Shown here: positions 1-34,960 of the stretch, piece after piece
Position numbering within the stretch: the stretch's first letter is position 1
Layout of the letters: the number at the start of each line of letters is the position of its first letter
UHGV virus genome: UHGV-0140617
Length of the DNA stretch: 34,960 bases
Reading direction: 5' to 3' (one strand)
DNA from: a virus
The notes under the pieces: model-generated
The model's database searches: none
What the model saw: only the letters and a program-made list of their open reading frames with translations
Told to the model about the DNA's origin: nothing
Made by a program: the position numbers and the translations under genes

Positions 1-2224
1 CCCAGTTCAGGCGAATCCCCCAGTTGATCGGCGTTGTCGCAAAGCCGACAGGTTTCGGCGGATTTCCCACTTTACCCGTAAGATTTACTTCTGATGATGT
101 CGCCCATACTGATGAAACGTCGCTGGCGTTCACCGCCCTGACACGGACCAGATAGCGACCCGAGTAGATACCCTGCACTTCAAAGCCGAGAGAAGACGTT
201 CGGGGCACACTAATCCAGTTGCCGCTGTCACGCCGCCATTCCGCCTCGTAAGCAACTGCACCCTGAACAGAATCCCAGGCAACGCGCATAGTGGTAATCG
301 CAATGTTCTGGTTAACCGTAGAGTAACTGTCTACGACAATATTTCCTGGGGGAGCCTGAACCCCCGGTGGAATGACACTGACTGGCCGCTCGTCCAGTCT
401 TGCGCCGGTATCAACAGCGGAATAGATATCAGGGTTGTAAGTCGTCCCGGTGACCTCGAAAGTACCGTCGTTGTTGTCCCGCGTTCCCGTAACACGGAAA
501 AGCGCTATAAACAGATCGTCAGAGTCCACACCCCAGTTACATTCAGCCTCCGGCGTTTCGCTGTAGGGTGTGGTGACAGTGACTGTGTTTCCGTTAACGG
601 CCTGGACGGTTCTGGCCTGAGCTGTGCCTGACGGAAGATTCAAAAACAGCCTGTTACCGGCTTTCACATCAGCAGCGCGATCGAGGGTTATGTTGCGGCC
701 GTTAACCGCACTCACCCTGCCGCCGATAGTTCTTCCGGCCAGCTCGTTAGCAGCCACGCCGATCACCTCACCAACAGGGGGGACGTCCATGCCTGTGCTG
801 AAGGTCACCACCTCGCCGATACCGTTGGTAAGCAGCGCCCAGCGCCCCCGCCGGTTTGCCTCTGACTGCCTGGTGCAGCCGATCGCAGTCATTTCGAGCT
901 GACGATAATCGAAGCGCATGGCCAGATCGCTATCGTAAACAGGCTCAGGCGTATCTTTGTAGTGGTTGGCAGGGTCTGACCAGTTCACCAGCGCGGCAGT
1001 GTTTCGGGTGGTTTCACTCGGGTCCGCAAAGGTAAATTTTCCTTCAACAACGCTGGCGTGGTTGTAGATGTGCCACACATCCCGGGGCATATCGGCCAGG
1101 ACATACATCTTATTGTCGCCCCAGTACGTCATGCCGCGAAATATACCCGCCAGATCACGAAGTACGGTCCAGGCGTCATTACGGTCCTGGATATAAACGT
1201 TGCAACGAAAACGAGGCTCCGTCCCGCTGCCGCCCTTGCCGTCTGGTACCAGTTGATCGCAATACTGGGCGATGCGATAAAGTTCCCATTTGTCTATCTG
1301 AGTCGCATCGATTCTTTGACCCAGCCCGAAGCGCTCGTTCAGGATGATGTCGTAATATATCCAGGCTGGATTATCCGTCCATGCCCATTTAAATACGCCC
1401 TCCCATGTACCAGAGTAAGTACGGGTTTCAGGATCATACGTGTCAGGTACACGGATGATTCGCCCTTTCGGATTGCACACAACCTGAGGAATGCCATTGG
1501 GGAACTGCTTTGCGTCAAACTCTACATACAGCAGAGCTGTGTTAACGTAGCGAAGTTTGGCGTCAATAATTTCAGTAACGGCCACAACGCGCATGATGTC
1601 CACGACATTCACGCTCGTGGAATCCGGCGTGATTCTGCGAACCCGCAACTGCCATCCAGTCGAGGCTTTTGGAAGATTGACGCGGTGGCTGCGCTCATAA
1701 AGCGACGTGGTTTTGTCATCAACAGCACCGTTAATCACCGTTTCATACGGCCCACCATCGACCGACAGATCGATAGCATACTCAACGCGGGTGCCGACTT
1801 TATCGCCGTTGTTTTTCTGGAGTAAAAGAGTTGGCCATCCCAGGCGAATTCGCAGCGCAGAGAGCTGCGTGTTGGATACCGCGCGAACGTACGGCACGGC
1901 CTGTTTCAGCTCGTATGAAACCTGAATCTCGTTTTCAATGCCGGGGAAGCCCTGAATGTAGTCCTGGTCCTGAGTACCGGAACGGAACTCATATTTTACA
2001 TTATTGAAGTTATAACTTCCGTTGGCGTTCTGAAGGGGCGTATATGAAGATGAGTCACCAAGAAAAATGTTTTTACCATCAAGTCCGCCAGCGAACTCAC
2101 CCTCTCCAAGAGCAATCAGCACCTTTGCCCTCGCAATGGACTGAATGCTGTCCGGTGCTTCCACGGGCGTTCTGGTCTGATTGCTGCCACCTTTACCGCG
2201 GCCTTTGATGATTGTCGTCGTCAT
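1..2224 (-). CDS. J: Host specificity / central tail fiber protein J (partial; N-terminal ~740 aa, C-terminus lies beyond window start)
   Basis: Minus-strand frame open from ATG at 2222-2224 (MTTTIIKGRGKGGSNQ...) to the window edge; motif CDQLVPDGKGGSGTEPRFRCNVY resembles lambda J (CDQSVPDGFGGTEPRITCNAY); sits downstream of I/K/L/M as in lambda. Plus-strand ORFs here are antisense shadows. Confidence 0.85.
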   Translation of the reverse strand, partial: MTTTIIKGRGKGGSNQTRTPVEAPDSIQSIARAKVLIALGEGEFAGGLDGKNIFLGDSSSYTPLQNANGSYNFNNVKYEFRSGTQDQDYIQGFPGIENEIQVSYELKQAVPYVRAVSNTQLSALRIRLGWPTLLLQKNNGDKVGTRVEYAIDLSVDGGPYETVINGAVDDKTTSLYERSHRVNLPKASTGWQLRVRRITPDSTSVNVVDIMRVVAVTEIIDAKLRYVNTALLYVEFDAKQFPNGIPQVVCNPKGRIIRVPDTYDPETRTYSGTWEGVFKWAWTDNPAWIYYDIILNERFGLGQRIDATQIDKWELYRIAQYCDQLVPDGKGGSGTEPRFRCNVYIQDRNDAWTVLRDLAGIFRGMTYWGDNKMYVLADMPRDVWHIYNHASVVEGKFTFADPSETTRNTAALVNWSDPANHYKDTPEPVYDSDLAMRFDYRQLEMTAIGCTRQSEANRRGRWALLTNGIGEVVTFSTGMDVPPVGEVIGVAANELAGRTIGGRVSAVNGRNITLDRAADVKAGNRLFLNLPSGTAQARTVQAVNGNTVTVTTPYSETPEAECNWGVDSDDLFIALFRVTGTRDNNDGTFEVTGTTYNPDIYSAVDTGARLDERPVSVIPPGVQAPPGNIVVDSYSTVNQNIAITTMRVAWDSVQGAVAYEAEWRRDSGNWISVPRTSSLGFEVQGIYSGRYLVRVRAVNASDVSSVWATSSEVNLTGKVGNPPKPVGFATTPINWGIRLNW

Positions 2225-2235
2225 ATCGCGTCCAT

Positions 2236-2258
2236 AAAAAAAGCCACCGTCAGGTGGC
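2236..2258 (-). terminator. Hairpin plus U-tract between I and J (terminator-like on minus strand)
   Basis: Plus-strand A7 run 2236-2242 then gccac(2243-2247)/gtggc(2254-2258) stem; on the minus strand this is a hairpin followed by UUUUUUU. Confidence 0.4.
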
Positions 2259-2277
2259 TTATAGTACGTGGTTTGGT

Positions 2278-2865
2278 TTATTGCTGATCTTCTGCATAAA
2301 TCCCGGCTGAGATAATCGCACCGCCTATTTCCCTCTGTCCGTAAAGCAAAGGAACGGGGTTACCGGATGCCGTAGTATTGACGGGTCCGCCAAACGCATA
2401 GGAAGGCTTATTATCTGGGTCCTGTCGCATCCTCAGACCAGCAACCTGAGGGGAAAGCATTTGCACTACACCACCCACAGCCATAGAACCAGCTGCGGCA
2501 TATAGCGCCATTTGTGTACCTGCTGCCCATCCTATTGGGTTCCACCAGGTAAAAGCCGCAATTGCGGCGGCAGTAACAATTTGAAAGAGGCCAGCCCTTT
2601 TACTGCCGCGTATTACAGGGATAATGCGAAGTTCATCGCCAGGTCCAAGAAGATCAAACTCTTCCTTTCCTATGTTTATTTGGTTTCGGAAGATGACAAA
2701 ATCCAGCCCTTTCGCTCTGGTCTCGCGCAGGTAAGCATCAAAGCCATCAATGGTGTTAGAAAGCGCCCTGAACACTTCGCTGGCAGACGTTAGTGCGCGG
2801 CGATGCGTCCTGCCAAATCGCTGAGCCATTGAGCCGCTGAGTTTGATAACGGTTTTTCTTTCCAT
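2278..2865 (-). CDS. I: Tail assembly protein I
   Basis: 195 aa, hydrophobic Gly/Ala-rich C-terminal half like lambda gpI; 1-nt overlap with K stop; positioned between K and J. Confidence 0.8.
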   Translation of the reverse strand: MERKTVIKLSGSMAQRFGRTHRRALTSASEVFRALSNTIDGFDAYLRETRAKGLDFVIFRNQINIGKEEFDLLGPGDELRIIPVIRGSKRAGLFQIVTAAAIAAFTWWNPIGWAAGTQMALYAAAGSMAVGGVVQMLSPQVAGLRMRQDPDNKPSYAFGGPVNTTASGNPVPLLYGQREIGGAIISAGIYAEDQQ

Positions 2866-3575
2866 TACATCAAATCCTTATAACGCAGAATTTTGATGGT
2901 ACGGTCACGGTAATAACCACCGTAGGGAATACGCTGGCTTAGCTGGCCATACATGTGATGCAGTAGCATGTTGCCATCAAGCAAAATCCCGGCATGGTTC
3001 GGGACGGTGGACTGTACCTGCATGATAACCATGTCACCGGGCTGAGCTGGACCGTCGTACTCACGGAAACCGCATTCCTGCCAGTTGTCCATATAGAGGT
3101 TTTCACCCTGCTCCCACCAGTGCCGATCTACGCTGTAGTTGGGCAGTTCAATGCCGTGTTCGATGCGGAAATAGTCCATAATGAGAGACCAGCAGTCTGC
3201 ATGCCCGAGTACAAACTGGCGCCCTGTGAGGGGACGGTCTCCGCGAGGCATGACGGTGCGAATGTCGCCCTCAGGCCACGATGCAATAATCCAGGGCAGT
3301 TCCGTGGCATCACACATCAGCATGTCGAGTTCACTCGGCTGGGTTGTTGCCCCGTCGCCGGGGTGACTGTGGACGATCGCCACCACAGTTCCCTGCTCTT
3401 CGGCGGCCGCATAATCCTCAGGATTGAGTTCAAATTGCTCAGTCGGCGACTCAGCATTATTTTTGCAGGGGATGTATTTCTCCACCCGCCCCTTCTGAAT
3501 AACCACGCCACAGCACTCCTCGGGGAAGGATGCGGCGGCATGCGCCAGAATGGCGCTAACTGTTTTGTCGCGCAT
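2865..3575 (-). CDS. K: Tail assembly protein K (JAB/MPN plus NlpC/P60-like)
   Basis: 236 aa; HSHP metal-binding motif (AIVHSHPGD) and Cys/His peptidase-like C-terminal region typical of lambda gpK; gene order L-K-I. Confidence 0.8.
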   Translation of the reverse strand: MRDKTVSAILAHAAASFPEECCGVVIQKGRVEKYIPCKNNAESPTEQFELNPEDYAAAEEQGTVVAIVHSHPGDGATTQPSELDMLMCDATELPWIIASWPEGDIRTVMPRGDRPLTGRQFVLGHADCWSLIMDYFRIEHGIELPNYSVDRHWWEQGENLYMDNWQECGFREYDGPAQPGDMVIMQVQSTVPNHAGILLDGNMLLHHMYGQLSQRIPYGGYYRDRTIKILRYKDLM

Positions 3576-3577
3576 GA

Positions 3578-4336
3578 TTATCCTCTCAGAAGTGAAGCGC
3601 CGGGGAACCCGCCATAATCCAGCTGTTCATTCTCTCCGAAGCGAGGTTTACAGCCCGTTGACAGCAATCCGGAGCAAACATCCTGTGAAGGATCGTCCAC
3701 CCGATTGCCGTCTTTATCGAACCAGCCGTTTTGCCCGGCGTAGGTGCAGCCGTTCCCGGTTTTGTACCAGCCACGCATGCACCACGTGCACATTGGCTGA
3801 ATTTGCCGGGTCGGAATGAGTTGCCCGCGCAGATCGGCTGGACTGGAAAGCTCAAATTCTACAGTTTCATCGTCTGATCCTGATTTACGGTCGATGTAAT
3901 AAACCTGTTTGCGCTCCTCGTTGGGATTCGCAGTCTGGTTCCCATCAGGGAAGTTTCTGGCGTCCAGATAGTGTGCGAAGGTGTCATGGATGATCACCTT
4001 TGCTTTAGCCATCCCCTGAAATCTTCGGCACAGCGCGCCAATCGTGCCGCTGATGTTTGCAACGGTGAGAGACGGTCGTGAACACTGGCCGTCACTGCTG
4101 ACAGATATGCCGGTCAGTTCATACGGCCACGCGCCATACTCCTGCCCCTGCCACCACACCGACTTCGGCTCAAGTTTTGACTCGTCGCCGCCTGCGGCGA
4201 TGATTTCCGCCTCGGTATGCGGGATTGTCTCGTTGTGAAAGCGAAGAATACCTGCACCGAAAGCTGAGCCGTCCACCTCGATCAGGCGGACGCGCTTACC
4301 CGGCTCCAGTTTCTGGACATCAGATGAAATACTCAT
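3578..4336 (-). CDS. L: Minor tail protein L
   Basis: Start taken at internal ATG 4334-4336 (MSISSDVQKLEPGKRVRLIEVDG...), giving lambda gpL-like length; C-terminal Cys cluster (CTWCMRGW...C...C) as in lambda L; ATGA overlap with M stop. Confidence 0.8.
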   Translation of the reverse strand: MSISSDVQKLEPGKRVRLIEVDGSAFGAGILRFHNETIPHTEAEIIAAGGDESKLEPKSVWWQGQEYGAWPYELTGISVSSDGQCSRPSLTVANISGTIGALCRRFQGMAKAKVIIHDTFAHYLDARNFPDGNQTANPNEERKQVYYIDRKSGSDDETVEFELSSPADLRGQLIPTRQIQPMCTWCMRGWYKTGNGCTYAGQNGWFDKDGNRVDDPSQDVCSGLLSTGCKPRFGENEQLDYGGFPGASLLRG

Positions 4337-4671
4337 GGGTGGTATGCCTGTGTGAATGTGCTGCTGAGGGTGTATTTTTTGTTGCCGTGTGTAGATATCT
4401 GAAAGGATTCCGCGCGCCATAAGCCTGATGGCTCAAGCGGCGACTTCCAGATAAATGATTTCCACCCGGCATGTCTGTTGAGAAAGTTTTTAATGGCCTG
4501 AATGTAAGCCTCATCGCCGGTAAAACTCACGCTCCATTGAGATGTTACCGGGTTGATACCATCCCCTGCCACCTGCGTATAGCCATCGCCAAACTGTGCC
4601 TTTCGGGTACGAAAATTTGTATCAACCTGAGAGGCAACCTTTGGGCACCAGCTGAAGGTTTCTACTGTCAT
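4333..4671 (-). CDS. M: Minor tail protein M
   Basis: Start at ATG 4669-4671 (MTVETFSWCPKV...); FGDGYTQ and GWKSF motifs match lambda gpM (FGDGYSQ, GGWKSF); 2 nt after tape measure stop. Confidence 0.8.
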   Translation of the reverse strand: MTVETFSWCPKVASQVDTNFRTRKAQFGDGYTQVAGDGINPVTSQWSVSFTGDEAYIQAIKNFLNRHAGWKSFIWKSPLEPSGLWRAESFQISTHGNKKYTLSSTFTQAYHP

Positions 4672-4673
4672 GG

Positions 4674-7600
4674 TTAAACTCCCTTGATTAATCGCCACAG
4701 AGGCGAGCCCGGCATGCTGGCCTGTTCGTTAATGACGCCAGTGATGGCATCCTTAAGCTGCCTGCCTGCTGCTCCAGCAGTACCCTGACTGGCCGCCTGG
4801 GATGATCCGCCCTGAATATTGATATCGCCGAAGTTAACTGAAGGCATACCACCGGAGACCTGAGGAGTGCCAACAGCCCGAACGCCAAGCGAACCATCAG
4901 CGGCGCGCGTAAGCGGCATAATGGCTTCCGGACCAGCTTCGGCAAAAACCCCTGCACCTTTGGCAAAAGCAAACAGCTGAGGCGTCTGAAAAACGCCATT
5001 GCTGTAAGCGCTCAGGGACGGAGAGTCGTAAACATTACCCTTCGCATTAAAGGTAAAGTTCGCGCCAGCATTCTGAATAGCGGTACCGCTGCTGGCGGTA
5101 GCGGCTGACGAGGCACCAAAACTGAACAGTGAACCAATTGAGCTAACGCCATTAGCAACAGCCATATTCACCAGAACGTTCTGGATAATCTTCAGTACGC
5201 TGACGCCCCAGTCCTTCCAGCTATCAACGTTGCCATTGAGCATGTCGGTGATCGTGGTGACCGCGCCACCCATAGCCTGCTTCATGCCGTCAGCGGCCAT
5301 GGAAGAATAATCAGTAGCTTCGTCCACCCAGTTCGCATAACCCTCAGACAGTCCCGTCATCCAGTCGTCACGCTGCGCATCAGAAGCTGCGTAATATCCC
5401 TCCTGGTCGCGCAGGCGCTCATCGAGATAGCGCTTATTAAGTGCCAGTCCCTGCTGATAGAACGTCTCATCGATTTCACCAGCCTGACGCTGGCGGAGAA
5501 GATCGGTATTCTTCTGCTCGAACTCCTTACGCAGATTGAACTGCTCCTGAAGTCTTTCACGGAACCTGGTACCCTGCCCGTAACCCAGCAGTTGCCCTTC
5601 ATTAGCTGCTCGGGCGCTGGCGTTACTGTCGGCGAGGTTGGCTTCGTAATTTCGCAGTTGCTCACGTAATTTAACCTGGTCAATCAGCGCAGCATTCTGC
5701 AATAACGTCTTTTTCTGGGCTTCTGTCAGAGAAGCAAGCTCGCCCTGGCTGACCTGGTATTTAACCTTCGCCAGTTCAGTATTCTGGCCTTGCAGGGCAA
5801 TCTGCTCTTTTTGCTGTTTGATCAGCTTGTCATAGGCATCAGCTGTTTTTTCCGCCTCGGATTTCCCGCCCTTATGGCGGCTTGAGTCACGAATAGCTTG
5901 CAACTGCCTGGCTGACTCAACTTCCATGCTGACATACTTCTCACGCCAACCAGCAGGGAGATTAAGGTCAGATGCATCGAATTCCGCCTGCTTGCGGGTT
6001 TTGTCCAATCCCTTAAGACCGGACAACTCAAGCTGTCGCTGCGCCTTGTCTATAGCTTGCTGCTGCTTATTATCAAGTGCAGGAAGTACAGGCCCTGCAT
6101 ATTTTGGTGGGGACACTGCTGTAGACTGTCTGGAAACCTTGTTCAGACGGTCATACATCTCTGTAAGAGAACTTACGGCGCCAGCCATTTCTACTGTTTT
6201 ATTTATAGCCTGATCAGTTATGTCGTTTATTAACTGTTGTGTTTGCTTTCTTTTATTGAGCATTTGCTCAAGTCGGCCTTCTTCAACCGCAAGTTCTGAA
6301 GCAAACTCTGCTGATTTCTCAACCGCATCGTTATACAGCCATGTTCCATCTGAAGCAGAATTGGCTGCTAATTTTGCGTTATAAAGTTGATTGGATAATT
6401 CAGCAACTTTCTGCTTCTGCTGTTCAATCGCACTATTTTGAGCATCCAGTGAAATATTCGCCTGTCCAAGGTTGGCGGATATCTGCGTCTGAGACATTGA
6501 TTTCAGATTATCTCGTACCTGCTCGATTGTGTCCGCATATTGGATTGCAGATTCCCTGGCTTGTTCTTGGCGTTGATACATCGTGTACCACGCCCCAGCA
6601 CCCAACATTAAAATTCCTGGCAAACCACCAACTAACGACAAAAGCCCCGTAGCGCCAGACTTGAATAAATTCATTACCGATGTTGATCGGTTGAGTGCTT
6701 CTTGCGACGCTGATACTGCTTTATTTGACTGAACGAGAGTGGAATTGGCGGCTATCATTTCACGCCGTTTGGCAATAGAATTTTGTGTAGCTGTCGCTTC
6801 TGCATTTGTGTTTTTTGCAAGTTCCAACTCGGATAGCGAGAGCTGATAAGCACGCTCGGCAGCAATCGCATCTGCTGCCGCCTTTCGTTGTGATTGGGTA
6901 GCAGATTCAGCCCTTGCAGATGCGAGCGCAATTTCGTTCTTTCTGGCATCTATTAATTGCGCCGTTTGGTTCCCAAGATCGCCAAACATCCCTCCAAGAT
7001 AGCGAGCTCCACCTATTGCAGCCAAAGCTCCGGCAGCCGTAGCCACAGTGTCGATATTGTCAGAAACTGTATTCAATACAGCAACAAGAGCACTTGTCGC
7101 ACCAGTAGCTTCATTAGCTCCACCTACCCATGCCATGAAAGCATTTTCGACTTTCGTCGTGGCAGCAGAAACGGTCTGCGGCATTGCCTCAAATTCACCA
7201 CGCATAGTGCCAAGTTGACTTATCAGGGCCGGGACAACTTTATCTGCGGTTAGCATCCCCTGATCGGCCATTGCCTTCAGATCTTTACGAGCTACACCCA
7301 TCCCAGCGGCCAGCGCACGGATAACTCGATCACCGTTTTCGTTAACAGAGTTGAATTCCTCGCCCCGCAGAACGCCCTGAGCTAATGCCTGACTAAACTG
7401 GGTGATAACAGAACTTGCCTCTGCCGTGCTGGCGCCGGATAGCTTTAGTCCAGTAGAAATGGCCTCGGTTACATCCAGAACTTGCTGCGAACTGTATCCG
7501 TATTCACGCATTGATGCGGCGGAACGCGCAAAAAGACTCGCATTATCAGAGAAGGCGGTTCCGGTTCGTTGGCTAATATCCATCAGCGCCCGCTGAGACT

Positions 7601-7928
7601 CCGTGAAATCATCAGACGATTGGGAAGCCTGCTTTAGCCTGGCATTAACAGAGCTCCATTCATCGGCCAGCGATATAAGATGACCAGTCGCAAATGCTCC
7701 AGCAAATGCACCTGCCATTCCCAGCGCTGAGGCCTTCGCGGTGTTTATTTGACTAGTTACCTCAGCTAAGGCACGCTGAGTTTCACGCGAAGCTGCGGCC
7801 GCTTGGCGTCCTCCAGTCTGCATTACCCGGTAATAGTCATTCCCCATTCTTGAAGCACGAGAAATTTCAGACTGAAATGACTGAGAGTTTGCAGATATTT
7901 TGATGATCAGTTCGCGCAACGTAGCCAT
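4674..7928 (-). CDS. H: Tail tape measure protein
   Basis: About 1084 aa, Ala/Gln-rich coiled-coil-like sequence, position between chaperones and M. Start placed at second ATG (7926-7928, MATLREL) because GGGTGA precedes it, whereas the first ATG (7938-7940) directly abuts a U-tract. Confidence 0.85.
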   Translation of the reverse strand: MATLRELIIKISANSQSFQSEISRASRMGNDYYRVMQTGGRQAAAASRETQRALAEVTSQINTAKASALGMAGAFAGAFATGHLISLADEWSSVNARLKQASQSSDDFTESQRALMDISQRTGTAFSDNASLFARSAASMREYGYSSQQVLDVTEAISTGLKLSGASTAEASSVITQFSQALAQGVLRGEEFNSVNENGDRVIRALAAGMGVARKDLKAMADQGMLTADKVVPALISQLGTMRGEFEAMPQTVSAATTKVENAFMAWVGGANEATGATSALVAVLNTVSDNIDTVATAAGALAAIGGARYLGGMFGDLGNQTAQLIDARKNEIALASARAESATQSQRKAAADAIAAERAYQLSLSELELAKNTNAEATATQNSIAKRREMIAANSTLVQSNKAVSASQEALNRSTSVMNLFKSGATGLLSLVGGLPGILMLGAGAWYTMYQRQEQARESAIQYADTIEQVRDNLKSMSQTQISANLGQANISLDAQNSAIEQQKQKVAELSNQLYNAKLAANSASDGTWLYNDAVEKSAEFASELAVEEGRLEQMLNKRKQTQQLINDITDQAINKTVEMAGAVSSLTEMYDRLNKVSRQSTAVSPPKYAGPVLPALDNKQQQAIDKAQRQLELSGLKGLDKTRKQAEFDASDLNLPAGWREKYVSMEVESARQLQAIRDSSRHKGGKSEAEKTADAYDKLIKQQKEQIALQGQNTELAKVKYQVSQGELASLTEAQKKTLLQNAALIDQVKLREQLRNYEANLADSNASARAANEGQLLGYGQGTRFRERLQEQFNLRKEFEQKNTDLLRQRQAGEIDETFYQQGLALNKRYLDERLRDQEGYYAASDAQRDDWMTGLSEGYANWVDEATDYSSMAADGMKQAMGGAVTTITDMLNGNVDSWKDWGVSVLKIIQNVLVNMAVANGVSSIGSLFSFGASSAATASSGTAIQNAGANFTFNAKGNVYDSPSLSAYSNGVFQTPQLFAFAKGAGVFAEAGPEAIMPLTRAADGSLGVRAVGTPQVSGGMPSVNFGDINIQGGSSQAASQGTAGAAGRQLKDAITGVINEQASMPGSPLWRLIKGV

Positions 7929-7940
7929 ATTTTCACCCAT

Positions 7941-7964
7941 AAAAAAAACCCGCTTGATAGCGGG
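7941..7964 (-). terminator. Intrinsic terminator-like hairpin directly upstream of tape measure start
   Basis: Plus-strand A8 (7941-7948) then cccgc(7949-7953)/gcggg(7960-7964); minus-strand RNA gives hairpin plus UUUUUUUU. Confidence 0.5.
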
Positions 7965-7971
7965 TCGTGAG

Positions 7972-8160
7972 TTATAAACTGTCTTTTCTTTTGTGAGCGA
8001 CTTGTATTAATAAATCTATTTGCGCATCTTGTTTTTTATTTATCTCTTTAAGGGCTTCAACTTGTTCATTTGCCCTTGTGCTAAACCGTATTAAATAAAA
8101 AATCACAATTAGATTTATCAACCAGCCGAATATTCCAAACACTACTACCAGTGGTTCCAT
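7972..8160 (-). CDS. Small single-pass membrane protein (moron) between T and tape measure
   Basis: 62 aa from ATG 8158-8160 (MEPLVVVFGIFGWLINLIVIFYLIRF... then charged helical tail); strong SD AAGGAGG 5 nt upstream; AT-rich relative to flanks; followed by terminator 7941-7964. Confidence 0.6.
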   Translation of the reverse strand: MEPLVVVFGIFGWLINLIVIFYLIRFSTRANEQVEALKEINKKQDAQIDLLIQVAHKRKDSL

Positions 8161-8217
8161 AACGCCTCCTTTTCTTAAGGAAAGAGCGTATCGCCACATT
8201 GATGACATGTGAAGCAA

Positions 8218-8888
8218 TTATTGTGTCGCAGCTGTAAGAGCAGCCTCAAGCCCTGCAAACGGGTCCTTCGGTGCTGATTGCTCATCACCACCCCAGCGCA
8301 GGATCGCATCGTCCAGCGGTACTTTTGCCCCCTGCGAGCCGTAGATGGCAGAGACGAGCTGGGCTGCCTGAATGTCACCACGGATATCGCCAACCGGACT
8401 TTGCCTGTCGTACTCAATCCACATCAGAAGCTCGCTTGCCGTCATATTCTGCCGAAGCTCTGAGAGCGTGCGCCCCATCCGGAGCGCAAGCGACATCAGA
8501 AACTTTACGCCGGGGGTTGAGACTTTTCCCGCGCTTCGTCCGCATTGTTGATCAGGTCAAGCGCCTGTTTGAGCAGGCGTGAATGGACGGGGCCGTAGAT
8601 TTCACGCACCTGCTCTTCTTCGTCTACGCTGAATACCGGCTGCTTATCGGTGTCACACAGAACGTCAATGAAGAGCACCACGTCAGCGCAAAGATTACGG
8701 TGTGCCTTTTCCGATACCGACACATTTTCATCATCAGTACCCGCTTTCACCACCTCCTGCCAGCGCAGCCAGGCTTCACCTGACGGCTCACGCAGAACCA
8801 CTTTGACGCCCTCCCACTCAGGAACGGCGACCGTCTTATGACGAAATCCCGACATCTTAGCCAGGGCGAGATTTTTAATATTCTTCAT
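8218..8888 (-). CDS. GT: Tail assembly chaperone GT fusion (predicted -1 programmed frameshift product)
   Basis: ORF 8218..8496 (MSLALRMGRTLSEL...) is in the -1 frame relative to G and open back through the G 3' end; slippery-like run CGGGAAAAG (sense) at 8523-8530, about 20 nt before the G stop. Confidence 0.55.
8505..8888 (-). CDS. G: Tail assembly chaperone G
   Basis: 127 aa acidic protein between major tail protein and tape measure; downstream T-frame ORF lies in the -1 frame. Confidence 0.7.
   Translation of the reverse strand: MKNIKNLALAKMSGFRHKTVAVPEWEGVKVVLREPSGEAWLRWQEVVKAGTDDENVSVSEKAHRNLCADVVLFIDVLCDTDKQPVFSVDEEEQVREIYGPVHSRLLKQALDLINNADEAREKSQPPA
8523..8530 (-). other. Candidate -1 frameshift slippery site (GGGAAAAG) for G to GT
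   Basis: Sense sequence GCG CGG GAA AAG TCT in the G frame; the -1 frame (GGA AAA) is open into the T ORF. Confidence 0.4.
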
Positions 8889-8896
8889 GCGACCTC

Positions 8897-9340
8897 TCAG
8901 GAGCCAGACTCGATGTTTTCAGGCTTACCTTTCAGGCGCAGGGAGAACGTTGCCGCAACTACGCCGTTGGTACCGGAAGACCAGGTGTGCTGGCGGATTT
9001 CAGCCAGGAACTTAAAGCCCTTGCCGGACGGGAAGATAACCTGGAAAGCGTAGGTCGTATCGTTGTCATACGCTTCACGCAAGGCGTCCTGCGCCGGGTT
9101 TTTGTAGAAGTTGCCGGACAGAGAGATTTCTGACGGAGAAGGCAGGCCGTTGATGTTCTCCTGCTCGGTAGAGCAAAGCGTGGTTACGTCGATATCCTGC
9201 TTCTGGCCACCAGTGAACTGAATTTCTTTGATGGTGCAACTCAGATCGAGGAAGGTTGCGGTATCCATCGTTTCTTTGGTGGCTGGCGCAGAGGAAATAA
9301 GGATCTTCGTCAGCTGCGATTTTTCATAAAGTGCAGACAT
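8897..9340 (-). CDS. V: Major tail (tube) protein
   Basis: 147 aa, position immediately upstream of chaperones; SD AGGAGA before ATG 9338-9340. Confidence 0.7.
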   Translation of the reverse strand: MSALYEKSQLTKILISSAPATKETMDTATFLDLSCTIKEIQFTGGQKQDIDVTTLCSTEQENINGLPSPSEISLSGNFYKNPAQDALREAYDNDTTYAFQVIFPSGKGFKFLAEIRQHTWSSGTNGVVAATFSLRLKGKPENIESGS

Positions 9341-9354
9341 AGCTGTCTCCTGGT

Positions 9355-9379
9355 AAAAGAAAACCCGCCATTAAGCGGG
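9355..9379 (-). terminator. Terminator-like hairpin between tail-terminator gene and major tail gene
   Basis: cccgc(9364-9368)/gcggg(9375-9379) with minus-strand UUUUCUUUU (plus 9355-9363). Confidence 0.4.
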
Positions 9380-9399
9380 TTCGTTGGGTGAATGATTTA

Positions 9400-9747
9400 T
9401 CAAGGTGTAACTTTAAAATCCAGGGTGGCACGGTATAGCCGATAATATGGCTCGTATCCGGGGATTTTTACCACCTCTGTAGGGTTTAACGACTTAAGCG
9501 AAGCAAGCGCCAAATCTCTCAGAGATCGTGATTCAGTGATCGTTGTGGCATACACATCGACCTGAACGGAAACCCTGCTCTCTGCCTGGCCACACATCAC
9601 GTCAGCGGAAACATCATCGACGATGGAAAAGATAATCCAGGGTGGAGTGACCGACGGTTTCCCGTCACTACCTAATGGCGCAACATAGGGATATACCCGT
9701 CCTTCTGCCAGGGGAGAAAGCAAGGCGTAGATATTATCTTCATTCAC
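9400..9747 (-). CDS. Putative tail terminator / tail completion protein
   Basis: 115 aa; GTG start 9745-9747 overlapping the upstream stop (GTGA); position between head-tail joining genes and major tail gene. Confidence 0.5.
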   Translation of the reverse strand: MNEDNIYALLSPLAEGRVYPYVAPLGSDGKPSVTPPWIIFSIVDDVSADVMCGQAESRVSVQVDVYATTITESRSLRDLALASLKSLNPTEVVKIPGYEPYYRLYRATLDFKVTP

Positions 9748-10193
9748 TTGCTCAATACCTCATCAATAGCCTGACTCATCCTGGCAATGGCGACGCTGGC
9801 GGCCTCTTCCTCGCGCGTATCGTAAGCGGGTCGCACAAACGGATGTGCAGGCATGTTCGCGGTGCCCATTTCTACGAATCGCCAGTAAAAGGCGTTTCTC
9901 GGGTTATTCGCCTTCATCGTGTTATCGCTGTTGCCGGTGCGCGGGTTAACGCCACGAATATGGACGCCGGAAGAAATTTCCCCGCGGCGACGGCTTTTTT
10001 GGGTCACCACCACCACGTTTTTTTTCAGTTTCCCGGTGCGCACCGGTGCACGGGCGATCACTTCTTCCTTAAGCACTTCGGCGCCGGCGCGCGTGGCATC
10101 ACGCAGAACCTTGTTGTTTTCAGCGCGGCTAAGCGCCTCCAGGTCTTTTGCTATGTCATTTAACCCAGAAAAATCGAGGCTCGTCTCAATCAT
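9744..10193 (-). CDS. HK97 gp10-family head-tail joining protein
   Basis: Motif WRFVEMGT...HPFVRPA typical of that family; start at ATG 10191-10193 overlapping the upstream stop (ATGA). Confidence 0.65.
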   Translation of the reverse strand: MIETSLDFSGLNDIAKDLEALSRAENNKVLRDATRAGAEVLKEEVIARAPVRTGKLKKNVVVVTQKSRRRGEISSGVHIRGVNPRTGNSDNTMKANNPRNAFYWRFVEMGTANMPAHPFVRPAYDTREEEAASVAIARMSQAIDEVLSK

Positions 10194-10534
10194 TTTTCGG
10201 TCCCCTGTTTGCAAAGAATTTCAAGCTGGGTCCCTTTAGGGTCAGGTATGGGCGGCCCTACCACATTCAACGTTTGGCCCTTATATGGACCAGAGAGCAC
10301 CTTCAACCTGGAGGTAGCATAAATACTCGATCCGCTTTTAAATCTCACCCATACCCTTATTGTTGCTTCAGCATGCTCAGCACCAGATGCCATCATTTCC
10401 CGCCCGCTTCTTCCTTTCACTTCAGCAGAGATGGTTTTCCCATCTTCCCATTTTTCAACCGGCTGGCCGGAAGGCGTTCTGGAGGTTGTGAAGTTCTGAA
10501 TGGTGACCCTGTGCCGTAATCGTCCTGCCTGCAT
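10190..10534 (-). CDS. Head closure / head-tail adaptor protein (SPP1 gp16-like)
   Basis: 114 aa starting MQAGRLRHRVTIQ..., characteristic of head-tail adaptor proteins; strong SD AGGAGGTGAT. Confidence 0.7.
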   Translation of the reverse strand: MQAGRLRHRVTIQNFTTSRTPSGQPVEKWEDGKTISAEVKGRSGREMMASGAEHAEATIRVWVRFKSGSSIYATSRLKVLSGPYKGQTLNVVGPPIPDPKGTQLEILCKQGTEK

Positions 10535-10542
10535 ATCACCTC

Positions 10543-10863
10543 CTACGTGCCTGGTACTTTGCGGTGCTGTTCAAAAATTGATTTGACGCCGAACGGGATA
10601 GTATTAACGCTGTCGCCGCTCACAGGTTCCCTGTTTTCATACCAGTGCGACACCAGGAGCATCAGGGCCAGTTTGATATCATCTTCTATCACCAGTCCAT
10701 CAGGATCGTCGTCTGGAACAGCGTTATCATAAAGACGGCAATTAGTCATTTTTTCCGCATGCTTCAGAGAGGCGTTGAGGTAGAGCGTTAACATCACATC
10801 TTCTGTGTCATCATCGCTGTCGATACGGCACTGGTAACGAAGCTCTTTTACAGAGGGCTTCAT
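10543..10863 (-). CDS. Head-tail connector protein (HK97 gp6-like)
   Basis: 106 aa acidic protein immediately after the capsid block; typical size and position. Confidence 0.6.
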   Translation of the reverse strand: MKPSVKELRYQCRIDSDDDTEDVMLTLYLNASLKHAEKMTNCRLYDNAVPDDDPDGLVIEDDIKLALMLLVSHWYENREPVSGDSVNTIPFGVKSIFEQHRKVPGT

Positions 10864-11075
10864 TTTCCCTCACCCCGCTTATTGCTGGTTTTAGGCTTAA
10901 CTGGTGTTTCAATTTCAGGCTGTTCAGTGCCGTCGAGAATCCCCATCTGAGAAGCAACCTCAAGAGCACGGTCAGGAAGTGTGCCAGCCTCATATTCACC
11001 AGCAGGAATGTTTCTGACCTGAATGCCATCAGGTGACCATTTCAGGTCTTTTTTCAGCAGCATCATGACCTCCAT
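10860..11075 (-). CDS. Small hypothetical head-module protein
   Basis: 71 aa ORF, ATGA-coupled to the connector gene; no recognisable motif. Confidence 0.4.
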   Translation of the reverse strand: MEVMMLLKKDLKWSPDGIQVRNIPAGEYEAGTLPDRALEVASQMGILDGTEQPEIETPVKPKTSNKRGEGK

Positions 11076-11081
11076 AAGAAT

Positions 11082-11095
11082 GGGGCCGAAGCCCC
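11082..11095 (-). other. GGGGC-UUCG-GCCCC tetraloop hairpin just downstream of the major capsid gene
   Basis: Plus ggggccgaagcccc; the minus-strand RNA forms a 5-bp GC stem with a UUCG loop 7 nt after the capsid stop; likely mRNA stabiliser or attenuator. Confidence 0.5.
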
Positions 11096-11101
11096 ATCAG
11101 A

Positions 11102-12310
11102 TTATGCGCCAGCACCGATCTGCAGCAGTTTGATGGCCTGAGAATCGGCCAGCATTCCGCCTGTACGTTTGGTGGTGTAGAAACCAACGAATGGTTTGTT
11201 GGTGTACGGGTCGCGGAGGATGCGGGTACCAATGCGATCAACGATGGTATAGCCGCGTTTAAAGTTACCGAACGCAATGGCTTTCGCATCAGCAGCGATA
11301 TCCGGCATTTGCTCATTCTCAGCAACGCCATAACCCGCCAGAGAGGAAGGCTGGCCCAGCTCAAGGCCCGGACGCCAGAGATAGTTACCCTCTGAGTCCT
11401 TCAGAATGCGAACCGCAAACAGACTGTTGTTGTTCATCATGAACTTAGCGCCGTTGCGGTGCACCTTGCGCAGGGTGTAGACCAGCTTGATAATCGCATC
11501 GGCCGTCACACCCGCCGCCGCACCGGAAAGAATGTGCTGCAGGGTGCCAAAAGCACGGGTTTTATCGTCATCCAGAGAAGAGGCATAGGCCAGAAAGCCT
11601 TTCGGTTTTTTCGTACCGTTGCCGCTGGTGAAAGCGATTTCTTCCTGTTCGGAGAACTCAACCGCCAGTTCGCTGTTGATCCAGTCCTCTACATTGAAGA
11701 AGGCATCATCCAGCATCGTTTGGGTTGCCTGAGGGTTTCCGTAGATTTCACCCATGAACGGTTCAATCTGACCGAGTTTAGATGCAGCAGTCTCAGGGCG
11801 GGCATCAGTTTCACCAACCCAGCCGGAAGCCGTACCGCCGAGATTAACCAGTTTTTTATAGTTAGCGCCGCCGACTGTGATGGTTGTCGCCTCCTGGCGC
11901 ATCACCACTTCATCTTTCAGAAGATTAAGGATCGTTCGATCCAGTTCTTCCGGCACGGCATAGCCACCATCTTCATCCACACCGACCTGCAGAGCTTTGC
12001 GTTCAAGTTCGCGCAGCCCGTCATCTTTACCCTTACGCATAAAGCCAATGAAAGCGGTTTTATGTTCGCTTGCGGCTTTGCTCTGAGGACCACCGGCTGG
12101 ACGTTTAACCTGCTTCAGTTCCTCTTCCAGCGCAGATTTAAGCTCATCCAGTTCAGACAACTTGCCGTTTAAGGTTTCAACCTCCCCCGCTAACTTGCCC
12201 TTTTCCTGTTCAACTGCTTCCAGGCGCTTATCGTTCTTTTCTTTGAACGCATCAAACTTCGCCTGCAGTTCCTGCGCGACCTGCTCTACGTCTTTAACGT
12301 CAACTGACAT
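11102..12310 (-). CDS. Major capsid protein, HK97 family (with N-terminal delta/scaffold domain)
   Basis: About 402 aa from ATG 12308-12310 (MSVDVKDV...); N-terminal coiled-coil delta domain then HK97-fold body; SD AGGAG; follows the prohead protease. Confidence 0.9.
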   Translation of the reverse strand: MSVDVKDVEQVAQELQAKFDAFKEKNDKRLEAVEQEKGKLAGEVETLNGKLSELDELKSALEEELKQVKRPAGGPQSKAASEHKTAFIGFMRKGKDDGLRELERKALQVGVDEDGGYAVPEELDRTILNLLKDEVVMRQEATTITVGGANYKKLVNLGGTASGWVGETDARPETAASKLGQIEPFMGEIYGNPQATQTMLDDAFFNVEDWINSELAVEFSEQEEIAFTSGNGTKKPKGFLAYASSLDDDKTRAFGTLQHILSGAAAGVTADAIIKLVYTLRKVHRNGAKFMMNNNSLFAVRILKDSEGNYLWRPGLELGQPSSLAGYGVAENEQMPDIAADAKAIAFGNFKRGYTIVDRIGTRILRDPYTNKPFVGFYTTKRTGGMLADSQAIKLLQIGAGA

Positions 12311-12323
12311 AATTAACTCCTGA

Positions 12324-12977
12324 TTAAAATTTGATGTTTTTAAGTGCATCCAGTGCGGTACTCACTTCATCAACATCACGCTGTGAAAGTGAGCTATAAC
12401 CCCCGGCCATGAATGCTTTAGCCTGGGTGCGTGAGAGCCCAACATCGCGCAGGACTCGTTCAATACTTTTTTGAGAAGGGATTTCTCCGCGGGAAAATGC
12501 GCTTTTGACATCACTTACACGCGCTTCATCGTTCGACGGAAACGTGACGAGACTGACTTCCCACAGGTCGATCTCTTTGAGAAGGAACACGCCCTTAACA
12601 CGGTCGTATTCCCAGTCTTTCAGCATGTAACCAATAGAAAGGCCGGTTAAAGAACCGGCCTTCATGTGGGCGTGTGCGCGTTTCGAAAGGGGATCGTCAT
12701 CAATGAGTAACCGGCCTTTAACATAAAGGCCAACCTCATCCTCTTTCATCTCGGTGTAAATACCGATGGGTTCATCCATACGGTGCTGCCAGAGTAATGC
12801 AGGGAGAGCATTCTTTTCTTTCCATGCCTGAAGGGAGGCCGAAAAAGCGCCTGGCACAACAACATCATCGTAGCTGTCCTTTACGCCAAAAACAGAGCCA
12901 TAGCCTTCAAACTCCCCGCTGTCGCTGACAGACTTTAGCTGTAGCGGAATATCCAGCCGCTGTTTAGTCATCGGCAT
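12324..12977 (-). CDS. Prohead protease (HK97 family, S78)
   Basis: 217 aa; position between portal and capsid; HK97-protease-like sequence. Confidence 0.85.
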   Translation of the reverse strand: MPMTKQRLDIPLQLKSVSDSGEFEGYGSVFGVKDSYDDVVVPGAFSASLQAWKEKNALPALLWQHRMDEPIGIYTEMKEDEVGLYVKGRLLIDDDPLSKRAHAHMKAGSLTGLSIGYMLKDWEYDRVKGVFLLKEIDLWEVSLVTFPSNDEARVSDVKSAFSRGEIPSQKSIERVLRDVGLSRTQAKAFMAGGYSSLSQRDVDEVSTALDALKNIKF

Positions 12978-14193
12978 TATGTTGTTCCTCGGTTGTTTTG
13001 TTCTTGCTGCTGTCTGACGGTTTCGTCGTCATGTTCATTGGCGTAAGGTAAATATCTCCGCCTGCGCGTGGGTTAAGTTCTTCAAGTTCCCGGCAGTCAT
13101 TTGGTGAGTAAATACCCCAGTTAATGCCTGTTGAATACGCCTCAAATCGCGACTTCATATCCCCGCGCAGCAATGCGCCGGCATTGAATTTTGCGTAGTA
13201 CACACCCTGCTTTGATTCCTTCACCAGCCCGATGTTGATTCGCTGCTCAATGCGGGTCATATACGGAACGAGTGAATAATTGATAAACCCCATGCCGAGG
13301 TTTTCAATATTGTTAAACGTCGAGCGGTCAGTGTTCTGCACCATGTGCATCGGCACACGGAACAGGCGGCATATTTCCTCCAGCTGGAATTTCCTGGTCT
13401 CAAGGAACTGACTGTCTTCCGCATTGAGCGCCATCGACTTCCAGTCCAGTCCCATTTCGAGAATCATTGGTCGGTGCGCGTTGCTCAGCCCGAGGTGACG
13501 GTCCTCAAAATCCTTTTTCAGCCTTGCGTAAGCAGCGTCAGTGAGCGTTTGCTCAGTGCGGAGTACGCCGGAGGTAACCGCGCCATTTGAGAACAACCGC
13601 GCCCCATGTTCCTCTGTTGCCATTCCCAGAGATATTGCTTCTCTTGCATAGGCTATAGGGTTCAGCCCCACCAGCCCGTCAAAGGTAAGCGTTCTGACAT
13701 GCCAGATATCATCCTGCCCAAGCACGTCTGTTGAGCCATCGGGGAATGTTACCTGGTAAACCGGTTGCCACTGGCTGTTAAGCTTTGGTTCAACACACCC
13801 AGGGTCAATGGGAAGAAGCTCCACCACCTCGCCAAGCGCTTTAACTTTGTAGGCGTAAAAATTACCGCGAAGACAAAGACAGACAATGACCAGTTCCCAG
13901 AACTCCTGGGGGGTCATGTAATCATTTGGCTTCATCGTCAGTAATTTATGCAGCCTTTCGGAAGTCGCTTTTTGTTTACTGTTTCCGGTTATCTTGTACA
14001 GGTTACAGGGCAGCATGCCCATCGACTCAGCAAGAACACGGATGCAACCGAAAACCGCTGTAAGCCGCATGGCTTTCTGGCTGCTTACCCTTTTCCCTGT
14101 ATAGGTGTCGTAAGTCATTCCCACTGCTTCAGCGAGTTCTGCCGCAGTAGTGACAGGGGCATCACTTTTTTTGAACATTCCGGGGAAAAACAT
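12964..14193 (-). CDS. Portal protein (HK97 family)
   Basis: 409 aa; typical portal length and sequence; follows terminase. Confidence 0.9.
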   Translation of the reverse strand: MFFPGMFKKSDAPVTTAAELAEAVGMTYDTYTGKRVSSQKAMRLTAVFGCIRVLAESMGMLPCNLYKITGNSKQKATSERLHKLLTMKPNDYMTPQEFWELVIVCLCLRGNFYAYKVKALGEVVELLPIDPGCVEPKLNSQWQPVYQVTFPDGSTDVLGQDDIWHVRTLTFDGLVGLNPIAYAREAISLGMATEEHGARLFSNGAVTSGVLRTEQTLTDAAYARLKKDFEDRHLGLSNAHRPMILEMGLDWKSMALNAEDSQFLETRKFQLEEICRLFRVPMHMVQNTDRSTFNNIENLGMGFINYSLVPYMTRIEQRINIGLVKESKQGVYYAKFNAGALLRGDMKSRFEAYSTGINWGIYSPNDCRELEELNPRAGGDIYLTPMNMTTKPSDSSKNKTTEEQHNADD

Positions 14194-14378
14194 CAGTCAG
14201 TCCCTCCTCGCAATGTTTTCCCGGCCAGCGAAAGCGTGCGGGAAACCAGCCATGACCAGATAAGGCAAAGCATACCGGCACTGATTAAACCTCCTGGCGG
14301 ATAAATCATCCATACACCAAACGAAAGCAAAATAGCGCCCATCACCCCGATCAGCGGGGCGAGAATCATCAGGATCAT
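14193..14378 (-). CDS. Small hydrophobic protein between terminase and portal
   Basis: 61 aa, two predicted TM helices; ATGA-type overlap with portal start. Confidence 0.35.
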   Translation of the reverse strand: MILMILAPLIGVMGAILLSFGVWMIYPPGGLISAGMLCLIWSWLVSRTLSLAGKTLRGGTD

Positions 14379-14388
14379 AACTGCCTCT

Positions 14389-16146
14389 TTATAATGAACG
14401 GACGCCGTAACTTTCCAGATGGTCAGAGAGGCTGTCCTGTTGTTCGCCGCCGTTTACAAGCATGCGGCTCATTGCGGTAAACAAGGCGGCAGGCCCGTCT
14501 ATTTTCGCTTCTGGCGTGGATTTGTTCGGAAAGATATTGTCGTTTTTGTCAGGTTTGACGGTGACATTAGACATCATCCAGTTCATTACAGGATGATTGC
14601 TGTGATGAAAACGCCCGCCGTAAACCAGCGATTCAACCTCTTTCATTGACTCAGAAAAGTTTCTGACCGTCTGCGGAACCTCCACCAGCGGCACGCCCTC
14701 TTCTGCCAGAGCCAGGCTAAACTGCGTTGCGCTCCACGGGTCGAATCCGGTTTCCTTCAGGTTTTCGCCACTAATCCATTCCAGAAAATCAGCTTTAATC
14801 TGCGCATGATCGATAACATCACCATCGGTCAGTTCCAGCTTCCCAAGCTCAGCCCATTTGCGATACATCTGCGCCATTTGAGCGGAACATTTTTCCAGCC
14901 GCCCTTCGGGTAACCAGAATTTAAAGTCTGCATGCGCGTGACCGTTGTCTGCCCGCCAGAGTTTTACTGCTGCGCAAATATCAATCTTGTGGGCCAGATC
15001 CACGCCAGCCCACATCGGGTAGGTTTTCAGCTCATGACGGGGGGCTATAAACTCACATTTTTCCCACTTGATCATGTCCATCCAGGCTGACTCAGCGGTC
15101 ACCCAGATATTCATGTGTTTGGTGAAAAAGTTAACCCTGGCGGAAACTTGTTCTTTGGCCTTCTTAGCCAGACGGCGAAGGTCATCCCAGCGCTTACAGA
15201 TTCCGAGTCCGGGGTTAGCCTTTTGCCACACCGTTTCATCAAACGGATCATCATCTTTATCCAGGGTGAAGATGATGGCGAAAAAGGTGTCATCCTTCAC
15301 CGCGCCTTCCACTTCGCTGTTATAGCCACGCAGCACCTTAATGGCATAATCGCGCAGCTCGTAACAAATCCCTTCTTTGTTAAACCCGGCTGTCGTTATG
15401 CCAAACAGAAGAGACTGCAATCGTGCGCCGGTTGCAGTCTCCAGAACGTCCCAGACATCACGGGTTTTATGCGCATGAAGTTCGTCGACGATGCCACAAT
15501 GGATGTTGAGACCATCAAGATTGTTGGCATCAGAAGATAGCGGTTCAAACTTGGATGCTGTCTGCTCCTGGTAGATCGCCAGTTTGTTGAATTCAAACAG
15601 TCGCCCAAGTGTGGGTTTCGCTTTTTTAACCATGTTTTTCGCATCTTCAAAAACGATGCGAGCCTGATCCCGCGTTGTCGCTGCGGAATAAACCTCTGCC
15701 CCGCCCTCACCATCGGCGCCAGCCATATAGAGACCAACGCCAGAGGATAATGTCGATTTGGCGTTTTTACGGGCTACCTCGTTATATGCCGTGCGAAACC
15801 TGCGGACCATCACAGGACGGCCACTGCCATCATTACGCAGCACGACTTCGCCTGTTTCTTCATTTACCAGTGGGATAACAAAACCGAAAATGTTGATCAG
15901 AATGAAAATATGCCAGTCCATCAGCTCAATCGGCTGGCCTGCCAGTGCTCCTTTTACATGAGGCACGAATTTATAGAAATTGAGGATGTGCTGTGCGCGG
16001 GGCTCGCTGAAATAGATACCACGTTCCTCACCGTATTTCAGATCATCAAGAAAACGCTGGCAGGCGAGGCGGACAAATTCACAAGTGATAACTTCACCGG
16101 CAACGACGCGTTCGGCGTAACGTATCCCATCGGCAACTTTAGCCAT
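14389..16146 (-). CDS. Terminase large subunit
   Basis: 585 aa; N-terminal ATPase region and C-terminal nuclease region typical of Terminase_1 family; TAATG-type overlap with the small subunit. Confidence 0.9.
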   Translation of the reverse strand: MAKVADGIRYAERVVAGEVITCEFVRLACQRFLDDLKYGEERGIYFSEPRAQHILNFYKFVPHVKGALAGQPIELMDWHIFILINIFGFVIPLVNEETGEVVLRNDGSGRPVMVRRFRTAYNEVARKNAKSTLSSGVGLYMAGADGEGGAEVYSAATTRDQARIVFEDAKNMVKKAKPTLGRLFEFNKLAIYQEQTASKFEPLSSDANNLDGLNIHCGIVDELHAHKTRDVWDVLETATGARLQSLLFGITTAGFNKEGICYELRDYAIKVLRGYNSEVEGAVKDDTFFAIIFTLDKDDDPFDETVWQKANPGLGICKRWDDLRRLAKKAKEQVSARVNFFTKHMNIWVTAESAWMDMIKWEKCEFIAPRHELKTYPMWAGVDLAHKIDICAAVKLWRADNGHAHADFKFWLPEGRLEKCSAQMAQMYRKWAELGKLELTDGDVIDHAQIKADFLEWISGENLKETGFDPWSATQFSLALAEEGVPLVEVPQTVRNFSESMKEVESLVYGGRFHHSNHPVMNWMMSNVTVKPDKNDNIFPNKSTPEAKIDGPAALFTAMSRMLVNGGEQQDSLSDHLESYGVRSL

Positions 16147-16619
16147 TAGTCCCTCGCTTTCATAAATTCAGTAATAAGATCAACTTCGCCCGGAGTTTTT
16201 GTACTTACCTTAGATCGACTGGCAGGCGTCATTCCGAACTCACCAAGCATGGCTCGCAGCCTCTTCCAGGCGTCGGCTTTCATAATTGCTGCCGGGTGTG
16301 CCTTTATCATGACGTCACCAGTCTGCGTTTCAGTTCGGTACGTATATCCCTCAATCTCCAGCGTGTCGCAGTGATGTCTGTATTCGGTATACGCTTCCAC
16401 AAGCAGCTCAAGGGCTCGCCCATCAAGCTGAGATATGACGCCAATGGCATCAAGTTCTTCGGCCATCCGCTTAAACCAGTACTTCCCCTGCTTGTCGAAA
16501 TGCTTGGGAACTGGGGGGACCCCTTTAGGTGGCTGCGGCTCGTTTTTGTTGATTGGTCGTTTGGAAGGGTTACCCCTCACCAAACGCAGATGGGTAGGGG
16601 TTTTCGGCGGTCCTGACAT
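16146..16619 (-). CDS. Terminase small subunit (P27 family)
   Basis: 157 aa starting MSGPPKTPTHLRLVRGNPSKRP..., characteristic of P27-family small terminases. Confidence 0.85.
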   Translation of the reverse strand: MSGPPKTPTHLRLVRGNPSKRPINKNEPQPPKGVPPVPKHFDKQGKYWFKRMAEELDAIGVISQLDGRALELLVEAYTEYRHHCDTLEIEGYTYRTETQTGDVMIKAHPAAIMKADAWKRLRAMLGEFGMTPASRSKVSTKTPGEVDLITEFMKARD

Positions 16620-16775
16620 AATCGAAAACTCCTATTAATCATCGGCTGGGGGACCCCAAAAAAAGTTTTCTAACCTGCGGCGATGTGAAGAAAGGCTAGG
16701 CGGCGGTCCTTTGGGCTCCCGGCTACAGGGATTTGACCTCCCCCTCCCCTCTACGCCTGTTGATGATAATTACTA
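16620..16775. other. Candidate cos / packaging-initiation region
   Basis: 156-bp GC-rich non-coding gap between HNH and small terminase; contains AGGCGGCGGTCCT resembling the lambda cohesive end GGGCGGCGACCT, plus flanking G/C runs. Confidence 0.35.
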
Positions 16776-17126
16776 TCATTTAAAGCGCTCGCGACCTGTT
16801 TTCGAGCGGTGGCAGGGCCAGCACAGGCTTTCAAGGTTCGAATCATCATCGGTACCCCCATGTGCCTTAGCCTTGATATGGTCAACGGTTGTGGCCGCGA
16901 CAGCACGTCCAGTACGCAGGCAGTTCTGACACAGATGATTATCACGCTTCAGGATGCGCGCGCGCTTGATATCCCACTTGCCGCCATAGCCACGCTCATG
17001 GCGACTCTTACCCTGCTGATGCTGCTTCCAGCCCTCATTGCGATGCTGCTCACAGTAGCCTGAACGGTCCGTAGTCGTACCGGGACAACCTCTCTTGCGA
17101 CATGCGCGAGGGATTAACGCTGGCAT
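16776..17126 (-). CDS. HNH endonuclease
   Basis: 116 aa with Cys pairs and HxxxH...N...H pattern (CQNCLRTG...VDHIKAKAHGGTDDDSNLESLCWPCH); classic position upstream of terminase in HK97-like cos phages. Confidence 0.85.
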   Translation of the reverse strand: MPALIPRACRKRGCPGTTTDRSGYCEQHRNEGWKQHQQGKSRHERGYGGKWDIKRARILKRDNHLCQNCLRTGRAVAATTVDHIKAKAHGGTDDDSNLESLCWPCHRSKTGRERFK

Positions 17127-17347
17127 GGTTCAATCCTCACAGAACCGTAAAGCGTATGCCGCTTCACCTCACCGTTCTCTGCTACCGCATAACCGCGCTC
17201 ATCGAGAACAGCAGCGATTACTTCACCCTTCTCATCATCAGCAGTGAAGACATGCTTAACCTCAATACCATCGAGAAAAACAGCGTATCTCTCTACACCG
17301 AGATTAATCTTCCTGCCGGGATCGTCATCTAATACAGTGAGACGCAT
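17114..17347 (-). CDS. Hypothetical protein
   Basis: 77 aa from ATG 17345-17347 with SD GGAGG; no recognised motif. Confidence 0.45.
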   Translation of the reverse strand: MRLTVLDDDPGRKINLGVERYAVFLDGIEVKHVFTADDEKGEVIAAVLDERGYAVAENGEVKRHTLYGSVRIEPCQR

Positions 17348-17366
17348 ATAACCTCCACAGGCTTCC

Positions 17367-17597
17367 TTAAGTGAATAAGATGCCAAAACTAACCAGCATG
17401 GCTTTCTTTTCCTCAATCCGGCGATCAAGTTCAGCCACTGCATGTGGGCGAATAGCATCAAGAAAGGCTTTATCCTGATAGGTAGACTGGATTGTCACAC
17501 CAAGCCCATCACCACTTTCCAGCATGCCTTTCTGTCGCTGTAGCTCTTTCATTCCGTTATAGATGTAATGCGCGTTACTTAGGTTCTCTACGTTCAC
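17367..17597 (-). CDS. Hypothetical protein
   Basis: 76 aa ORF downstream of the lysis genes. Confidence 0.35.
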   Translation of the reverse strand: MNVENLSNAHYIYNGMKELQRQKGMLESGDGLGVTIQSTYQDKAFLDAIRPHAVAELDRRIEEKKAMLVSFGILFT

Positions 17598-17817
17598 GGC
17601 CTGGCTCCTTCATGCAGTTAGCCTGCACTGATTTGTTGTGCGCCAATATGTCCCGCTTCGTCTGTTTATCCAGCACGGCAATATCGTGCTCTGTGAGGTA
17701 GATGATGTTCACCCAGTCACAGGCAGTGTCCGTTACTTCAGGTTTTGCGGGTAAATTTTTCGCGCAACTCGCGGTCAACATCGTCATCAGGAAGATGATT
17801 AACAGTCTGCTGTACAT
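17575..17817 (-). CDS. Putative o-spanin (outer-membrane lipoprotein, Rz1-like)
   Basis: Signal peptide plus lipobox LTASC; starts inside the 3' end of the preceding TM-protein gene in another frame (overlapped spanin architecture). Confidence 0.5.
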   Translation of the reverse strand: MYSRLLIIFLMTMLTASCAKNLPAKPEVTDTACDWVNIIYLTEHDIAVLDKQTKRDILAHNKSVQANCMKEPGRERREPK

Positions 17818-18010
17818 CCCTGGCTCCTTTTGTTGTCTCTACCCGGCGTTCTGAAACGGCTTCAGTGGCTGCTGCTCGTTCTTCAGTGCGTTGCTGGTCT
17901 GCTTTGGCTTCCGCTTTATTGGTGCCACGCAAATGGCCAACACCAAAACCACCAGCAGCTGCAACCATAATTGCACCAATAACGCCGATAATGATTTCTA
18001 CAATGCTCAT
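17738..18010 (-). CDS. Putative i-spanin (Rz-like, N-terminal TM)
   Basis: 90 aa; N-terminal TM helix (IVEIIIGVIGAIMVAAAGGFGVG) then charged helical region; overlaps the lipoprotein gene. Confidence 0.45.
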   Translation of the reverse strand: MSIVEIIIGVIGAIMVAAAGGFGVGHLRGTNKAEAKADQQRTEERAAATEAVSERRVETTKGARDVQQTVNHLPDDDVDRELREKFTRKT

Positions 18011-18231
18011 GCGATCACCTTTGGTTCAAATGAGCGGACGTTGATAGGCTGATCGTATGGAAAAGACCAGTTAAGCCATGTGAAGGTTTTAAGTTCACAC
18101 ATCCCGTCGAACACCTCGCAAGGCTTAATATCGGTATAACTGCAGACGATATGTAATTCGTCACCCTTCGACTGCAAAACAACCGTGTCAGTTTCCCAAT
18201 GTGGAATGAGAAGAGCCAGCCACTTAATCAT
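18007..18231 (-). CDS. Hypothetical protein in lysis cassette
   Basis: 74 aa, ATGA-coupled to endolysin and to the downstream gene. Confidence 0.4.
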   Translation of the reverse strand: MIKWLALLIPHWETDTVVLQSKGDELHIVCSYTDIKPCEVFDGMCELKTFTWLNWSFPYDQPINVRSFEPKVIA

Positions 18232-18845
18232 GAAATCACCGATTTTGCTTTGGTGTAACGTGCACGGCGGTCGTTAATACCGTTTTGTCCACCATTGATG
18301 ATCTGAGTGATGCGAACCAGATCGCCGGAATAGCTCAGGCATCCGCTGGTGGCGTAGAACCATGCAGCTGAACGTGCAGCGTTGATGTCCTTTTCCAGCA
18401 ACTCAGGATTACTGACTAAATCCAGTTTTAATCCCGTTCCGCAGCGGCGGTAATTATCAAGGCCGGTAATCTGAATCAGCCCGCGTCCACGATATTTCCA
18501 CCCATCGCCTGATGCTTTGTTACCGAGGCGATTGCTGTACACCAGATTTGCAATGGCTGGTTGATTGGCTACCTGCCCTTTTTCTTTGTCACGCCCAAGC
18601 ATATAGGCCTGGTAGTTAGTAATTCGGCGTCCAAAGGTGGTCAGCAAAGCGGCTGGGGTGTAGTTGAAGCTCTCCACCAGCGCAGAGAATCCCGCTGATT
18701 CATGTCCTGACTGAGCAATAAACATTGCCTGGTCTTCAGGCTTAACAATGCCGAACTCTTTCATTGCCGCGTCAATGTGCGGAAACCAGCGTGCAGAAAG
18801 CCCGGCGCTGATACCAGCCGCCTGCTGAAATTGTGATTGGTTCAT
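18228..18845 (-). CDS. Endolysin, glycoside hydrolase family 19 (chitinase-like lysozyme)
   Basis: 205 aa with GH19-like motifs (AQSGHESAGF, GRGLIQITG); adjacent to holins. Confidence 0.8.
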   Translation of the reverse strand: MNQSQFQQAAGISAGLSARWFPHIDAAMKEFGIVKPEDQAMFIAQSGHESAGFSALVESFNYTPAALLTTFGRRITNYQAYMLGRDKEKGQVANQPAIANLVYSNRLGNKASGDGWKYRGRGLIQITGLDNYRRCGTGLKLDLVSNPELLEKDINAARSAAWFYATSGCLSYSGDLVRITQIINGGQNGINDRRARYTKAKSVIS

Positions 18846-19126
18846 TATTGCCTCAGATGATCAACCAGGCGTGCCACGTTGCCTCTGACGGCGACCAGCA
18901 CAGACAGGAAAATAATGTTGGCCCCGATAGTGGCCCACGATGAATAAGGGTAGATACCGCACAGATATGCCAGCGGAACCGCGCTATAGATGACCGTAAG
19001 CAGCCACGCCAGGCGAGATATCCATGGTCGATGTCGCGAATCGCCTCGACGATAAAACATCAGGGTCAGCACTACCCCAGCGCAAAGCAGCGCATTGATT
19101 GTTGCCGATGGGTCATTTAGTACCAC
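18845..19126 (-). CDS. Holin-like membrane protein
   Basis: 93 aa, multiple TM segments, immediately upstream of endolysin. Confidence 0.6.
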   Translation of the reverse strand: MVLNDPSATINALLCAGVVLTLMFYRRGDSRHRPWISRLAWLLTVIYSAVPLAYLCGIYPYSSWATIGANIIFLSVLVAVRGNVARLVDHLRQ

Positions 19127-19499
19127 CTGAACCTCCCCGGCGCGTTATCAGCGCCACCAGCGAGCCGACATCCTGATTATTCAGGAACGTCAGGATTTTG
19201 ACAGCTAAAGCAGAAACGATTACGGCACCGATAGCGTCCAGAGGCTTATCACTGTAACCAGTCCAGTCAGCCAGCTTTGAACCCACCAGCCCAGAGCAGA
19301 TTATCCCTGCGATGTAAGACACGACAAAATACGCCAGCCGACGTGCCGCGCTAAGGTCCGAAGCCGTTGCAATGTAAAATACAGCCCCGGCAAATGCGCC
19401 AAACACCACGCCATAATCGGTTCCGGAAACAAATCCATAGACACTGGCTCCCGTCAGGACACCACCAGCCAGCCCAGTACCGGAAATCGGATCGGACAT
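19113..19499 (-). CDS. Holin
   Basis: 128 aa, Gly/Ala-rich TM helices; first gene of the lysis cassette; SD AGAGGGGG. Confidence 0.65.
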   Translation of the reverse strand: MSDPISGTGLAGGVLTGASVYGFVSGTDYGVVFGAFAGAVFYIATASDLSAARRLAYFVVSYIAGIICSGLVGSKLADWTGYSDKPLDAIGAVIVSALAVKILTFLNNQDVGSLVALITRRGGSGGTK

Positions 19500-19546
19500 T
19501 AAGCCCCCTCTTAATTGCTGTGAGTCCTCTCAGAAATGAGGGGAAT

Positions 19547-19571
19547 AAAAAAACCCGTTCGAATGAACGGG
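19547..19571 (-). terminator. Strong intrinsic terminator immediately upstream of the holin (minus strand)
   Basis: cccgtt(19554-19559)/aacggg(19566-19571) 6-bp stem followed on the minus strand by UUUUUUU (plus A7 19547-19553). Confidence 0.7.
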
Positions 19572-20290
19572 CCAGAAAAGGAGAATTTTGCATTACTGAA
19601 GCGTTAACGCGATGCCGGGTGCCTCCCGGTGGGCCTTTGGCTGACAAACCATGACCCGTGAGCACTTTGCATGTCACTCCCTGACATTGTTTACTGTCAG
19701 TTTCACCCCTCCGCTTAGGGGGATTCATCACAACAACTTCAAACGAGAGCTTTTACTGAATGCTCTTTAACATTAGGACCGATAAAGAAAACCTGCAAAC
19801 AAATAGCCCAATGATTTCAAAAGAGTCAGGCTTCACGGGCTGGATTTATCAACAAAGCACGCAGTGAGTGATACCCGTGAGCCTGAAATGAAAAAGGCCA
19901 CGCAAAAGCGCGGCCCTAAGAAGATATATATATTTTGTTAATTCAGCGGAACATCTGGCATGGAGCGATCCAGTGAAGCGTTAATCAACGCCTTAATCGC
20001 GTTACACACCTGATAAAATCCGCCAGGCTGAGATAATAGCCATTATACGATGACCACAGATATGTTGCTCCTGGTAAGATCAGTATATATGCTTGAGTCA
20101 ACATAGTATGTGGAACATAAGTTGCTGTAACTGGACGATACATCGCGCAGATGAGATTAATCACGAATCAAATTTGACATTTGAATCATGACGGTTAAAT
20201 CCGCCTCCCGGGCGTGGCCTGCGGATGTGCGAAGTACTGTACAGAGAGATCGCGCGCCCCAGGTGCAACTAATTAATCATGGGAGAGTTT

Positions 20291-20386
20291 ATGAAAAATC
20301 AACATAGCCTTCATGACTGGAGCACTGGTCTTAAAGCCTCGACATCAACATTTATGTTTATCATGATTTTGGTTTATGTTGTGTGA
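20291..20386 (+). CDS. Candidate small ORF (31 aa, hydrophobic C-terminus)
   Basis: ATG 20291 preceded by GGGAGAG; MKNQHSLHDWSTGLKASTSTFMFIMILVYVV; below the ORF-track size cut-off. Confidence 0.25.
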   Translation: MKNQHSLHDWSTGLKASTSTFMFIMILVYVV

Positions 20387-20636
20387 TGTTGATGACACCA
20401 TCAATGCCCAGCAAGCGCGGTTACTCATAAGAGATTTCACACCACTAACCCCGCTGGGTGTCAGACTGAGATTTTGAGTCTGGTTCGCTACCGGGGGTTA
20501 GGATCTCGTTTCATCAACCCAGAAGACTGATGCTATATCTGATTGAACCAGTTGGTGTTAGATGGCACTTGTTGGACTTGGACCGACACCCAAAATAATC
20601 AATCTGGTTCGTGCCCTGTAAGATAAGAGACTAATA

Positions 20637-20825
20637 TTACTTTCTCAGCACTCCTTCATTCGGGCTGCTTGAAGTATAAGGTGTATAGTTATCAGGTGTA
20701 ATCATTGAAGATTTACAAAAAATACACTTTGCACCAAAGGGATTTTTCTCAGTCACATCAAAATGAGATGTTCTGTACTGTGACCCATGACAACAAGGGC
20801 ACTTAAAATAAATATGAGCAGTCAT
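20637..20825 (-). CDS. Small zinc-ribbon-like protein
   Basis: 62 aa with CPCC-H ... C-IF-C cysteine pairs; in the Q-to-lysis accessory region. Confidence 0.5.
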   Translation of the reverse strand: MTAHIYFKCPCCHGSQYRTSHFDVTEKNPFGAKCIFCKSSMITPDNYTPYTSSSPNEGVLRK

Positions 20826-21247
20826 GATATTAGCCTTTATATGCTACAACATTCACTACCGCAGTGATAACCAGAAGATATATTTTAACTAATAGTTCTT
20901 TTGGTTTTAGCATCAGATTGCAATTCACTTTAAAAGCAATAAAAATGAACATTTCTTATCTGCTTACATAGGGAATCTAAAATAATATAATTTCTTTATA
21001 TTATAACATCAGCGATTTTTGGGATGTTGTTAACTTTTACGAATGCACTTAAGCGTGCAAAAAAACTACAGAGGTAAACAGACAAATGACATTTATAAAA
21101 TAATCATTTCAACTGTTCTATCTAGTGATTAGACTCAGACATCTGTTCAGATCGGTTTGAGCAGATGTCGAGTTTCTGAAAAACCAATATATCTACTCAG
21201 GCTTTCACCGTCTTCGCTATCGTATATTGGCCTCAATCAGAAAAGTA

Positions 21248-21460
21248 TCAGGCAGCTACAACGTTTTCGGCTGACGGCCCTTTTGCACCAGCAGTGATGC
21301 TGAACTCAACTTTTTGGCCTTCATTCAGCGTTTTAAAACCACCACTCTGAATGGCAGAGAAGTGTACAAACACATCTTTACTACCGTTATCAGGGGTAAT
21401 AAAACCAAAACCTTTAGATTCATTAAACCATTTTACTAAACCAGTCATTTTATTAGACAC
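21248..21460 (-). CDS. Cold-shock protein, CspA family (prophage-borne paralog)
   Basis: 70 aa [38 protein letters not shown]... with RNP1/RNP2 motifs; ORF-track start is GTG (21458-21460), alternative ATG at 21446-21448. Confidence 0.9.
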
Positions 21461-21996
21461 AGGTATTTCCTTAAATTCTATGTAGCCTTACGGCGAAAAG
21501 GTTTTCGCACACAATCTAATTAGTAACGATAAGAAGGCTCAAAAGAAAGGATTATCTGTGGATAACGCTTGAGATGAGAACTGCTTTACTAAACCGCTTT
21601 AATGGGTCTGTGTACCTAACCAACCACTCATTAATCACACAACCCACAAACAATAGCAAGTTATTTTTTCATTAAATTGTTCGGAACATCTTAGAAATGG
21701 ATGCCGTGACAGCATAATCAGTGATTTTTCCCCTCGATAACATATGAGTGATCGCCTCTGTACGAGCAGAAACAGAATACATCAGTTTTATCAATCACCT
21801 ATAAAGAACATTCAACCACTCTGAAAAAATCCAGTAATGAGTTTTTTGTTCTATGCTTTCGTAGTCCATGGAATTGGTGGTAACAAAGGTAACCATTTCA
21901 TCCAACTCAAAAACAATATTTACAAAACTATGCTACTTTTATTTCATATATGTGTATTATTAGGTAAAGGAAATTAGAACTTTCAAAGGAGAAAAA

Positions 21997-22209
21997 ATGC
22001 AACGACAGAAAATGATATCGTCGAAAATAAAATTTGTTGGTTACTACCCATTAGAAAAAATCCTCGAGATAGGATTCGTTAACTCTTCAACCTTTCAGTA
22101 CGTTGGTGTCCCAGAAAGCATCTATAATTCTTTTCTAACAGTACAATCTAAAGGCCGTTTCTTTGATGGTGTTATTAAAGGTAAATTCTTGTGTCGTAAA
22201 ACCGGATGA
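21997..22209 (+). CDS. KTSC-domain-like small protein
   Basis: 70 aa; strong SD AAAGGAG; pattern VGY...L.I.F.N...Y.Y.GVP.S.Y......SKG.FF...IK recalled as KTSC-like; plus strand, opposite to late transcription. Confidence 0.5.
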   Translation: MQRQKMISSKIKFVGYYPLEKILEIGFVNSSTFQYVGVPESIYNSFLTVQSKGRFFDGVIKGKFLCRKTG

Positions 22210-22383
22210 TTCAAGAAAACTACTCTTACATATAGCCTGAAAGTCGTTTTTATTGCTTCCGGTTGTTGGTGTCCATTTGCGCAGGATGTTGATATCCCAC
22301 AGAACACTATTCCCATCAACTTCATATCCTTCATTAAAATGAATTTTTGCGATACGGGAACGCATACAATTTTCGAGTTCTTG

Positions 22384-22409
22384 GAAAACAAAACCCCGCC
22401 GAGGCAGGG
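22384..22409 (-). terminator. Terminator-like hairpin about 45-60 nt downstream of the putative late promoter
   Basis: Minus-sense CCCUGCC..GGCGGGG stem followed by UUUUGUUUUCC. Confidence 0.4.
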
Positions 22410-22453
22410 TTTTAATGATTAATATCGTACAGGCGCTATATCCCATAATCAAA

Positions 22454-22483
22454 AGCATACAGGACGGTTTTATGCAAAGTCAA
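22454..22483 (-). promoter_or_regulatory. Putative late promoter (pR'-like) just downstream of Q
   Basis: Minus-sense TTGACT (plus 22478-22483), 18-nt spacer, TATGCT (plus 22454-22459), about 45 nt after the Q stop. Confidence 0.4.
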
Positions 22484-22524
22484 CACCAACGTGCAAAAAA
22501 GAGTCGCCATTTGCTCCGATCGCA

Positions 22525-23340
22525 TCAATAAGTTGTTGCTTTCTCAAATTCTGATGATGCCTGACGCTCTCCCTTGTGCAGTGCATCAACCAACATTTCA
22601 TAGAATGGCTTCCAGTTACGAGACCATGAGGACTGATGGAGATCCGGCAGACGTTTAAGGATAGCCCGGTGAACGGTCGCAGATGACACTCTGGAATACC
22701 CCTCGCCGCTGCAACGCTCACACGTTTTGAAAACCGGTGCGCCGCGGTCTTTTGTCGCGATGCGGTCCAGTACCTCGCCCTTTCCACCACAACGGCAGCG
22801 GGCGCTGATTGTTCCCTTGCCTTCGCAACTATCACAGACGGCCGGTACAACCTCTGTTACCTCAGTCCAGTGCTCCCAGTCAGACGGACGAACGGCACGA
22901 GAGCGGTTAGCCCAATATGGTGCTTTACCCCATGGGTACGAAACCTTACGGGTGACCTGTTCGCGGGTTGTCCGTCCGGTACCATTGCAGCTGTGACACG
23001 TCACGCTGGTAGCCGCCGAACGAGAGTATTCAGCAAAGGCAAATTGCGCCAGCATCAGCATGCACCATCCCAACTCACCACCGGCTGCTTTGCGCACGTT
23101 CTTTGGTGCTGTCTCCATTGCGTGGCGTGCCAGCGCCTGAACCGCAAGTTGCTCATCGCTTTTGCTGATCCCGGTTTTACCAAAGAAAGCGGACAGACCA
23201 AAACGCGCGCGGCTGCTGGTCGTACCGATGGCTACCATAACATCGGTTCCGGTGAGGCGATCCGGAGAGGTGCCTTTCACGCTGTCGCTGATGTGCATCC
23301 CCTGAGGGCTGAAATGTTTGAGTGATGATTCCAACTTCAT
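22525..23340 (-). CDS. Q: Late-gene antiterminator Q-like protein
   Basis: 271 aa from ATG 23338-23340 (MKLESSLKHF...) with SD GAGGA; CxxC zinc-binding pairs (CHSCNGTG, CDSCEGKG, CERCSGEG); position between replication genes and the lysis region. The longer track ORF is an N-terminal over-extension. Confidence 0.75.
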   Translation of the reverse strand: MKLESSLKHFSPQGMHISDSVKGTSPDRLTGTDVMVAIGTTSSRARFGLSAFFGKTGISKSDEQLAVQALARHAMETAPKNVRKAAGGELGWCMLMLAQFAFAEYSRSAATSVTCHSCNGTGRTTREQVTRKVSYPWGKAPYWANRSRAVRPSDWEHWTEVTEVVPAVCDSCEGKGTISARCRCGGKGEVLDRIATKDRGAPVFKTCERCSGEGYSRVSSATVHRAILKRLPDLHQSSWSRNWKPFYEMLVDALHKGERQASSEFEKATTY

Positions 23341-23350
23341 GATAATTTCC

Positions 23351-24709
23351 TCAGGCTTTTGCATACCGACGCGGTTGTGATTTTTGCTGCGAGGCTGATT
23401 TTGATTTCGCTTCTTCCTGGTCAATCGGCAGAAAATGCCCGTTGTAGAAACGGCGGTACACGGTTCCAAGAACGCCGTTACGCTGTTTGGTGATGTTAAT
23501 TTCCGCGATCCCTTTCGCCGGCGATTCGGGGTTATACACTTCATCGCGATAGAGCATCATGATGATGTCAGCATCCGCCTCAATTTCGCCGGAGTTCTTC
23601 AGGTCAGAGTTCATGGGACGTTTATTCGGTCGGGATTCCACGCCTCTGGAAAGCTGGCTCAGGGCCAGAACGGGAGTGCGGTTTGTTTTGGCAAGTCGCT
23701 TTAATCCCTTCGACAGTTCACCCACCGCGAGGTCATAGCGTGCCGTGCTCTGGATCTTAATGAGTAACAGATAATCGATAACCACCAGCGCGGTTTCTGG
23801 ATGAGAAATCTGATGACTGGTTGCCGTTTGCTCGATCTGCTCAAGCGTCAGATCTGTGGCATCGACCATCCAGATATTGCGCCCGGTAAGATGCCCGATA
23901 CCTGTAGATAACCTTGCCCAGTCTTCATCTTCAAACTTCGCGGCTGCTTTGAGCCTGGACACTGACATACCACCAGCAGCAGATACCATTCGCTCGCCAA
24001 TCTGGATGTTGGCCATCTCCATGCTGAAAAACAGTACGCCATGCCCCTGCTCTGATACCTTATCGATAATGTCCAGTGCCAGCTCGGTTTTCCCCATCGA
24101 CGGACGAGCCGCGATGAAGACCAGATCTGTCGGTTCAATGCCGCCGGTTTTAGCGTCCAGTTCTTCAATGCCGGTCATCAGCGGTTTGGCCTCTTCCAGC
24201 CCCTGATTTCTTGCATCTACCCGGTCAATTACTGCAGGTAAGATTTCATCAATATGCACAGGTTGAACGGTATCAGGAGTGAGTGAAATTGAAGCCATGG
24301 CCTCCTGCGCGGCTTTCAACGCTTCGACTGCGTTTTCACCATTGGCAGCATTGCGAATGCCAGCCAACGCTGTCTCGATTACAGCCTCGGCGTCACGAAC
24401 GGCAGCATTACGTTCCAGTGTGGAAACGTAATACGTCAGAGCTGATTTAGCCCATGCGATACGGCTTGACTCGAGTATCGTTGCGCTGTGTTCTGGCATG
24501 ATCTCACACAGCAACAGCGGATCTATCACTCCGGTCCCCCGAGCCTGACGACAAATGCCGGAATATATTTCACGGTACTGACGGACAGAGAATGCGCTCG
24601 CCGGCATACGGGAAAGAATGCCCAGAACCTCAGGATCGGTATTGCGCAGAAAAATCGCGCCAATTACCGCACCTTCCAGATCATTATTTTTCCATACCGG
24701 AGTCATCAT
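23351..24709 (-). CDS. Replicative DNA helicase (DnaB family)
   Basis: 452 aa; Walker A ARPSMGKT, and RecA-like core motifs. Confidence 0.9.
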   Translation of the reverse strand: MMTPVWKNNDLEGAVIGAIFLRNTDPEVLGILSRMPASAFSVRQYREIYSGICRQARGTGVIDPLLLCEIMPEHSATILESSRIAWAKSALTYYVSTLERNAAVRDAEAVIETALAGIRNAANGENAVEALKAAQEAMASISLTPDTVQPVHIDEILPAVIDRVDARNQGLEEAKPLMTGIEELDAKTGGIEPTDLVFIAARPSMGKTELALDIIDKVSEQGHGVLFFSMEMANIQIGERMVSAAGGMSVSRLKAAAKFEDEDWARLSTGIGHLTGRNIWMVDATDLTLEQIEQTATSHQISHPETALVVIDYLLLIKIQSTARYDLAVGELSKGLKRLAKTNRTPVLALSQLSRGVESRPNKRPMNSDLKNSGEIEADADIIMMLYRDEVYNPESPAKGIAEINITKQRNGVLGTVYRRFYNGHFLPIDQEEAKSKSASQQKSQPRRYAKA

Positions 24710-25587
24710 GCGGTTACCCCTGCAGCAATTGCGCGATAGCTTTCCCAGCCAAATGCCAGGCGGTTTCGTCCACCATCGGTAACCCTGTCCACGATGCGCT
24801 CACCAATGGACTCTTTCAGTTGCTCAAAGGTCAGGTTGCTGATCAGGATTGTCGGAAGTACGCTCTCGTAACGGGCATTAATAACCTCCTGCAGGATGGT
24901 CATTTCCGTCGGACTACCAAATTGCACGCCCACCTCGTCGATAATCAGCAGATCCAGTGATGCGAAACGCTCGATAACGTCTTCCTCGGTACTGTCAGCA
25001 CCATGGCGCCACGTGTTTTTTACGGCACGGGTCAGGCGCATAACATCGGTGATTTGCACACTGGCCAGATACTCACGAACAATGCTCTTTGCCATCGATA
25101 CCGCCAGATGGTTCTTTCCTGTCCCGCAGTTCCCGGTCATCACCAGCCCCGTTCCTGCGTTAAGACGCTCCGACCAGCTGTTGACGTAGCGCTGGCAGGC
25201 TGCAAGGTTTTTTGCGGCACCCTGATTAACCGCCTGATAATTACTAAACTCACAGCCCTCAAATCGGCGGGCGATCCCGACGTTGTCCAGCAGGTCAGAT
25301 ACCTGCAACGCACGCAGCCCGGAATCGACTGCCGCCAGCTCATCGCGCACGCACCCCGGGCACAGGGAATGTTTAACATTTTCGGTACCACGAAACGCTT
25401 TACCAGTGAGCGACATGCGCTCATAGTCGCCATGTTTTTCGCACACTACGGTGTGGACTTCGCCTGACTCCCAACTTCCCCACTGCCACGGTTTTTTATG
25501 TTCTACAGCGAACGCCAGTTCCTCGCGAAGTCCTTCGCGTTTCGCCAGTAGTGAATCCCTTTCTTCGCGTTGTTTGATGTTTAGCAT
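24706..25587 (-). CDS. Helicase loader, DnaC/IstB-like AAA+ ATPase
   Basis: Walker A GNCGTGKNHLA, Walker B LLIIDEVG; start at ATG 25585-25587 with SD; overlaps the DnaB-like start. Confidence 0.85.
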   Translation of the reverse strand: MLNIKQREERDSLLAKREGLREELAFAVEHKKPWQWGSWESGEVHTVVCEKHGDYERMSLTGKAFRGTENVKHSLCPGCVRDELAAVDSGLRALQVSDLLDNVGIARRFEGCEFSNYQAVNQGAAKNLAACQRYVNSWSERLNAGTGLVMTGNCGTGKNHLAVSMAKSIVREYLASVQITDVMRLTRAVKNTWRHGADSTEEDVIERFASLDLLIIDEVGVQFGSPTEMTILQEVINARYESVLPTILISNLTFEQLKESIGERIVDRVTDGGRNRLAFGWESYRAIAAGVTA

Positions 25588-25601
25588 TGTGTTTCCCCTT
25601 G

Positions 25602-26498
25602 TCACCAGTTGCAGTCTGTTTGTCCGTAATCCTGTTCACTGAAGCCAGATACCGGAAGCACATTGCGACGCCCACCTCCGGGAGCTGATGGAGTTTGCCA
25701 GGCTTCTTCGAAATGGCGATCGGGCCCAAAGAACGTTGCCGCCTGTTTGACGTATTCAGTACCAAGCTTGCCCGTCGTGCGGATGTAGGCCGCGTAGCGC
25801 TGCACGCCCGCCAGCAGCTCTGATGCCGTAGCGCCGTCGGCGATGCGAGCCTTCCAGTGTTTGTAAGCCGTTGCTTTCGGATTGCCACCAGCGCGTTTTG
25901 GGTATGCTTGCCAGGCGGCTTCGAACTCTGGAGAGTATTCCTGTCGCGCTGCTGGTTTCGTACCACTGGTTTTTCCAGATGATTTACCACTTCCGGAAAT
26001 GGCTGTCGGTGTAGCGGCGCCAGCCGATGCACCAAGAGTGTTTTTAATCTCTGTAGTAGTCTTTGTTGTAGTAACCATTAGAGAGCGGGCGTTTTTCCCC
26101 TCATCCATCGGTGCATCCTGCACTTGTCGATCAGGGCAACTTGCCCCGTTCGATGAGGGCACCTGTTCCGCATCATTAAGCAACTCGCAATCATGATTGA
26201 TGGTGTAGTAATTTGTCCGGTCATGTAGGGACTTATTGAGCTGCTCAACATCGAGACATCCCTGTTTGACGAGTGATGTAAAAGCGCGTTTAACTGTATC
26301 TGCTGACCAGAACGGGAATTGTTTTACCCACGACTCATAGCTGTTGAACACCCAGCGGCGACCAGCATGGATAACTCCCTGCTCTTTGTCGTTAATCCAG
26401 TAGTTAACCTGCTGCAATACGATCGCTTCGTTCAGACCGATGCGCATAGCAAGTTCAGGGTTGATGACCAGAGGGCGAAAATTAAAAAGCATGCTCAT
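25602..26498 (-). CDS. Replication initiator / replisome organiser (O-like)
   Basis: 298 aa; N-terminal replisome-organiser-like domain, low-complexity Thr/Ser/Gly linker, C-terminal domain; position upstream of the loader. Confidence 0.75.
   Translation of the reverse strand: MSMLFNFRPLVINPELAMRIGLNEAIVLQQVNYWINDKEQGVIHAGRRWVFNSYESWVKQFPFWSADTVKRAFTSLVKQGCLDVEQLNKSLHDRTNYYTINHDCELLNDAEQVPSSNGASCPDRQVQDAPMDEGKNARSLMVTTTKTTTEIKNTLGASAGAATPTAISGSGKSSGKTSGTKPAARQEYSPEFEAAWQAYPKRAGGNPKATAYKHWKARIADGATASELLAGVQRYAAYIRTTGKLGTEYVKQAATFFGPDRHFEEAWQTPSAPGGGRRNVLPVSGFSEQDYGQTDCNW
26098..26159. repeat. Iteron-like repeats (GATnAGGG) within the O-like gene - candidate origin
   Basis: tcgatcaggg (26127-26136) and tcgatgaggg (26150-26159) direct repeats 23 bp apart, inverted copy ccctcatcca (26098-26107), palindrome gtgcatcctgcac (26111-26123). 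Confidence 0.4.
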
Positions 26499-27379
26499 GC
26501 TGCACCCGCTAACTCAGTATCGTGAGTAAACTTGCCATCCCAGCGCTTCTTCATCGGAAGATGCCCCTTGAGATAGTGTCGATAAATCCATACCGCGCCT
26601 TTGCGCAGCAGGATTGGCTTGAAGGTGTCGCGCATCTCACCGTCGTCCTGTTCCACCTGCCCTGGCCGTTCGGTGAGGTATTGATCACGCGCATAGTGAT
26701 GAACCCGCCACAGTGGACGCCTGGCCTTTGGCTGGTCGTCGTAAAGCCAGTTATGATCAGCCAGAAACGCGTTAACCTGCTGGACGTTGACGCCGTTCAG
26801 TTGCTTACAGAACTGGCAAGGGGACATTCCCGGTTGGAACAGGTTTTCCAGGTGTTCGATGTACTGCGCCTGACGGTGAACGTATCCGATAGCTTTGTTC
26901 TTCGCTTCATACTCGTCCGCCCATGCGCGCGCAGCAGCCGCCGGGTCGTTGAAGTCTGGCAGACTGCTGCTGACTGGCGCCAGCTTGCCGGTACGGAAGT
27001 CGAGAAAGGTCTGGTTAACCTGCAAACGAAACGACGGTGAGATCCACCCGGCGTACTCGATGGCCAGCAGTTCGTGGGCGAACGTGCCCGGCGCAATGCC
27101 GCCATTCACGGTGTCGATTGGTTTTTGAGCAGAGTGTAAATTTACATTCTGGTTCTCTTTCAATAAATTACGCTTAAGCTCTTCAATGAGTTCTTTCGTG
27201 CTTTTTCGGCGTAACCATTGGCTCGGAGATTTATCCTCACCCGCTCCGCTCGCCTTGTGCAAAGCGTTCAGGTTAAATCGCCCGGCGGCATCCGTCGTGA
27301 TTTCAACGCCTGCAATAACAGGCAGGCTTTCAACATTAATGCTTGAAACGTTCGGATGTTTATTGGTATTGTTTTTCAT
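26495..27379 (-). CDS. KilA-N domain protein with antirepressor (ANT/KilAC)-like C-terminus
   Basis: About 294 aa from ATG 27377-27379 (MKNNTNKH...); KilA-N hallmark FNLNALHKASGAGEDKSPSQWLR. Confidence 0.7.
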   Translation of the reverse strand: MKNNTNKHPNVSSINVESLPVIAGVEITTDAAGRFNLNALHKASGAGEDKSPSQWLRRKSTKELIEELKRNLLKENQNVNLHSAQKPIDTVNGGIAPGTFAHELLAIEYAGWISPSFRLQVNQTFLDFRTGKLAPVSSSLPDFNDPAAAARAWADEYEAKNKAIGYVHRQAQYIEHLENLFQPGMSPCQFCKQLNGVNVQQVNAFLADHNWLYDDQPKARRPLWRVHHYARDQYLTERPGQVEQDDGEMRDTFKPILLRKGAVWIYRHYLKGHLPMKKRWDGKFTHDTELAGAA

Positions 27380-27398
27380 GGAATGATTCCTCGCAGTA

Positions 27399-27683
27399 TT
27401 ATTCCGCAGATATGCAAACGAAGTCAGAACAGGCCGGGTTGGCGCTCTCCGTTCCTTCCCGGCCTTTTCTTTGCCTTGCGTTCTGCTGTTGTCGTCTGCC
27501 CAATAGCCCACTGTCGCGCACGGAAAAGACAATCAGCGAACATGCTTCCCTTCCGGCTGGACTGAGAGCATCGCCGGTAATAATCAACACCATGCTCTGC
27601 CCCCCCCTGGCGACTTCTGCCGGAAAACCTTCGCCAGCCAGCGCCTCGGTGATGTGCTTTTTGATGAATTCTTCCGGTGACAT
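27399..27683 (-). CDS. Hypothetical protein in cII position (reading frame uncertain because of G8 tract)
   Basis: ATG 27681-27683 lies 1 nt after the cro stop (coupled); contains a G8 homopolymer (plus C8 at 27600-27607); downstream sequence is low complexity. Confidence 0.35.
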   Translation of the reverse strand: MSPEEFIKKHITEALAGEGFPAEVARGGQSMVLIITGDALSPAGREACSLIVFSVRDSGLLGRRQQQNARQRKGREGTESANPACSDFVCISAE

Positions 27684-27684
27684 G

Positions 27685-27900
27685 TCAAGCCTTTACTGAT
27701 GGGTGAGGGAAAATTTCTTCGATAAACACCTTCCGGTCTGACGTACTCAAAGCGGATGCGATGAGATGGCATGTCTCAATATCTGGAACTCTCCGACCAG
27801 ATTCGTAGTGACAAATGGAGCTTTGTGTATGGCCTATGCTCTTCGCCAGCTCGCATTGAGTTAACCCACTGGCAATACGCATATTTTTAAGATTACTCAT
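27685..27900 (-). CDS. cro: Cro-like HTH regulator
   Basis: 71 aa XRE-type helix-turn-helix (ASGLTQCELAKSIGHTQSSICHYESGRR); divergent from the repressor gene across an operator region. Confidence 0.75.
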   Translation of the reverse strand: MSNLKNMRIASGLTQCELAKSIGHTQSSICHYESGRRVPDIETCHLIASALSTSDRKVFIEEIFPHPSVKA

Positions 27901-27924
27901 TTTAATCCCCCGTTACTCAAGGAG

Positions 27925-28005
27925 ATATTACACATTGTATTTGAAATCAGCAAGAAAATATTACATTATGTGCATTGAAACTTTATCACATACTGTAATA
28001 TTATG
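27925..28005. promoter_or_regulatory. Immunity operator/promoter region (OR-like) with divergent promoters
   Basis: ATATTACA at 27925-27932 and 27958-27965, inverted TGTAATAT at 27994-28001; minus-strand promoter TTGCTG-N17-TAATAT (plus 27948-27953 / 27925-27930) for cro; plus-strand TTGAAA (27975-27980) and TATTAT/TAATAT near 27996-28004 for cI. Confidence 0.55.
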
Positions 28006-28010
28006 AGCCT

Positions 28011-28670
28011 ATGAAAACAGAATGGTATGAACTGGCTAAAGCCAGAATGTCTGAAGTGGGGGTTACGCAGGCCCAACTTTCAGAGGAATTGGGTGTTACA
28101 CAAGGTGCTTTGAGCCACTGGCTTAACGGCAGGAGATCGGCTTCGCTTGCTGAAATAGGTTCGATTTTTCGAATCCTTGGCATTGTTGGTGCAACCCTCA
28201 ACATAGATGGTTCATTCACCATCGGACCAGAGCAATTCTCGGCACCTCCTAAACCTCATTATGAATATCCTGTTTTCTCTCACGTTCAGGCAGGTATGTT
28301 TTCTCCAGAGTTCAGAACCTTTACAGAACGCGATGCAGAAGGCTGGGTCAGTACAACCAAAAAAGCCAGTGAACATGCATTCTGGCTTGAGGTTGATGGA
28401 CACTCCATGACAGCCCCAACCGGCTCAAGACCAAGCTTCCCAGCCGGAATGCTCATTCTTGTTGACCCTGAAGAACCAGTTGATCCTGGAGATTTCTGTA
28501 TCGCCAGACTTGGCGGGGATGAATTCACTTTTAAGAAATTGATTAAAGATAGTGGACAGGTCTTTCTTCAGCCGTTAAACCCACAGTTTCCAATGATACC
28601 CTGCAACGAGCATTGCAGAGTCGTTGGCAAGGTGGTCGCATCACAATGGCCTGAAGAGACATTCGGATAA
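28011..28670 (+). CDS. cI: CI-like repressor (HTH plus S24 LexA-like peptidase domain)
   Basis: 219 aa; N-terminal HTH ([23 protein letters not shown]), Ala-Gly cleavage site (VQAGMF), catalytic Ser (VDGHSMT) and Lys (FKKL); no SD upstream, consistent with a leaderless transcript. Confidence 0.85.
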
Positions 28671-28692
28671 AACATTCTGTAAAATACTCACT

Positions 28693-28716
28693 CCCGGCTT
28701 ATGCCGGGATTTTTTT
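28693..28716 (+). terminator. Intrinsic terminator after cI
   Basis: cccggc(28693-28698) ttat gccggg(28703-28708) followed by T-run (atttttttgt). Confidence 0.8.
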
Positions 28717-28798
28717 GTCTGAATATCAATACCACTAATTAAATACACTTTGAAATCAAACGCTTTCAATTAATAATCAAATTTTATTTCATTTTGTA

Positions 28799-28827
28799 TA
28801 GACATAGTCAATTACGTTTTGTAATAT
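28799..28827 (+). promoter_or_regulatory. Putative early-left promoter with overlapping operator
   Basis: TAGACA (28799-28804)-N17-TAATAT (28822-28827); palindrome ATTAC-N5-GTAAT at 28811-28825 containing TGTAATAT, the same 8-mer as in the cI-cro operator region. Confidence 0.45.
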
Positions 28828-28858
28828 CACTTCATCGGCAAATTACGGAGCCAATGAG

Positions 28859-29152
28859 ATGAACATAACCTCCCAACCAAACCCAGCAAGCCAGGAATTT
28901 GATATTCACGCCAAGCTTAGATCAGCTAATTCGCACTGGCCTTATTGCTATGCTGTCCAGCATTTCGAGAAAGAATTTAATTACCAATTTAATACAAGTT
29001 TTGTTGACGAAATGGAGTTCGCTGTTTACGAACGTATCGATAATTATTTCGTTTTGGTTGATTTCTTTAAGTCATACGATGAAGCATGTGATGATGCTAA
29101 AAAAATCATTGATGACCACCCTGATCTTAAAAAAATGTTCCCTGCTATTTAA
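28859..29152 (+). CDS. Hypothetical acidic protein (first gene of early-left operon)
   Basis: 97 aa; SD ACGGAG 9 nt upstream; no recognisable motif. Confidence 0.5.
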   Translation: MNITSQPNPASQEFDIHAKLRSANSHWPYCYAVQHFEKEFNYQFNTSFVDEMEFAVYERIDNYFVLVDFFKSYDEACDDAKKIIDDHPDLKKMFPAI

Positions 29153-29223
29153 TTAAACCATTAATTAACAAAAAACATCATAAATAACACCTTAACCGGT
29201 GGGGAACAACTCACCCTGAGGAA

Positions 29224-29520
29224 ATGCAGATGAATATTACCGTCAAAAGTGAAGTCTTAAATAACAAGAGCCATTCAGTTAATCAGGATGACGACATTCT
29301 TTATATAAACAAGGCACACAAAACAGCAGAGTGCGCCAATAAATACGCGCATGAGCTACGTACAGAGTTTTTCCAGTTACTGATGCCAGCAATCACGCGT
29401 ACAGATGTGAAGGTAGCAGGAAGATTCACCTCGTTACTTAATGAGCTTTGCTTCATGACCCAAATGACCATGGAGAATTCATCCAAGGGGGGGGGCAATA
29501 ATGACGTTTCTGAAAGATAA
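29224..29520 (+). CDS. Hypothetical protein, apparently truncated at a G9 tract
   Basis: 98 aa as sequenced; with 8 G instead of 9 (29487-29495) the frame continues to TAA 29612-29614, overlapping the next ATG (TAATG). Confidence 0.45.
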   Translation: MQMNITVKSEVLNNKSHSVNQDDDILYINKAHKTAECANKYAHELRTEFFQLLMPAITRTDVKVAGRFTSLLNELCFMTQMTMENSSKGGGNNDVSER

Positions 29521-29613
29521 AGCAGCACACAATACTGCAAAACTTTTTGCCTCTTATGGAAATAGTTATCTGCATATTGCAAACCTTTTTCTGCGCAAGG
29601 CTTACGGGCGGTA

Positions 29614-29976
29614 ATGACAATGAAAAACAATACCATTGAAATTTATCGCCGCCGCGTTGCTATTGCGACATTAAACCGAATGAAGCGCAAGACAGGAGGT
29701 TATTGCCTCTCCGTAAATATGCCCGATAACAATATCCAGGTTATCGAGATTAACGAAGAATCAATGATGAAACTTTTGCTGCGCTTCGAAAAACAGGCTC
29801 GGACTGAATTCAACACAGAAGCGGAAACATTTCTTCGCCAGACGTATATGAAAAGCGTCGATATCAATGAACACACCGAATATCTGACCGAAACCGGAAA
29901 GATGATTGTTGACGAGATTTTTGCGGAATTAATTAAACACGCGAAAGAGAAATACGTATGTGGAGGAATTAACTGA
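29614..29976 (+). CDS. Hypothetical protein
   Basis: 120 aa; stop overlaps next ATG (TGATG). Confidence 0.5.
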   Translation: MTMKNNTIEIYRRRVAIATLNRMKRKTGGYCLSVNMPDNNIQVIEINEESMMKLLLRFEKQARTEFNTEAETFLRQTYMKSVDINEHTEYLTETGKMIVDEIFAELIKHAKEKYVCGGIN

Positions 29977-30205
29977 TGGCCTCACAACAAACAATTATTC
30001 ACGGAATGCAGACCCCCCCCCAGTCCTCAACGTGGATCTGCATGTGCTTCCGGATTTCACCGGACGCGTGGTTCTTTACATCGAAAAAGGGCGTGTGACA
30101 TGCGACCGCCGTCTGCTCGACGACGAACATATTTGCGCACTGGACACTTTTATCGAAATGGCTCGCGAAATGGAGCTACGTCTTGAGGAAATATCGAATG
30201 ACTGA
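29976..30205 (+). pseudogene. Hypothetical gene interrupted by frameshift at C9 tract
   Basis: ATG 29976 with SD GGAGG reads MASQQTIIHGMQTPP then shifts frame at C9 (30013-30021); the downstream frame (...VLNVDLHV...EEISND) ends ATGACTGA-coupled to the next gene; 10 C would restore one ORF of about 76 aa. Confidence 0.5.
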
Positions 30206-30620
30206 CAACCGTACCGTAAGCGCGATTGACCTCGCGTTACAGAAACACGATACGCCAGTTGGCCCTTTGTTCGTGGCAGTACGACACGGGCGCACAAAAA
30301 AATGTTTCACCCTCAACACTGCAATCCGTTATCTGGCGTTCTTCATGACTACCGAAGCTTTCAGTCGTTCCGGCTTCGAGCAGCGCTACCCGGATGTGCA
30401 GACCGTCTACCCTCTCAATCCAGAACTGAATTGTTGGCAACGAGGAGGCACAACAGTTGAGTACATCGGAGCCCACCAGCGCTGTATTCGACGTCTTCGC
30501 CGCATTCTGGCCATTAAGCGTGACATGCAGAAGTGGTGTGAGAAGTGGGACGCCATGCATGACCGCTTCGTTAAAGAGGTTGACGCACTACAGGCCAGTA
30601 AACCGGAGGGTATTCGATGA
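30198..30620 (+). CDS. Hypothetical protein
   Basis: 140 aa from ATG 30198 (MTDNRTV...); the track ORF starts earlier at TTG. Confidence 0.5.
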   Translation: MTDNRTVSAIDLALQKHDTPVGPLFVAVRHGRTKKCFTLNTAIRYLAFFMTTEAFSRSGFEQRYPDVQTVYPLNPELNCWQRGGTTVEYIGAHQRCIRRLRRILAIKRDMQKWCEKWDAMHDRFVKEVDALQASKPEGIR

Positions 30621-31195
30621 GCAGCAATAACGAAGCGCCAGAAACTACGCCAAACGGCATCAAAATCGGAAATCGCGTTATTGGCTGGTCTGGTGCGGTT
30701 AAACAATTCGATGGTCCACGCTTTGACTCCCGCAACTCAGAGGGTCTGCGTTGGTTGGCCTGCATTATGGATGCAGTTGCAGCTGGTTGGATTTCTTTAG
30801 GCACAGAGAAAGAACTCATTCTATGGCGCTGGCTGGTAGCAACGGTATTCATCAATGAAGAGAAGGATAAGAACGGCGCTATCGAAATCCCGAACGAAGA
30901 CGGCGGCGTTGATATCGCGGTCATTTACTCGGGTAAGAAAGGCGACCTGAGCATCTACCCCGGCCCGCTGCGCTTTTCTCTAGCTAACCATGTTGAAGGT
31001 ATCGCGATCGAGAAATACGGCGCTGAGGAAGGTCCAGCGCTGGCGCTGCGCATGTACAAGGACATGGTGATTGCAGATCCCGGGTATGGATTCAGGATGT
31101 CCCCTTTTGGGCGCGAGGGGCTTGAGATACTTCACGATGACTGCATCGGAATGATCAACACCAACGGCATGCCAGAAGCGCATGTGATTCACTAA
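30617..31195 (+). CDS. Hypothetical protein
   Basis: 192 aa, no recognised motif; ATGA-coupled to the upstream gene. Confidence 0.5.
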   Translation: MSSNNEAPETTPNGIKIGNRVIGWSGAVKQFDGPRFDSRNSEGLRWLACIMDAVAAGWISLGTEKELILWRWLVATVFINEEKDKNGAIEIPNEDGGVDIAVIYSGKKGDLSIYPGPLRFSLANHVEGIAIEKYGAEEGPALALRMYKDMVIADPGYGFRMSPFGREGLEILHDDCIGMINTNGMPEAHVIH

Positions 31196-31205
31196 GGAGA
31201 AAGCC

Positions 31206-31784
31206 ATGTTTATTTATACCGATCTGCTCCGAGCCGCTATGTGCTGCACTGCCAGTCAGGAAGACACCCGGAAAATCCTGAGAGGTGTACGCCTCACGCC
31301 AACTCATATTCAGGCAACGAATGGTATTGCTGCAGTTTCAATGAAGCATGATGCCAAAACAGAAATGGAAGGCGTATTTATCCTGCACGGTGATATTCCG
31401 ACTAACGCAGAAGGAACCGTATTCCAGCAAATTGGTAGCCAGTGGATTGCTGCTCATATGGACGACTACGAGCGCCCGGTTGGGCATAACGAGCTTGAAC
31501 TGGTTGAAGGCAAGTTTCCAGATCTTAGCAAGCTGCTGCCGACAGAGGAAGAGCCGTGTGCTGAGTTCCCTCCTTTCGCTGCTGAATTGCTTGCTTTGCC
31601 TTATCGCATGTTTGGTAATGAATTTGCGTCAATGCCCGTTAATTTCAAACTCTTTGGCCCTGAAAAACCATGTCAGGTACTGTTTAACGTTGCTGTTAAC
31701 AGCTTCTACGGCGATCCGGTGCTGGTAATCATGCCGATGAAATCGACGGTGTTCGAACTGCACCGTAAGGCGATGGAAGAATGA
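31206..31784 (+). CDS. Hypothetical protein with possible beta-clamp (DnaN)-like domain
   Basis: 192 aa; C-terminal PVLVIMPMK resembles the DnaN C-terminal VVMPMR motif and ILRGVRL...IQATNG resembles a clamp-domain segment; similarity recalled from memory, not computed. Confidence 0.45.
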   Translation: MFIYTDLLRAAMCCTASQEDTRKILRGVRLTPTHIQATNGIAAVSMKHDAKTEMEGVFILHGDIPTNAEGTVFQQIGSQWIAAHMDDYERPVGHNELELVEGKFPDLSKLLPTEEEPCAEFPPFAAELLALPYRMFGNEFASMPVNFKLFGPEKPCQVLFNVAVNSFYGDPVLVIMPMKSTVFELHRKAMEE

Positions 31785-31903
31785 AAAAGATGTATGTGCG
31801 CTCCCTGTGGGCGATGTTCTTCTCAATTCTGTTTGGTATTGGCGCTGCAGCCGGTGCGATAGGTTTTATCGGTGCAATGAAAATGTTGGCAGGAGTTCTG
31901 TGA
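31781..31903 (+). CDS. Small glycine-zipper membrane peptide (40 aa)
   Basis: MKKMYVRSLWAMFFSILFGIGAAAGAIGFIGAMKMLAGVL; ATGA overlap with the upstream stop and TGATG overlap with the downstream start; below track cut-off. Confidence 0.4.
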   Translation: MKKMYVRSLWAMFFSILFGIGAAAGAIGFIGAMKMLAGVL

Positions 31904-32127
31904 TGAAAATTGACTTCAACGACTACGGGGCGGTTGCATCGGTAACGATCACCAGCACTATTTTCGAGTTTCGCAAACATAACCGGGTGGTTGACACCAC
32001 TCTGTTTCTGGTGCCGGGAGTGGTCAGCGAACGGCGCGGAGCATTCTTCATGAAGACATTTATTTCAGGGAAAACCCGCGATGCACTGCGGGCTTATAAA
32101 ACCGTACAGCGTGAGGTGAAACGATGA
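31903..32127 (+). CDS. Hypothetical protein
   Basis: 74 aa from ATG 31903 with SD AGGAG. Confidence 0.45.
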   Translation: MKIDFNDYGAVASVTITSTIFEFRKHNRVVDTTLFLVPGVVSERRGAFFMKTFISGKTRDALRAYKTVQREVKR

Positions 32128-32336
32128 GCAAAGGCCAGCAACCAGCCTATCCATGCCCGCGCATCGATACTCCCCGTGGCATGACTTACCGCCAGCACCT
32201 CGTTGTGCAGATAGCGCCGGTAATGCTCACGAATTTTTTTAGCAATGATGCCTGGCAGGATTACGACGACCTAGCCAGAACTCTGGTGATGGCTGTAGAT
32301 GCCATCATCGAAGCTGAGCGGGAGACGGCGAAATGA
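32124..32336 (+). CDS. Hypothetical protein
   Basis: 70 aa, ATGA-coupled on both sides. Confidence 0.45.
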   Translation: MSKGQQPAYPCPRIDTPRGMTYRQHLVVQIAPVMLTNFFSNDAWQDYDDLARTLVMAVDAIIEAERETAK

Positions 32337-32794
32337 GCAAAATCACTAACCCTGTCGTGCTTATCTATAAGCGCGAAAACAGTGATACCTACGCTGTCGC
32401 GATCACCAATGGCAGCCAGGACTATCACGACGCCGTTCTGATGGCGACGATGGAACCGGATATGGCCGGTGATGATGTAGATACCTGGAGCAAAACCGGT
32501 TACTACATGGCGGCGGAGATTCAGCGCTTACGCCAGCAGTTGATCGCCCCTTTAAGTATTGGGGAGTTAATTCAGCGTCTTGAATCGCAGACTAGCGACC
32601 ACTGGGAGAGAGTGGTTTGCGATGTCACTTCTGGTAAACCGTTGACCATCACCCTGCCAGATATCACGTCAAAGGCGTTCTGGAGCGGTACCGGGAAAAG
32701 CGAGGTATTCCATCCGGAAAGCTATAAGCGCTGGGTAAAAGAAGCTATAGAACGAGCCTGTGTTATCGCAGGGATCGGTGTGGAGGTGAAGTGA
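32333..32794 (+). CDS. Hypothetical protein
   Basis: 153 aa, coupled within the operon. Confidence 0.5.
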   Translation: MSKITNPVVLIYKRENSDTYAVAITNGSQDYHDAVLMATMEPDMAGDDVDTWSKTGYYMAAEIQRLRQQLIAPLSIGELIQRLESQTSDHWERVVCDVTSGKPLTITLPDITSKAFWSGTGKSEVFHPESYKRWVKEAIERACVIAGIGVEVK

Positions 32795-33156
32795 TGCAAA
32801 AATCATTTATCAATACAGATAATCTGAACTCTGTAAATGACTGCCTCCAGCAACTGGTAATCGCTGAAGAAACACAACTGAGCATTGAAGACCAGTTGTC
32901 CAACTCAAACAGTAGTAGTGAATGGAGTGCGTGGCGCAAAAAGGCAGAGAATGCCTTACGGGTTGTAAAAGCGAAGCGTCGCATCATCACAGCCCGTCTT
33001 GCTGTTCTCCGCCAGATTGAAAAAGAAAACAACATGCAACTCCACCAGCGACACAACGATTACCTGGTTGCTGAGTTGAAAAAGATTGTTACGCCGTCGT
33101 CGTTTGAGCGTTGCGTTCGTCGGGTTGATGAAAAATTGGAGGGATCAATTGAATAA
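32791..33156 (+). CDS. Hypothetical protein (Ser-rich linker, basic helical C-terminus)
   Basis: 121 aa, coupled to the upstream gene. Confidence 0.45.
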   Translation: MMQKSFINTDNLNSVNDCLQQLVIAEETQLSIEDQLSNSNSSSEWSAWRKKAENALRVVKAKRRIITARLAVLRQIEKENNMQLHQRHNDYLVAELKKIVTPSSFERCVRRVDEKLEGSIE

Positions 33157-33295
33157 GGCATTTGAAATCTGGGTGCGTCAGCGGTACGGAAACCGCTACG
33201 ACCTCTCGAGGGATCAGGAAGGATTCTACTGCCGGGAAGTGATTAAACGAATGTTCGAAACGTGGTGCCACTGCCGTGGCCTGAACGTGGTGTGA
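33128..33295 (+). CDS. Hypothetical small protein
   Basis: 55 aa from ATG 33128 (MKNWRDQLNKAFEIW...), overlapping the upstream gene end. Confidence 0.3.
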   Translation: MKNWRDQLNKAFEIWVRQRYGNRYDLSRDQEGFYCREVIKRMFETWCHCRGLNVV

Positions 33296-33304
33296 GGCGG
33301 GTAT

Positions 33305-33541
33305 ATGAGCAATGTTATTCAGTTAGCTCCTAACGATTGGGTTTGTGAAAGTGTTCTGATCGCGGTGACCGGGCTCAAGCCCGGTACCATCCTCCGGGCC
33401 AGAAAAGAGTGCTGGATGGTTGGGAGGGAGTATATCCACGTATCACCTGACGGGAATCCAAAACCTTCCAGTGAGTGCATGTATAACAGAAAGGCTGTAG
33501 ATGCCTGGGTCGCTTCAATGAAAAGCAAGCAGCCAGGATGA
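33305..33541 (+). CDS. xis: Putative excisionase
   Basis: 78 aa small basic protein immediately upstream of the integrase. Confidence 0.55.
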   Translation: MSNVIQLAPNDWVCESVLIAVTGLKPGTILRARKECWMVGREYIHVSPDGNPKPSSECMYNRKAVDAWVASMKSKQPG

Positions 33542-33596
33542 TTTGATGCCATGAAAAAGGTAAGCTCGTATCGCTCTTGGGCGTCTGGAGGTATTA

Positions 33597-34910
33597 ATGG
33601 ATAAAATCACATATCCAACAGGCGTCGAAAACCACGGTGGCAGTCTGCGCATCTGGTTTAATTTTAAAGGTAAGCGCGTCAGGGAAAACCTCGGTGTCCC
33701 TGACACCGCTAAGAACAGGAAGATCGCCGGGGAACTGCGGGTGTCGGTATGCTTTGCCATCCGCACGGGAAGCTTTGATTATGCTGAACGGTTTCCAGAT
33801 TCACCTAACCTTAAAATTTTTGGGTTGGGCAAGAAAGAAATCACAGTGAAAGAACTCGAAGAGAAGTGGCTGGATCTGAAAAAGATGGAAATCAGCGCGA
33901 ACGCGCACAAACGGTACGAGTCGGTCGTGGCAGTTGTTGTACCGCTGATCGGGGCTACCCGACTAGTGACAGCGATTGAGAAAGAAGAGTTGCTGTACAT
34001 CAGGAAAGAGCTTTTGATGGGTTATCAGTGCGCGGCAAAGGGCAGGATCCCTGTTAAGGGCCGGAGCGCGGTCACCGTCAATTACTACATGACGACTATC
34101 GCCGGAATGTTCCAGTTCGCCGCCGATAATGGGTACATAAAGGCAAATCCCTTTGATGGAATAAAGCCATTAAAAAGGGCCAGGGTGGAGCCAGATCCGC
34201 TCAGCCGTGATGAATTCATCCGTCTGATAGATGCGTGCCGGCATCAGCAGACGAAAAACATGTGGTCACTGGCGGTGTACACAGGTGTTCGTCACGGAGA
34301 ACTGGTTTCCCTGGCATGGGAAGATATAGACCTTGAAGCGGGTATAATAACAATTCGCCGTAATTATACAAAACTGGGCGAGTTCACACTACCGAAAACG
34401 GACGCCAGTACGGATAGAGTGATACACCTCATTCAGCCAGCCATCGATGCGTTAAGGAATCAGATGGAAATGACCAGACTCGGGCAGCAGTATCACATCA
34501 ACGTGCAATTGCGTGAATATGGTCGAACAACGCAGCACAGCTGTACATTTGTCTTTAACCCTAAGATAGTCCGTCGAAGTAAGGATGTGGGGGTTATCTA
34601 CAAGGTTGATTCGTTTGGTGACTCGTGGGACGCAGGGTTAAAAAAGGCGGGGATCAGGCATCGAAAAGCTTACCAGTCGCGCCACACTTACGCGTGCTGG
34701 TCACTGGCCGCTGGCGCCAATCCAAGCTTTATAGCCAGTCAGATGGGGCACGCTAGTGCGCAAATGGTTTTCAATGTGTACGGCGCATGGATGGCTGACA
34801 GCAGCGCAGAGCAGATCGCAATGCTGAATCAGAAGCTGGCAGATTTTGCCCCATTGATGCCCCATAGCCACGATAACAGTACGGGAGGATTATTAAAATC
34901 AGTAAGTTAA
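33597..34910 (+). CDS. int: Tyrosine integrase (phage integrase family)
   Basis: 437 aa; C-terminal catalytic region with R...HxxR...Y pattern (AYQSRHTYACWSLAAG...GHASAQMVFNVYGAW); terminal gene of the prophage arm. Confidence 0.9.
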   Translation: MDKITYPTGVENHGGSLRIWFNFKGKRVRENLGVPDTAKNRKIAGELRVSVCFAIRTGSFDYAERFPDSPNLKIFGLGKKEITVKELEEKWLDLKKMEISANAHKRYESVVAVVVPLIGATRLVTAIEKEELLYIRKELLMGYQCAAKGRIPVKGRSAVTVNYYMTTIAGMFQFAADNGYIKANPFDGIKPLKRARVEPDPLSRDEFIRLIDACRHQQTKNMWSLAVYTGVRHGELVSLAWEDIDLEAGIITIRRNYTKLGEFTLPKTDASTDRVIHLIQPAIDALRNQMEMTRLGQQYHINVQLREYGRTTQHSCTFVFNPKIVRRSKDVGVIYKVDSFGDSWDAGLKKAGIRHRKAYQSRHTYACWSLAAGANPSFIASQMGHASAQMVFNVYGAWMADSSAEQIAMLNQKLADFAPLMPHSHDNSTGGLLKSVS

Positions 34911-34960
34911 CCCCTAACGCCCGTCATGTTAACTGCGTGGAGGGCAATACCACGCTGTAT

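Follow-up and report, generated by a model that had tools for sequence, protein, structure and literature searches.

Predicted CI operators at the cI-cro switch and the early-left promoter of a lambdoid prophage

The operators of phage 434 are 14 bp long (ACAA-N6-TTGT) and those of phage P22 are 18 bp long. The 434 and P22 c2 repressors share the Cro/C1 (HTH_3) fold with the repressor described here, and 434 likewise has a repressor and a Cro with similar recognition helices starting with T-Q; however, in neither sequence nor length are the 434 and P22 operators related to those described below, and the C-terminal domains of these repressors are not lambda-like. Closer relatives are found in a group comprising the Stx1-converting phage AP005153, Stx2 phage II, Nil2, YYZ-2008, 2851 and 1717 (CI recognition helix TQGGIGHW), whose CI has the same length as the repressor described here and is 73% identical to it. 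In this group, the OR gap of 110-111 bp contains three annotated 17-bp "putative operators" with 32/26-bp spacing, and OL contains three more with 33/25-bp spacing, each operator having a TAC-N5-GTA core; in AP005153 the annotation covers the three-site lattice (32-33 + 25-26 bp). No operator data were found in the Nil2 papers. An EMSA study on VT2-Sa and Stx2 I sites used lambda CI, a non-cognate repressor at micromolar concentrations, and provides no footprint for this family, while the 933W and BAA2326 repressors were set aside as models as they belong to other DNA-binding families. The same three-site lattice, again with predicted operators, is present in the Salmonella phages epsilon34 and vB_SosS_Oslo (CI helix TKGAVSHW; Oslo CI 74% identical to the repressor described here). 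For epsilon34, an operator consensus WTACRAWWTGTAT was predicted upstream of PL and PR, and the closest DNA-binding domains were attributed to L, VT2-Sa and Nil2 (PMC2629481).

Here we describe a lambdoid switch in a viral genome (the window, meaning the whole 34,960-base stretch that was analysed). The 8-mer ATATTACA or its reverse complement occurs four times in the window (Table 1), and these copies are very probably the strong half-sites of immunity-switch operators, predicted to be bound by a CI-like repressor that would thereby maintain the dormancy of the virus. The evidence supports a dyad of 15-17 bp (ATTAC-N5-GTAAT) as the functional unit, with the 8-mer as the half of it that is better conserved. 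A position weight matrix (PWM) trained on other loci only, with the window left out, places the dyads OR1-OR3 and OL1 in the top four ranks, and OL3 and OL2 sixth and seventh, among ∼35,000 positions. As in lambda, the cI-like and cro-like genes are divergent, with three dyads in the gap between them and probably three after cI, and the 5-N5-5 odd-length operator frame is shared (ATCAC-N5-GTGAT in lambda, ATTAC-N5-GTAAT in the window); the left half of OR3 is ATCAC, identical to the lambda half-site. Lambda OR1 (T-ATCAC-CGCCA-GTGGT-A, as quoted in PMC5977221) is equal in geometry to the window dyads.

Table 1. Half-site copies, predicted operators, predicted promoters and flanking genes in the window
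Feature	Position (strand)	Sequence or composition	Remarks	PWM score (bits)
ATATTACA copies	27925-27932 (+), 27958-27965 (+), 27994-28001 (-), 28820-28827 (-)			
cro-like gene	27685-27900 (-)	71 aa, HTH_3	Pfam HTH_3, E 2e-11	
OR1	27927-27941	ATTACacattGTATT; consensus half ATATTACA at 27925-27932	covers PR -10 and spacer	18.8
PR, predicted promoter of cro	27925-27953 (-)	-35 TTGCTG 27953 to 27948, 17-nt spacer, -10 TAATAT 27930 to 27925		
OR2	27960-27974	ATTACattatGTGCA; consensus half ATATTACA at 27958-27965		21.5
PRM, predicted promoter of cI	27975-28004 (+)	-35 TTGAAA 27975-27980, 18-nt spacer, -10 TATTAT 27999-28004		
OR3	27985-27999	ATCACatactGTAAT; consensus half TGTAATAT at 27994-28001	spans PRM spacer and -10	22.9
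cI-like repressor gene	28011-28670 (+)	219 aa	Pfam HTH_3 and Peptidase_S24	
Intrinsic terminator of cI transcript	28692-28716 (+)	7-bp GC-rich stem, then seven T		
OL3 (candidate)	28742-28756	AATACactttGAAAT	weak dyad, 44 bp from OL2; rank 6	10.2
OL2 (candidate)	28786-28800	ATTTCattttGTATA	25 bp from OL1, abuts/overlaps PL -35; rank 7	9.0
PL, predicted early-left promoter	28799-28827 (+)	-35 TAGACA, 17-nt spacer, -10 TAATAT	9/12 consensus positions	
OL1	28811-28825	ATTACgttttGTAAT; TGTAATAT at 28820-28827	perfect dyad over PL spacer and -10	21.5
First early-left gene	28859-29152 (+)	97 aa, acidic	ORF, first gene downstream of PL	

The N-terminal domain of the CI-like protein contains a Cro/C1-type HTH (helices at residues 20-27 and 31-38 in the AlphaFold model, pLDDT ∼90), the second helix being the recognition helix (QGALSHWL). 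It is followed by a C-terminal domain (residues 84-219) ∼86% identical to that of lambda CI, in which the cleavage site and catalytic residues (Ala94-Gly95, Ser132 and Lys175) are conserved in an alignment to lambda CI (3bdn, 8gmu). The DNA-binding domain is unlike that of lambda, and its N-terminus is 12-13 residues shorter, so that the residues forming the lambda N-terminal arm are absent. It superposes on Cro/C1 folds with an rmsd of 1.2-2.2 Å over 51-54 residues; a Foldseek search of the PDB returned only generic folds of this type and no close DNA complex, so that residue-base contacts are inferential. Lambda Ser45 aligns with Gly32, a replacement that would fit the change from C to T at the corresponding position of the operator. 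The Cro-like protein, which matches the 434 repressor (weakly) and 28tn, a "lambda repressor-like protein", has the recognition helix TQSSICHY, paralogous to that of CI. A KilA-N/ANT gene (26495-27382) lies within the PR operon.

The original prediction placed three copies of the 8-mer in the 110-bp cI-cro gap, and three are indeed present there (gap 27901-28010). It further placed them over the -10 elements of the divergent promoters, which agrees with the copies at 27925 (PR) and 27994 (PRM); the copy at 27958 lies over no convincing -10. As in lambda, the strongest sites overlie the -10 elements of PR and PL, and OR2 directly adjoins the PRM -35. OR2 lies upstream of the PR -35 at a distance of 4-6 bp and does not overlap it, unlike in lambda; OR1 and OR2, with centres 33 bp apart, flank this element without covering it. 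OR2 and OR3, with centres 25 bp apart, are mirror images flanking the PRM -35 (a 16-nt inverted repeat, 94% complementary). The OR2 block AAATATTACAnTATGTGCATTGAA, invariant in the alignment of relatives, is the most strictly conserved of the region, and every locus with the same CI recognition helix has its OR2 centre at -44 relative to the cI ATG. In 16/16 non-redundant loci of this kind, ATTAC forms the outer half of all three sites (the left half of OR1, the right half of OR3).

PRM is the best promoter-like site of the region in a consensus scan (10/12 positions); its -10 can alternatively be read as TAATAT at 27996-28001. With the end of the tabulated -10 placed 6 nt ahead of the cI start codon, a leaderless cI mRNA, like that of lambda, is probable; a -10-like hexamer ends 5-8 nt before the ATG in 51/51 non-redundant family members scored. 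An alternative PRM (TTGAAA at 27941, 17-nt spacer, CATTAT) was rejected, its -35 being only loosely conserved compared with the invariant GCATTGAA beside OR2. The predicted PR falls below the threshold of the same scan (3/6 positions of its -35 match the consensus), and the TTG of its -35 and the TAnnnT of its -10 are kept in relatives; transcription from PR would start near 27917-27919.

Downstream of cI, the terminator (fold energy -23 kcal/mol, z-score -6.1) has a stem that is kept in relatives with compensatory changes. Beyond it, the fourth copy of the 8-mer lies, as had been proposed, in a perfect palindrome over the putative early-left promoter. This palindrome is the single perfect ATTAC-N5-GTAAT dyad in the window, and a perfect dyad is found at the homologous position in 18/21 loci with the same helix. 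The PL blocks TTTTGTATAGAC and TGTAATAT are conserved among relatives. OL probably consists of three sites rather than one. The scores of OL2 and OL3 are below the mean best PWM score in random sequence (11.2 bits), and these candidates rest on position and conservation: OL2 is kept in 15/16 non-redundant same-helix loci, and the position homologous to it in other immunity types is a good match to the own half-site of each, while OL3, a mirror image of OL2, has the consensus AATACnnTTTGnAATCA at a fixed offset in 15/16. The OR/OL arrangement originally proposed for a CI-like repressor is thus supported in silico and refined to 15-17 bp dyads.

Comparison with 94 related loci, 21 with the CI helix TQGALSHW and 73 (∼3 kb each) with other helices, extends the motif search to related immunity regions. 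The 8-mer is present in 21/21 TQGALSHW loci and in 0/73 of the others, which carry other half-sites (TGTAC, ARTAC, KATAC). Within the TQGALSHW loci (8, then 16 non-redundant), the dyads form conserved islands amid variable spacers and flanks. "AT" at half-site positions 1-2 is found in 48/64 free half-sites of the TQGALSHW type vs 0/176 in four other helix classes, a covariation that amounts to ∼5 independent helix classes rather than 94 observations since the loci are related; position 5 is C in 130/130 half-sites. In one relative (L010), the DNA-binding domain is only 58% identical, yet the helix and ATTAC are both kept. Across the family, the N-terminal domains are 50-86% identical over residues 1-90, with H36, W37, R42 and Q20 invariant, and the Cro helices vary in parallel with those of CI. 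Site positions at OR are similar throughout (60 non-redundant loci, all classes): the three centres are -77/-44/-19 in loci of the window type, and loci of the other classes have them at -74 to -78, -42 to -43 and -16 to -19. The 8-mer had been taken to define the likely immunity specificity; the comparison supports this for half-site positions 1-2 (AT), which would set specificity, and not for the inner TACA, which is common to other immunity types. In addition, the outer ATAT of the 8-mer doubles as a promoter -10 hexamer, so the repressor is not the sole cause of the conservation of the 8-mer.

With its homologous DNA-binding domain, TAC...GTA-core dyads of 15-17 bp and spacing of ∼33 + 25 bp at OR, the window type falls within a wider family of repressors, among them those of the clinically relevant Stx1/Stx2 phages. 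It shares with the Stx1/Nil2 group the right half of OR2 beside the PRM -35 (GTGCA). The group differs in half-site (A(A/G)TAC vs ATTAC, with T at position 2 in 0/56 free half-sites), in 3/8 positions of the recognition helix, in having N after OL, and in lacking megablast-level DNA similarity to the window, and from these differences the window prophage is predicted to be heteroimmune to it. In epsilon34/Oslo, the half-site is (T/G/A)ATAC vs ATTAC, and position 2 of the helix is Lys for Gln in CI and Arg for Gln in Cro. No described phage compared (Stx1 phage/Nil2, Oslo/epsilon34, lambda) is identical to the window in both helix and half-site, half-site positions 1-2 differ from those of every other class, and CI is at most 74% identical to any phage record. 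The combination of the TQGALSHW helix with the ATTAC half-site came solely from uncharacterised prophages and viral contigs. A megablast search with the 1.3-kb switch gave no match in the phage or complete E. coli collections, and a genome-contig scan gave one identical locus, in a Citrobacter freundii MAG. The N-terminal domain alone recovered one fragment from a large protein database, and relatives were recovered with the full-length query.

A lambdoid prophage type that occurs in Citrobacter, Enterobacter and Kluyvera, so far uncharacterised, thereby gains a probable set of operators and promoters and a probable immunity determinant. Small CI/Cro helix changes in the wider family track two operator positions, providing a compact set of natural specificity variants that can be tested directly and might serve to predict heteroimmunity or supply orthogonal repressor-operator pairs. 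The understanding of such switches is unchanged; the genetic switch is an ordinary one, and its predicted operator sequence is previously undescribed.

In the proposed mechanism, a dimer of the CI-like protein would bind the 15-17 bp dyads (AT)ATTAC-N5-GTAAT(AT) through its HTH, and Cro would bind the same dyads. Occupancy of OR1 would turn off cro and the lytic operon, while repressor at OR2, beside the PRM -35, may activate its own gene, as in lambda. Occupancy of OR3, over the PRM -10, would result in negative autoregulation or, by Cro, in shut-off of cI. The early-left operon would be repressed jointly from OL1 over the PL -10, OL2 at the -35 and OL3. Because the C-terminal domain is lambda-like and keeps the Ala-Gly site and the Ser/Lys dyad, cooperative binding and RecA-stimulated autocleavage, and with it induction, are expected. 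The absence of rexAB from the window leaves OL and OR only ∼0.85 kb apart, and OL-OR looping over this distance is possible. Pfam and PHROG searches gave no N-like gene after PL, unlike in lambda.

Site spacing in the window (33 + 25 bp at OR, 25 + 44 bp at OL) is unlike that of lambda (24 + 23 at OR, 24 + 20 at OL), and lambda-like 24-25 bp spacing is found for OR2-OR3 and OL1-OL2. Lambda-style pairwise cooperativity between OR1 and OR2 is therefore an assumption, the distance being 33 bp vs 24 bp in lambda, and pairwise cooperativity could instead favour OR2-OR3. It is conceivable, though rather doubtful, that the switch is wired unlike that of lambda despite its lambda-type cooperativity domain, and that the TQGALSHW class is an undescribed immunity, heteroimmune to the Stx-phage class. 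PR would then be repressed by OR1 alone or through the OL-OR loop, and the five helix classes, in CI and Cro, each with a matching change at half-site positions 1-2, would form a natural recognition-code series.

The assignment of the dyads to CI and Cro, in the lambdoid scheme given above, was weighed against three other explanations. Binding by another regulator (Cro alone, the KilA-N/ANT protein or a host factor), with CI acting elsewhere, is highly improbable: Cro does have its own HTH, with a helix similar but not identical to that of CI, and the KilA-N/ANT gene does sit in the PR operon, but the half-site varies with the helix class of CI in five classes, the sites occupy the places from which CI would canonically act on PR, PRM and PL, and the two gaps yielded no second family of conserved dyads. 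Action of Cro on the same sites is part of the CI operator model rather than a rival to it.

It is highly improbable that the 8-mer is instead a shared promoter module TGTAATAT (TG plus the -10 TAATAT) of PR, PRM and PL and no repressor site. Coincidence with the predicted -10 hexamers is seen for 3/4 copies, and an equivalent hexamer of the form TAnnnT is kept in every immunity type. However, on neither strand is there an acceptable -35 at 16-18 nt from the OR2 copy, which yet lies in the most conserved block, each copy is paired with a second dyad half at exactly N5 that is kept in relatives, and the variable hexamer positions follow the CI/Cro helix, which is unexpected for a pure sigma-70 element. 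Likeliest is that both apply at once, with the operator half-sites embedded in the -10 elements.

That an AT-rich word recurs by chance in intergenic DNA that is itself AT-rich has a negligible probability and is effectively refuted by the shuffles, the PWM ranking and the 94-locus comparison: although both gaps are AT-rich and loose dyads (≤2 mismatches) are only ∼2x more frequent than expected in the whole window (22 vs 11.3), 0/100 dinucleotide-preserving shuffles reached four copies (mean 0.69, maximum 3), as the composition-matched control called for by the original prediction, and the four copies are confined to the cro-cI gap and the stretch before the first early-left gene, within 0.9 kb, are conserved at homologous positions in 21 loci and are absent from the 73 other-helix loci.

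Several further candidates were rejected. A site with one mismatch over the cro start codon (27892-27906, ATTACTCATTTTAAT) and another at the cI stop codon (28669-28683, AAAACattctGTAAA, PWM rank 5) are not conserved in relatives, and the -10 of a promoter-like TTGAAA-16-AATAAT at 28750-28777 is not conserved in one of them (L008). The shared 10-mer TTTGAAATCA (27940 and 28749) is kept at OL, inside OL3, but not at OR, and thus is no independent element. There is no cII-type TTGC-N6-TTGC box in 27301-28700 and no match to Rfam families in the switch region. The product of the first early-left gene has no match in Pfam or PHROG; the same 97-aa gene follows OL in two relatives (L004 and L012).

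The octamer ATATTACA or its complement starts at positions 27925, 27958, 27994 and 28820 and occurs nowhere else in the 34,960-base window; in 100 dinucleotide-preserving shuffles the mean was 0.69 copies and the maximum 3. The first three copies all lie within the 110-bp cro-cI gap, while the fourth is inside the window's sole perfect ATTAC-N5-GTAAT dyad (OL1), located within a promoter-like TAGACA-17-TAATAT sequence 30 nt upstream of the first early-left ORF. The original prediction, which read these copies as OR and OL operators of a CI-like repressor, is correct as written in its counts and placement, and the operator reading is supported and sharpened by the comparisons described here. 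The functional unit is a 15-bp dyad, of which each octamer is the outer half, and the window contains six probable operator sites, OR1-3 and OL1-3.

The gene order is that of lambda, with cro and cI diverging from PR/OR/PRM, and cI followed by a terminator, OL/PL and the early-left genes. Residues 84-219 of CI share ~86% identity (counted from the alignment) with the lambda CI C-terminal domain, and the Ala-Gly cleavage site (A94-G95) is kept, as are Ser132 and Lys175. The N-terminal domain is not lambda-like, and is modeled as a Cro/C1 helix-turn-helix (helix 2, residues 20-27; recognition helix, residues 31-38, QGALSHWL; pLDDT ~90) that superposes on P22 c2, 434 repressor and other XRE domains at 1.0-2.2 Å. 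The Cro helix, TQSSICHY, is similar to that of CI. A strong intrinsic terminator closes cI, so the early-left promoter must be independent. The cro-side operon runs on into a KilA-N/ANT (antirepressor-type) gene, replication genes (O-like, DnaC-like and DnaB) and morphogenesis genes. The KilA-N/ANT gene follows the cro-proximal ORF and precedes the replication genes, and relatives have unrelated genes in its place (DUF4222 in the related repressor locus L004, and others). In the early-left operon, the first product is a 97-aa acidic protein without a family match, and several later genes match PHROGs of unknown function. No N antiterminator is recognisable in this operon, unlike in lambda, where N follows PL, and in Stx1-phage and Oslo relatives, where it follows OL.

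Features of the switch region and other elements of the window
Feature	Position	Strand	Details
Cro-like gene	27685-27900	-	71 aa, HTH_3
cI-like repressor gene	28011-28670	+	219 aa, HTH_3 + Peptidase_S24
OR1	27927-27941		ATTACacattGTATT
OR2	27960-27974		ATTACattatGTGCA
OR3	27985-27999		ATCACatactGTAAT
OL1	28811-28825		ATTACgttttGTAAT
Candidate OL2	28786-28800		ATTTCattttGTATA; 25 bp from OL1, abuts -35
Candidate OL3	28742-28756		AATACactttGAAAT; 44 bp beyond OL2
PRM (predicted)	27975-27980, 27999-28004		TTGAAA, 18-nt spacer, TATTAT
PR (predicted, by eye)	27953-27948, 27930-27925	-	TTGCTG, 17-nt spacer, TAATAT
PL (predicted)	28799-28804, 28822-28827		TAGACA, 17-nt spacer, TAATAT
KilA-N + ANT protein	26495-27382	-	PR operon
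Early-left operon	28859-31784	+	
RusA-like resolvase	31206-31784		match to family so annotated
cspA thermoregulator 5'-UTR	21176-21624	-	RF01766, full length, 200.9 bits
STnc100 sRNA	19542-19759	-	RF02076, 76.8 bits (gathering score 47)
Homopolymer runs	27600-27607, 29487-29495, 30013-30021		C8, G9, C9

The OR sites are separated by 33 and 25 bp (centre to centre), and each consists of one consensus and one deviant half, as do the lambda operators. OR2 and OR3 are mirror images about the PRM -35 (16-nt inverted repeat, 94% complementary, 27957-28002), and a second inverted repeat, of 27 nt (70% complementary, 28734-28808), is made up of OL3 and OL2, so that the weak-half/strong-half orientation of adjacent operators is mirror-symmetric. 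With a PWM trained on other loci only, leaving the window out, OR1-3 and OL1 rank 1-4 in the whole window (18.8-22.9 bits, against a mean best of 11.2 bits in random sequence). OL2 and OL3 rank 7 and 6, and are called from position and conservation across loci rather than from score: both blocks occur at fixed distances from OL1 in 15/16 non-redundant loci with the same recognition helix, and in other immunity types the homologous positions match the half-site of the respective type well. OL therefore probably holds more than one site, with OL2 and OL3 as weaker ones.

PRM is the best promoter-like site of the region; its -35 directly adjoins OR2 and its -10 is within OR3. The -10 ends 6 nt ahead of the cI ATG with no evident Shine-Dalgarno, and a leaderless cI mRNA, as from lambda PRM, is therefore predicted; the corresponding distance is 5-8 nt in 51/51 non-redundant family members scored. 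PR has a weak -35 and was not called by the promoter scan, and its TTG and TAnnnT elements are kept in relatives. The PR -10 and spacer fall under OR1, with OR2 4-6 bp upstream of the PR -35, and OL1 covers the PL spacer and -10. In every class, the PR -10 (TAATAT, TACATT, TATTTT or TATACT) corresponds to half-site positions 4 to -2 on the opposite strand, so the outer ATAT serves RNA polymerase as well as repressor, and part of the octamer is promoter rather than operator. A reading of the whole octamer as a promoter module without operator function nevertheless fails, since no -35 accompanies the OR2 copy, all copies have a conserved dyad partner, and the variable half-site positions track the helix class.

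The switch DNA has no match in phage or complete E. coli records. A 98.5%-identical copy is present in one Citrobacter freundii MAG (L003), and protein searches revealed a graded series of repressors. The comparison covered 94 loci in all. Loci with the window's CI recognition helix (TQGALSHW, once SQGALSHW) are from Enterobacter, Kluyvera, Citrobacter koseri and viral contigs. In these the dyads are unchanged while the intergenic DNA has diverged, and ATTAC forms the outer half of all three OR sites in 16/16 non-redundant OR regions. In one of them (L010) the DNA-binding domain is just 58% identical but the helix is the same, as are the half-sites and their offsets. A further same-helix locus, L022 (IMGVR_UViG_2540341226_000005), is the sole one with OR intact and OL1-3 absent within 330 bp after cI; the different DNA downstream of its cI points to an insertion or mosaic junction.

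The three-site lattice and the core T3-A4-C5-A6 are common to the family (C5 in 130/130 half-sites), and the helix classes differ at half-site positions 1-2. The half-site is ATTAC with CI helix TQGALSHW (Cro TQ(S/G)S(I/V)CHY), TGTAC with TQGAMGHW (Cro T(P/V/A)SS(V/I)GHY), A(A/G)TAC with TQGGIGHW (Cro TQGAIGHW) and with TQGGVGHW, and (T/G/A)ATAC with TKGAVSHW (Cro TRGAVCHY). Among half-sites free of PRM constraint, AT at positions 1-2 is found in 48/64 of the window's class and 0/176 of the others; the exact octamer is present in 21/21 same-helix loci, where it invariably falls at an operator position, and in 0/73 others. Although it amounts to only about five independent classes, this covariation supports the assignment of specificity to positions 1-2, and is the strongest in silico support for the proposal that the motif defines immunity specificity. 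In four TQGAMGHW-class loci (L012:2230-2244, L013:2230-2244, L027:2230-2244 and L033:2228-2242), a perfect dyad of the window type, ATTACatcatGTAAT, is found 33 bp upstream of OL3. Being on the same lattice, it is possibly a fourth OL site, which the resident repressor might tolerate or a heterologous, window-type repressor might target.

In the HMMER alignment, Q31, G32, R42 and E25 of CI correspond to lambda Q44, S45, N55 and D38. In the lambda complex, Q44 contacts the outer adenine, S45 contacts the G pairing with an operator C (T in the window's half-site), and N55 contacts the G opposite the invariant C, while D38 is in the positive-control patch. By analogy, Q31, R42 and E25 may play the same roles, and their conservation fits this: every member of the family has R42 and E25, and Q31 is absent from just one class. 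Lambda OR1, T-ATCAC-CGCCA-GTGGT-A (quoted in PMC5977221), has the same 5-N5-5 frame, and its ATCAC differs from ATTAC by a single base. Unlike lambda, the window has spacings of 33 + 25 bp at OR and 25 + 44 bp at OL, an OR2 that does not overlap the PR -35, a CI missing the arm-forming N-terminal segment, and no rex genes, so that OL and OR are ~0.85 kb apart.

The lambdoid switch itself is textbook; what is previously undescribed is the operator/repressor specificity read here from sequence, in a family whose operators have so far only been predicted. In the record of Stx1-converting phage AP005153, six 17-bp sites with the same architecture carry the annotation 'putative operators', and the epsilon34 genome paper predicts the operator WTACRAWWTGTAT and names the DNA-binding domains of L, VT2-Sa and Nil2 as the closest (PMC2629481). 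We found no cognate repressor footprint for any family member in the literature; the available EMSAs either test lambda CI against sites of VT2-Sa and Stx2 I (PMC10742460) or concern unrelated repressors (PMC5977221). No phage in the collection belongs to the window's class; the highest CI identity there is 74%.

Of the three long G/C homopolymer runs, two have different lengths in the window and in L003 (C8 versus C7, G9 versus G10), which shifts the reading frame of two ORFs: the one immediately downstream of cro (94 versus 32 aa; its PHROG 4439 match stops at the run, covering residues 1-28 alone) and ORF 29224 (98 versus 130 aa). These differences reflect either sequencing/assembly error or slippage-prone tracts. 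Two Rfam matches lie inside the prophage: one to the gammaproteobacterial sRNA STnc100, and one to the cspA thermoregulator 5'-UTR, the latter suggesting that the phage carries a gene for a cold-shock protein along with its regulatory leader.

Follow-up and report, generated by a model that had tools for sequence, protein, structure and literature searches.

Organisation of the early-left block

The window analysed here, the whole 34,960-nt stretch of UHGV virus genome UHGV-0140617, is from a prophage with its closest relatives in Citrobacter. Positions 28859–33295 are filled by plus-strand ORFs, flanked on one side by an S24/HTH repressor gene (28011–28670) and on the other by the distal end of the operon, plus-strand xis (33305–33541; DUF1233 excisionase) and int (33597–34910; tyrosine integrase). 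A preliminary description had placed about 12 tightly coupled and entirely unrecognisable ORFs between the repressor and xis–int. The position holds, as does the tight coupling, with start/stop overlaps of 1, 4 or 8 nt at c/d, d/e, e/f, g/h1, h1/h2, h2/i, i/j, j/k and k/l, but we count 14 ORFs (a, b, b2, c, d, e, f, g, h1, h2, i, j, k and l). None of the 14 has an above-threshold match in Pfam, NCBIfam or PADLOC, as the word unrecognisable would imply, but two genes escape that label, d as an orthologue of FsoA and g as a homologue of DnaN. PHROG families are matched by 11 ORFs (E 1e-12 to 1e-77) and pairwise dN/dS across the operon is 0.1–0.3; judged by these two measures, the ORFs are real genes, and at the level of pairwise comparison purifying selection is shown for all genes tested. 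Synteny revealed the variable cassettes that had been anticipated: operon genes are shuffled among related prophages, with presence or absence differing between relatives, and the layout recurs in Fels-1, in E. coli and C. youngae prophages and in IMG/VR contigs.

Consensus scans, the sole basis of our promoter and terminator calls, placed an intrinsic terminator upstream of PL (28692–28716, plus strand; 7-bp GC-rich stem followed by T7), which would end the repressor transcript, and a PL-like sigma-70 promoter at 28799–28827 (plus strand; TAGACA-17-TAATAT). The -10 element of this promoter overlaps the operator half-site TGTAATAT, three more copies of which lie in OR (27926, 27958 and 27994), and a second candidate promoter (28750–28777) adjoins TTTGAAATCA, a 10-mer also found in OR. 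Terminator-like sites within the operon were limited to weak ones at chance level (10 seen against 7.6 expected in the scanned region).

The first gene after PL, ORF a (28859–29152; 36% GC), encodes an acidic 97-aa protein (pI 4.7) with a weak match to phrog_33365, a dN/dS of 0.2–0.35 and homologues of 33–87% identity in Erwinia, Yersinia and other prophages. ORF c (29614–29976; 120 aa, phrog_1737) is 65% identical to Fels-1 STM0898.3n, and the basic ORF e (30198–30620; 140 aa, pI 9.7, phrog_1886) is 55% identical to STM0898.1n. ORF f (30617–31195; 192 aa, phrog_1515) is present in some relatives only. The stop codon of g overlaps (ATGA) the start of h1 (31781–31903), a 40-aa hydrophobic peptide (GRAVY +1.3; dN/dS 0.2–0.3) that co-occurs with g in relatives, most of which carry the basic h2 (31903–32127; 74 aa, phrog_1001) after g/h1. 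ORF i (32124–32336) encodes 70 aa (phrog_2728), and ORF j (32333–32794; 153 aa) has a variable coiled-coil middle between a conserved N-terminus, corresponding to phrog_492, and a conserved C-terminus. ORF k (32791–33156; 121 aa, phrog_6158) is helical/coiled-coil and rare among relatives, and the Arg-rich ORF l (33149–33295; phrog_3871) has 48 aa from a TTG after GGAGG or 55 aa from an ATG at 33128. All of these ORFs are on the plus strand, and the twelve genes other than d and g are conserved phage accessory genes. The label ‘accessory operon’, used below for the block, is more descriptive than explanatory, given that 12 of the 14 genes have no assigned function.

The earlier statement that the block has no N antiterminator or recombination module is borne out. 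No block ORF matched the N, Bet, RecT, Erf, Sak or exonuclease families or carries an N-terminal Arg-rich motif, no N-like protein or single-strand annealing protein (SSAP) was detected, and no nut site was found, boxA-like sites being at chance level (14 against 14.1 expected). A non-canonical antiterminator is possible, N-like proteins being poorly conserved and ORF e having a conserved internal Arg-rich motif (RRLRRILAxKR). Profile and structure searches, from which assignments to ordinary early functions might have come, led from g to DnaN (hhalign and Foldseek) and found no Bet/Exo-type family; for f, a confident AF2 model was obtained, yet no solved fold matched it.

An antirepressor orthologue and two hypervariable runs

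ORF d (29976–30205, plus strand; phrog_340), whose ATG overlaps the stop codon of c, is by sequence comparison the orthologue of the characterised trans-acting antirepressor FsoA of Fels-1, with 60 of 76 residues identical (79%). The gene fsoA was located through primers le154 and le162 (from PMC3121763), which map to 3359–3380 and 3553–3592 of locus L002 and so identify it as STM0898.2n. It sits in the FsoR-controlled left operon of Fels-1, and its product is a small antirepressor, made after cleavage of a CI-like repressor, that acts on a co-resident Gifsy prophage by inactivating its non-cleavable GtgR-type repressor (Lemire, Figueroa-Bossi & Bossi 2011, PMC3121763). BLASTP also aligns ORF d with Gifsy-2 GftA (39% over 36 aa, E 4e-6). 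As in the GftA/GfoA/GfhA/FsoA antirepressors, the protein is about 76 aa long, shares with GftA the core ...G-x-V-T...DD...DT-x-x-E-x-x-REM and is encoded in a repressor-controlled operon. GftA, GfoA and GfhA are LexA-controlled and lie beside dinI in the Gifsy right arm, whereas d, like fsoA, belongs to a left operon, and what sets the d lineage apart from the whole group is a hypervariable C run, out of frame in the window.

This run (C9 at 30013–30021, plus strand) occupies codons 13–16 of the fsoA orthologue and breaks its frame (-1); the ATG frame stops at 30098, and a second possible start, the GTG at 29960, shares its frame with the conserved body. Because d is frame-broken in the window, FsoA-like activity may be absent here. 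Across 27 independent assemblies, of isolates and metagenomes, the run varies from C7 to C10; 13 of the 27 relatives have it out of frame, among them pairs whose flanks are identical. In two loci a 7-nt tandem duplication compensates for C8, restoring the frame, in L024 and L029 the C run is interrupted, and Fels-1 fsoA encodes the same peptide without a C run (ATCCCACTACCA). The protein core of d is nearly invariant in all loci, out-of-frame ones included.

The other run (G9 at 29487–29495, plus strand) is a hypervariable A/G run at the junction of ORF b (29224–29520, plus strand; 98 aa in the present allele; dN/dS 0.12–0.25) and the basic ORF b2 (29501–29614, plus strand; 37 aa; dN/dS 0.02–0.29), near the 3' end of b and 5 nt before the ATG of b2. 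In relatives it totals 10–16 nt of A+G, giving three frame states in which b2 is fused to b, stop-start coupled to it (TAATG) or overlapping it, and in L022 it is interrupted. Both homopolymers previously described as frame-breaking are thus present, but a clear gene break occurs only at C9, G9 being the b/b2 junction. They are the sole G/C runs of at least 9 in the window; a first-order Markov model predicts 0.15 of them per window, and about 7e-4 for a pair within 600 nt. Like the simple-sequence contingency loci of Haemophilus, Neisseria, Campylobacter and Bordetella, they are long G/C runs within or edging coding sequence, whose length, which sets the reading frame, varies between alleles that are identical elsewhere; they differ in lying in an enterobacterial prophage early operon and are compared here through sequence alleles alone.

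A short sliding-clamp homologue

ORF g (31206–31784, plus strand; 192 aa) covers the equivalent of DnaN domain II minus its second helix, together with the last half of domain III. It is below threshold with Pfam models. The family profile finds E. coli beta at E 3e-11, hhalign scores DnaN at 97.2%, and in a Foldseek search of the PDB the 37 top-ranked matches to the AF2 model (pLDDT 81, pTM 0.79) are all DnaN (best E=2e-4, probability 0.98–1.0). On the combined evidence of profile, hhalign and AlphaFold model, ORF g is a half-length beta sliding-clamp (DnaN) homologue. It shares with E. coli DnaN (366 aa, three domains, ring dimer) the fold and the RYYLNG, ATDGH, (L)VDGRFPD and VMPMR motifs lining the peptide-binding cleft; in contrast, it has no domain I, domain II second helix or first half of domain III, and a canonical dimeric ring is unlikely.

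The g family is phage-wide, with 423 clusters at 50% identity, nearly all of 170–210 aa, and its conserved HMM positions align to beta R152, L155, G157, A171, T172, G174, P242, N320, Y323, M362 and P363. Peptide contacts in the beta clamp involve R152, G174, H175 and the C-terminal region (PMC3716654). Pantoea phages vB_PagM_LIET2 and vB_PagM_PSKM, for example, encode ‘DNA polymerase III beta subunit’ proteins of the same length class (195 and 188 aa), which have the same predicted fold as g (TM 0.71–0.74, E ~1e-7) and belong to the same broad phage family of about 180–200 aa, but are only 14–16% identical to g and come from other phage types. A literature search found no functional study of these short phage proteins.

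Protein g would not encircle DNA. Through the retained cleft (equivalents of beta R152, L155, T172, G174, P242, M362 and P363) it would instead bind a host replication or repair protein with a clamp-binding motif, and so serve as decoy or adaptor. A search of the early proteins of the phage itself yielded no clamp-binding motif. The motif conservation behind the decoy role would tend to be seen in any DnaN homologue.

Comparison with known left operons and interpretation

The Fels-1 left operon (fsoR ... fsoA ... xis–int; PMC3121763) likewise combines a cleavable CI-like repressor, small coupled genes and xis–int with no annotated N or recombinase, and contains homologues of b2, c, d (FsoA), e, g, h2, j, l, xis and int in the same order. 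It differs in that a, b, f, h1, i and k are absent or diverged, amino-acid identity is 28–80% (28% for a g fragment, 55–80% for the rest), fsoA has no C run and the g homologue is two ORFs. Compared across genomes, the N-less, recombinase-less architecture is an ordinary one, the same in Fels-1 and dozens of enterobacterial prophages. The PL operon of lambda carries N, ral, sieB, cIII, kil, gam, bet, exo, the ea genes, xis and int. The window operon lies in the same position and orientation, is likewise under repressor control and also runs into xis–int, and the cassette-like character of its small genes near xis recalls the lambda ‘ea’ genes, but it has no detectable N/nutL, Red module or cIII/kil homologues. 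The block is probably the early-left (PL) accessory operon, under repressor control, of a Fels-1-type lambdoid prophage, with two assignable genes, d and g.

Lambdoid phages are known to keep anti-defence, defence or host-takeover genes at this position, and the equivalent positions in relatives hold a Lar-like restriction-alleviation gene (beside a g homologue) and ParE-like toxin cassettes. With an acidic ORF a directly after PL and host replication a potential target of gene g, the block might mainly be a novel island of this kind, most of its ORFs neutralising host immunity or excluding phages. We regard this as unlikely, given that PADLOC detected no defence protein, no ORF matches known anti-defence families in Pfam or NCBIfam, and the only gene with an experimentally studied orthologue (d/FsoA) targets prophage repressors, not defence systems. 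It is more improbable still that g is a genuine processivity clamp for phage replication, for example with four copies, each of three beta-alpha-beta-beta-beta modules, closing a 12-module ring, or by co-assembly with host beta. The clamp fold, the DnaN motifs and the annotation of some phage homologues of similar length agree with such a role, but domain II of the model has no second inner helix and domain III wholly lacks its first half; moreover, neither a polymerase nor a clamp loader accompanies the DnaB- and DnaC-like proteins that the phage encodes, and the family's neighbours are small accessory genes rather than replication modules.

Whether the frame breaks are homopolymer-length sequencing or assembly errors without biological meaning deserves more weight, since 9-long G or C runs are error-prone on several platforms, the core of d is nearly invariant even out of frame, and alleles differing in run length alone share identical flanks over 1 kb. 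We nevertheless find this doubtful: lengths differ across the 27 independent assemblies at both runs, Fels-1 has the same peptide without a run, and neither C8 with the 7-nt duplication nor the interrupted runs (L022, L024 and L029) could arise as read errors. The compensating duplications and interrupted runs show that real indels occurred at the run sites. A decaying cryptic prophage, its frame-broken ORFs being pseudogenes on their way to loss, would agree with the broken d, with an E. coli relative that has IS5 in b and a frameshifted e, and with the split g homologue of Fels-1. It is nonetheless very unlikely in view of the low operon dN/dS, the intact repressor, cro, xis, int, replication, Q, lysis and head genes in the window, and the retention of the d core even in loci with an out-of-frame run.

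In the Fels-1-type accessory operon that we favour, cleavage of the S24 repressor in the SOS response would release PL transcription, which, because the operon holds no convincing intrinsic terminator, would read through to int with no N-type antiterminator; the phage would depend on host recombination functions. As slippage-prone tracts, the G run would alter only the joining of b and b2, and the C run would switch the fsoA orthologue on and off. If in frame, protein d would cross-induce heteroimmune prophages.

Layout and gene content of the left operon

The window has the layout of a lambdoid prophage. The cro gene (27685-27900), a BRO/Ant-like gene, DnaD/O-like, DnaC-like and DnaB-like replication genes, a Q-like antiterminator and the lysis genes all lie on the - strand, and large ORFs further upstream on this strand follow a layout resembling a head and tail module (a single one was searched, an HNH endonuclease, 16776-17126). 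On the + strand, a gene for an HTH-S24 (CI/LexA-like) repressor (28011-28670) and the genes xis (DUF1233, 33305-33541) and int (tyrosine integrase, 33597-34910) enclose a block of small genes. A consensus scan places a strong intrinsic terminator directly 3' of the repressor gene (28692-28716, + strand), followed by two sigma-70-like promoters (28750-28777 and 28799-28827, + strand). The half-site TGTAATAT overlaps the -10 element of the second promoter and is present in three copies between cro and cI, and the 10-mer TTTGAAATCA is common to the PL region and the cro-cI region, which makes a repressor-controlled PL plausible.

Elsewhere in the window, low-GC DNA (36-40%) separates the lysis genes from the Q-like gene (19542-21624, - strand). 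It includes an STnc100 sRNA match (19542-19759, 77 bits) and, at full length, a cspA thermoregulator RNA (21176-21624, 201 bits). Together these suggest that the prophage carries a cold-shock-protein moron with its 5'UTR thermosensor.

The preliminary description had about 12 tightly coupled ORFs between the repressor and xis-int, none of them assignable to a known family. The coupled run itself is confirmed, and the genes number 14, all on the + strand: a (28859-29152), b (29224-29520), b2 (29501-29614), c (29614-29976), d (29976-30205, frame-broken as sequenced), e (30198-30620), f (30617-31195), g (31206-31784), h1 (31781-31903), h2 (31903-32127), i (32124-32336), j (32333-32794), k (32791-33156) and l (33149-33295). 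Nine successive junctions have start/stop overlaps of 1, 4 or 8 nt. Eleven ORFs match PHROG families (E 1e-12 to 1e-77). In pairwise comparisons with relatives, twelve ORFs (a, b, b2, c, e, f, g, h1, h2, i, j and l) have dN/dS values of 0.1-0.3. The genes are therefore real and constrained, and the region is genuine. The lack of assignable functions holds as far as Pfam, NCBIfam and PADLOC are concerned, which gave zero above-threshold matches for the block ORFs, and every matched PHROG family except that of g is of 'unknown function'. It fails for two genes, d and g, which we identify as homologues of the antirepressor FsoA and of the sliding clamp DnaN. Profiles of e, k and f against the PDB returned only noise, and single-sequence PDB searches with g, f and j returned no match. 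ORF j and its homologues are modular, with an invariant N-terminal part of ~65 aa, an invariant C-terminal part of ~50 aa and, between them, a coiled-coil that varies in length among relatives from ~35 to 90 aa.

An N antiterminator and a recombination module had also been reported as missing, and both absences held up. The first gene after PL, ORF a, is acidic (net -8, 2% Arg), an N-terminal Arg-rich motif is absent from every block ORF, and the Arg-rich stretches that do occur are internal in e or in tiny ORFs (l). Nut sites, sought as boxA-like matches, are at chance level (14 seen, 14.1 expected); two matches fall in the block, at 29020 and 29143, both inside ORF a and with one mismatch each. 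Within the block, Rfam gave no match and neither Pfam nor PHROG gave an antiterminator match, and a consensus scan for operon-internal terminators found weak sites only, inside h1/h2, with a total no commoner than in shuffles. No profile search assigned any ORF to the Bet, RecT, Erf or Sak recombinases or to an exonuclease, and the only two ORFs long enough for such a protein, f and g, are both something else. The sensitive profile searches, proposed as a check for overlooked Bet/Exo homologues or ordinary early functions, thus recovered neither Bet/Exo nor N, and as far as these tools can see both N and a recombination module are absent from the block.

This absence is not unusual. In Salmonella phage Fels-1, too, ~14 small hypothetical genes stand between the repressor and xis-int, and the E. 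coli, Citrobacter and Klebsiella prophages and others in our comparison, likewise N-less and recombinase-less, are organised in this way, whereas Gifsy-2 carries RecE/RecT at the equivalent position. The architecture is therefore an ordinary, already sequenced type, a Fels-1-like left operon, and is not news in itself, given that such left arms are common among lambdoid prophages. The closest protein homologues are from Citrobacter (about 90-95% identity). At the DNA level the best relatives are an E. coli prophage (NZ_LR536431; 92% over 80% of the block) and a Citrobacter youngae prophage and, more distantly, Fels-1.

Several relatives show rearranged or disrupted gene content. In the E. coli prophage (1873-2853, 3967-4555, 5716-5838, 6559-6729 of this locus), IS5 lies inside b, e is frameshifted and an extra ParE-like toxin cassette sits between d and e. 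The PGAP names given there to h1 ('sodium:solute symporter') and to the end of j ('ATPase (partial)') were rejected as spurious. Another locus, IMGVR_UViG_2703718685_000010, is 100% identical to the window in cro, cI and a and carries other left-operon genes downstream, with no f-k, and so demonstrates recombination between the immunity region and accessory cassettes.

An FsoA orthologue with a variable C run

The Fels-1 left operon contains fsoA, a small antirepressor gene mapped by Lemire, Figueroa-Bossi and Bossi 2011 (PMC3121763). The cleavable CI-like repressor FsoR controls this gene, DNA damage induces it, and its product inactivates the Gifsy-2 repressor GtgR (PMC3121763). We reached this paper through a literature search on Fels-1 locus tags and placed fsoA by its supplementary primers: the 3' part of le154 (ATGAACTCACAGCAAATGATGA) maps to 3359-3380 of the Fels-1 locus and the le162 homology arm to 3553-3592, so that fsoA is the 78-aa ORF STM0898.2n.Fels1 (3359-3595). 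With its frame restored, ORF d is identical to FsoA at 60/76 residues. Searching phage records by tblastn with d and e did not lead to the Gifsy phages, and the link to Gifsy-2 GftA (STM1020.1n; 39% over 36 residues, E 4e-6) required direct pairwise comparison. By these sequence matches, ORF d is an orthologue of FsoA and a member of the GftA/GfoA/FsoA antirepressor family. One gene of the supposedly unrecognisable block thus has an experimentally characterised orthologue, whose role is cross-talk between prophages, even though phrog_340 and the GenBank/RefSeq records name the family 'hypothetical'. A predicted PL-like promoter with operator half-sites lies 1.2 kb upstream of ORF d, with no predicted terminator between them.

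In the window, d as sequenced lacks an intact frame of ~75 aa: its C run is one base short, and reading from the ATG meets a stop after 40 codons. Starting instead from a GTG (29960) could yield a variant of 81 aa whose N-terminus differs. Across all loci the core of the d protein is almost invariant, and the high dN/dS of d stems from two alternative C-terminal tails. Dual coding, suggested by a low dS and an open alternative frame, was rejected since diverged loci do not keep such frames open in every case.

The C run (C9, 30013-30021) and a G run (G9, 29487-29495) are the sole G or C runs of at least 9 in the window. Under a first-order Markov model, 0.15 such runs would be expected, and the expectation for a pair within 600 nt is ~7e-4. 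Both lie within or at the 5' part of coding sequence, C9 at codons 13-16 of d and G9 at the b/b2 junction. We compared them across the window, the E. coli and C. youngae prophages, 16+6 IMG/VR loci and 7 metagenome loci, and found frame-changing length polymorphism among close relatives at both. At the b/b2 junction the A/G run totals 10-16 nt, and three states occur (n = 23): a b-b2 fusion in 8, a b stop/b2 start overlap (TAATG) in 10 and the state of the window in 5. Given these three frame states, and an interrupted A/G allele (GGGTGGG) in the coupled one, the G run does not necessarily break a gene. Hence, of the two frame-breaking homopolymers noted earlier, both are indeed in the block and the C run as sequenced does break the frame of d, but the G run need not break anything. 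ORF b has another slippage site ~30 nt upstream of the G run, an A5 tract (ATGACAAAAATGACG) that is A6 in one relative (L026), where it breaks the b frame. The window also has a C8 run (27600-27607) in its early-right operon, where ~150 nt separate cro from the Ant/BRO-like gene.

The C run leaves d in frame in 14/27 alleles (T+C9 in 11, an interrupted run in 1 and C8 with a 7-nt tandem duplication in 2) and out of frame in 13/27 (C10 in 7, C8 in 3, C7 in 1, C7A in 1 and the form of the window in 1). There are C9 and C10 alleles whose flanks are identical over 1,000 nt. In the two duplication alleles (L025 and L027), C8 (-1) is rescued by CCTCAAC CCTCAAC, 3 nt downstream, changing PVLN to QSSTLN. 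In Fels-1 fsoA the peptide at the position of the C run is conserved, but its codons form no run. Read errors cannot account for the compensated and interrupted alleles, and slippage has therefore really taken place at the C run. A reversible switch would explain the allele pattern better than pseudogene decay.

A half-length beta-clamp homologue

PHROGs gave ORF g (31206-31784) a 'RusA-like' family label (phrog_3007) together with a weak match to a processivity-factor family. We rejected the reading as a RusA-like Holliday junction resolvase, as there is no RusA Pfam match and the fold is that of a clamp. The family motifs R-x-x-L-x-G-V, ATNG(H), (V)DG(K/R)FPD and IMPM(K/R) resemble RYYLNG, ATDGH, VDGRFPD and VMPMR of E. 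coli beta. The AlphaFold model of g (pLDDT 81, pTM 0.79) was compared with the PDB, and the top 37 matches are all DnaN clamps (best E = 2e-4, probability 0.98-1.0, query-normalised TM 0.43-0.61). An exhaustive HMMER search recovered 423 clusters at 50% identity, almost all of 170-210 aa. When 60 diverse members were combined into a profile, it matched E. coli beta with E 3e-11, its positions 9-161 corresponding to beta 138-295 and positions 111-181 to beta 305-365, and hhalign gave 97.2% probability. A narrow g profile had no match in the PDB and a broader one was required. For Pfam, g itself has no match, and PF02767 matches 9/60 family members weakly (E 1.5e-4 to 0.01), well short of confident. 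By sequence and modelled fold, we therefore assign g as a half-length homologue of the beta sliding clamp DnaN.

It does not have the three complete domains of a clamp (~366 aa; N-terminal, central and C-terminal in Pfam): g has 192 aa and covers only beta 138-295 and 305-365. The model consists of a domain II that lacks the second helix, together with the FPD linker and a further beta-alpha-beta-beta-beta module, which ends with the clamp C-terminal MPM(R/K). The most conserved positions align to beta R152, L155, G157, A171, T172, G174, P242, N320, Y323, M362 and P363; those other than the known peptide contacts line subsites 1 and 2. In the clamp, QL[SD]LF-type motifs bind in a hydrophobic cleft between domains II and III. 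In beta, R152, G174, H175 and the C-terminal backbone contact the peptide (PMC3716654). We infer that g would be a non-ring protein whose retained cleft may bind a protein with a clamp-binding motif, as a decoy or an adaptor. The window contains no clamp loader and no polymerase, and a QL[SD]LF-type motif was not found in the phage's own early proteins.

Across diverse phages, family members are found among clustered early or accessory genes and have no constant partner. An obligate f+g pair was rejected, because distant g homologues adjoin other genes (Lar-like) and f is missing from many loci; g, h1 and h2 do travel together in this phage group. Compared among the window and eight loci (L015, L020-L022, L024, L026, L027, L029), the g slot is filled by one or other of two deeply diverged alleles (~33% identity), although the left operons around it are closely related. 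Of the two, the second resembles DnaN even more (DVRYYLNGV, LVDGRFPD). In Fels-1 (3935-4569) the g counterpart looks split: only the C-terminal two thirds were found, as a 117-aa frame overlapping the annotated STM0896 and STM0896.2n, and the LT2 counterpart may be a frameshifted gene or a mis-annotation. In some phages, among them LIET2 and PSKM of Pantoea, similar short proteins already bear the annotation 'DNA polymerase III beta subunit', so the kind has been noticed before; our literature search found no functional study or description of a short DnaN-like phage protein.

Possible roles in prophage cross-talk and at the host replisome

What is most interesting in the block is the hypervariable run in the antirepressor orthologue and the half-size clamp family. 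A combined proposal, which we put forward as a long shot, is that the C run acts as a contingency switch. Slippage from C9 (on) to C8 or C10 (off) would toggle d stochastically in a lysogen population, and the prophage would thereby gain or lose the ability to drag co-resident heteroimmune prophages into induction; alongside, g would serve as a possible decoy for host replisome proteins that carry a clamp-binding motif. To our knowledge, phase-variable prophage cross-talk of this kind is undescribed in Enterobacteriaceae, and literature searches brought up no relevant report of such phase-variable prophage genes.

For annotation, phrog_340 and STM0898.2n correspond to FsoA, a characterised function that PHROG, PGAP and GenBank miss, and the link can now be extended to many Citrobacter, Klebsiella, E. 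coli and Salmonella prophages. The ~190-aa phage beta-clamp homologues form a large family that appears to keep the protein-binding cleft, and one PHROG label calls it a 'RusA-like resolvase'. Its members are concrete candidates for phage factors that disturb the replication and repair proteins of the host or put them to use. Finally, given that run length in the antirepressor orthologue differs in half of the natural alleles, stochastic and reversible control of prophage cross-induction is directly testable.

Follow-up and report, generated by a model that had tools for sequence, protein, structure and literature searches.

Homopolymeric tracts acting as contingency loci have long been known in Neisseria, Haemophilus, Campylobacter, Helicobacter and Bordetella, and in Campylobacter and Helicobacter there are gene pairs that a poly-G run toggles between a split and a fused form. 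General descriptions of homopolymeric tracts of the contingency type are given in PMC6321876 and PMC1891110. Contingency loci have also been reported in phages, namely the A-run repeats in agt and rIIA of T2 and T4 (Gomez, Barrick and Waters 2025, preprint, PMC12633550); that preprint cites tracts of 7–11 G in the receptor-binding proteins of Campylobacter Fletchervirus and leaves temperate phages unmentioned. On homopolymer tracts in the early genes of lambdoid or enterobacterial prophages, our literature search found nothing.

Here we analyse a stretch of viral DNA of 34,960 nt (UHGV virus genome UHGV-0140617, in the following the window), in which a run of nine G lies at positions 29487–29495 of the plus strand, within the Gly codons at the 3′ end of a small early gene, named here gene A, and 5 nt upstream of the ATG of a second one, gene A′. 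The reading that we favour, with a probability of about 0.75, is that this G9 is a hypermutable tract at the boundary of two separate, translationally linked early genes in a lambdoid prophage that occurs chiefly in Citrobacter, and that the window carries a normal allele of a three-state polymorphism. On sequence grounds, the tract belongs with the known contingency-type homopolymers; its host, a temperate phage of enterobacteria, is unusual, and a damaging truncation is not supported.

Like the bacterial contingency loci, the A/A′ tract is a pure G/C run of 7–11 nt within coding sequence that differs in length among near-identical strains and alters the product; in fact, its purity, its product-changing position and its polymorphism on near-identical backgrounds all emerge from the sequence comparison. 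Unlike them, it is hosted by a temperate lambdoid phage of Enterobacteriaceae and is placed at the 3′ extremity of gene A and in the putative ribosome-binding site of A′, where it toggles a stop position or a fusion; gene A itself is not switched off, since the tract is at its extreme 3′ end. The range of 7–11 G is that of Fletchervirus, and the diversification of phage genes by frameshift is shared; however, T2, T4 and Fletchervirus are lytic and have their tracts in anti-defence or receptor genes whose phenotypes have been shown, whereas here the genes are early genes of a prophage and the variation is known from sequence. As in coupled phage gene pairs (TAATG or ATGA), A and A′ meet in a TAATG in 25 of 47 relatives, and A′–B and B–C are coupled in the window, but there the tract shifts the A–A′ geometry to a 20-nt overlap. 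With programmed −1 sites (lambda G/GT, dnaX, IS911 orfAB) the junction has in common a slippery run near the end of the upstream ORF and a joinable downstream ORF; it departs from them in being phase variable, in the lack of a detectable stimulatory structure and in the independence of A′, which has its own start codon.

The prophage region and the poly-G tract

The tract lies in a lambdoid prophage, in the part with the immunity and early-left genes, and exact-sequence matches of the window's proteins are to Citrobacter freundii and its relatives. In the immunity region the minus strand carries a KilA-N/Ant-like and a cro-like HTH gene. The next in order is a CI-like repressor (HTH and S24 peptidase, 28011..28670, plus strand), after which come a terminator-like hairpin (28692–28716) and promoter-like sites (28750–28827), candidate drivers of the early-left operon with genes A, A′, B and C. 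Gene A (29224..29520, plus strand) encodes 98 aa from ATG 29224, or 96 aa from ATG 29230, where gene callers start it, and its last codons hold the G tract. Gene A′ (29501..29614, plus strand) encodes 37 aa (MTFLKDKAAHNTAKLFASYGNSYLHIANLFLRKAYGR) and its stop codon, TAA 29612–29614, overlaps the ATG of gene B (phrog_1737, 29614..29976, plus strand, 120 aa), which has couplings TAATG at 29612–29616 and TGATG at 29974–29978. Gene C (phrog_340, 29976..30205, plus strand) is followed by small coupled plus-strand genes, on to xis and int (int at 33597..34910). The same layout, with the repressor, small early genes, xis and int, is shared with Salmonella phage Fels-1 and the prophage of E. coli VREC0864.

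In the intergenic region before gene A, at 29188–29206, we observed a small conserved hairpin and then GGGGAW (CACC-TTAACC-GGTG-GGGAA in the window), found in most relatives at the equivalent position before A or A′, with compensatory stem changes across loci (CGCC/GGCG, TGCC/GGCA, CACCA/TGGTG and CAGGAA/TTCCTG). It gave no Rfam match and may be a boxB-like (nut) element or one involved in RNA processing.

Enterobacteriaceae have few long G/C homopolymers, and this phage lineage nonetheless keeps several length-variable ones in its early operons. The window is expected to contain 0.03–0.07 runs of at least nine G and 0.11–0.14 of at least nine C, which makes the run more than a product of chance, in agreement with the view of the earlier note that chance is a less likely origin. 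The G/C runs of at least 8 nt are C8 at 27600–27607, the G9 and a C9 at 30013–30021, all inside 2.4 kb around the immunity region; these three tracts aside, the longest runs in the window are G6 and C5.

The G9 was found in the place that had been claimed for it, and the ORF 29224..29520 ends at TAA 29518–29520, 25 nt past the end of the run. By editing the run in silico, we observed that its length modulo 3 governs both the end point of gene A (29501, 29520 or 29614) and its fusion to A′. With G7 or G10 the product has 91 or 92 aa and its terminal TAA overlaps ATG 29501 in a TAATG; with G9 it is the 98-aa gene A product; with G8 or G11 the frame stays open to TAA 29612–29614, overlapping ATG 29614 as had been predicted for eight G, and gives a product of 129 or 130 aa. 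The corresponding tails are ...GGQ, ...GGGNNDVSER and a Gly linker joined to A′. We propose that the tract doubles as the Gly-rich last codons of gene A and as the probable ribosome-binding site of A′, and that strand slippage in DNA replication alters its length: gene A would then end in TAATG coupling with A′ (G7 or G10), gain an 8-residue tail (NNDVSER after the Gly codons) and stop 20 nt inside A′ (G9), or be joined to A′ by a flexible Gly linker (G8 or G11). Each of the three frames would be viable because the tract, at codon 88 or later, lies beyond a conserved core of gene A of ~88 aa, and thus no frame outcome removes conserved gene A sequence. The effects of this particular tract are accordingly mild.

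The end of the run is separated from ATG 29501 by the 5-nt spacer CAATA, which is constant in the relatives, the run growing on its 5′ side. The sequence AAGGGGGGGGG ends 5 nt before the A′ ATG, and its anti-Shine-Dalgarno complementarity was judged by eye. From this position and the G-rich complementarity, the G run is most likely the Shine-Dalgarno sequence of A′, given the constant 5-nt spacer and the presence of GAGGTG or GAGAG at the equivalent site in loci without gene A. No local RNA structure was detected at the tract (the fold of 29440–29560, 121 nt, has −23.6 kcal/mol, z = +0.39 against shuffles), and Rfam gave nothing above noise in 27200–30400.

Gene A′ and its junction with gene A

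To compare the junction with its relatives, 97 related loci were fetched using gene B as anchor, from species-representative genomes of Citrobacter and Trabulsiella, IMG/VR, metagenomes, Fels-1 and E. coli VREC0864; with the window they form a set of 98 sequences. Complete E. coli genomes and a phage collection held few relatives (7 and 5 records), the best being E. coli VREC0864. Homologs of gene A were found by tblastn in 48 of the 98 loci. A survey of proteins gave 39 gene A clusters, of which the named ones are nearly all from Citrobacter, with one Salmonella member, and searches of the Pfam and PHROG families gave no match for gene A. The locus of E. coli VREC0864 (NZ_LR536431.1) has an IS5-family transposase inside the 5′ part of its gene A homolog (1873..2853 of the locus), and a C10 run at 853–862, directly past the repressor stop codon.

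Gene A′ is more widespread: it is present in 94 of the 98 sequences, and in 46 of those gene A is absent upstream. In Fels-1 and Trabulsiella, A′ comes after an intergenic region and has its own ribosome-binding site of the GAGAG or GAGGTG type. The Fels-1 homolog (2200..2307 of its locus, corresponding to NC_010391.1 4282..4389, minus strand) has 35 aa, MTFIKDQAAFKTAQLFHTSGYNIIAELFLRKAYGR, and is an unannotated ORF between STM0898.5n and STM0898.4n. The full-length copies (n = 91) represent 36 distinct proteins, start with ATG in 87 cases and nearly all end in ...LRKAYGR. In its own frame the gene has a pN/pS ratio of 0.13 (37-codon forms) or 0.33 (35-codon forms), compared with 1.2–2.2 in the other two frames, a mark of purifying selection, and its start and stop codons are conserved. 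Among 1.8 billion representative proteins we found seven stand-alone A′ clusters of 34–38 aa, and the sole fused form is A–A′; no Pfam family was found, and in two close relatives of the window (L098 and L099) gene callers report A′ as a 37-aa gene. By these alignments A′ is an independent conserved protein-coding gene. It had been claimed that G9 truncates gene A; this was not supported, because the ~30 codons that seemed to be lost form a separate gene, with its own ATG and standing alone in 46 loci.

When the loci without gene A are compared, homology starts at the A′ ribosome-binding site. For the Citrobacter-type loci we considered whether the tract marks a mosaic breakpoint and rejected this, as the breakpoints lie at ~29165–29180 and 30169–30198.

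The junction was surveyed in the 47 loci with both A and A′, where it follows the pattern A(3–7)G(7–11)CAATA-ATG. Pure runs of 7–11 G make up 38 of the 47 junctions (G7 in 12 loci, G8 in 10, G9 in 8, G10 in 7 and G11 in 1). Gene A stops at the TAATG in 25 of the 47 loci, 20 nt inside A′ in 10, as in the window, and is fused to A′ in 12; when redundancy is removed, 34 loci remain, with 15, 9 and 10, respectively. These classes show no clear departure from equal thirds, and thus selection is not evident. A separate survey of proteins gave a similar picture, with ~14 fused, ~12 mid-length and ~12 short gene A clusters, and a single 90%-identity cluster of C. freundii spans all the classes, with members of 89–91, 95–98 and 127–133 aa. 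Thus, the fused frame expected for a G8-type tract is found in nature, in about a third of relatives, and homologs with the same stop as the window, which the earlier note had named as evidence against its reading, do occur, alongside fused ones. From the frequency of the three states we infer that all of them are functionally tolerated, bearing in mind that they were counted in prophage genomes, where the early genes are repressed and selection may be weak. An AlphaFold2 model of the fused form, built with 14 homologs, consists of helices and a disordered tract-encoded linker; its pLDDT of 54.7 is too poor for a fold search, and this low-confidence model is compatible with a tolerated fusion.

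In some junctions the tract is interrupted, and this was observed in each of the three states: GGGTGGG with TAATG (L032), GGGGGGTGG with the stop of the window (L004 and L015), and linkers GW, WG or MGG in the fused state (proteins P0003, P0004 and P0006). Such tracts are predicted to be stabilised, or "locked", and no longer to slip easily. More distant homologs of gene A (62% identity) have no tract and stop 2 nt before the ATG of A′, which indicates that separate genes are the older arrangement.

Another way to look at these data is that the native gene encodes the 129-aa A–A′ protein and that G9 is an inactivating +1 frameshift, making the window a pseudogene or a phase-OFF allele. In fact, the fused frame is open at every locus, fused forms account for 12 of the 47 loci and ~14 of the 39 protein clusters, with members of 127–133 aa on ~52 contigs in one cluster, and some of them have interrupted, stabilised tracts. 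However, locked tracts are also found in the non-fused majority (35 of 47 loci; L004, L015 and L032), the distant homologs without a tract stop just before A′, and A′ exists as an independent gene of 34–38 aa, with its own start codon and ribosome-binding site, where gene A is missing. The frameshift, besides, spares the conserved core of gene A and leaves A′ with its ATG and its G-rich putative ribosome-binding site. We consequently regard a native fusion as improbable.

It could also be imagined that the run is a programmed recoding site, at which ribosomal frameshifting or transcriptional slippage produces a fixed share of A–A′ from a non-fused allele. In the G7 TAATG state the heptamer G_GGG_GGG is indeed in perfect phase and the stop of the zero frame comes two codons later, so that a −1 shift there would enter the always open fused frame; the run is also Shine-Dalgarno-like, a kind of sequence that can stimulate frameshifting (PMC4066793). 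On the other hand, a programmed site would hold one phase, whereas the phase of the run relative to gene A varies (25, 10 and 12 loci in the three states), and in the window itself a −1 shift at G9 would lead to a product of only 92 aa, fusion requiring a +1 shift. In E. coli, −1 shifting on GGN heptamers is poorer than on AAN or UUN ones (PMC4066793), and the efficient slippage documented for its RNA polymerase is on runs of A/T (PMC6260861). The variable phase, the 121-nt fold devoid of a downstream stimulatory structure, the poor shifting on GGN and the documentation of polymerase slippage on A/T runs make recoding decidedly unlikely. Nor does the expression of A′ depend on a trans-frame product: 87 of 91 copies start at an ATG of their own, and the gene stands alone in 46 loci.

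Tract variability in the early genes

For the reading of the junction as a hypermutable boundary between two genes, evidence comes from near-identical loci, which with 0–2 differences in their flanks differ by 1–3 G. Two pairs, L003 (G10) and L007 (G8), and L035 (G9) and L036 (G8), have 0 differences in 655 flanking nt, and L005 (G10), L013 (G8) and L019 (G7) have at most 2 differences over the same length. Since the length differs between loci that are otherwise almost the same, indels in the tract outpace substitutions and the tract is hypermutable, with replication slippage as the probable cause of the changes; some of the length differences among public assemblies could be assembly errors. 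The suggestion of the earlier note that the run is a slippage-prone feature is, with 7–11 G in the relatives, borne out.

The poly-G is often preceded by a variable poly-A (A3, A5, A6, A7 and once AAAAAAT, in L003, L007, L010, L011, L012, L025, L026 and L076), which makes the junction a compound A(n)G(m) repeat.

The C9 tract (30013..30021, plus strand) encodes Pro codons, at codons 13–16 of gene C. It is one base short of being in frame, as a companion claim had correctly stated: the ORF from ATG 29976 needs +1 base, and with one more C gene C has 76 aa. The statement that two adjacent early genes are interrupted held in part, gene C being indeed out of frame at its C9 but not adjacent to gene A, from which it is separated by A′ and B. 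In the relatives the tract of gene C ranges from C6 to C13, in frame at T+C6, C9 and C12 and out of frame at C7, C8, C10 and C13. Among the tracts of at least 7 nt, 17 are in frame and 20 are not, and the short or interrupted ones are always intact. In three loci (L011, L013 and L078, at about 3363–3620 of the locus) a C8, which is a −1 frameshift, is accompanied by a compensating frameshift a few codons downstream (...IPPQSSTLNVDL...), and this second change, by restoring the frame, shows the indels of the tract to be real and inherited. We also considered whether the G and C tracts, 520 nt apart, pair with each other in the RNA, and rejected the idea: across 34 unique loci the two lengths show no covariation (Spearman 0.26, p = 0.13; 0.10 when only long tracts are taken).

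The third tract, C8 on the plus strand and G8 in the mRNA sense (27600..27607, minus strand), lies in a small gene 3′ of the cro-like gene (27424..27683, minus strand), which is out of frame in the window and would be in frame with G9. The four closest relatives of the window are also out of frame, with G7, G10, G10 and G10. In L099, the Logan assembly of run ERR3405315, the tract is G9 and in frame, and the intact 86-aa form matches phrog_4439 over its full length. In PHROG, gene B, gene C and the phrog_4439 gene match only families of unknown function, and Pfam has none for B and C.

The same L099 shares 99.75% identity with the window along 3.9 kb and retains G9, with C9 and T+C12 in the other two tracts, so that its gene C is intact, with 84 aa. 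By this comparison the C9 and C8 tracts of the window are true on/off frameshift sites between 99.7%-identical prophages. A further sequence, L098 (ENA contig ERZ27234557 k141_5053), matches the window with 100% identity along 6,291 nt in which C8, G9 and C9 all lie, and may be the window's own source. The exact protein of the G9 allele was found on 18 contigs in two genomic contexts, the distinct ERR3405315 assembly among them.

Long G/C homopolymers are a classic place for consensus indel errors, and the earlier note had raised systematic homopolymer miscalls for the G9. That the window contains systematic undercalls, the true tracts being one base longer (G10, C10 and G9), is very unlikely: lengthening every tract by one base would create the TAATG state and bring the other two genes into frame, an agreement with a naive chance of 1 in 27, but C8, G9 and C9 recur in L098 (with the above caveat on its origin), the exact G9-allele protein lies on contigs of two contexts, L099 among them, where G9 is retained while the other two tracts differ, A/T runs of 7–8 nt in the window break no ORFs, out-of-frame states are equally common across dozens of unrelated assemblies, and the second frameshift of gene C in three loci cannot be a read error.

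Possible significance for temperate phages

The occurrence of three tracts in the early (pL and pR) accessory genes raises the possibility, which we consider somewhat doubtful at present, that A/A′, gene C and the phrog_4439 gene form a set of G/C-tract contingency loci and that their toggling by slippage is a selected form of bet-hedging. If so, slippage would turn single early genes on or off and move A and A′ between split and fused forms, and the progeny of an induced prophage would be heterogeneous in early accessory genes, candidates for host takeover or counter-defence, in a bet-hedging similar to that of the lytic T-even phages, but in temperate hosts and with G/C instead of A tracts. 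Should switching prove both rapid and selected, phage contingency loci would extend from lytic T-even and Campylobacter phages to temperate lambdoid ones, and A, A′, C and the phrog_4439 gene would be conditionally useful accessory functions, possibly in counter-defence. As regards annotation, the G9 state would be neither a pseudogene nor an error to be "corrected", and the conserved 37-aa gene A′, missing from the record of Salmonella phage Fels-1, deserves recognition.

Length-variable tracts are also present elsewhere in these regions. In 594 kb of related early regions we counted 136 G/C runs of at least 7 nt, including other recurrent length-variable sites in different gene modules. In L042–L049 and L088–L091, at about 3360 of the locus, a run of C7–C10 lies in a very short ORF past the stop codon of gene B (ATGACTAAATTA-Cn-TATT...). 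In L027, L042–L048, L083 and L088–L090, at about 2127–2410 of the locus, C8–C10 encodes Pro codons in a 139-aa gene standing in place of gene A before A′.

What the first reader, a model, noticed from the sequence alone, without database searches (positions are those of the whole stretch)
30013..30021. C9 homopolymer tract splits a translationally coupled early gene
A gene with a strong RBS starts at ATG 29976 and reads MASQQTIIHGMQTPP up to a run of nine C. The frame that continues past the tract (...VLNVDLHVLPDFTGRVV...EEISND) ends in an 8-nt overlap with the next gene start (ATGACTGA), a hallmark of a real coupled gene. With nine C the two halves are in different frames; ten C would fuse them. 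This is either a homopolymer sequencing error, a recent inactivating slip, or a slippage-based ON/OFF switch. G/C runs of this length are unusual in enterobacterial phage DNA.
Basis: seen in the sequence. Interest (0 to 1): 0.6.

Follow-up and report, generated by a model that had tools for sequence, protein, structure and literature searches.

The report
Hypermutable poly-C tract splitting a prophage gene
A run of nine C's really does break a small, conserved early gene of a lambda-like prophage, and related prophages carry the same run at many lengths (about half out of frame), so it is a slippage-prone hot spot that repeatedly turns the gene off and on, not a sequencing error.

Summary
In detail: C9 at 30013-30021 separates ATG 29976 (40-aa truncated product) from a frame that runs to TGA 30205 and overlaps the next start.

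- **The gene is real.** The frame-corrected 76-aa protein belongs to phage family phrog_340. Homologs are single 72-88-aa ORFs (most 76-84). The natural in-frame form is CAG ATC CCC CCC CCA (T+C9), so the window is one base short.
- **It is not a sequencing error.** The identical CAGA+C9 allele occurs in three independent datasets. Sister contigs carry CAGAT+C8 or CAG+C10 in the same -1 register.
- **The tract is variable.** In about 40 distinct related contigs it is C6, C7, C8, C9, C10 or C13, and about 19 are out of frame. Only 1 of about 62 homologs without a long tract is disrupted. Prophages identical over 6 kb differ only in tract length.
- **The gene is still under selection.** Every OFF allele keeps the downstream frame open. 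pN/pS is 0.13. One -1 allele was repaired by a 7-nt duplication.
- **It is not alone.** The window's only two other long G/C runs (G9 at 29487, C8 at 27600) also lie in early genes and also vary among relatives.

Best reading: a heritable OFF allele at a hypermutable homopolymer. This is a new member of the contingency-locus kind. An adaptive role is not shown.

The parts
30013..30021 (+). C9 homopolymer tract, the frameshift site. It sits in the -1 register relative to the in-frame T+C9 form of relatives.
   Evidence: sequence. (alignment with relatives: CAGAT+C9 is in frame, the window has CAGA+C9).
29976..30098 (+). 5' part of the phrog_340 gene as it reads now: ATG plus 12 native codons, the tract, then 25 out-of-frame codons to TGA. 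The product is a 40-aa truncated peptide.
   Evidence: The 40-aa product is not conserved (40 or more than 100 aa in other -1 alleles) and is not in the protein collection.
30023..30205 (+). 3' part of the phrog_340 gene in the other frame (VLNVDLHVLPDFTGRVV…EEISND, then TGA). It is intact and conserved.
   Evidence: The fused protein hits phrog_340 at E=3.5e-23. pN/pS is 0.13.
29960..30205 (+). 81-aa ORF from GTG 29960. This is what gene callers annotate for -1 register alleles (MEELTDGLTTNNYSRNADPPPV…). It is probably not the real start.
   Evidence: Searches show this product called in many assemblies. The GTG lies inside the SD of ATG 29976.
29962..29966 (+). Shine-Dalgarno GGAGG for ATG 29976.
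   Evidence: It is conserved in the close relatives.
29614..29976 (+). Upstream gene (120 aa, phrog_1737). Its stop overlaps ATG 29976 (TGATG).
30198..30620 (+). Downstream gene (140 aa, phrog_1886). Its ATG overlaps the stop of the split gene (ATGACTGA), and it has its own GAGGA 8 nt upstream.
28750..28777 (+). Promoter-like site (TTGAAA-16-AATAAT) after the cI terminator. It is the likely early-left promoter of the operon that holds the gene.
   Evidence: The repressor is at 28011-28670. No + strand terminator-like site lies between 28859 and 31300.
29487..29495 (+). Sister tract 2: G9 near the 3' end of ORF 29224-29520. It decides whether that ORF is fused to the conserved 37-aa ORF 29501-29614, which ends TAATG on the next gene. 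In the window the two are split.
   Evidence: G runs of 6 to 11 occur in relatives: 13 sequences are fused, and 19 are split in two other registers.
27600..27607 (-). Sister tract 3: G8 on the minus strand inside the gene that follows cro (ORF 27399-27683, family phrog_4439). It is out of frame in the window.
   Evidence: As read, the protein matches phrog_4439 only over positions 1-28. Frame-corrected, it matches positions 1-74 at E=2e-31.

Best explanation
The C9 run is a hypermutable homopolymer inside a real 76-aa early-left-operon gene (family phrog_340, function unknown) of a lambdoid prophage of the Citrobacter/Enterobacter/Salmonella group.

Mechanism: strand slippage during DNA replication adds or removes C's. 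The gene is therefore repeatedly thrown between the in-frame state (T+C6, C9, C12, C15) and the two out-of-frame registers.

The window carries a genuine, inherited out-of-frame (-1) allele.
- Translation from ATG 29976 ends after 40 codons at 30098.
- The conserved C-terminal 61 codons are not made from that start.
- The translational coupling to the next gene (stop/start overlap at 30198-30205) is lost.

The window's particular form (CAGA+C9 instead of CAGAT+C8) arose by a T-to-C change at the 5' edge of the run. A sister lineage has gone one step further (CAG+C10). This is the pattern expected from misalignment ('dislocation') mutagenesis at homopolymer borders.

What is shown: the tract, the split, the conserved single-ORF form, the tract-length polymorphism among near-identical prophages, the inheritance of this allele, and purifying selection on the downstream frame.

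What is inferred: replication slippage as the cause, reversibility of individual alleles, the polar effect on the next gene, and the edge-substitution mechanism.
For: - **Single-ORF homologs.** Homologs are intact ORFs of 72-88 aa, most 76-84. The fused protein hits phrog_340 at E=3.5e-23.
- **Variable tract.** In about 40 distinct contigs found by tblastn or DNA pattern, the run after CAGAT is C6, 7, 8, 9, 10 or 13, and about 19 are out of frame. Protein records add C5, C11/12 and C15.
- **Disruption tracks the tract.** In the set, 16 of 30 loci with a run of C6 or more are disrupted. Among homologs with C5 or less, only 1 of about 62 is.
- **Tract changes outpace substitutions.** L030 (C9), L071 (C10) and L127 (C10) are identical over up to 6 kb of flank. 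L050 and L028 differ at two tracts and by one substitution in 3 kb. Groups with identical 300-nt flanks hold several tract lengths.
- **The allele is inherited.** The window is 100% identical over 6.4 kb to ENA ERZ27234557. The same CAGA+C9 allele is in ERR1015327 and SRR36128827. CAG+C10 and CAGAT+C8 sit on the same local haplotype.
- **The gene is under selection.** All out-of-frame alleles keep the downstream frame open. pN/pS is 0.13 with pS 0.33 over 29 haplotypes. A C8 allele was repaired by a 7-nt tandem duplication in three contigs with diverged flanks.
- **Sister tracts.** The two other long G/C runs in the window also vary in relatives.
Against: - Within-population heterogeneity and switching rates were not measured, so reversibility is inferred from comparisons between genomes.
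- No in-frame revertant of the window's own sub-lineage (Thr-Pro-Pro-Pro or Gln-Pro4 forms) exists in the 15-billion-protein collection.
- One -1 allele is nearly fixed in an Enterobacter lineage: 114 contigs, against 1 with C9 and 1 with C6. At C8, therefore, the consensus state is stable on epidemiological time scales.
- Counts are not phylogenetically independent, and some contigs may be the same strain deposited twice.
- Sequencing platforms of the compared assemblies are unknown.
Confidence: 0.8

Rival explanations
1. Sequencing or assembly error: the true sequence is in frame and the homopolymer was miscounted.
For: Homopolymers are the classical site of indel errors. All three long G/C tracts of the window are in a disrupting state.
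Against: - The identical allele, and identical lengths at all three tracts, occur in independent datasets: a MEGAHIT metagenome contig and a Logan assembly of another run. A third run agrees at this tract.
- The difference from relatives is a missing or changed T at the tract edge, not a simple C miscount.
- A compensated -1 allele (C8 plus a 7-nt duplication) proves that -1 alleles exist in nature.
- Near-identical loci show no indels at A/T runs.
Confidence: 0.03
2. Recoding: the out-of-frame allele still yields full-length protein. Either the ribosome slips -1 on C_CCC_CCC at the stalling Pro-Pro-Pro codons, or RNA polymerase adds a C. The tract would then tune the amount of protein rather than switch it off.
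For: - The run formally fits the X_XXY_YYZ pattern. Any -1 slip inside it restores …TPPPVLNV….
- tRNA-Pro slippage on CCC-C is a known phenomenon (own knowledge).
- Out-of-frame alleles are very common, yet the downstream frame stays under purifying selection.
Against: - There is no stimulatory RNA structure. Folding of 30005-30110 gives z=-0.56, and the only hairpin starts 27 nt downstream. Rfam gives no match.
- The out-of-frame arrangement is not conserved. Both registers are about equally common, and all homologs without a tract are single ORFs.
- Transcriptome-wide data found all slippage insertions in homopolymeric runs to be in A/T runs, none in G/C runs (PMC5574713).
- A second-site duplication that restores the frame would not be selected if the frameshift were harmless.
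Confidence: 0.08
3. Alternative start: in -1 alleles the whole downstream frame is open from GTG 29960. An 81-aa protein with a different N-terminus would be made, and the tract would swap N-termini instead of inactivating the gene.
For: - The frame is open from GTG 29960 to 30205.
- Gene callers annotate this form in about 190 contigs.
- -1 alleles persist in large lineages.
Against: - The GTG lies inside the GGAGG that serves ATG 29976. It has only a weak AAGAG 10 nt upstream, and it sits 14 nt before the upstream gene's stop.
- Seventeen open codons is not significant.
- In the unbiased DNA sample the +1 register, which has no such start in most haplotypes, is as frequent as the -1 register.
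Confidence: 0.05
4. Ordinary one-off pseudogene in a decaying prophage, with nothing special about the tract.
For: Two or three early genes in the window are disrupted. No revertant of this sub-lineage was found.
Against: - Disruption recurs many times independently at exactly this tract, in both directions, on at least six haplotypes.
- Homologs without a tract are almost never disrupted.
- There are no secondary lesions downstream.
- The rest of the early and late regions of the window keep long ORFs.
Confidence: 0.04

Closest known systems
Simple-sequence-repeat contingency loci (phase-variable genes) of Neisseria, Haemophilus, Campylobacter and Bordetella, for example poly-G/C tracts inside ORFs (PMC5084427 and PMC1891110, listed; own knowledge)
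   Same: A G/C homopolymer of 8-13 nt lies near the 5' end of an ORF. Length differs between otherwise identical genomes. Changes of one base toggle the reading frame. Several such tracts occur in one genetic element.
   Different: The host group (Enterobacteriaceae) is not known for homopolymer-based phase variation. The gene is a prophage early gene, repressed in the lysogen, not a surface or restriction-modification gene. Switching rate and any phenotype are unmeasured.
Phage contingency loci in T2/T4 and other virulent phages (Gomez, Barrick and Waters, bioRxiv 2025, PMC12633550)
   Same: Homopolymer runs in phage genes give reversible frameshifts by polymerase slippage and create heterogeneous progeny.
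   Different: Those are A runs of 6-9 in virulent phages, shown by experiment and read-level variation. Here the runs are G/C runs of 8-13 in a temperate prophage, shown by natural allele diversity across assemblies.
Hypermutable poly-G tracts of Campylobacter phages (Sørensen et al. 2021, own knowledge; papers on the topic listed)
   Same: G/C homopolymers in phage ORFs with variable length create ON/OFF subpopulations.
   Different: Those tracts sit in receptor-binding or structural genes of virulent phages whose host itself uses poly-G switches. Here they sit in early accessory genes next to the immunity region.
Programmed -1 frameshifting (lambda G/GT tail chaperone) and programmed transcriptional slippage (IS elements, Shigella mxiE; PMC1088944 and PMC5009743, listed)
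   Same: A slippery run joins two overlapping frames.
   Different: In those systems the out-of-frame layout is conserved in all relatives, and the run is A/T-rich or has a stimulator. Here relatives are mostly single ORFs, the layout varies, and no stimulator is present.

Membership tests
SSR contingency locus (slipped-strand phase variation) | Uninterrupted mononucleotide tract of hypermutable length (about 7 or more G/C) within the ORF or promoter | tested here: met
   C9 at 30013-30021, 13 codons into the ORF.
SSR contingency locus (slipped-strand phase variation) | Tract length differs among closely related genomes whose flanks are otherwise identical | tested here: met
   L030 has C9, while L071 and L127 have C10, with 0 differences in up to 6 kb. 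Groups with identical flanks hold several lengths. Six lengths (6, 7, 8, 9, 10, 15) occur on one protein haplotype.
SSR contingency locus (slipped-strand phase variation) | Both in-frame (ON) and out-of-frame (OFF) lengths occur, and the coding potential is otherwise intact | tested here: met
   About 21 contigs are ON and about 19 are OFF. All OFF alleles keep the downstream frame open. pN/pS is 0.13.
SSR contingency locus (slipped-strand phase variation) | High-frequency, reversible switching within a clonal population | not testable with these tools
   Only consensus assemblies are available. One C8 allele is the consensus in 114 contigs, against 1+1 in-frame variants. No revertant of the window sub-lineage was found.
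SSR contingency locus (slipped-strand phase variation) | The expression state changes a selectable phenotype | not testable with these tools
   Function is unknown: phrog_340 is 'unknown function', Pfam gives no hit, no PDB relative was found, and the AF2 model has pLDDT 55.
Programmed -1 ribosomal frameshift site | Slippery heptamer X_XXY_YYZ in the zero frame | tested here: met
   C_CCC_CCC is present in frame. It is met only formally, and C-only heptamers are not established efficient sites (own knowledge).
Programmed -1 ribosomal frameshift site | Stimulatory structure 5-9 nt downstream, or an upstream SD-like element | tested here: not met
   Fold of 30005-30110: z=-0.56, and 52 of 200 shuffles fold as well. 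The hairpin starts 27 nt after the run. No Rfam hit.
Programmed -1 ribosomal frameshift site | The two-frame arrangement is conserved among homologs | tested here: not met
   Homologs without a long tract are single ORFs (about 61 of 62). Tract-bearing relatives are a mix of all three registers.
Programmed transcriptional slippage site | Run of 9 or more A or T on which RNA polymerase slips, with a conserved out-of-frame layout | tested here: not met
   The run is C. All slippage insertions found within homopolymeric runs in E. coli and Buchnera transcriptomes were in A/T runs (PMC5574713). The layout is not conserved.
phrog_340 (phage protein family of unknown function) | Significant full-length match to the family profile | tested here: met
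   The frame-corrected 76-aa protein matches with residues 8-74 on profile positions 4-70 of 85, E=3.5e-23. 316 homologs have E of 1e-5 or better.
Decaying pseudogene | Additional disabling lesions or relaxed constraint besides the first frameshift | tested here: not met
   No stop or indel occurs in the downstream frame in the window or in any OFF allele. The local block 29500-30600 is identical in sister contigs except at the tract edge.

The most novel reading that the evidence does not exclude
The C9 run would be one of at least three independently varying G/C homopolymer switches placed in early genes on both sides of the immunity region. These are the gene after cro, two early-left genes here, and further variable tracts in relatives. 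Together they would form an evolved multi-locus contingency ('phasotype') system of a family of enterobacterial temperate phages. Such a system would make induced progeny or lysogens heterogeneous for early accessory functions, as a bet-hedging strategy. It would be maintained over substantial divergence (pS about 0.3) despite its cost.
Probability: 0.3. Interest if true: 0.75.

Novelty: new member of a known kind. Interest (0 to 1): 0.55.

Why it matters
Homopolymer-driven ON/OFF variation is textbook biology for Neisseria, Haemophilus and Campylobacter. It is hardly documented in Enterobacteriaceae, and it has only just been proposed for phages, using A runs in virulent T-even phages.

Here natural sequence diversity shows long G/C runs in early genes of temperate enterobacterial phages that change length far faster than the surrounding DNA mutates.

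- **For annotation:** about half of the copies of this gene in public genomes are miscalled, as GTG-start 81/88-aa proteins or as truncated ORFs.
- **For phage biology:** it offers a tractable system of three tracts around the immunity region. It can test whether temperate phages use contingency loci, and what the unknown families phrog_340 and phrog_4439 do.

Tried and rejected
- **Function of the protein: nothing found.** Pfam gave no hit. A PDB profile search gave no hit at E of 1 or better. The AlphaFold model from 45 homologs had pLDDT 55 and pTM 0.30, too poor for a fold search, so none was run. Cultured-phage records carry only 'hypothetical protein' annotations.
- **Recoding signals: none found.** No RNA structure was detected and Rfam gave no family.
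- **Revertants of the window's own sub-lineage: none found.** I looked up A+C10, A+C7, CAG+C11 and CAG+C8 forms by exact protein match, and none is in the collection.
- **Is a homopolymer needed to encode Pro-Pro-Pro? No.** A Salmonella clade uses CCA CCA CCA.
- **Literature:** searches for homopolymer phase variation in lambdoid or enterobacterial prophages found no direct precedent.
- **Technical notes.** The NJ tree of flanks is confounded by mosaic recombination, so I relied on groups with identical flanks instead.

Full report
**1. The observation.**
The window reads …GGAATGCAGA-CCCCCCCCC-AGTCCTCAACGTGG…, with nine C's at exactly 30013-30021.

Two ORFs meet at the run:
- An ORF with a good Shine-Dalgarno (GGAGG 29962-29966, 9 nt upstream) starts at ATG 29976. 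Its ATG overlaps the stop of the preceding 120-aa gene (TGATG). It reads MASQQTIIHGMQTPP into the run and then runs out of frame to a stop at 30098, giving 40 aa.
- The other frame is open through the run and encodes …PPPVLNVDLHVLPDFTGRVV…EEISND. It ends at TGA 30203-30205, inside ATGACTGA, where the next gene starts at 30198.

A run of this kind is also not what the composition of the window predicts. The expectation is 0.11 C runs and 0.03 G runs of 9 or more per window. The only three G/C runs of 8 or more all lie within 2.4 kb. Everywhere else C runs stop at 5 and G runs at 6.

**2. Context.**
The window is a lambdoid prophage.
- Late genes and replication genes lie on the minus strand.
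- A cro-like HTH gene is at 27685-27900 on the minus strand.
- An S24/HTH CI-type repressor is at 28011-28670 on the plus strand, followed by a strong terminator-like hairpin.
- A promoter-like site lies at 28750-28777.
- An uninterrupted plus-strand string of small genes then runs to the integrase at 33597-34910.

The split gene is the fifth reading frame of this early-left operon. Its neighbours are phrog_1737 and phrog_1886, both of unknown function.

**3. The gene is real and normally a single ORF.**
- Fels-1 (STM0898.2n, 78 aa) and an E. coli prophage (WP_088902160, 83 aa) have one ORF here.
- The frame-corrected window protein hits phrog_340 at E=3.5e-23.
- A search of the protein collection returned 316 relatives, mostly Citrobacter, Salmonella and Enterobacter 'hypothetical proteins' of 72-88 aa.
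- The conserved motif is I-P-x-P-V-L-N-V-D-L-H, where x is R, T, S, L, I or P.

In the close clade the sequence is CAG ATC CCC CCC CCA GTC, that is T followed by C9, in frame. The window has CAGA+C9 and is one base shorter.

**4. The tract is hypervariable in relatives.**
I collected loci three ways: by tblastn-confirmed scans of species-representative genomes and IMG/VR, by a DNA pattern in IMG/VR, and by the same pattern in metagenome contigs.
- After removing the same contig fetched twice, about 40 distinct contigs carry an uninterrupted run. Its length is C6, C7, C8, C9, C10 or C13.
- About 21 are in frame: C6, C9, or a compensated allele. About 19 are out of frame, in both registers at similar numbers.
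- In the set, 16 of 30 loci with a run of C6 or more are disrupted. Among homologs whose run is interrupted (C5 or less), only one real case in about 62 is disrupted (L082, itself a C4-to-C5 change).
- Protein records add lengths equivalent to C5, C11/12 and C15.

The changes are fast relative to point substitution.
- L030 (C9), L071 (C10) and L127 (C10) are identical over up to 6 kb.
- L050 and L028 differ at two homopolymers and at a single substitution in 3 kb.
- Groups with identical 300-nt flanks hold more than one tract length.
- Each of at least six N-terminal haplotypes shows several lengths.

**5. The gene stays under selection.**
- Every out-of-frame allele keeps the downstream frame open to its normal stop.
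- Over 29 distinct haplotypes of the 47 codons after the run, pN/pS is 0.13 at pS 0.33. The tract-bearing gene has therefore been kept functional over considerable divergence.
- Three contigs with diverged flanks carry C8 plus a 7-nt tandem duplication (CCTCAAC) just downstream. The net change is +6 nt, which restores the frame (IPPQSSTLNVDLH). This shows that -1 alleles are real, and that restoring the downstream frame is favoured.
- A homopolymer is not needed to encode Pro-Pro-Pro. A Salmonella clade uses CCA CCA CCA.

**6. The window's own allele.**
- The 81-aa product that gene callers derive from this allele (GTG 29960 start) is on record in 17 contigs.
- At the DNA level, the window is 100% identical over 6.4 kb to an ENA metagenome contig (ERZ27234557).
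- The same CAGA+C9 occurs in Logan assemblies of ERR1015327 and SRR36128827. The flanks there differ only in mosaic blocks.
- On the same local haplotype, other samples carry CAGAT+C8 or CAG+C10. All have the same total length and the same -1 register.

Sequencing error is therefore excluded for practical purposes.

Two successive base changes to C occur at the 5' edge of the run (T30013-equivalent to C, then A30012 to C), in a 1.1-kb block that is otherwise identical. This is what misalignment ('dislocation') mutagenesis at homopolymer borders produces (inference, own knowledge).

No in-frame derivative of this sub-lineage is in the protein collection. The in-frame T+C9 form of the same haplotype is present in 17 Salmonella contigs (P0125).

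In one Enterobacter haplotype the -1 (C8) allele is in 114 contigs, against one C9 and one C6. So consensus states can be stable for long periods.

**7. Mechanism and rivals.**
The most economical explanation is replication slippage at a hypermutable homopolymer. It produces heritable frameshift alleles that are purged, reverted or compensated over time. The window holds an OFF allele.

The rivals fare as follows:
- **Programmed ribosomal frameshifting: not supported.** The run formally fits C_CCC_CCC. However, there is no stimulatory structure (z=-0.56), no Rfam match, and the two-frame layout is not conserved.
- **Transcriptional slippage: unlikely.** In E. coli and Buchnera transcriptomes, all insertions found within homopolymeric runs were in A/T runs (PMC5574713).
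- **Low-level rescue by tRNA-Pro slippage at the stalling PPP codons:** this cannot be excluded by computation.
- **Initiation at GTG 29960:** the GTG lies inside the SD of the real start, so this is improbable.

Whether the tract is an evolved switch or a tolerated hot spot is open.
- For an evolved switch: the tract persists across diverged haplotypes although a single synonymous change would stabilise it, the in-frame share exceeds one third, and there are sister tracts.
- Against: OFF alleles are fixed in some lineages, stable interrupted variants are common (for example IHPQV, 67 contigs for P0012 alone), and the genes are repressed in the lysogen, so OFF alleles may simply accumulate neutrally between rounds of lytic growth.

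**8. Comparison with known systems.**
It works like the simple-sequence contingency loci of Neisseria, Haemophilus, Campylobacter and Bordetella. It also resembles the phage contingency loci recently described for T-even phages (PMC12633550) and the Campylobacter phage poly-G tracts (own knowledge).

The sequence-level criteria of that class are met: the tract, the polymorphism on identical backgrounds, and both states with intact coding potential. The population-level criteria, switching rate and phenotype, could not be tested.

Literature searches found no description of such tracts in enterobacterial temperate phages.

I therefore file it as a new member of a known kind, with moderate interest. 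Interest would rise if the multi-tract arrangement proves to be a selected system.

Noticed in passing
window 27600-27607 (C8 on + strand, G8 on - strand), in ORF 27399-27683 (-): The gene just downstream of cro (family phrog_4439) is also frameshifted at a homopolymer. As read, it matches the family profile only over positions 1-28. Joined to the other frame after the run, it matches positions 1-74 at E=2e-31. Close relatives have G7, G8 or G10 (products of 32, 94 and 33 aa), so the tract varies between sister contigs of the window's own lineage.
   Followed up: partly
window 29487-29495 (G9), ORFs 29224-29520 and 29501-29614: A compound A-run/G-run decides whether a roughly 100-aa ORF is fused to a highly conserved 37-aa ORF (MTFLKDKAAH…RKAYGR), whose stop overlaps the next gene's ATG (TAATG). 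Among 32 distinct relatives the G run is 6-11. Thirteen are fused, and 19 are split in two other registers. The G run could also act as the Shine-Dalgarno for the 37-aa ORF. Which state is functional is unresolved.
   Followed up: partly
related loci, e.g. L056:154, L106:2250, L107:3990, L121:5820; L073:2052, L090:2053, L067:524, L134:5379; L002:34, L035:1356: Relatives carry at least three further families of G/C runs of 8-11 nt whose length differs between loci (contexts gtcaactccg[ag]ccaC(n)tgacacacc, aaaaggcagttcagC(n)atcgggaat, tgcccaacatatagC(n)ttt). Long, variable G/C homopolymers seem to be a general trait of this prophage group.
   Followed up: no
window 30012-30013 versus L138-L150: The 5' border of the run changes by substitution towards C (AT+C8, then A+C9, then C10) while total length stays constant, in a block with no other differences. 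This looks like misalignment-mediated (dislocation) substitution that lengthens the homopolymer.
   Followed up: partly
window 29586 (T5 run) versus L138/L140: Relatives L138 and L140 lack one T here. Their gene calls then show a 139-aa protein, the tail of the 37-aa ORF fused to the 120-aa phrog_1737 gene. This is another small-run indel that rearranges gene boundaries in the same operon.
   Followed up: no
L002 (E. coli NZ_LR536431.1) 1054-2034 and 3148-3318: The E. coli relative has an IS5 transposase inserted upstream and a 'ParE family toxin-like' ORF between the phrog_340 gene and the next gene. The next gene there is annotated as frameshifted. This shows the mosaic and partly decayed state of this operon in some hosts.
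   Followed up: no
public annotations of this gene (P0049-P0051, P0055, P0084, P0092, P0094, P0121-P0126, P0135, P0140, P0141): Out-of-frame alleles are annotated in public records as normal proteins with artificial N-termini (MEELTD…, MECRS…, MDLHV…), for example in 114 Enterobacter contigs. The frameshift is therefore invisible in protein databases.
   Followed up: partly
window 27880-27978 (-): There is a weak sub-threshold Rfam match to the enterobacterial sRNA STnc550 (20.3 bits against a gathering score of 48, E=0.06) in the cro/cI intergenic-operator region. It is probably chance.
   Followed up: no

Follow-up and report, generated by a model that had tools for sequence, protein, structure and literature searches.

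A small prophage protein derived from one and a half domains of the bacterial beta sliding clamp

The early-left operon of a lambdoid-type prophage of Citrobacter freundii encodes a 192-aa protein (exact match QHX03393.1 / WP_162648439.1) descended from the bacterial beta sliding clamp. Of the clamp it retains domain II and the C-terminal half of domain III; domain I, the first half of domain III (about residues 253-316) and one inner helix are gone. As judged from aligned sequences, the conservation of its family centres on the client pocket, and we favour, with a probability of roughly 0.4, a model in which the protein is a non-sliding accessory decoy or adaptor that would dock host proteins bearing the clamp-binding motif through this retained pocket. 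The beta clamp is a central hub of bacterial replication and repair and an antibiotic target. Throughout, the window denotes the whole stretch of DNA analysed, 34,960 nucleotides of UHGV virus genome UHGV-0140617.

Genome setting and operon

The structural genes of the prophage lie on the - strand. The features of the early and replication regions are the following, with the three genes discussed here all within the pL-type operon.

23351-24709, - strand: DnaB-like gene, replication module
24706-25605, - strand: DnaC/IstB-like gene, replication module
26495-27532, - strand: KilA-N/ANT gene
27685-27900, - strand: cro-like gene (Pfam)
28011-28670, + strand: cI-type S24 repressor gene (Pfam)
28692-28709: terminator-like site
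28750-28777: promoter-like site
28859..33541, + strand: early-left (pL-type) operon, from just past the cI repressor to the excisionase
31206..31784, + strand: clamp-like gene, encoding the 192-aa beta-clamp derivative (short phage 'Pol III beta-like' family, phrog_3007)
31781..31903, + strand: gene for a 40-aa peptide, predicted to be a single-pass membrane protein; an optional gene that separates the clamp-like gene from the 74-aa gene
31903..32127, + strand: gene encoding 74 aa (phrog_1001), the conserved partner that lies downstream of the clamp-like gene
33305-33541, + strand: DUF1233 excisionase gene (Pfam), closing the string of small + strand genes
33597-34910, + strand: integrase gene (Pfam), which with the excisionase ends the + strand string

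A sequence-only reading of this stretch had placed the clamp-like gene in an early operon, which fits the layout of cI and cro at one end and a + strand string running up to xis and int; the 192-aa and 40-aa open reading frames and the start of the next gene at 31903 are likewise as it described them. A strong Shine-Dalgarno sequence, AAGGAG (31194-31199), lies upstream of the 192-aa frame. A matching operon layout occurs in an E. coli relative (L001), in Providencia phage PSTCR3 and in a Salmonella locus (L047). No DNA polymerase gene was found in the early region and replication module of the prophage, the regions screened, and none is annotated in the lytic Skatevirus LPST10, which has helicases, a primase and a recombinase. 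Carriers of the gene often have helicase, primase and recombination genes but lack an annotated polymerase.

Homology and domain architecture

The likeness to the clamp is far beyond chance, and independent lines of evidence agree on it. In a profile-profile comparison (hhalign) of 101 diverse family members with E. coli DnaN, residues 6-113 aligned with DnaN 137-251, which is domain II, at E 1.2e-12; a second, weaker alignment with a probability of 48%, on which the probable mapping of the C-terminal half rests, placed residues 122-180 on DnaN 317-366 (E 1.8e-4). These two segments make up the hhalign coverage of DnaN, and no region of the protein aligned with domain I. Against PHROG profiles the match to phrog_3007 is full-length (residues 1-181 on profile positions 3-187 of 190, E 8.6e-37), and residues 16-127 fall on positions 146-260 of phrog_947, 'DNA polymerase processivity factor', at E 4.1e-5. 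The Pfam model for domain II (PF02767, DNA_pol3_beta_2) is matched by 19 of the 101 family members at E <= 0.01 and PF02768 (DNA_pol3_beta_3) by one. The predicted model of the clamp-like protein bears the clamp-domain fold, with two beta-alpha-beta-beta-beta motifs per domain. The window protein itself had no Pfam match at E <= 0.1, scored 12.4 bits with TIGR00663 (cut-off 137.65) and found no match in PDB sequence searches, by single sequence or by 20-sequence profile. The homology is visible solely by profile-profile and fold comparison. The clamp relationship that had been proposed by eye is upheld by both, and the two motifs picked out at that time, ATNG and IMPM, align with beta T172-G174 and M362-M364. 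The protein divides into three parts.

31206..31544, + strand: residues 1-113, a complete clamp domain corresponding to DnaN domain II (hhalign; DSSP of the model; Pfam on relatives)
31557..31745, + strand: residues 118-180, a half-domain corresponding to DnaN domain III from about 317 to 366, its second beta-alpha-beta-beta-beta motif (hhalign alternative match)
31746..31781, + strand: residues 181-192, a clade-specific C-terminal extension, TVFELHRKAMEE (alignment; pLDDT 62-64; family C-termini)

In the first part all eight strands and helix 1 of a clamp domain are present by DSSP of the predicted model, and the second, DNA-facing inner helix is replaced by an eight-residue loop, GDIPTNAE (residues 62-69). 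Its R22, L25, T38, G40, P105, K109 and L110 correspond to R152, L155, T172, G174, P242, R246 and V247 of beta. The half-domain that comes past the FPD linker consists of one helix and three strands, and its end, V174-I-M176-P177-M178-K179, matches V360-V-M362-P363-M364-R365 of beta. The stretches noted from sequence, ILRGVRL...ATNG and PVLVIMPMK, span residues 24-40 and 171-179; the second had been described as the end of the protein, which is not the case, as 13 residues follow it (STVFELHRKAMEE, a low-confidence predicted helix). The C-terminal extension of residues 181-192, in which F183 is conserved, is absent from true clamps and from most family members. In 51 of 89 members, as in E. coli beta, the chain ends at most three residues past the MPxR motif, and many members have an ...IMPMR(L) terminus that is exactly that of beta.

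Two other proteins of the locus were considered as missing pieces of a clamp and rejected. The 74-aa protein does not supply the absent half of domain III, having an hhalign probability of 0.06 against DnaN and a confident model of ACT/BMC-like fold, and the upstream 192-aa protein (30617-31195) is not a second clamp piece, with an hhalign probability of 0.2 against the family and no PDB match.

Conservation of the client pocket

The pocket of beta is built of the adjoining strands T172-L177 and V360-R365 and the linker P242-V247, and polymerases, clamp-loader delta, Hda, MutS/MutL and translesion polymerases insert their clamp-binding motif into it. A 2024 review assigns R152, L155, T172, G174, H175, R176, L177, P242, R246, V247, V360 and M362 to subsite I and H175, N320, Y323, V344, M362, P363, M364 and R365 to subsite II (PMC11139829). 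Every one of these residues except V344 has an aligned counterpart in the segments that the phage protein retains. Mean column identity in the 101-member alignment is 20%, and 9 of the 14 most conserved family positions are pocket residues identical to those of E. coli beta (hypergeometric P about 1e-7): R22=R152, G40=G174, M176=M362, P105=P242, L25=L155, P177=P363, T38=T172, family Y128=Y323 and H41=H175.

In the window protein, as aligned, subsite I is well kept, with 7 of its 12 residues identical, 2 conservatively replaced and 3 changed; in subsite II 3 are identical, 1 is conservative, 3 are changed and 1 is unaligned. It carries I41, A125 and L128 in place of H175, N320 and Y323, which the family consensus keeps, and in a common Salmonella variant MSC replaces MPM. 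Given these replacements, the ligand of the clamp-like protein may differ from the canonical clamp-binding motif. Among all open reading frames of the window, no phage protein has a convincing clamp-binding motif; there are chance-like matches, including QAGMF in the cI repressor.

This pattern bears on whether the protein attacks the clamp itself. Its free edge strands might join those of host beta monomers, or might cap a clamp that has opened; either way closure of the ring or its loading would be blocked and host replication would stop, an outcome that would resemble that of the Staphylococcus phage clamp-targeting proteins. Such a role would suit a protein built of clamp domains with exposed sheet edges and expressed early among genes of host-takeover type. 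It leaves unexplained, however, why conservation is best at the pocket and not at the edge strands, and the phage seems to depend on the host clamp and Pol III for its own replication; for these reasons we regard it as very unlikely.

Distribution, labels and selection

An exhaustive HMM search at E <= 1e-3 gathered 414 clusters (50% identity) of this family, nearly all of 175-210 aa, and tblastn with a divergent member located the gene in 248 cultured phage genomes. Carriers include siphophages of Salmonella, E. coli and Klebsiella, among them Skatevirus LPST10 and Kagunavirus XY2, as well as Hafnia phage yong1, Serratia phage Eta and Burkholderia phage Bcep781 (gp15). The family consensus, DVRYYLNG...ATNGH...DGKFPD...N..YL...IMPMR, can be set against DVRYYLNG...ATDGH...DGRFPD...N..YV...VMPMRL of E. 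coli beta. Close relatives of the clamp-like gene have dN/dS values of 0.07-0.17, which indicate purifying selection. The protein had been taken for a truncated clamp; it is instead full-length for its family, a large, stand-alone one whose members have about 190 aa and are held under this selection.

Depositors label the protein 'DNA polymerase III beta subunit' or 'sliding clamp' in GenBank, and RefSeq records re-annotated through PHROGs call it a 'RusA-like Holliday junction resolvase'. A RusA-like identity is rejected, there being no RusA match in Pfam and the fold being that of a clamp and not of RusA; our assignment corrects a widespread mislabelling of RefSeq phage records. Many phage annotations already imply a likeness to the clamp, so that the kind of protein is known. 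We found no description of the 1.5-domain architecture with a client pocket and, in temperate Enterobacterales phages, a partner gene of its own. Nor did the searchable literature on phage DnaN-like or truncated clamps, clamp-binding-motif decoys and the Pol III beta of Kagunavirus and Skatevirus yield a functional study of the family.

Could the protein nonetheless be a true sliding clamp of an unconventional kind? The ring would then be loaded by the host clamp loader and serve host Pol III on phage DNA. By geometric reasoning, half-domains could pair across a two-fold axis, so that four protomers of 1.5 domains each would give a six-domain ring of D2 symmetry, and the internal two-fold pseudo-symmetry of clamp domains permits such pairing. 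The clamp fold with a retained pocket for delta and alpha and the lack of an annotated DNA polymerase in the carriers (the screened regions of the prophage; LPST10) are consistent with this, as is the position of the gene in Pseudoalteromonas phage C7, where it adjoins a primase-polymerase. Longer phage clamp-like proteins of about 240-266 aa, also found by Foldseek, suggest a continuum of sizes. Against a ring, the canonical ring-closing elements (domain I and the I272/L273 region) are absent, and each protomer would contribute two inner helices, compared with six in three-domain beta. In the genome the gene occupies the place of an accessory gene and not of a replisome gene, and it is dispensable or mosaic among close relatives. 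We judge a ring of this kind, the main alternative, unlikely.

The accessory, moron-like character of the gene is seen in its place in the pL operon and not in the replication module, in its occurrence in Kagunavirus XY2 and Shewanella phage 1/41 as a lone gene on the opposite strand amid structural genes, and in one related locus (L042) in which it is frameshifted. In beta, domain I forms one side of the dimer interface and the first half of domain III the other, and together they close the ring. Because these elements are gone and the gene behaves as an accessory gene, we prefer a decoy or adaptor to a ring.

The neighbouring peptide and 74-aa genes

Gene order was compared in 41 related loci (genomes and IMG/VR), and in addition in Providencia phage PSTCR3 and Salmonella contigs. 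The arrangements are as follows.

Clamp-like gene, peptide gene, 74-aa gene: 21 loci, including the window
Clamp-like gene directly followed by the 74-aa gene, without the peptide: 16 loci, plus PSTCR3 and a Salmonella prophage
Clamp-like gene and peptide gene, without the 74-aa gene: 1 locus
Clamp-like gene with neither neighbour: 5 loci, one with a frameshifted clamp-like gene

Co-variation of the 74-aa protein with the clamp-like gene extends from Citrobacter to Morganella and Proteus, and in the version of a common Salmonella prophage the 74-aa protein is indexed in 4212 blocks of the collection. Its AF2 model, a beta-beta-alpha-beta-beta-alpha arrangement with a pLDDT of 90.4, matched two-layer folds of ACT and BMC type and no clamp. 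This ACT-like protein is likely to be a partner or regulator of the clamp-like protein.

The peptide has a basic N-terminus, MKKMYVR, followed by a Gly/Ala-rich transmembrane segment whose best 19-residue Kyte-Doolittle mean is 2.09, in keeping with a short hydrophobic single-pass peptide. Small-xxx-small motifs, a candidate glycine zipper, are present in the window peptide (G21xxxG25 and A24xxxG28xxxA32), and the GxGxxxG core is kept in four relatives (L003, L007, L024, L040) and not in three others (L004, L033, L035). In 14 distinct versions the frame is intact and encodes a hydrophobic peptide of 38-44 aa, despite up to 57 differences per 126 nt; dN/dS is 0.09-0.45, and the overlaps on both sides of the frame are conserved. 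A competing frame, by which the 74-aa gene would start further upstream, is not preserved among relatives. All of this points to a genuine gene for a single-pass membrane protein under purifying selection. On 101 contigs of C. freundii a peptide of identical sequence is annotated. Some copies bear the PGAP name 'sodium:solute symporter', which is spurious for 40 aa. Searches of Pfam, PHROG, NCBIfam and PADLOC returned no match for the peptide, and there was none in cultured phages. On its own, the peptide is an ordinary small accessory gene.

Both couplings read from the sequence are there: the ATG of the peptide overlaps the upstream TGA in an ATGA (31781-31784), and the peptide gene is joined to the next one by a TGATG (31901-31905). 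Because it is inserted between the clamp-like and 74-aa genes, the peptide would be translated by coupling, and no promoter-like site was found directly before it. The idea that the clamp-like protein and the peptide form a fixed module fails, as the peptide is missing from the 16 loci listed above, where the 74-aa gene directly follows the clamp-like gene, and from PSTCR3 and the very common Salmonella prophage. The peptide is thus a separate, optional neighbour that is dispensable to the clamp-like gene.

These observations also weigh on whether the two genes could be a toxin, abortive-infection or exclusion pair in which a replication event sensed by the clamp-like protein would lead the peptide to depolarise the membrane. 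Their tight coupling for translation and the nature of the peptide, a conserved single-pass membrane protein with small-xxx-small motifs, would suit such a pair, but so many loci keep the clamp-like and 74-aa genes without the peptide, and the peptide is unmatched in cultured phages. PADLOC at E <= 0.1 gave no match for the clamp-like, peptide, 74-aa or neighbour proteins, the sole exception being a chance-level value of 0.021 for an unrelated 98-aa open reading frame, so that no operon protein has a significant match, and there is no separate promoter to express both genes in a lysogen. An abortive-infection-type module, as the sequence-only reading had suggested, finds no support here, with PADLOC empty and no independent promoter before the peptide; these points make a toxin pair most improbable.

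A model for the clamp-like protein

In conjunction with the architecture and genomic behaviour described above, we propose that the clamp-like protein acts as a non-sliding decoy or adaptor along the following lines. Its synthesis would begin early, from the pL-type operon, once the phage infects or is induced, and its retained pocket would dock host proteins bearing the clamp-binding motif. The docked proteins would be diverted from the host clamp or, alternatively, host Pol III or the clamp loader would be brought to phage DNA; recruitment or re-routing of this kind is plausible because carriers are so often without an annotated polymerase. The 74-aa ACT-like protein would partner or regulate the clamp-like protein, and the 40-aa peptide would be a separate inner-membrane protein that the clamp-like protein does not need. 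A fuller version, in which a soluble, non-ring copy of the pocket titrates or redirects host clients such as delta, Hda, translesion polymerases and MutL, under the control of the ACT-like partner in temperate Enterobacterales phages, is conceivable and, in our estimation, somewhat improbable. Several considerations speak against a decoy, among them the replaced pocket positions, the weaker alignment behind the C-terminal half and the lack of a phage protein with a convincing clamp-binding motif. Conservation of the pocket is, moreover, equally expected of a real clamp that binds delta and Pol III alpha, and a phage dependent on Pol III or delta could suffer if they were sequestered. Hijacking of host replication, as first suggested for this locus, stands as a reasonable inference where it concerns the handling of host replication proteins and falls where it concerns a module with the peptide.

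What is the relevance of such a reduced clamp? The 1.5-domain derivative is widespread, with carriers numbering in the hundreds among cultured phages and in the thousands among prophages of Salmonella and Citrobacter, and amounts to a natural minimal-pocket protein in which little is kept except the client pocket. It could show how polymerase-less phages capture or disarm the host replisome, and as a small soluble scaffold it could help in the study of clamp-binding ligands or in screens for them. If the pocket-copy reading is true, it would exemplify host takeover by mimicry of a hub and not by its inhibition.

Relation to known systems

The proteins of PHROG 3007 (LPST10 gp37 and those of Escherichia phage XY2, Serratia Eta, Bcep781 gp15, Pantoea LIET2 and PSKM) belong to the same family as the window protein, with which they share the motifs DVRYYLNG, ATNGH, GKFPD and IMPMR and, at Foldseek TM values of 0.7-0.77, the predicted fold. 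The window protein differs from these relatives in belonging to a temperate-phage Enterobacterales clade with a C-terminal extension, in its altered equivalents of H175, N320 and Y323, and in its dedicated 74-aa partner gene.

With DnaN itself (PF00712, PF02767, PF02768) the protein has sequence homology in domain II and the C-terminal half of domain III, and as aligned it keeps most pocket residues, including the C-terminal xMPMR motif. It has 192 aa, whereas DnaN has 366 aa in three tandem clamp domains; it lacks the known dimer interface, has a loop for one inner helix and carries an extra 13-residue tail. Unlike DnaN, it falls under every Pfam and TIGRFAM threshold, and its gene lies in a prophage early operon, whereas dnaN lies next to dnaA and recF. 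E. coli beta*, a UV-induced internal dnaN product consisting of domains II and III, reportedly forms a functional ring (Skaliter et al. 1996). Beta* and the clamp-like protein both lack domain I and both have a partner-binding pocket, but beta* has the whole of domain III, whereas the phage protein is without half of it and represents an independent gene family.

The 40-aa peptide resembles type I toxins (Hok, TisB-like) and small single-pass phage and prophage membrane peptides in length, in its basic N-terminus followed by one hydrophobic helix, and in its small-xxx-small motifs. It would be expressed by translational coupling in an operon, whereas type I toxins are expressed from their own antisense-controlled mRNA; the position of the peptide inside the operon, overlapped on both sides and with no promoter-like site before it, argues against a type I toxin organisation.

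The likeness to Staphylococcus phage Gp168 (PDB 7evp) is functional only, as early phage interference with the clamp hub, and there is no relationship in sequence or fold. Proteins of the Gp168 type bind the clamp, whereas the protein described here resembles the clamp and would bind the clients of the clamp.

Conserved Neighbor of the Clamp-Like Gene

At all loci examined, the gene for the 74-aa phrog_1001 protein comes shortly 3′ of a clamp-like gene; the protein is represented by 605 clusters, some of the Salmonella ones occurring on at least 1000 contigs. The protein is confidently modeled with an ACT-like β-β-α-β-β-α fold.

Window 31903-32127, plus strand: 74-aa phrog_1001 gene
L047 (Salmonella enterica prophage) 4001-4225: 74-aa phrog_1001 gene
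L047 3438-4004: clamp-like gene, 188 aa

The gene on the 5′ side of the clamp-like gene (window 30617-31195, phrog_1515) encodes a product that is also exactly 192 aa long. It was considered as a relative of the clamp-like family and ruled out (hhalign probability 0.2), and no relative of this protein was found in the PDB.

The C-Terminus of the Clamp-Like Protein and Its Variants

In the Enterobacterales clade, a short helix is appended beyond the IMPMK motif (aa 181-192; window 31746-31781), with a conserved xF[ED][LM] motif whose phenylalanine is F183. The structure model has low confidence for these residues; the helix might bend back to pack against the clamp-binding-motif pocket of the same protein, or might have a role in oligomerization.

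The abundant 188-aa Salmonella version matches the family with an hhalign E-value of 4.8e-53 and carries VVMSCRD at the position of the family's IMPMR, and hence the C-strand of its pocket is altered. In phage Fels-1 (NC_010391 2299-2849), the 74-aa gene is present, but of the clamp-like gene just the C-terminal portion is found. At a further related locus, L042 (IMGVR_UViG_2663763285_000004, 1978-2555), the clamp-like gene is likely a pseudogene, since its reading frame is split over three frames; neither the peptide nor the 74-aa gene is present there.

Database Names of the Family and the Peptide

In PHROGs, the clamp-fold family phrog_3007 is labeled "RusA-like Holliday junction resolvase", and this name has passed into RefSeq phage records (NC_070824, NC_025458, NC_054640, and NC_054649); in GenBank, these genes are entered as "DNA polymerase III beta subunit". 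The resolvase label, which also concerns the members in L044 (4857-5528) and Shewanella phage 1/41, looks like a propagated misannotation. Several 40-41-aa copies of the membrane peptide, including L001 7182-7304 (WP_102046756.1) and WP_312656847.1, are named "sodium:solute symporter" by the NCBI pipeline, which cannot be right because the peptide is a single helix.

RNA Elements Elsewhere in the Prophage

Window 21176-21624, minus strand: cspA thermoregulator 5′ UTR, full-length Rfam match (200.9 bits, E 4.9e-54)
Window 21248-21460, minus strand: 70-aa ORF
Window 19542-19759, minus strand: STnc100, a gammaproteobacterial sRNA, Rfam match (76.8 bits, E 6.9e-15)

Because the cspA match overlaps the 70-aa ORF, a cold-shock-protein gene and its RNA thermosensor are probably both present in the prophage. 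The STnc100 match is set in about 2.4 kb without a large ORF, flanked by the lysis or late region on one side and replication genes on the other.

Genomic Setting of the Family

Among E. coli sequences, the early operon of the window has its closest relative in L001 (NZ_LR536431). There, an IS5 transposase insertion (3339-4319) lies 5′ of the clamp-like gene, as does a gene whose product is annotated as ParE-family toxin-like (5433-5603).

The family also occurs in lytic siphophages:

L053 (Escherichia phage XY2) 4983-5504: family member
L045 (Shewanella phage 1/41) 5001-5549: family member

In both, it is a lone gene on the opposite strand within the structural-gene block, a moron-like arrangement.
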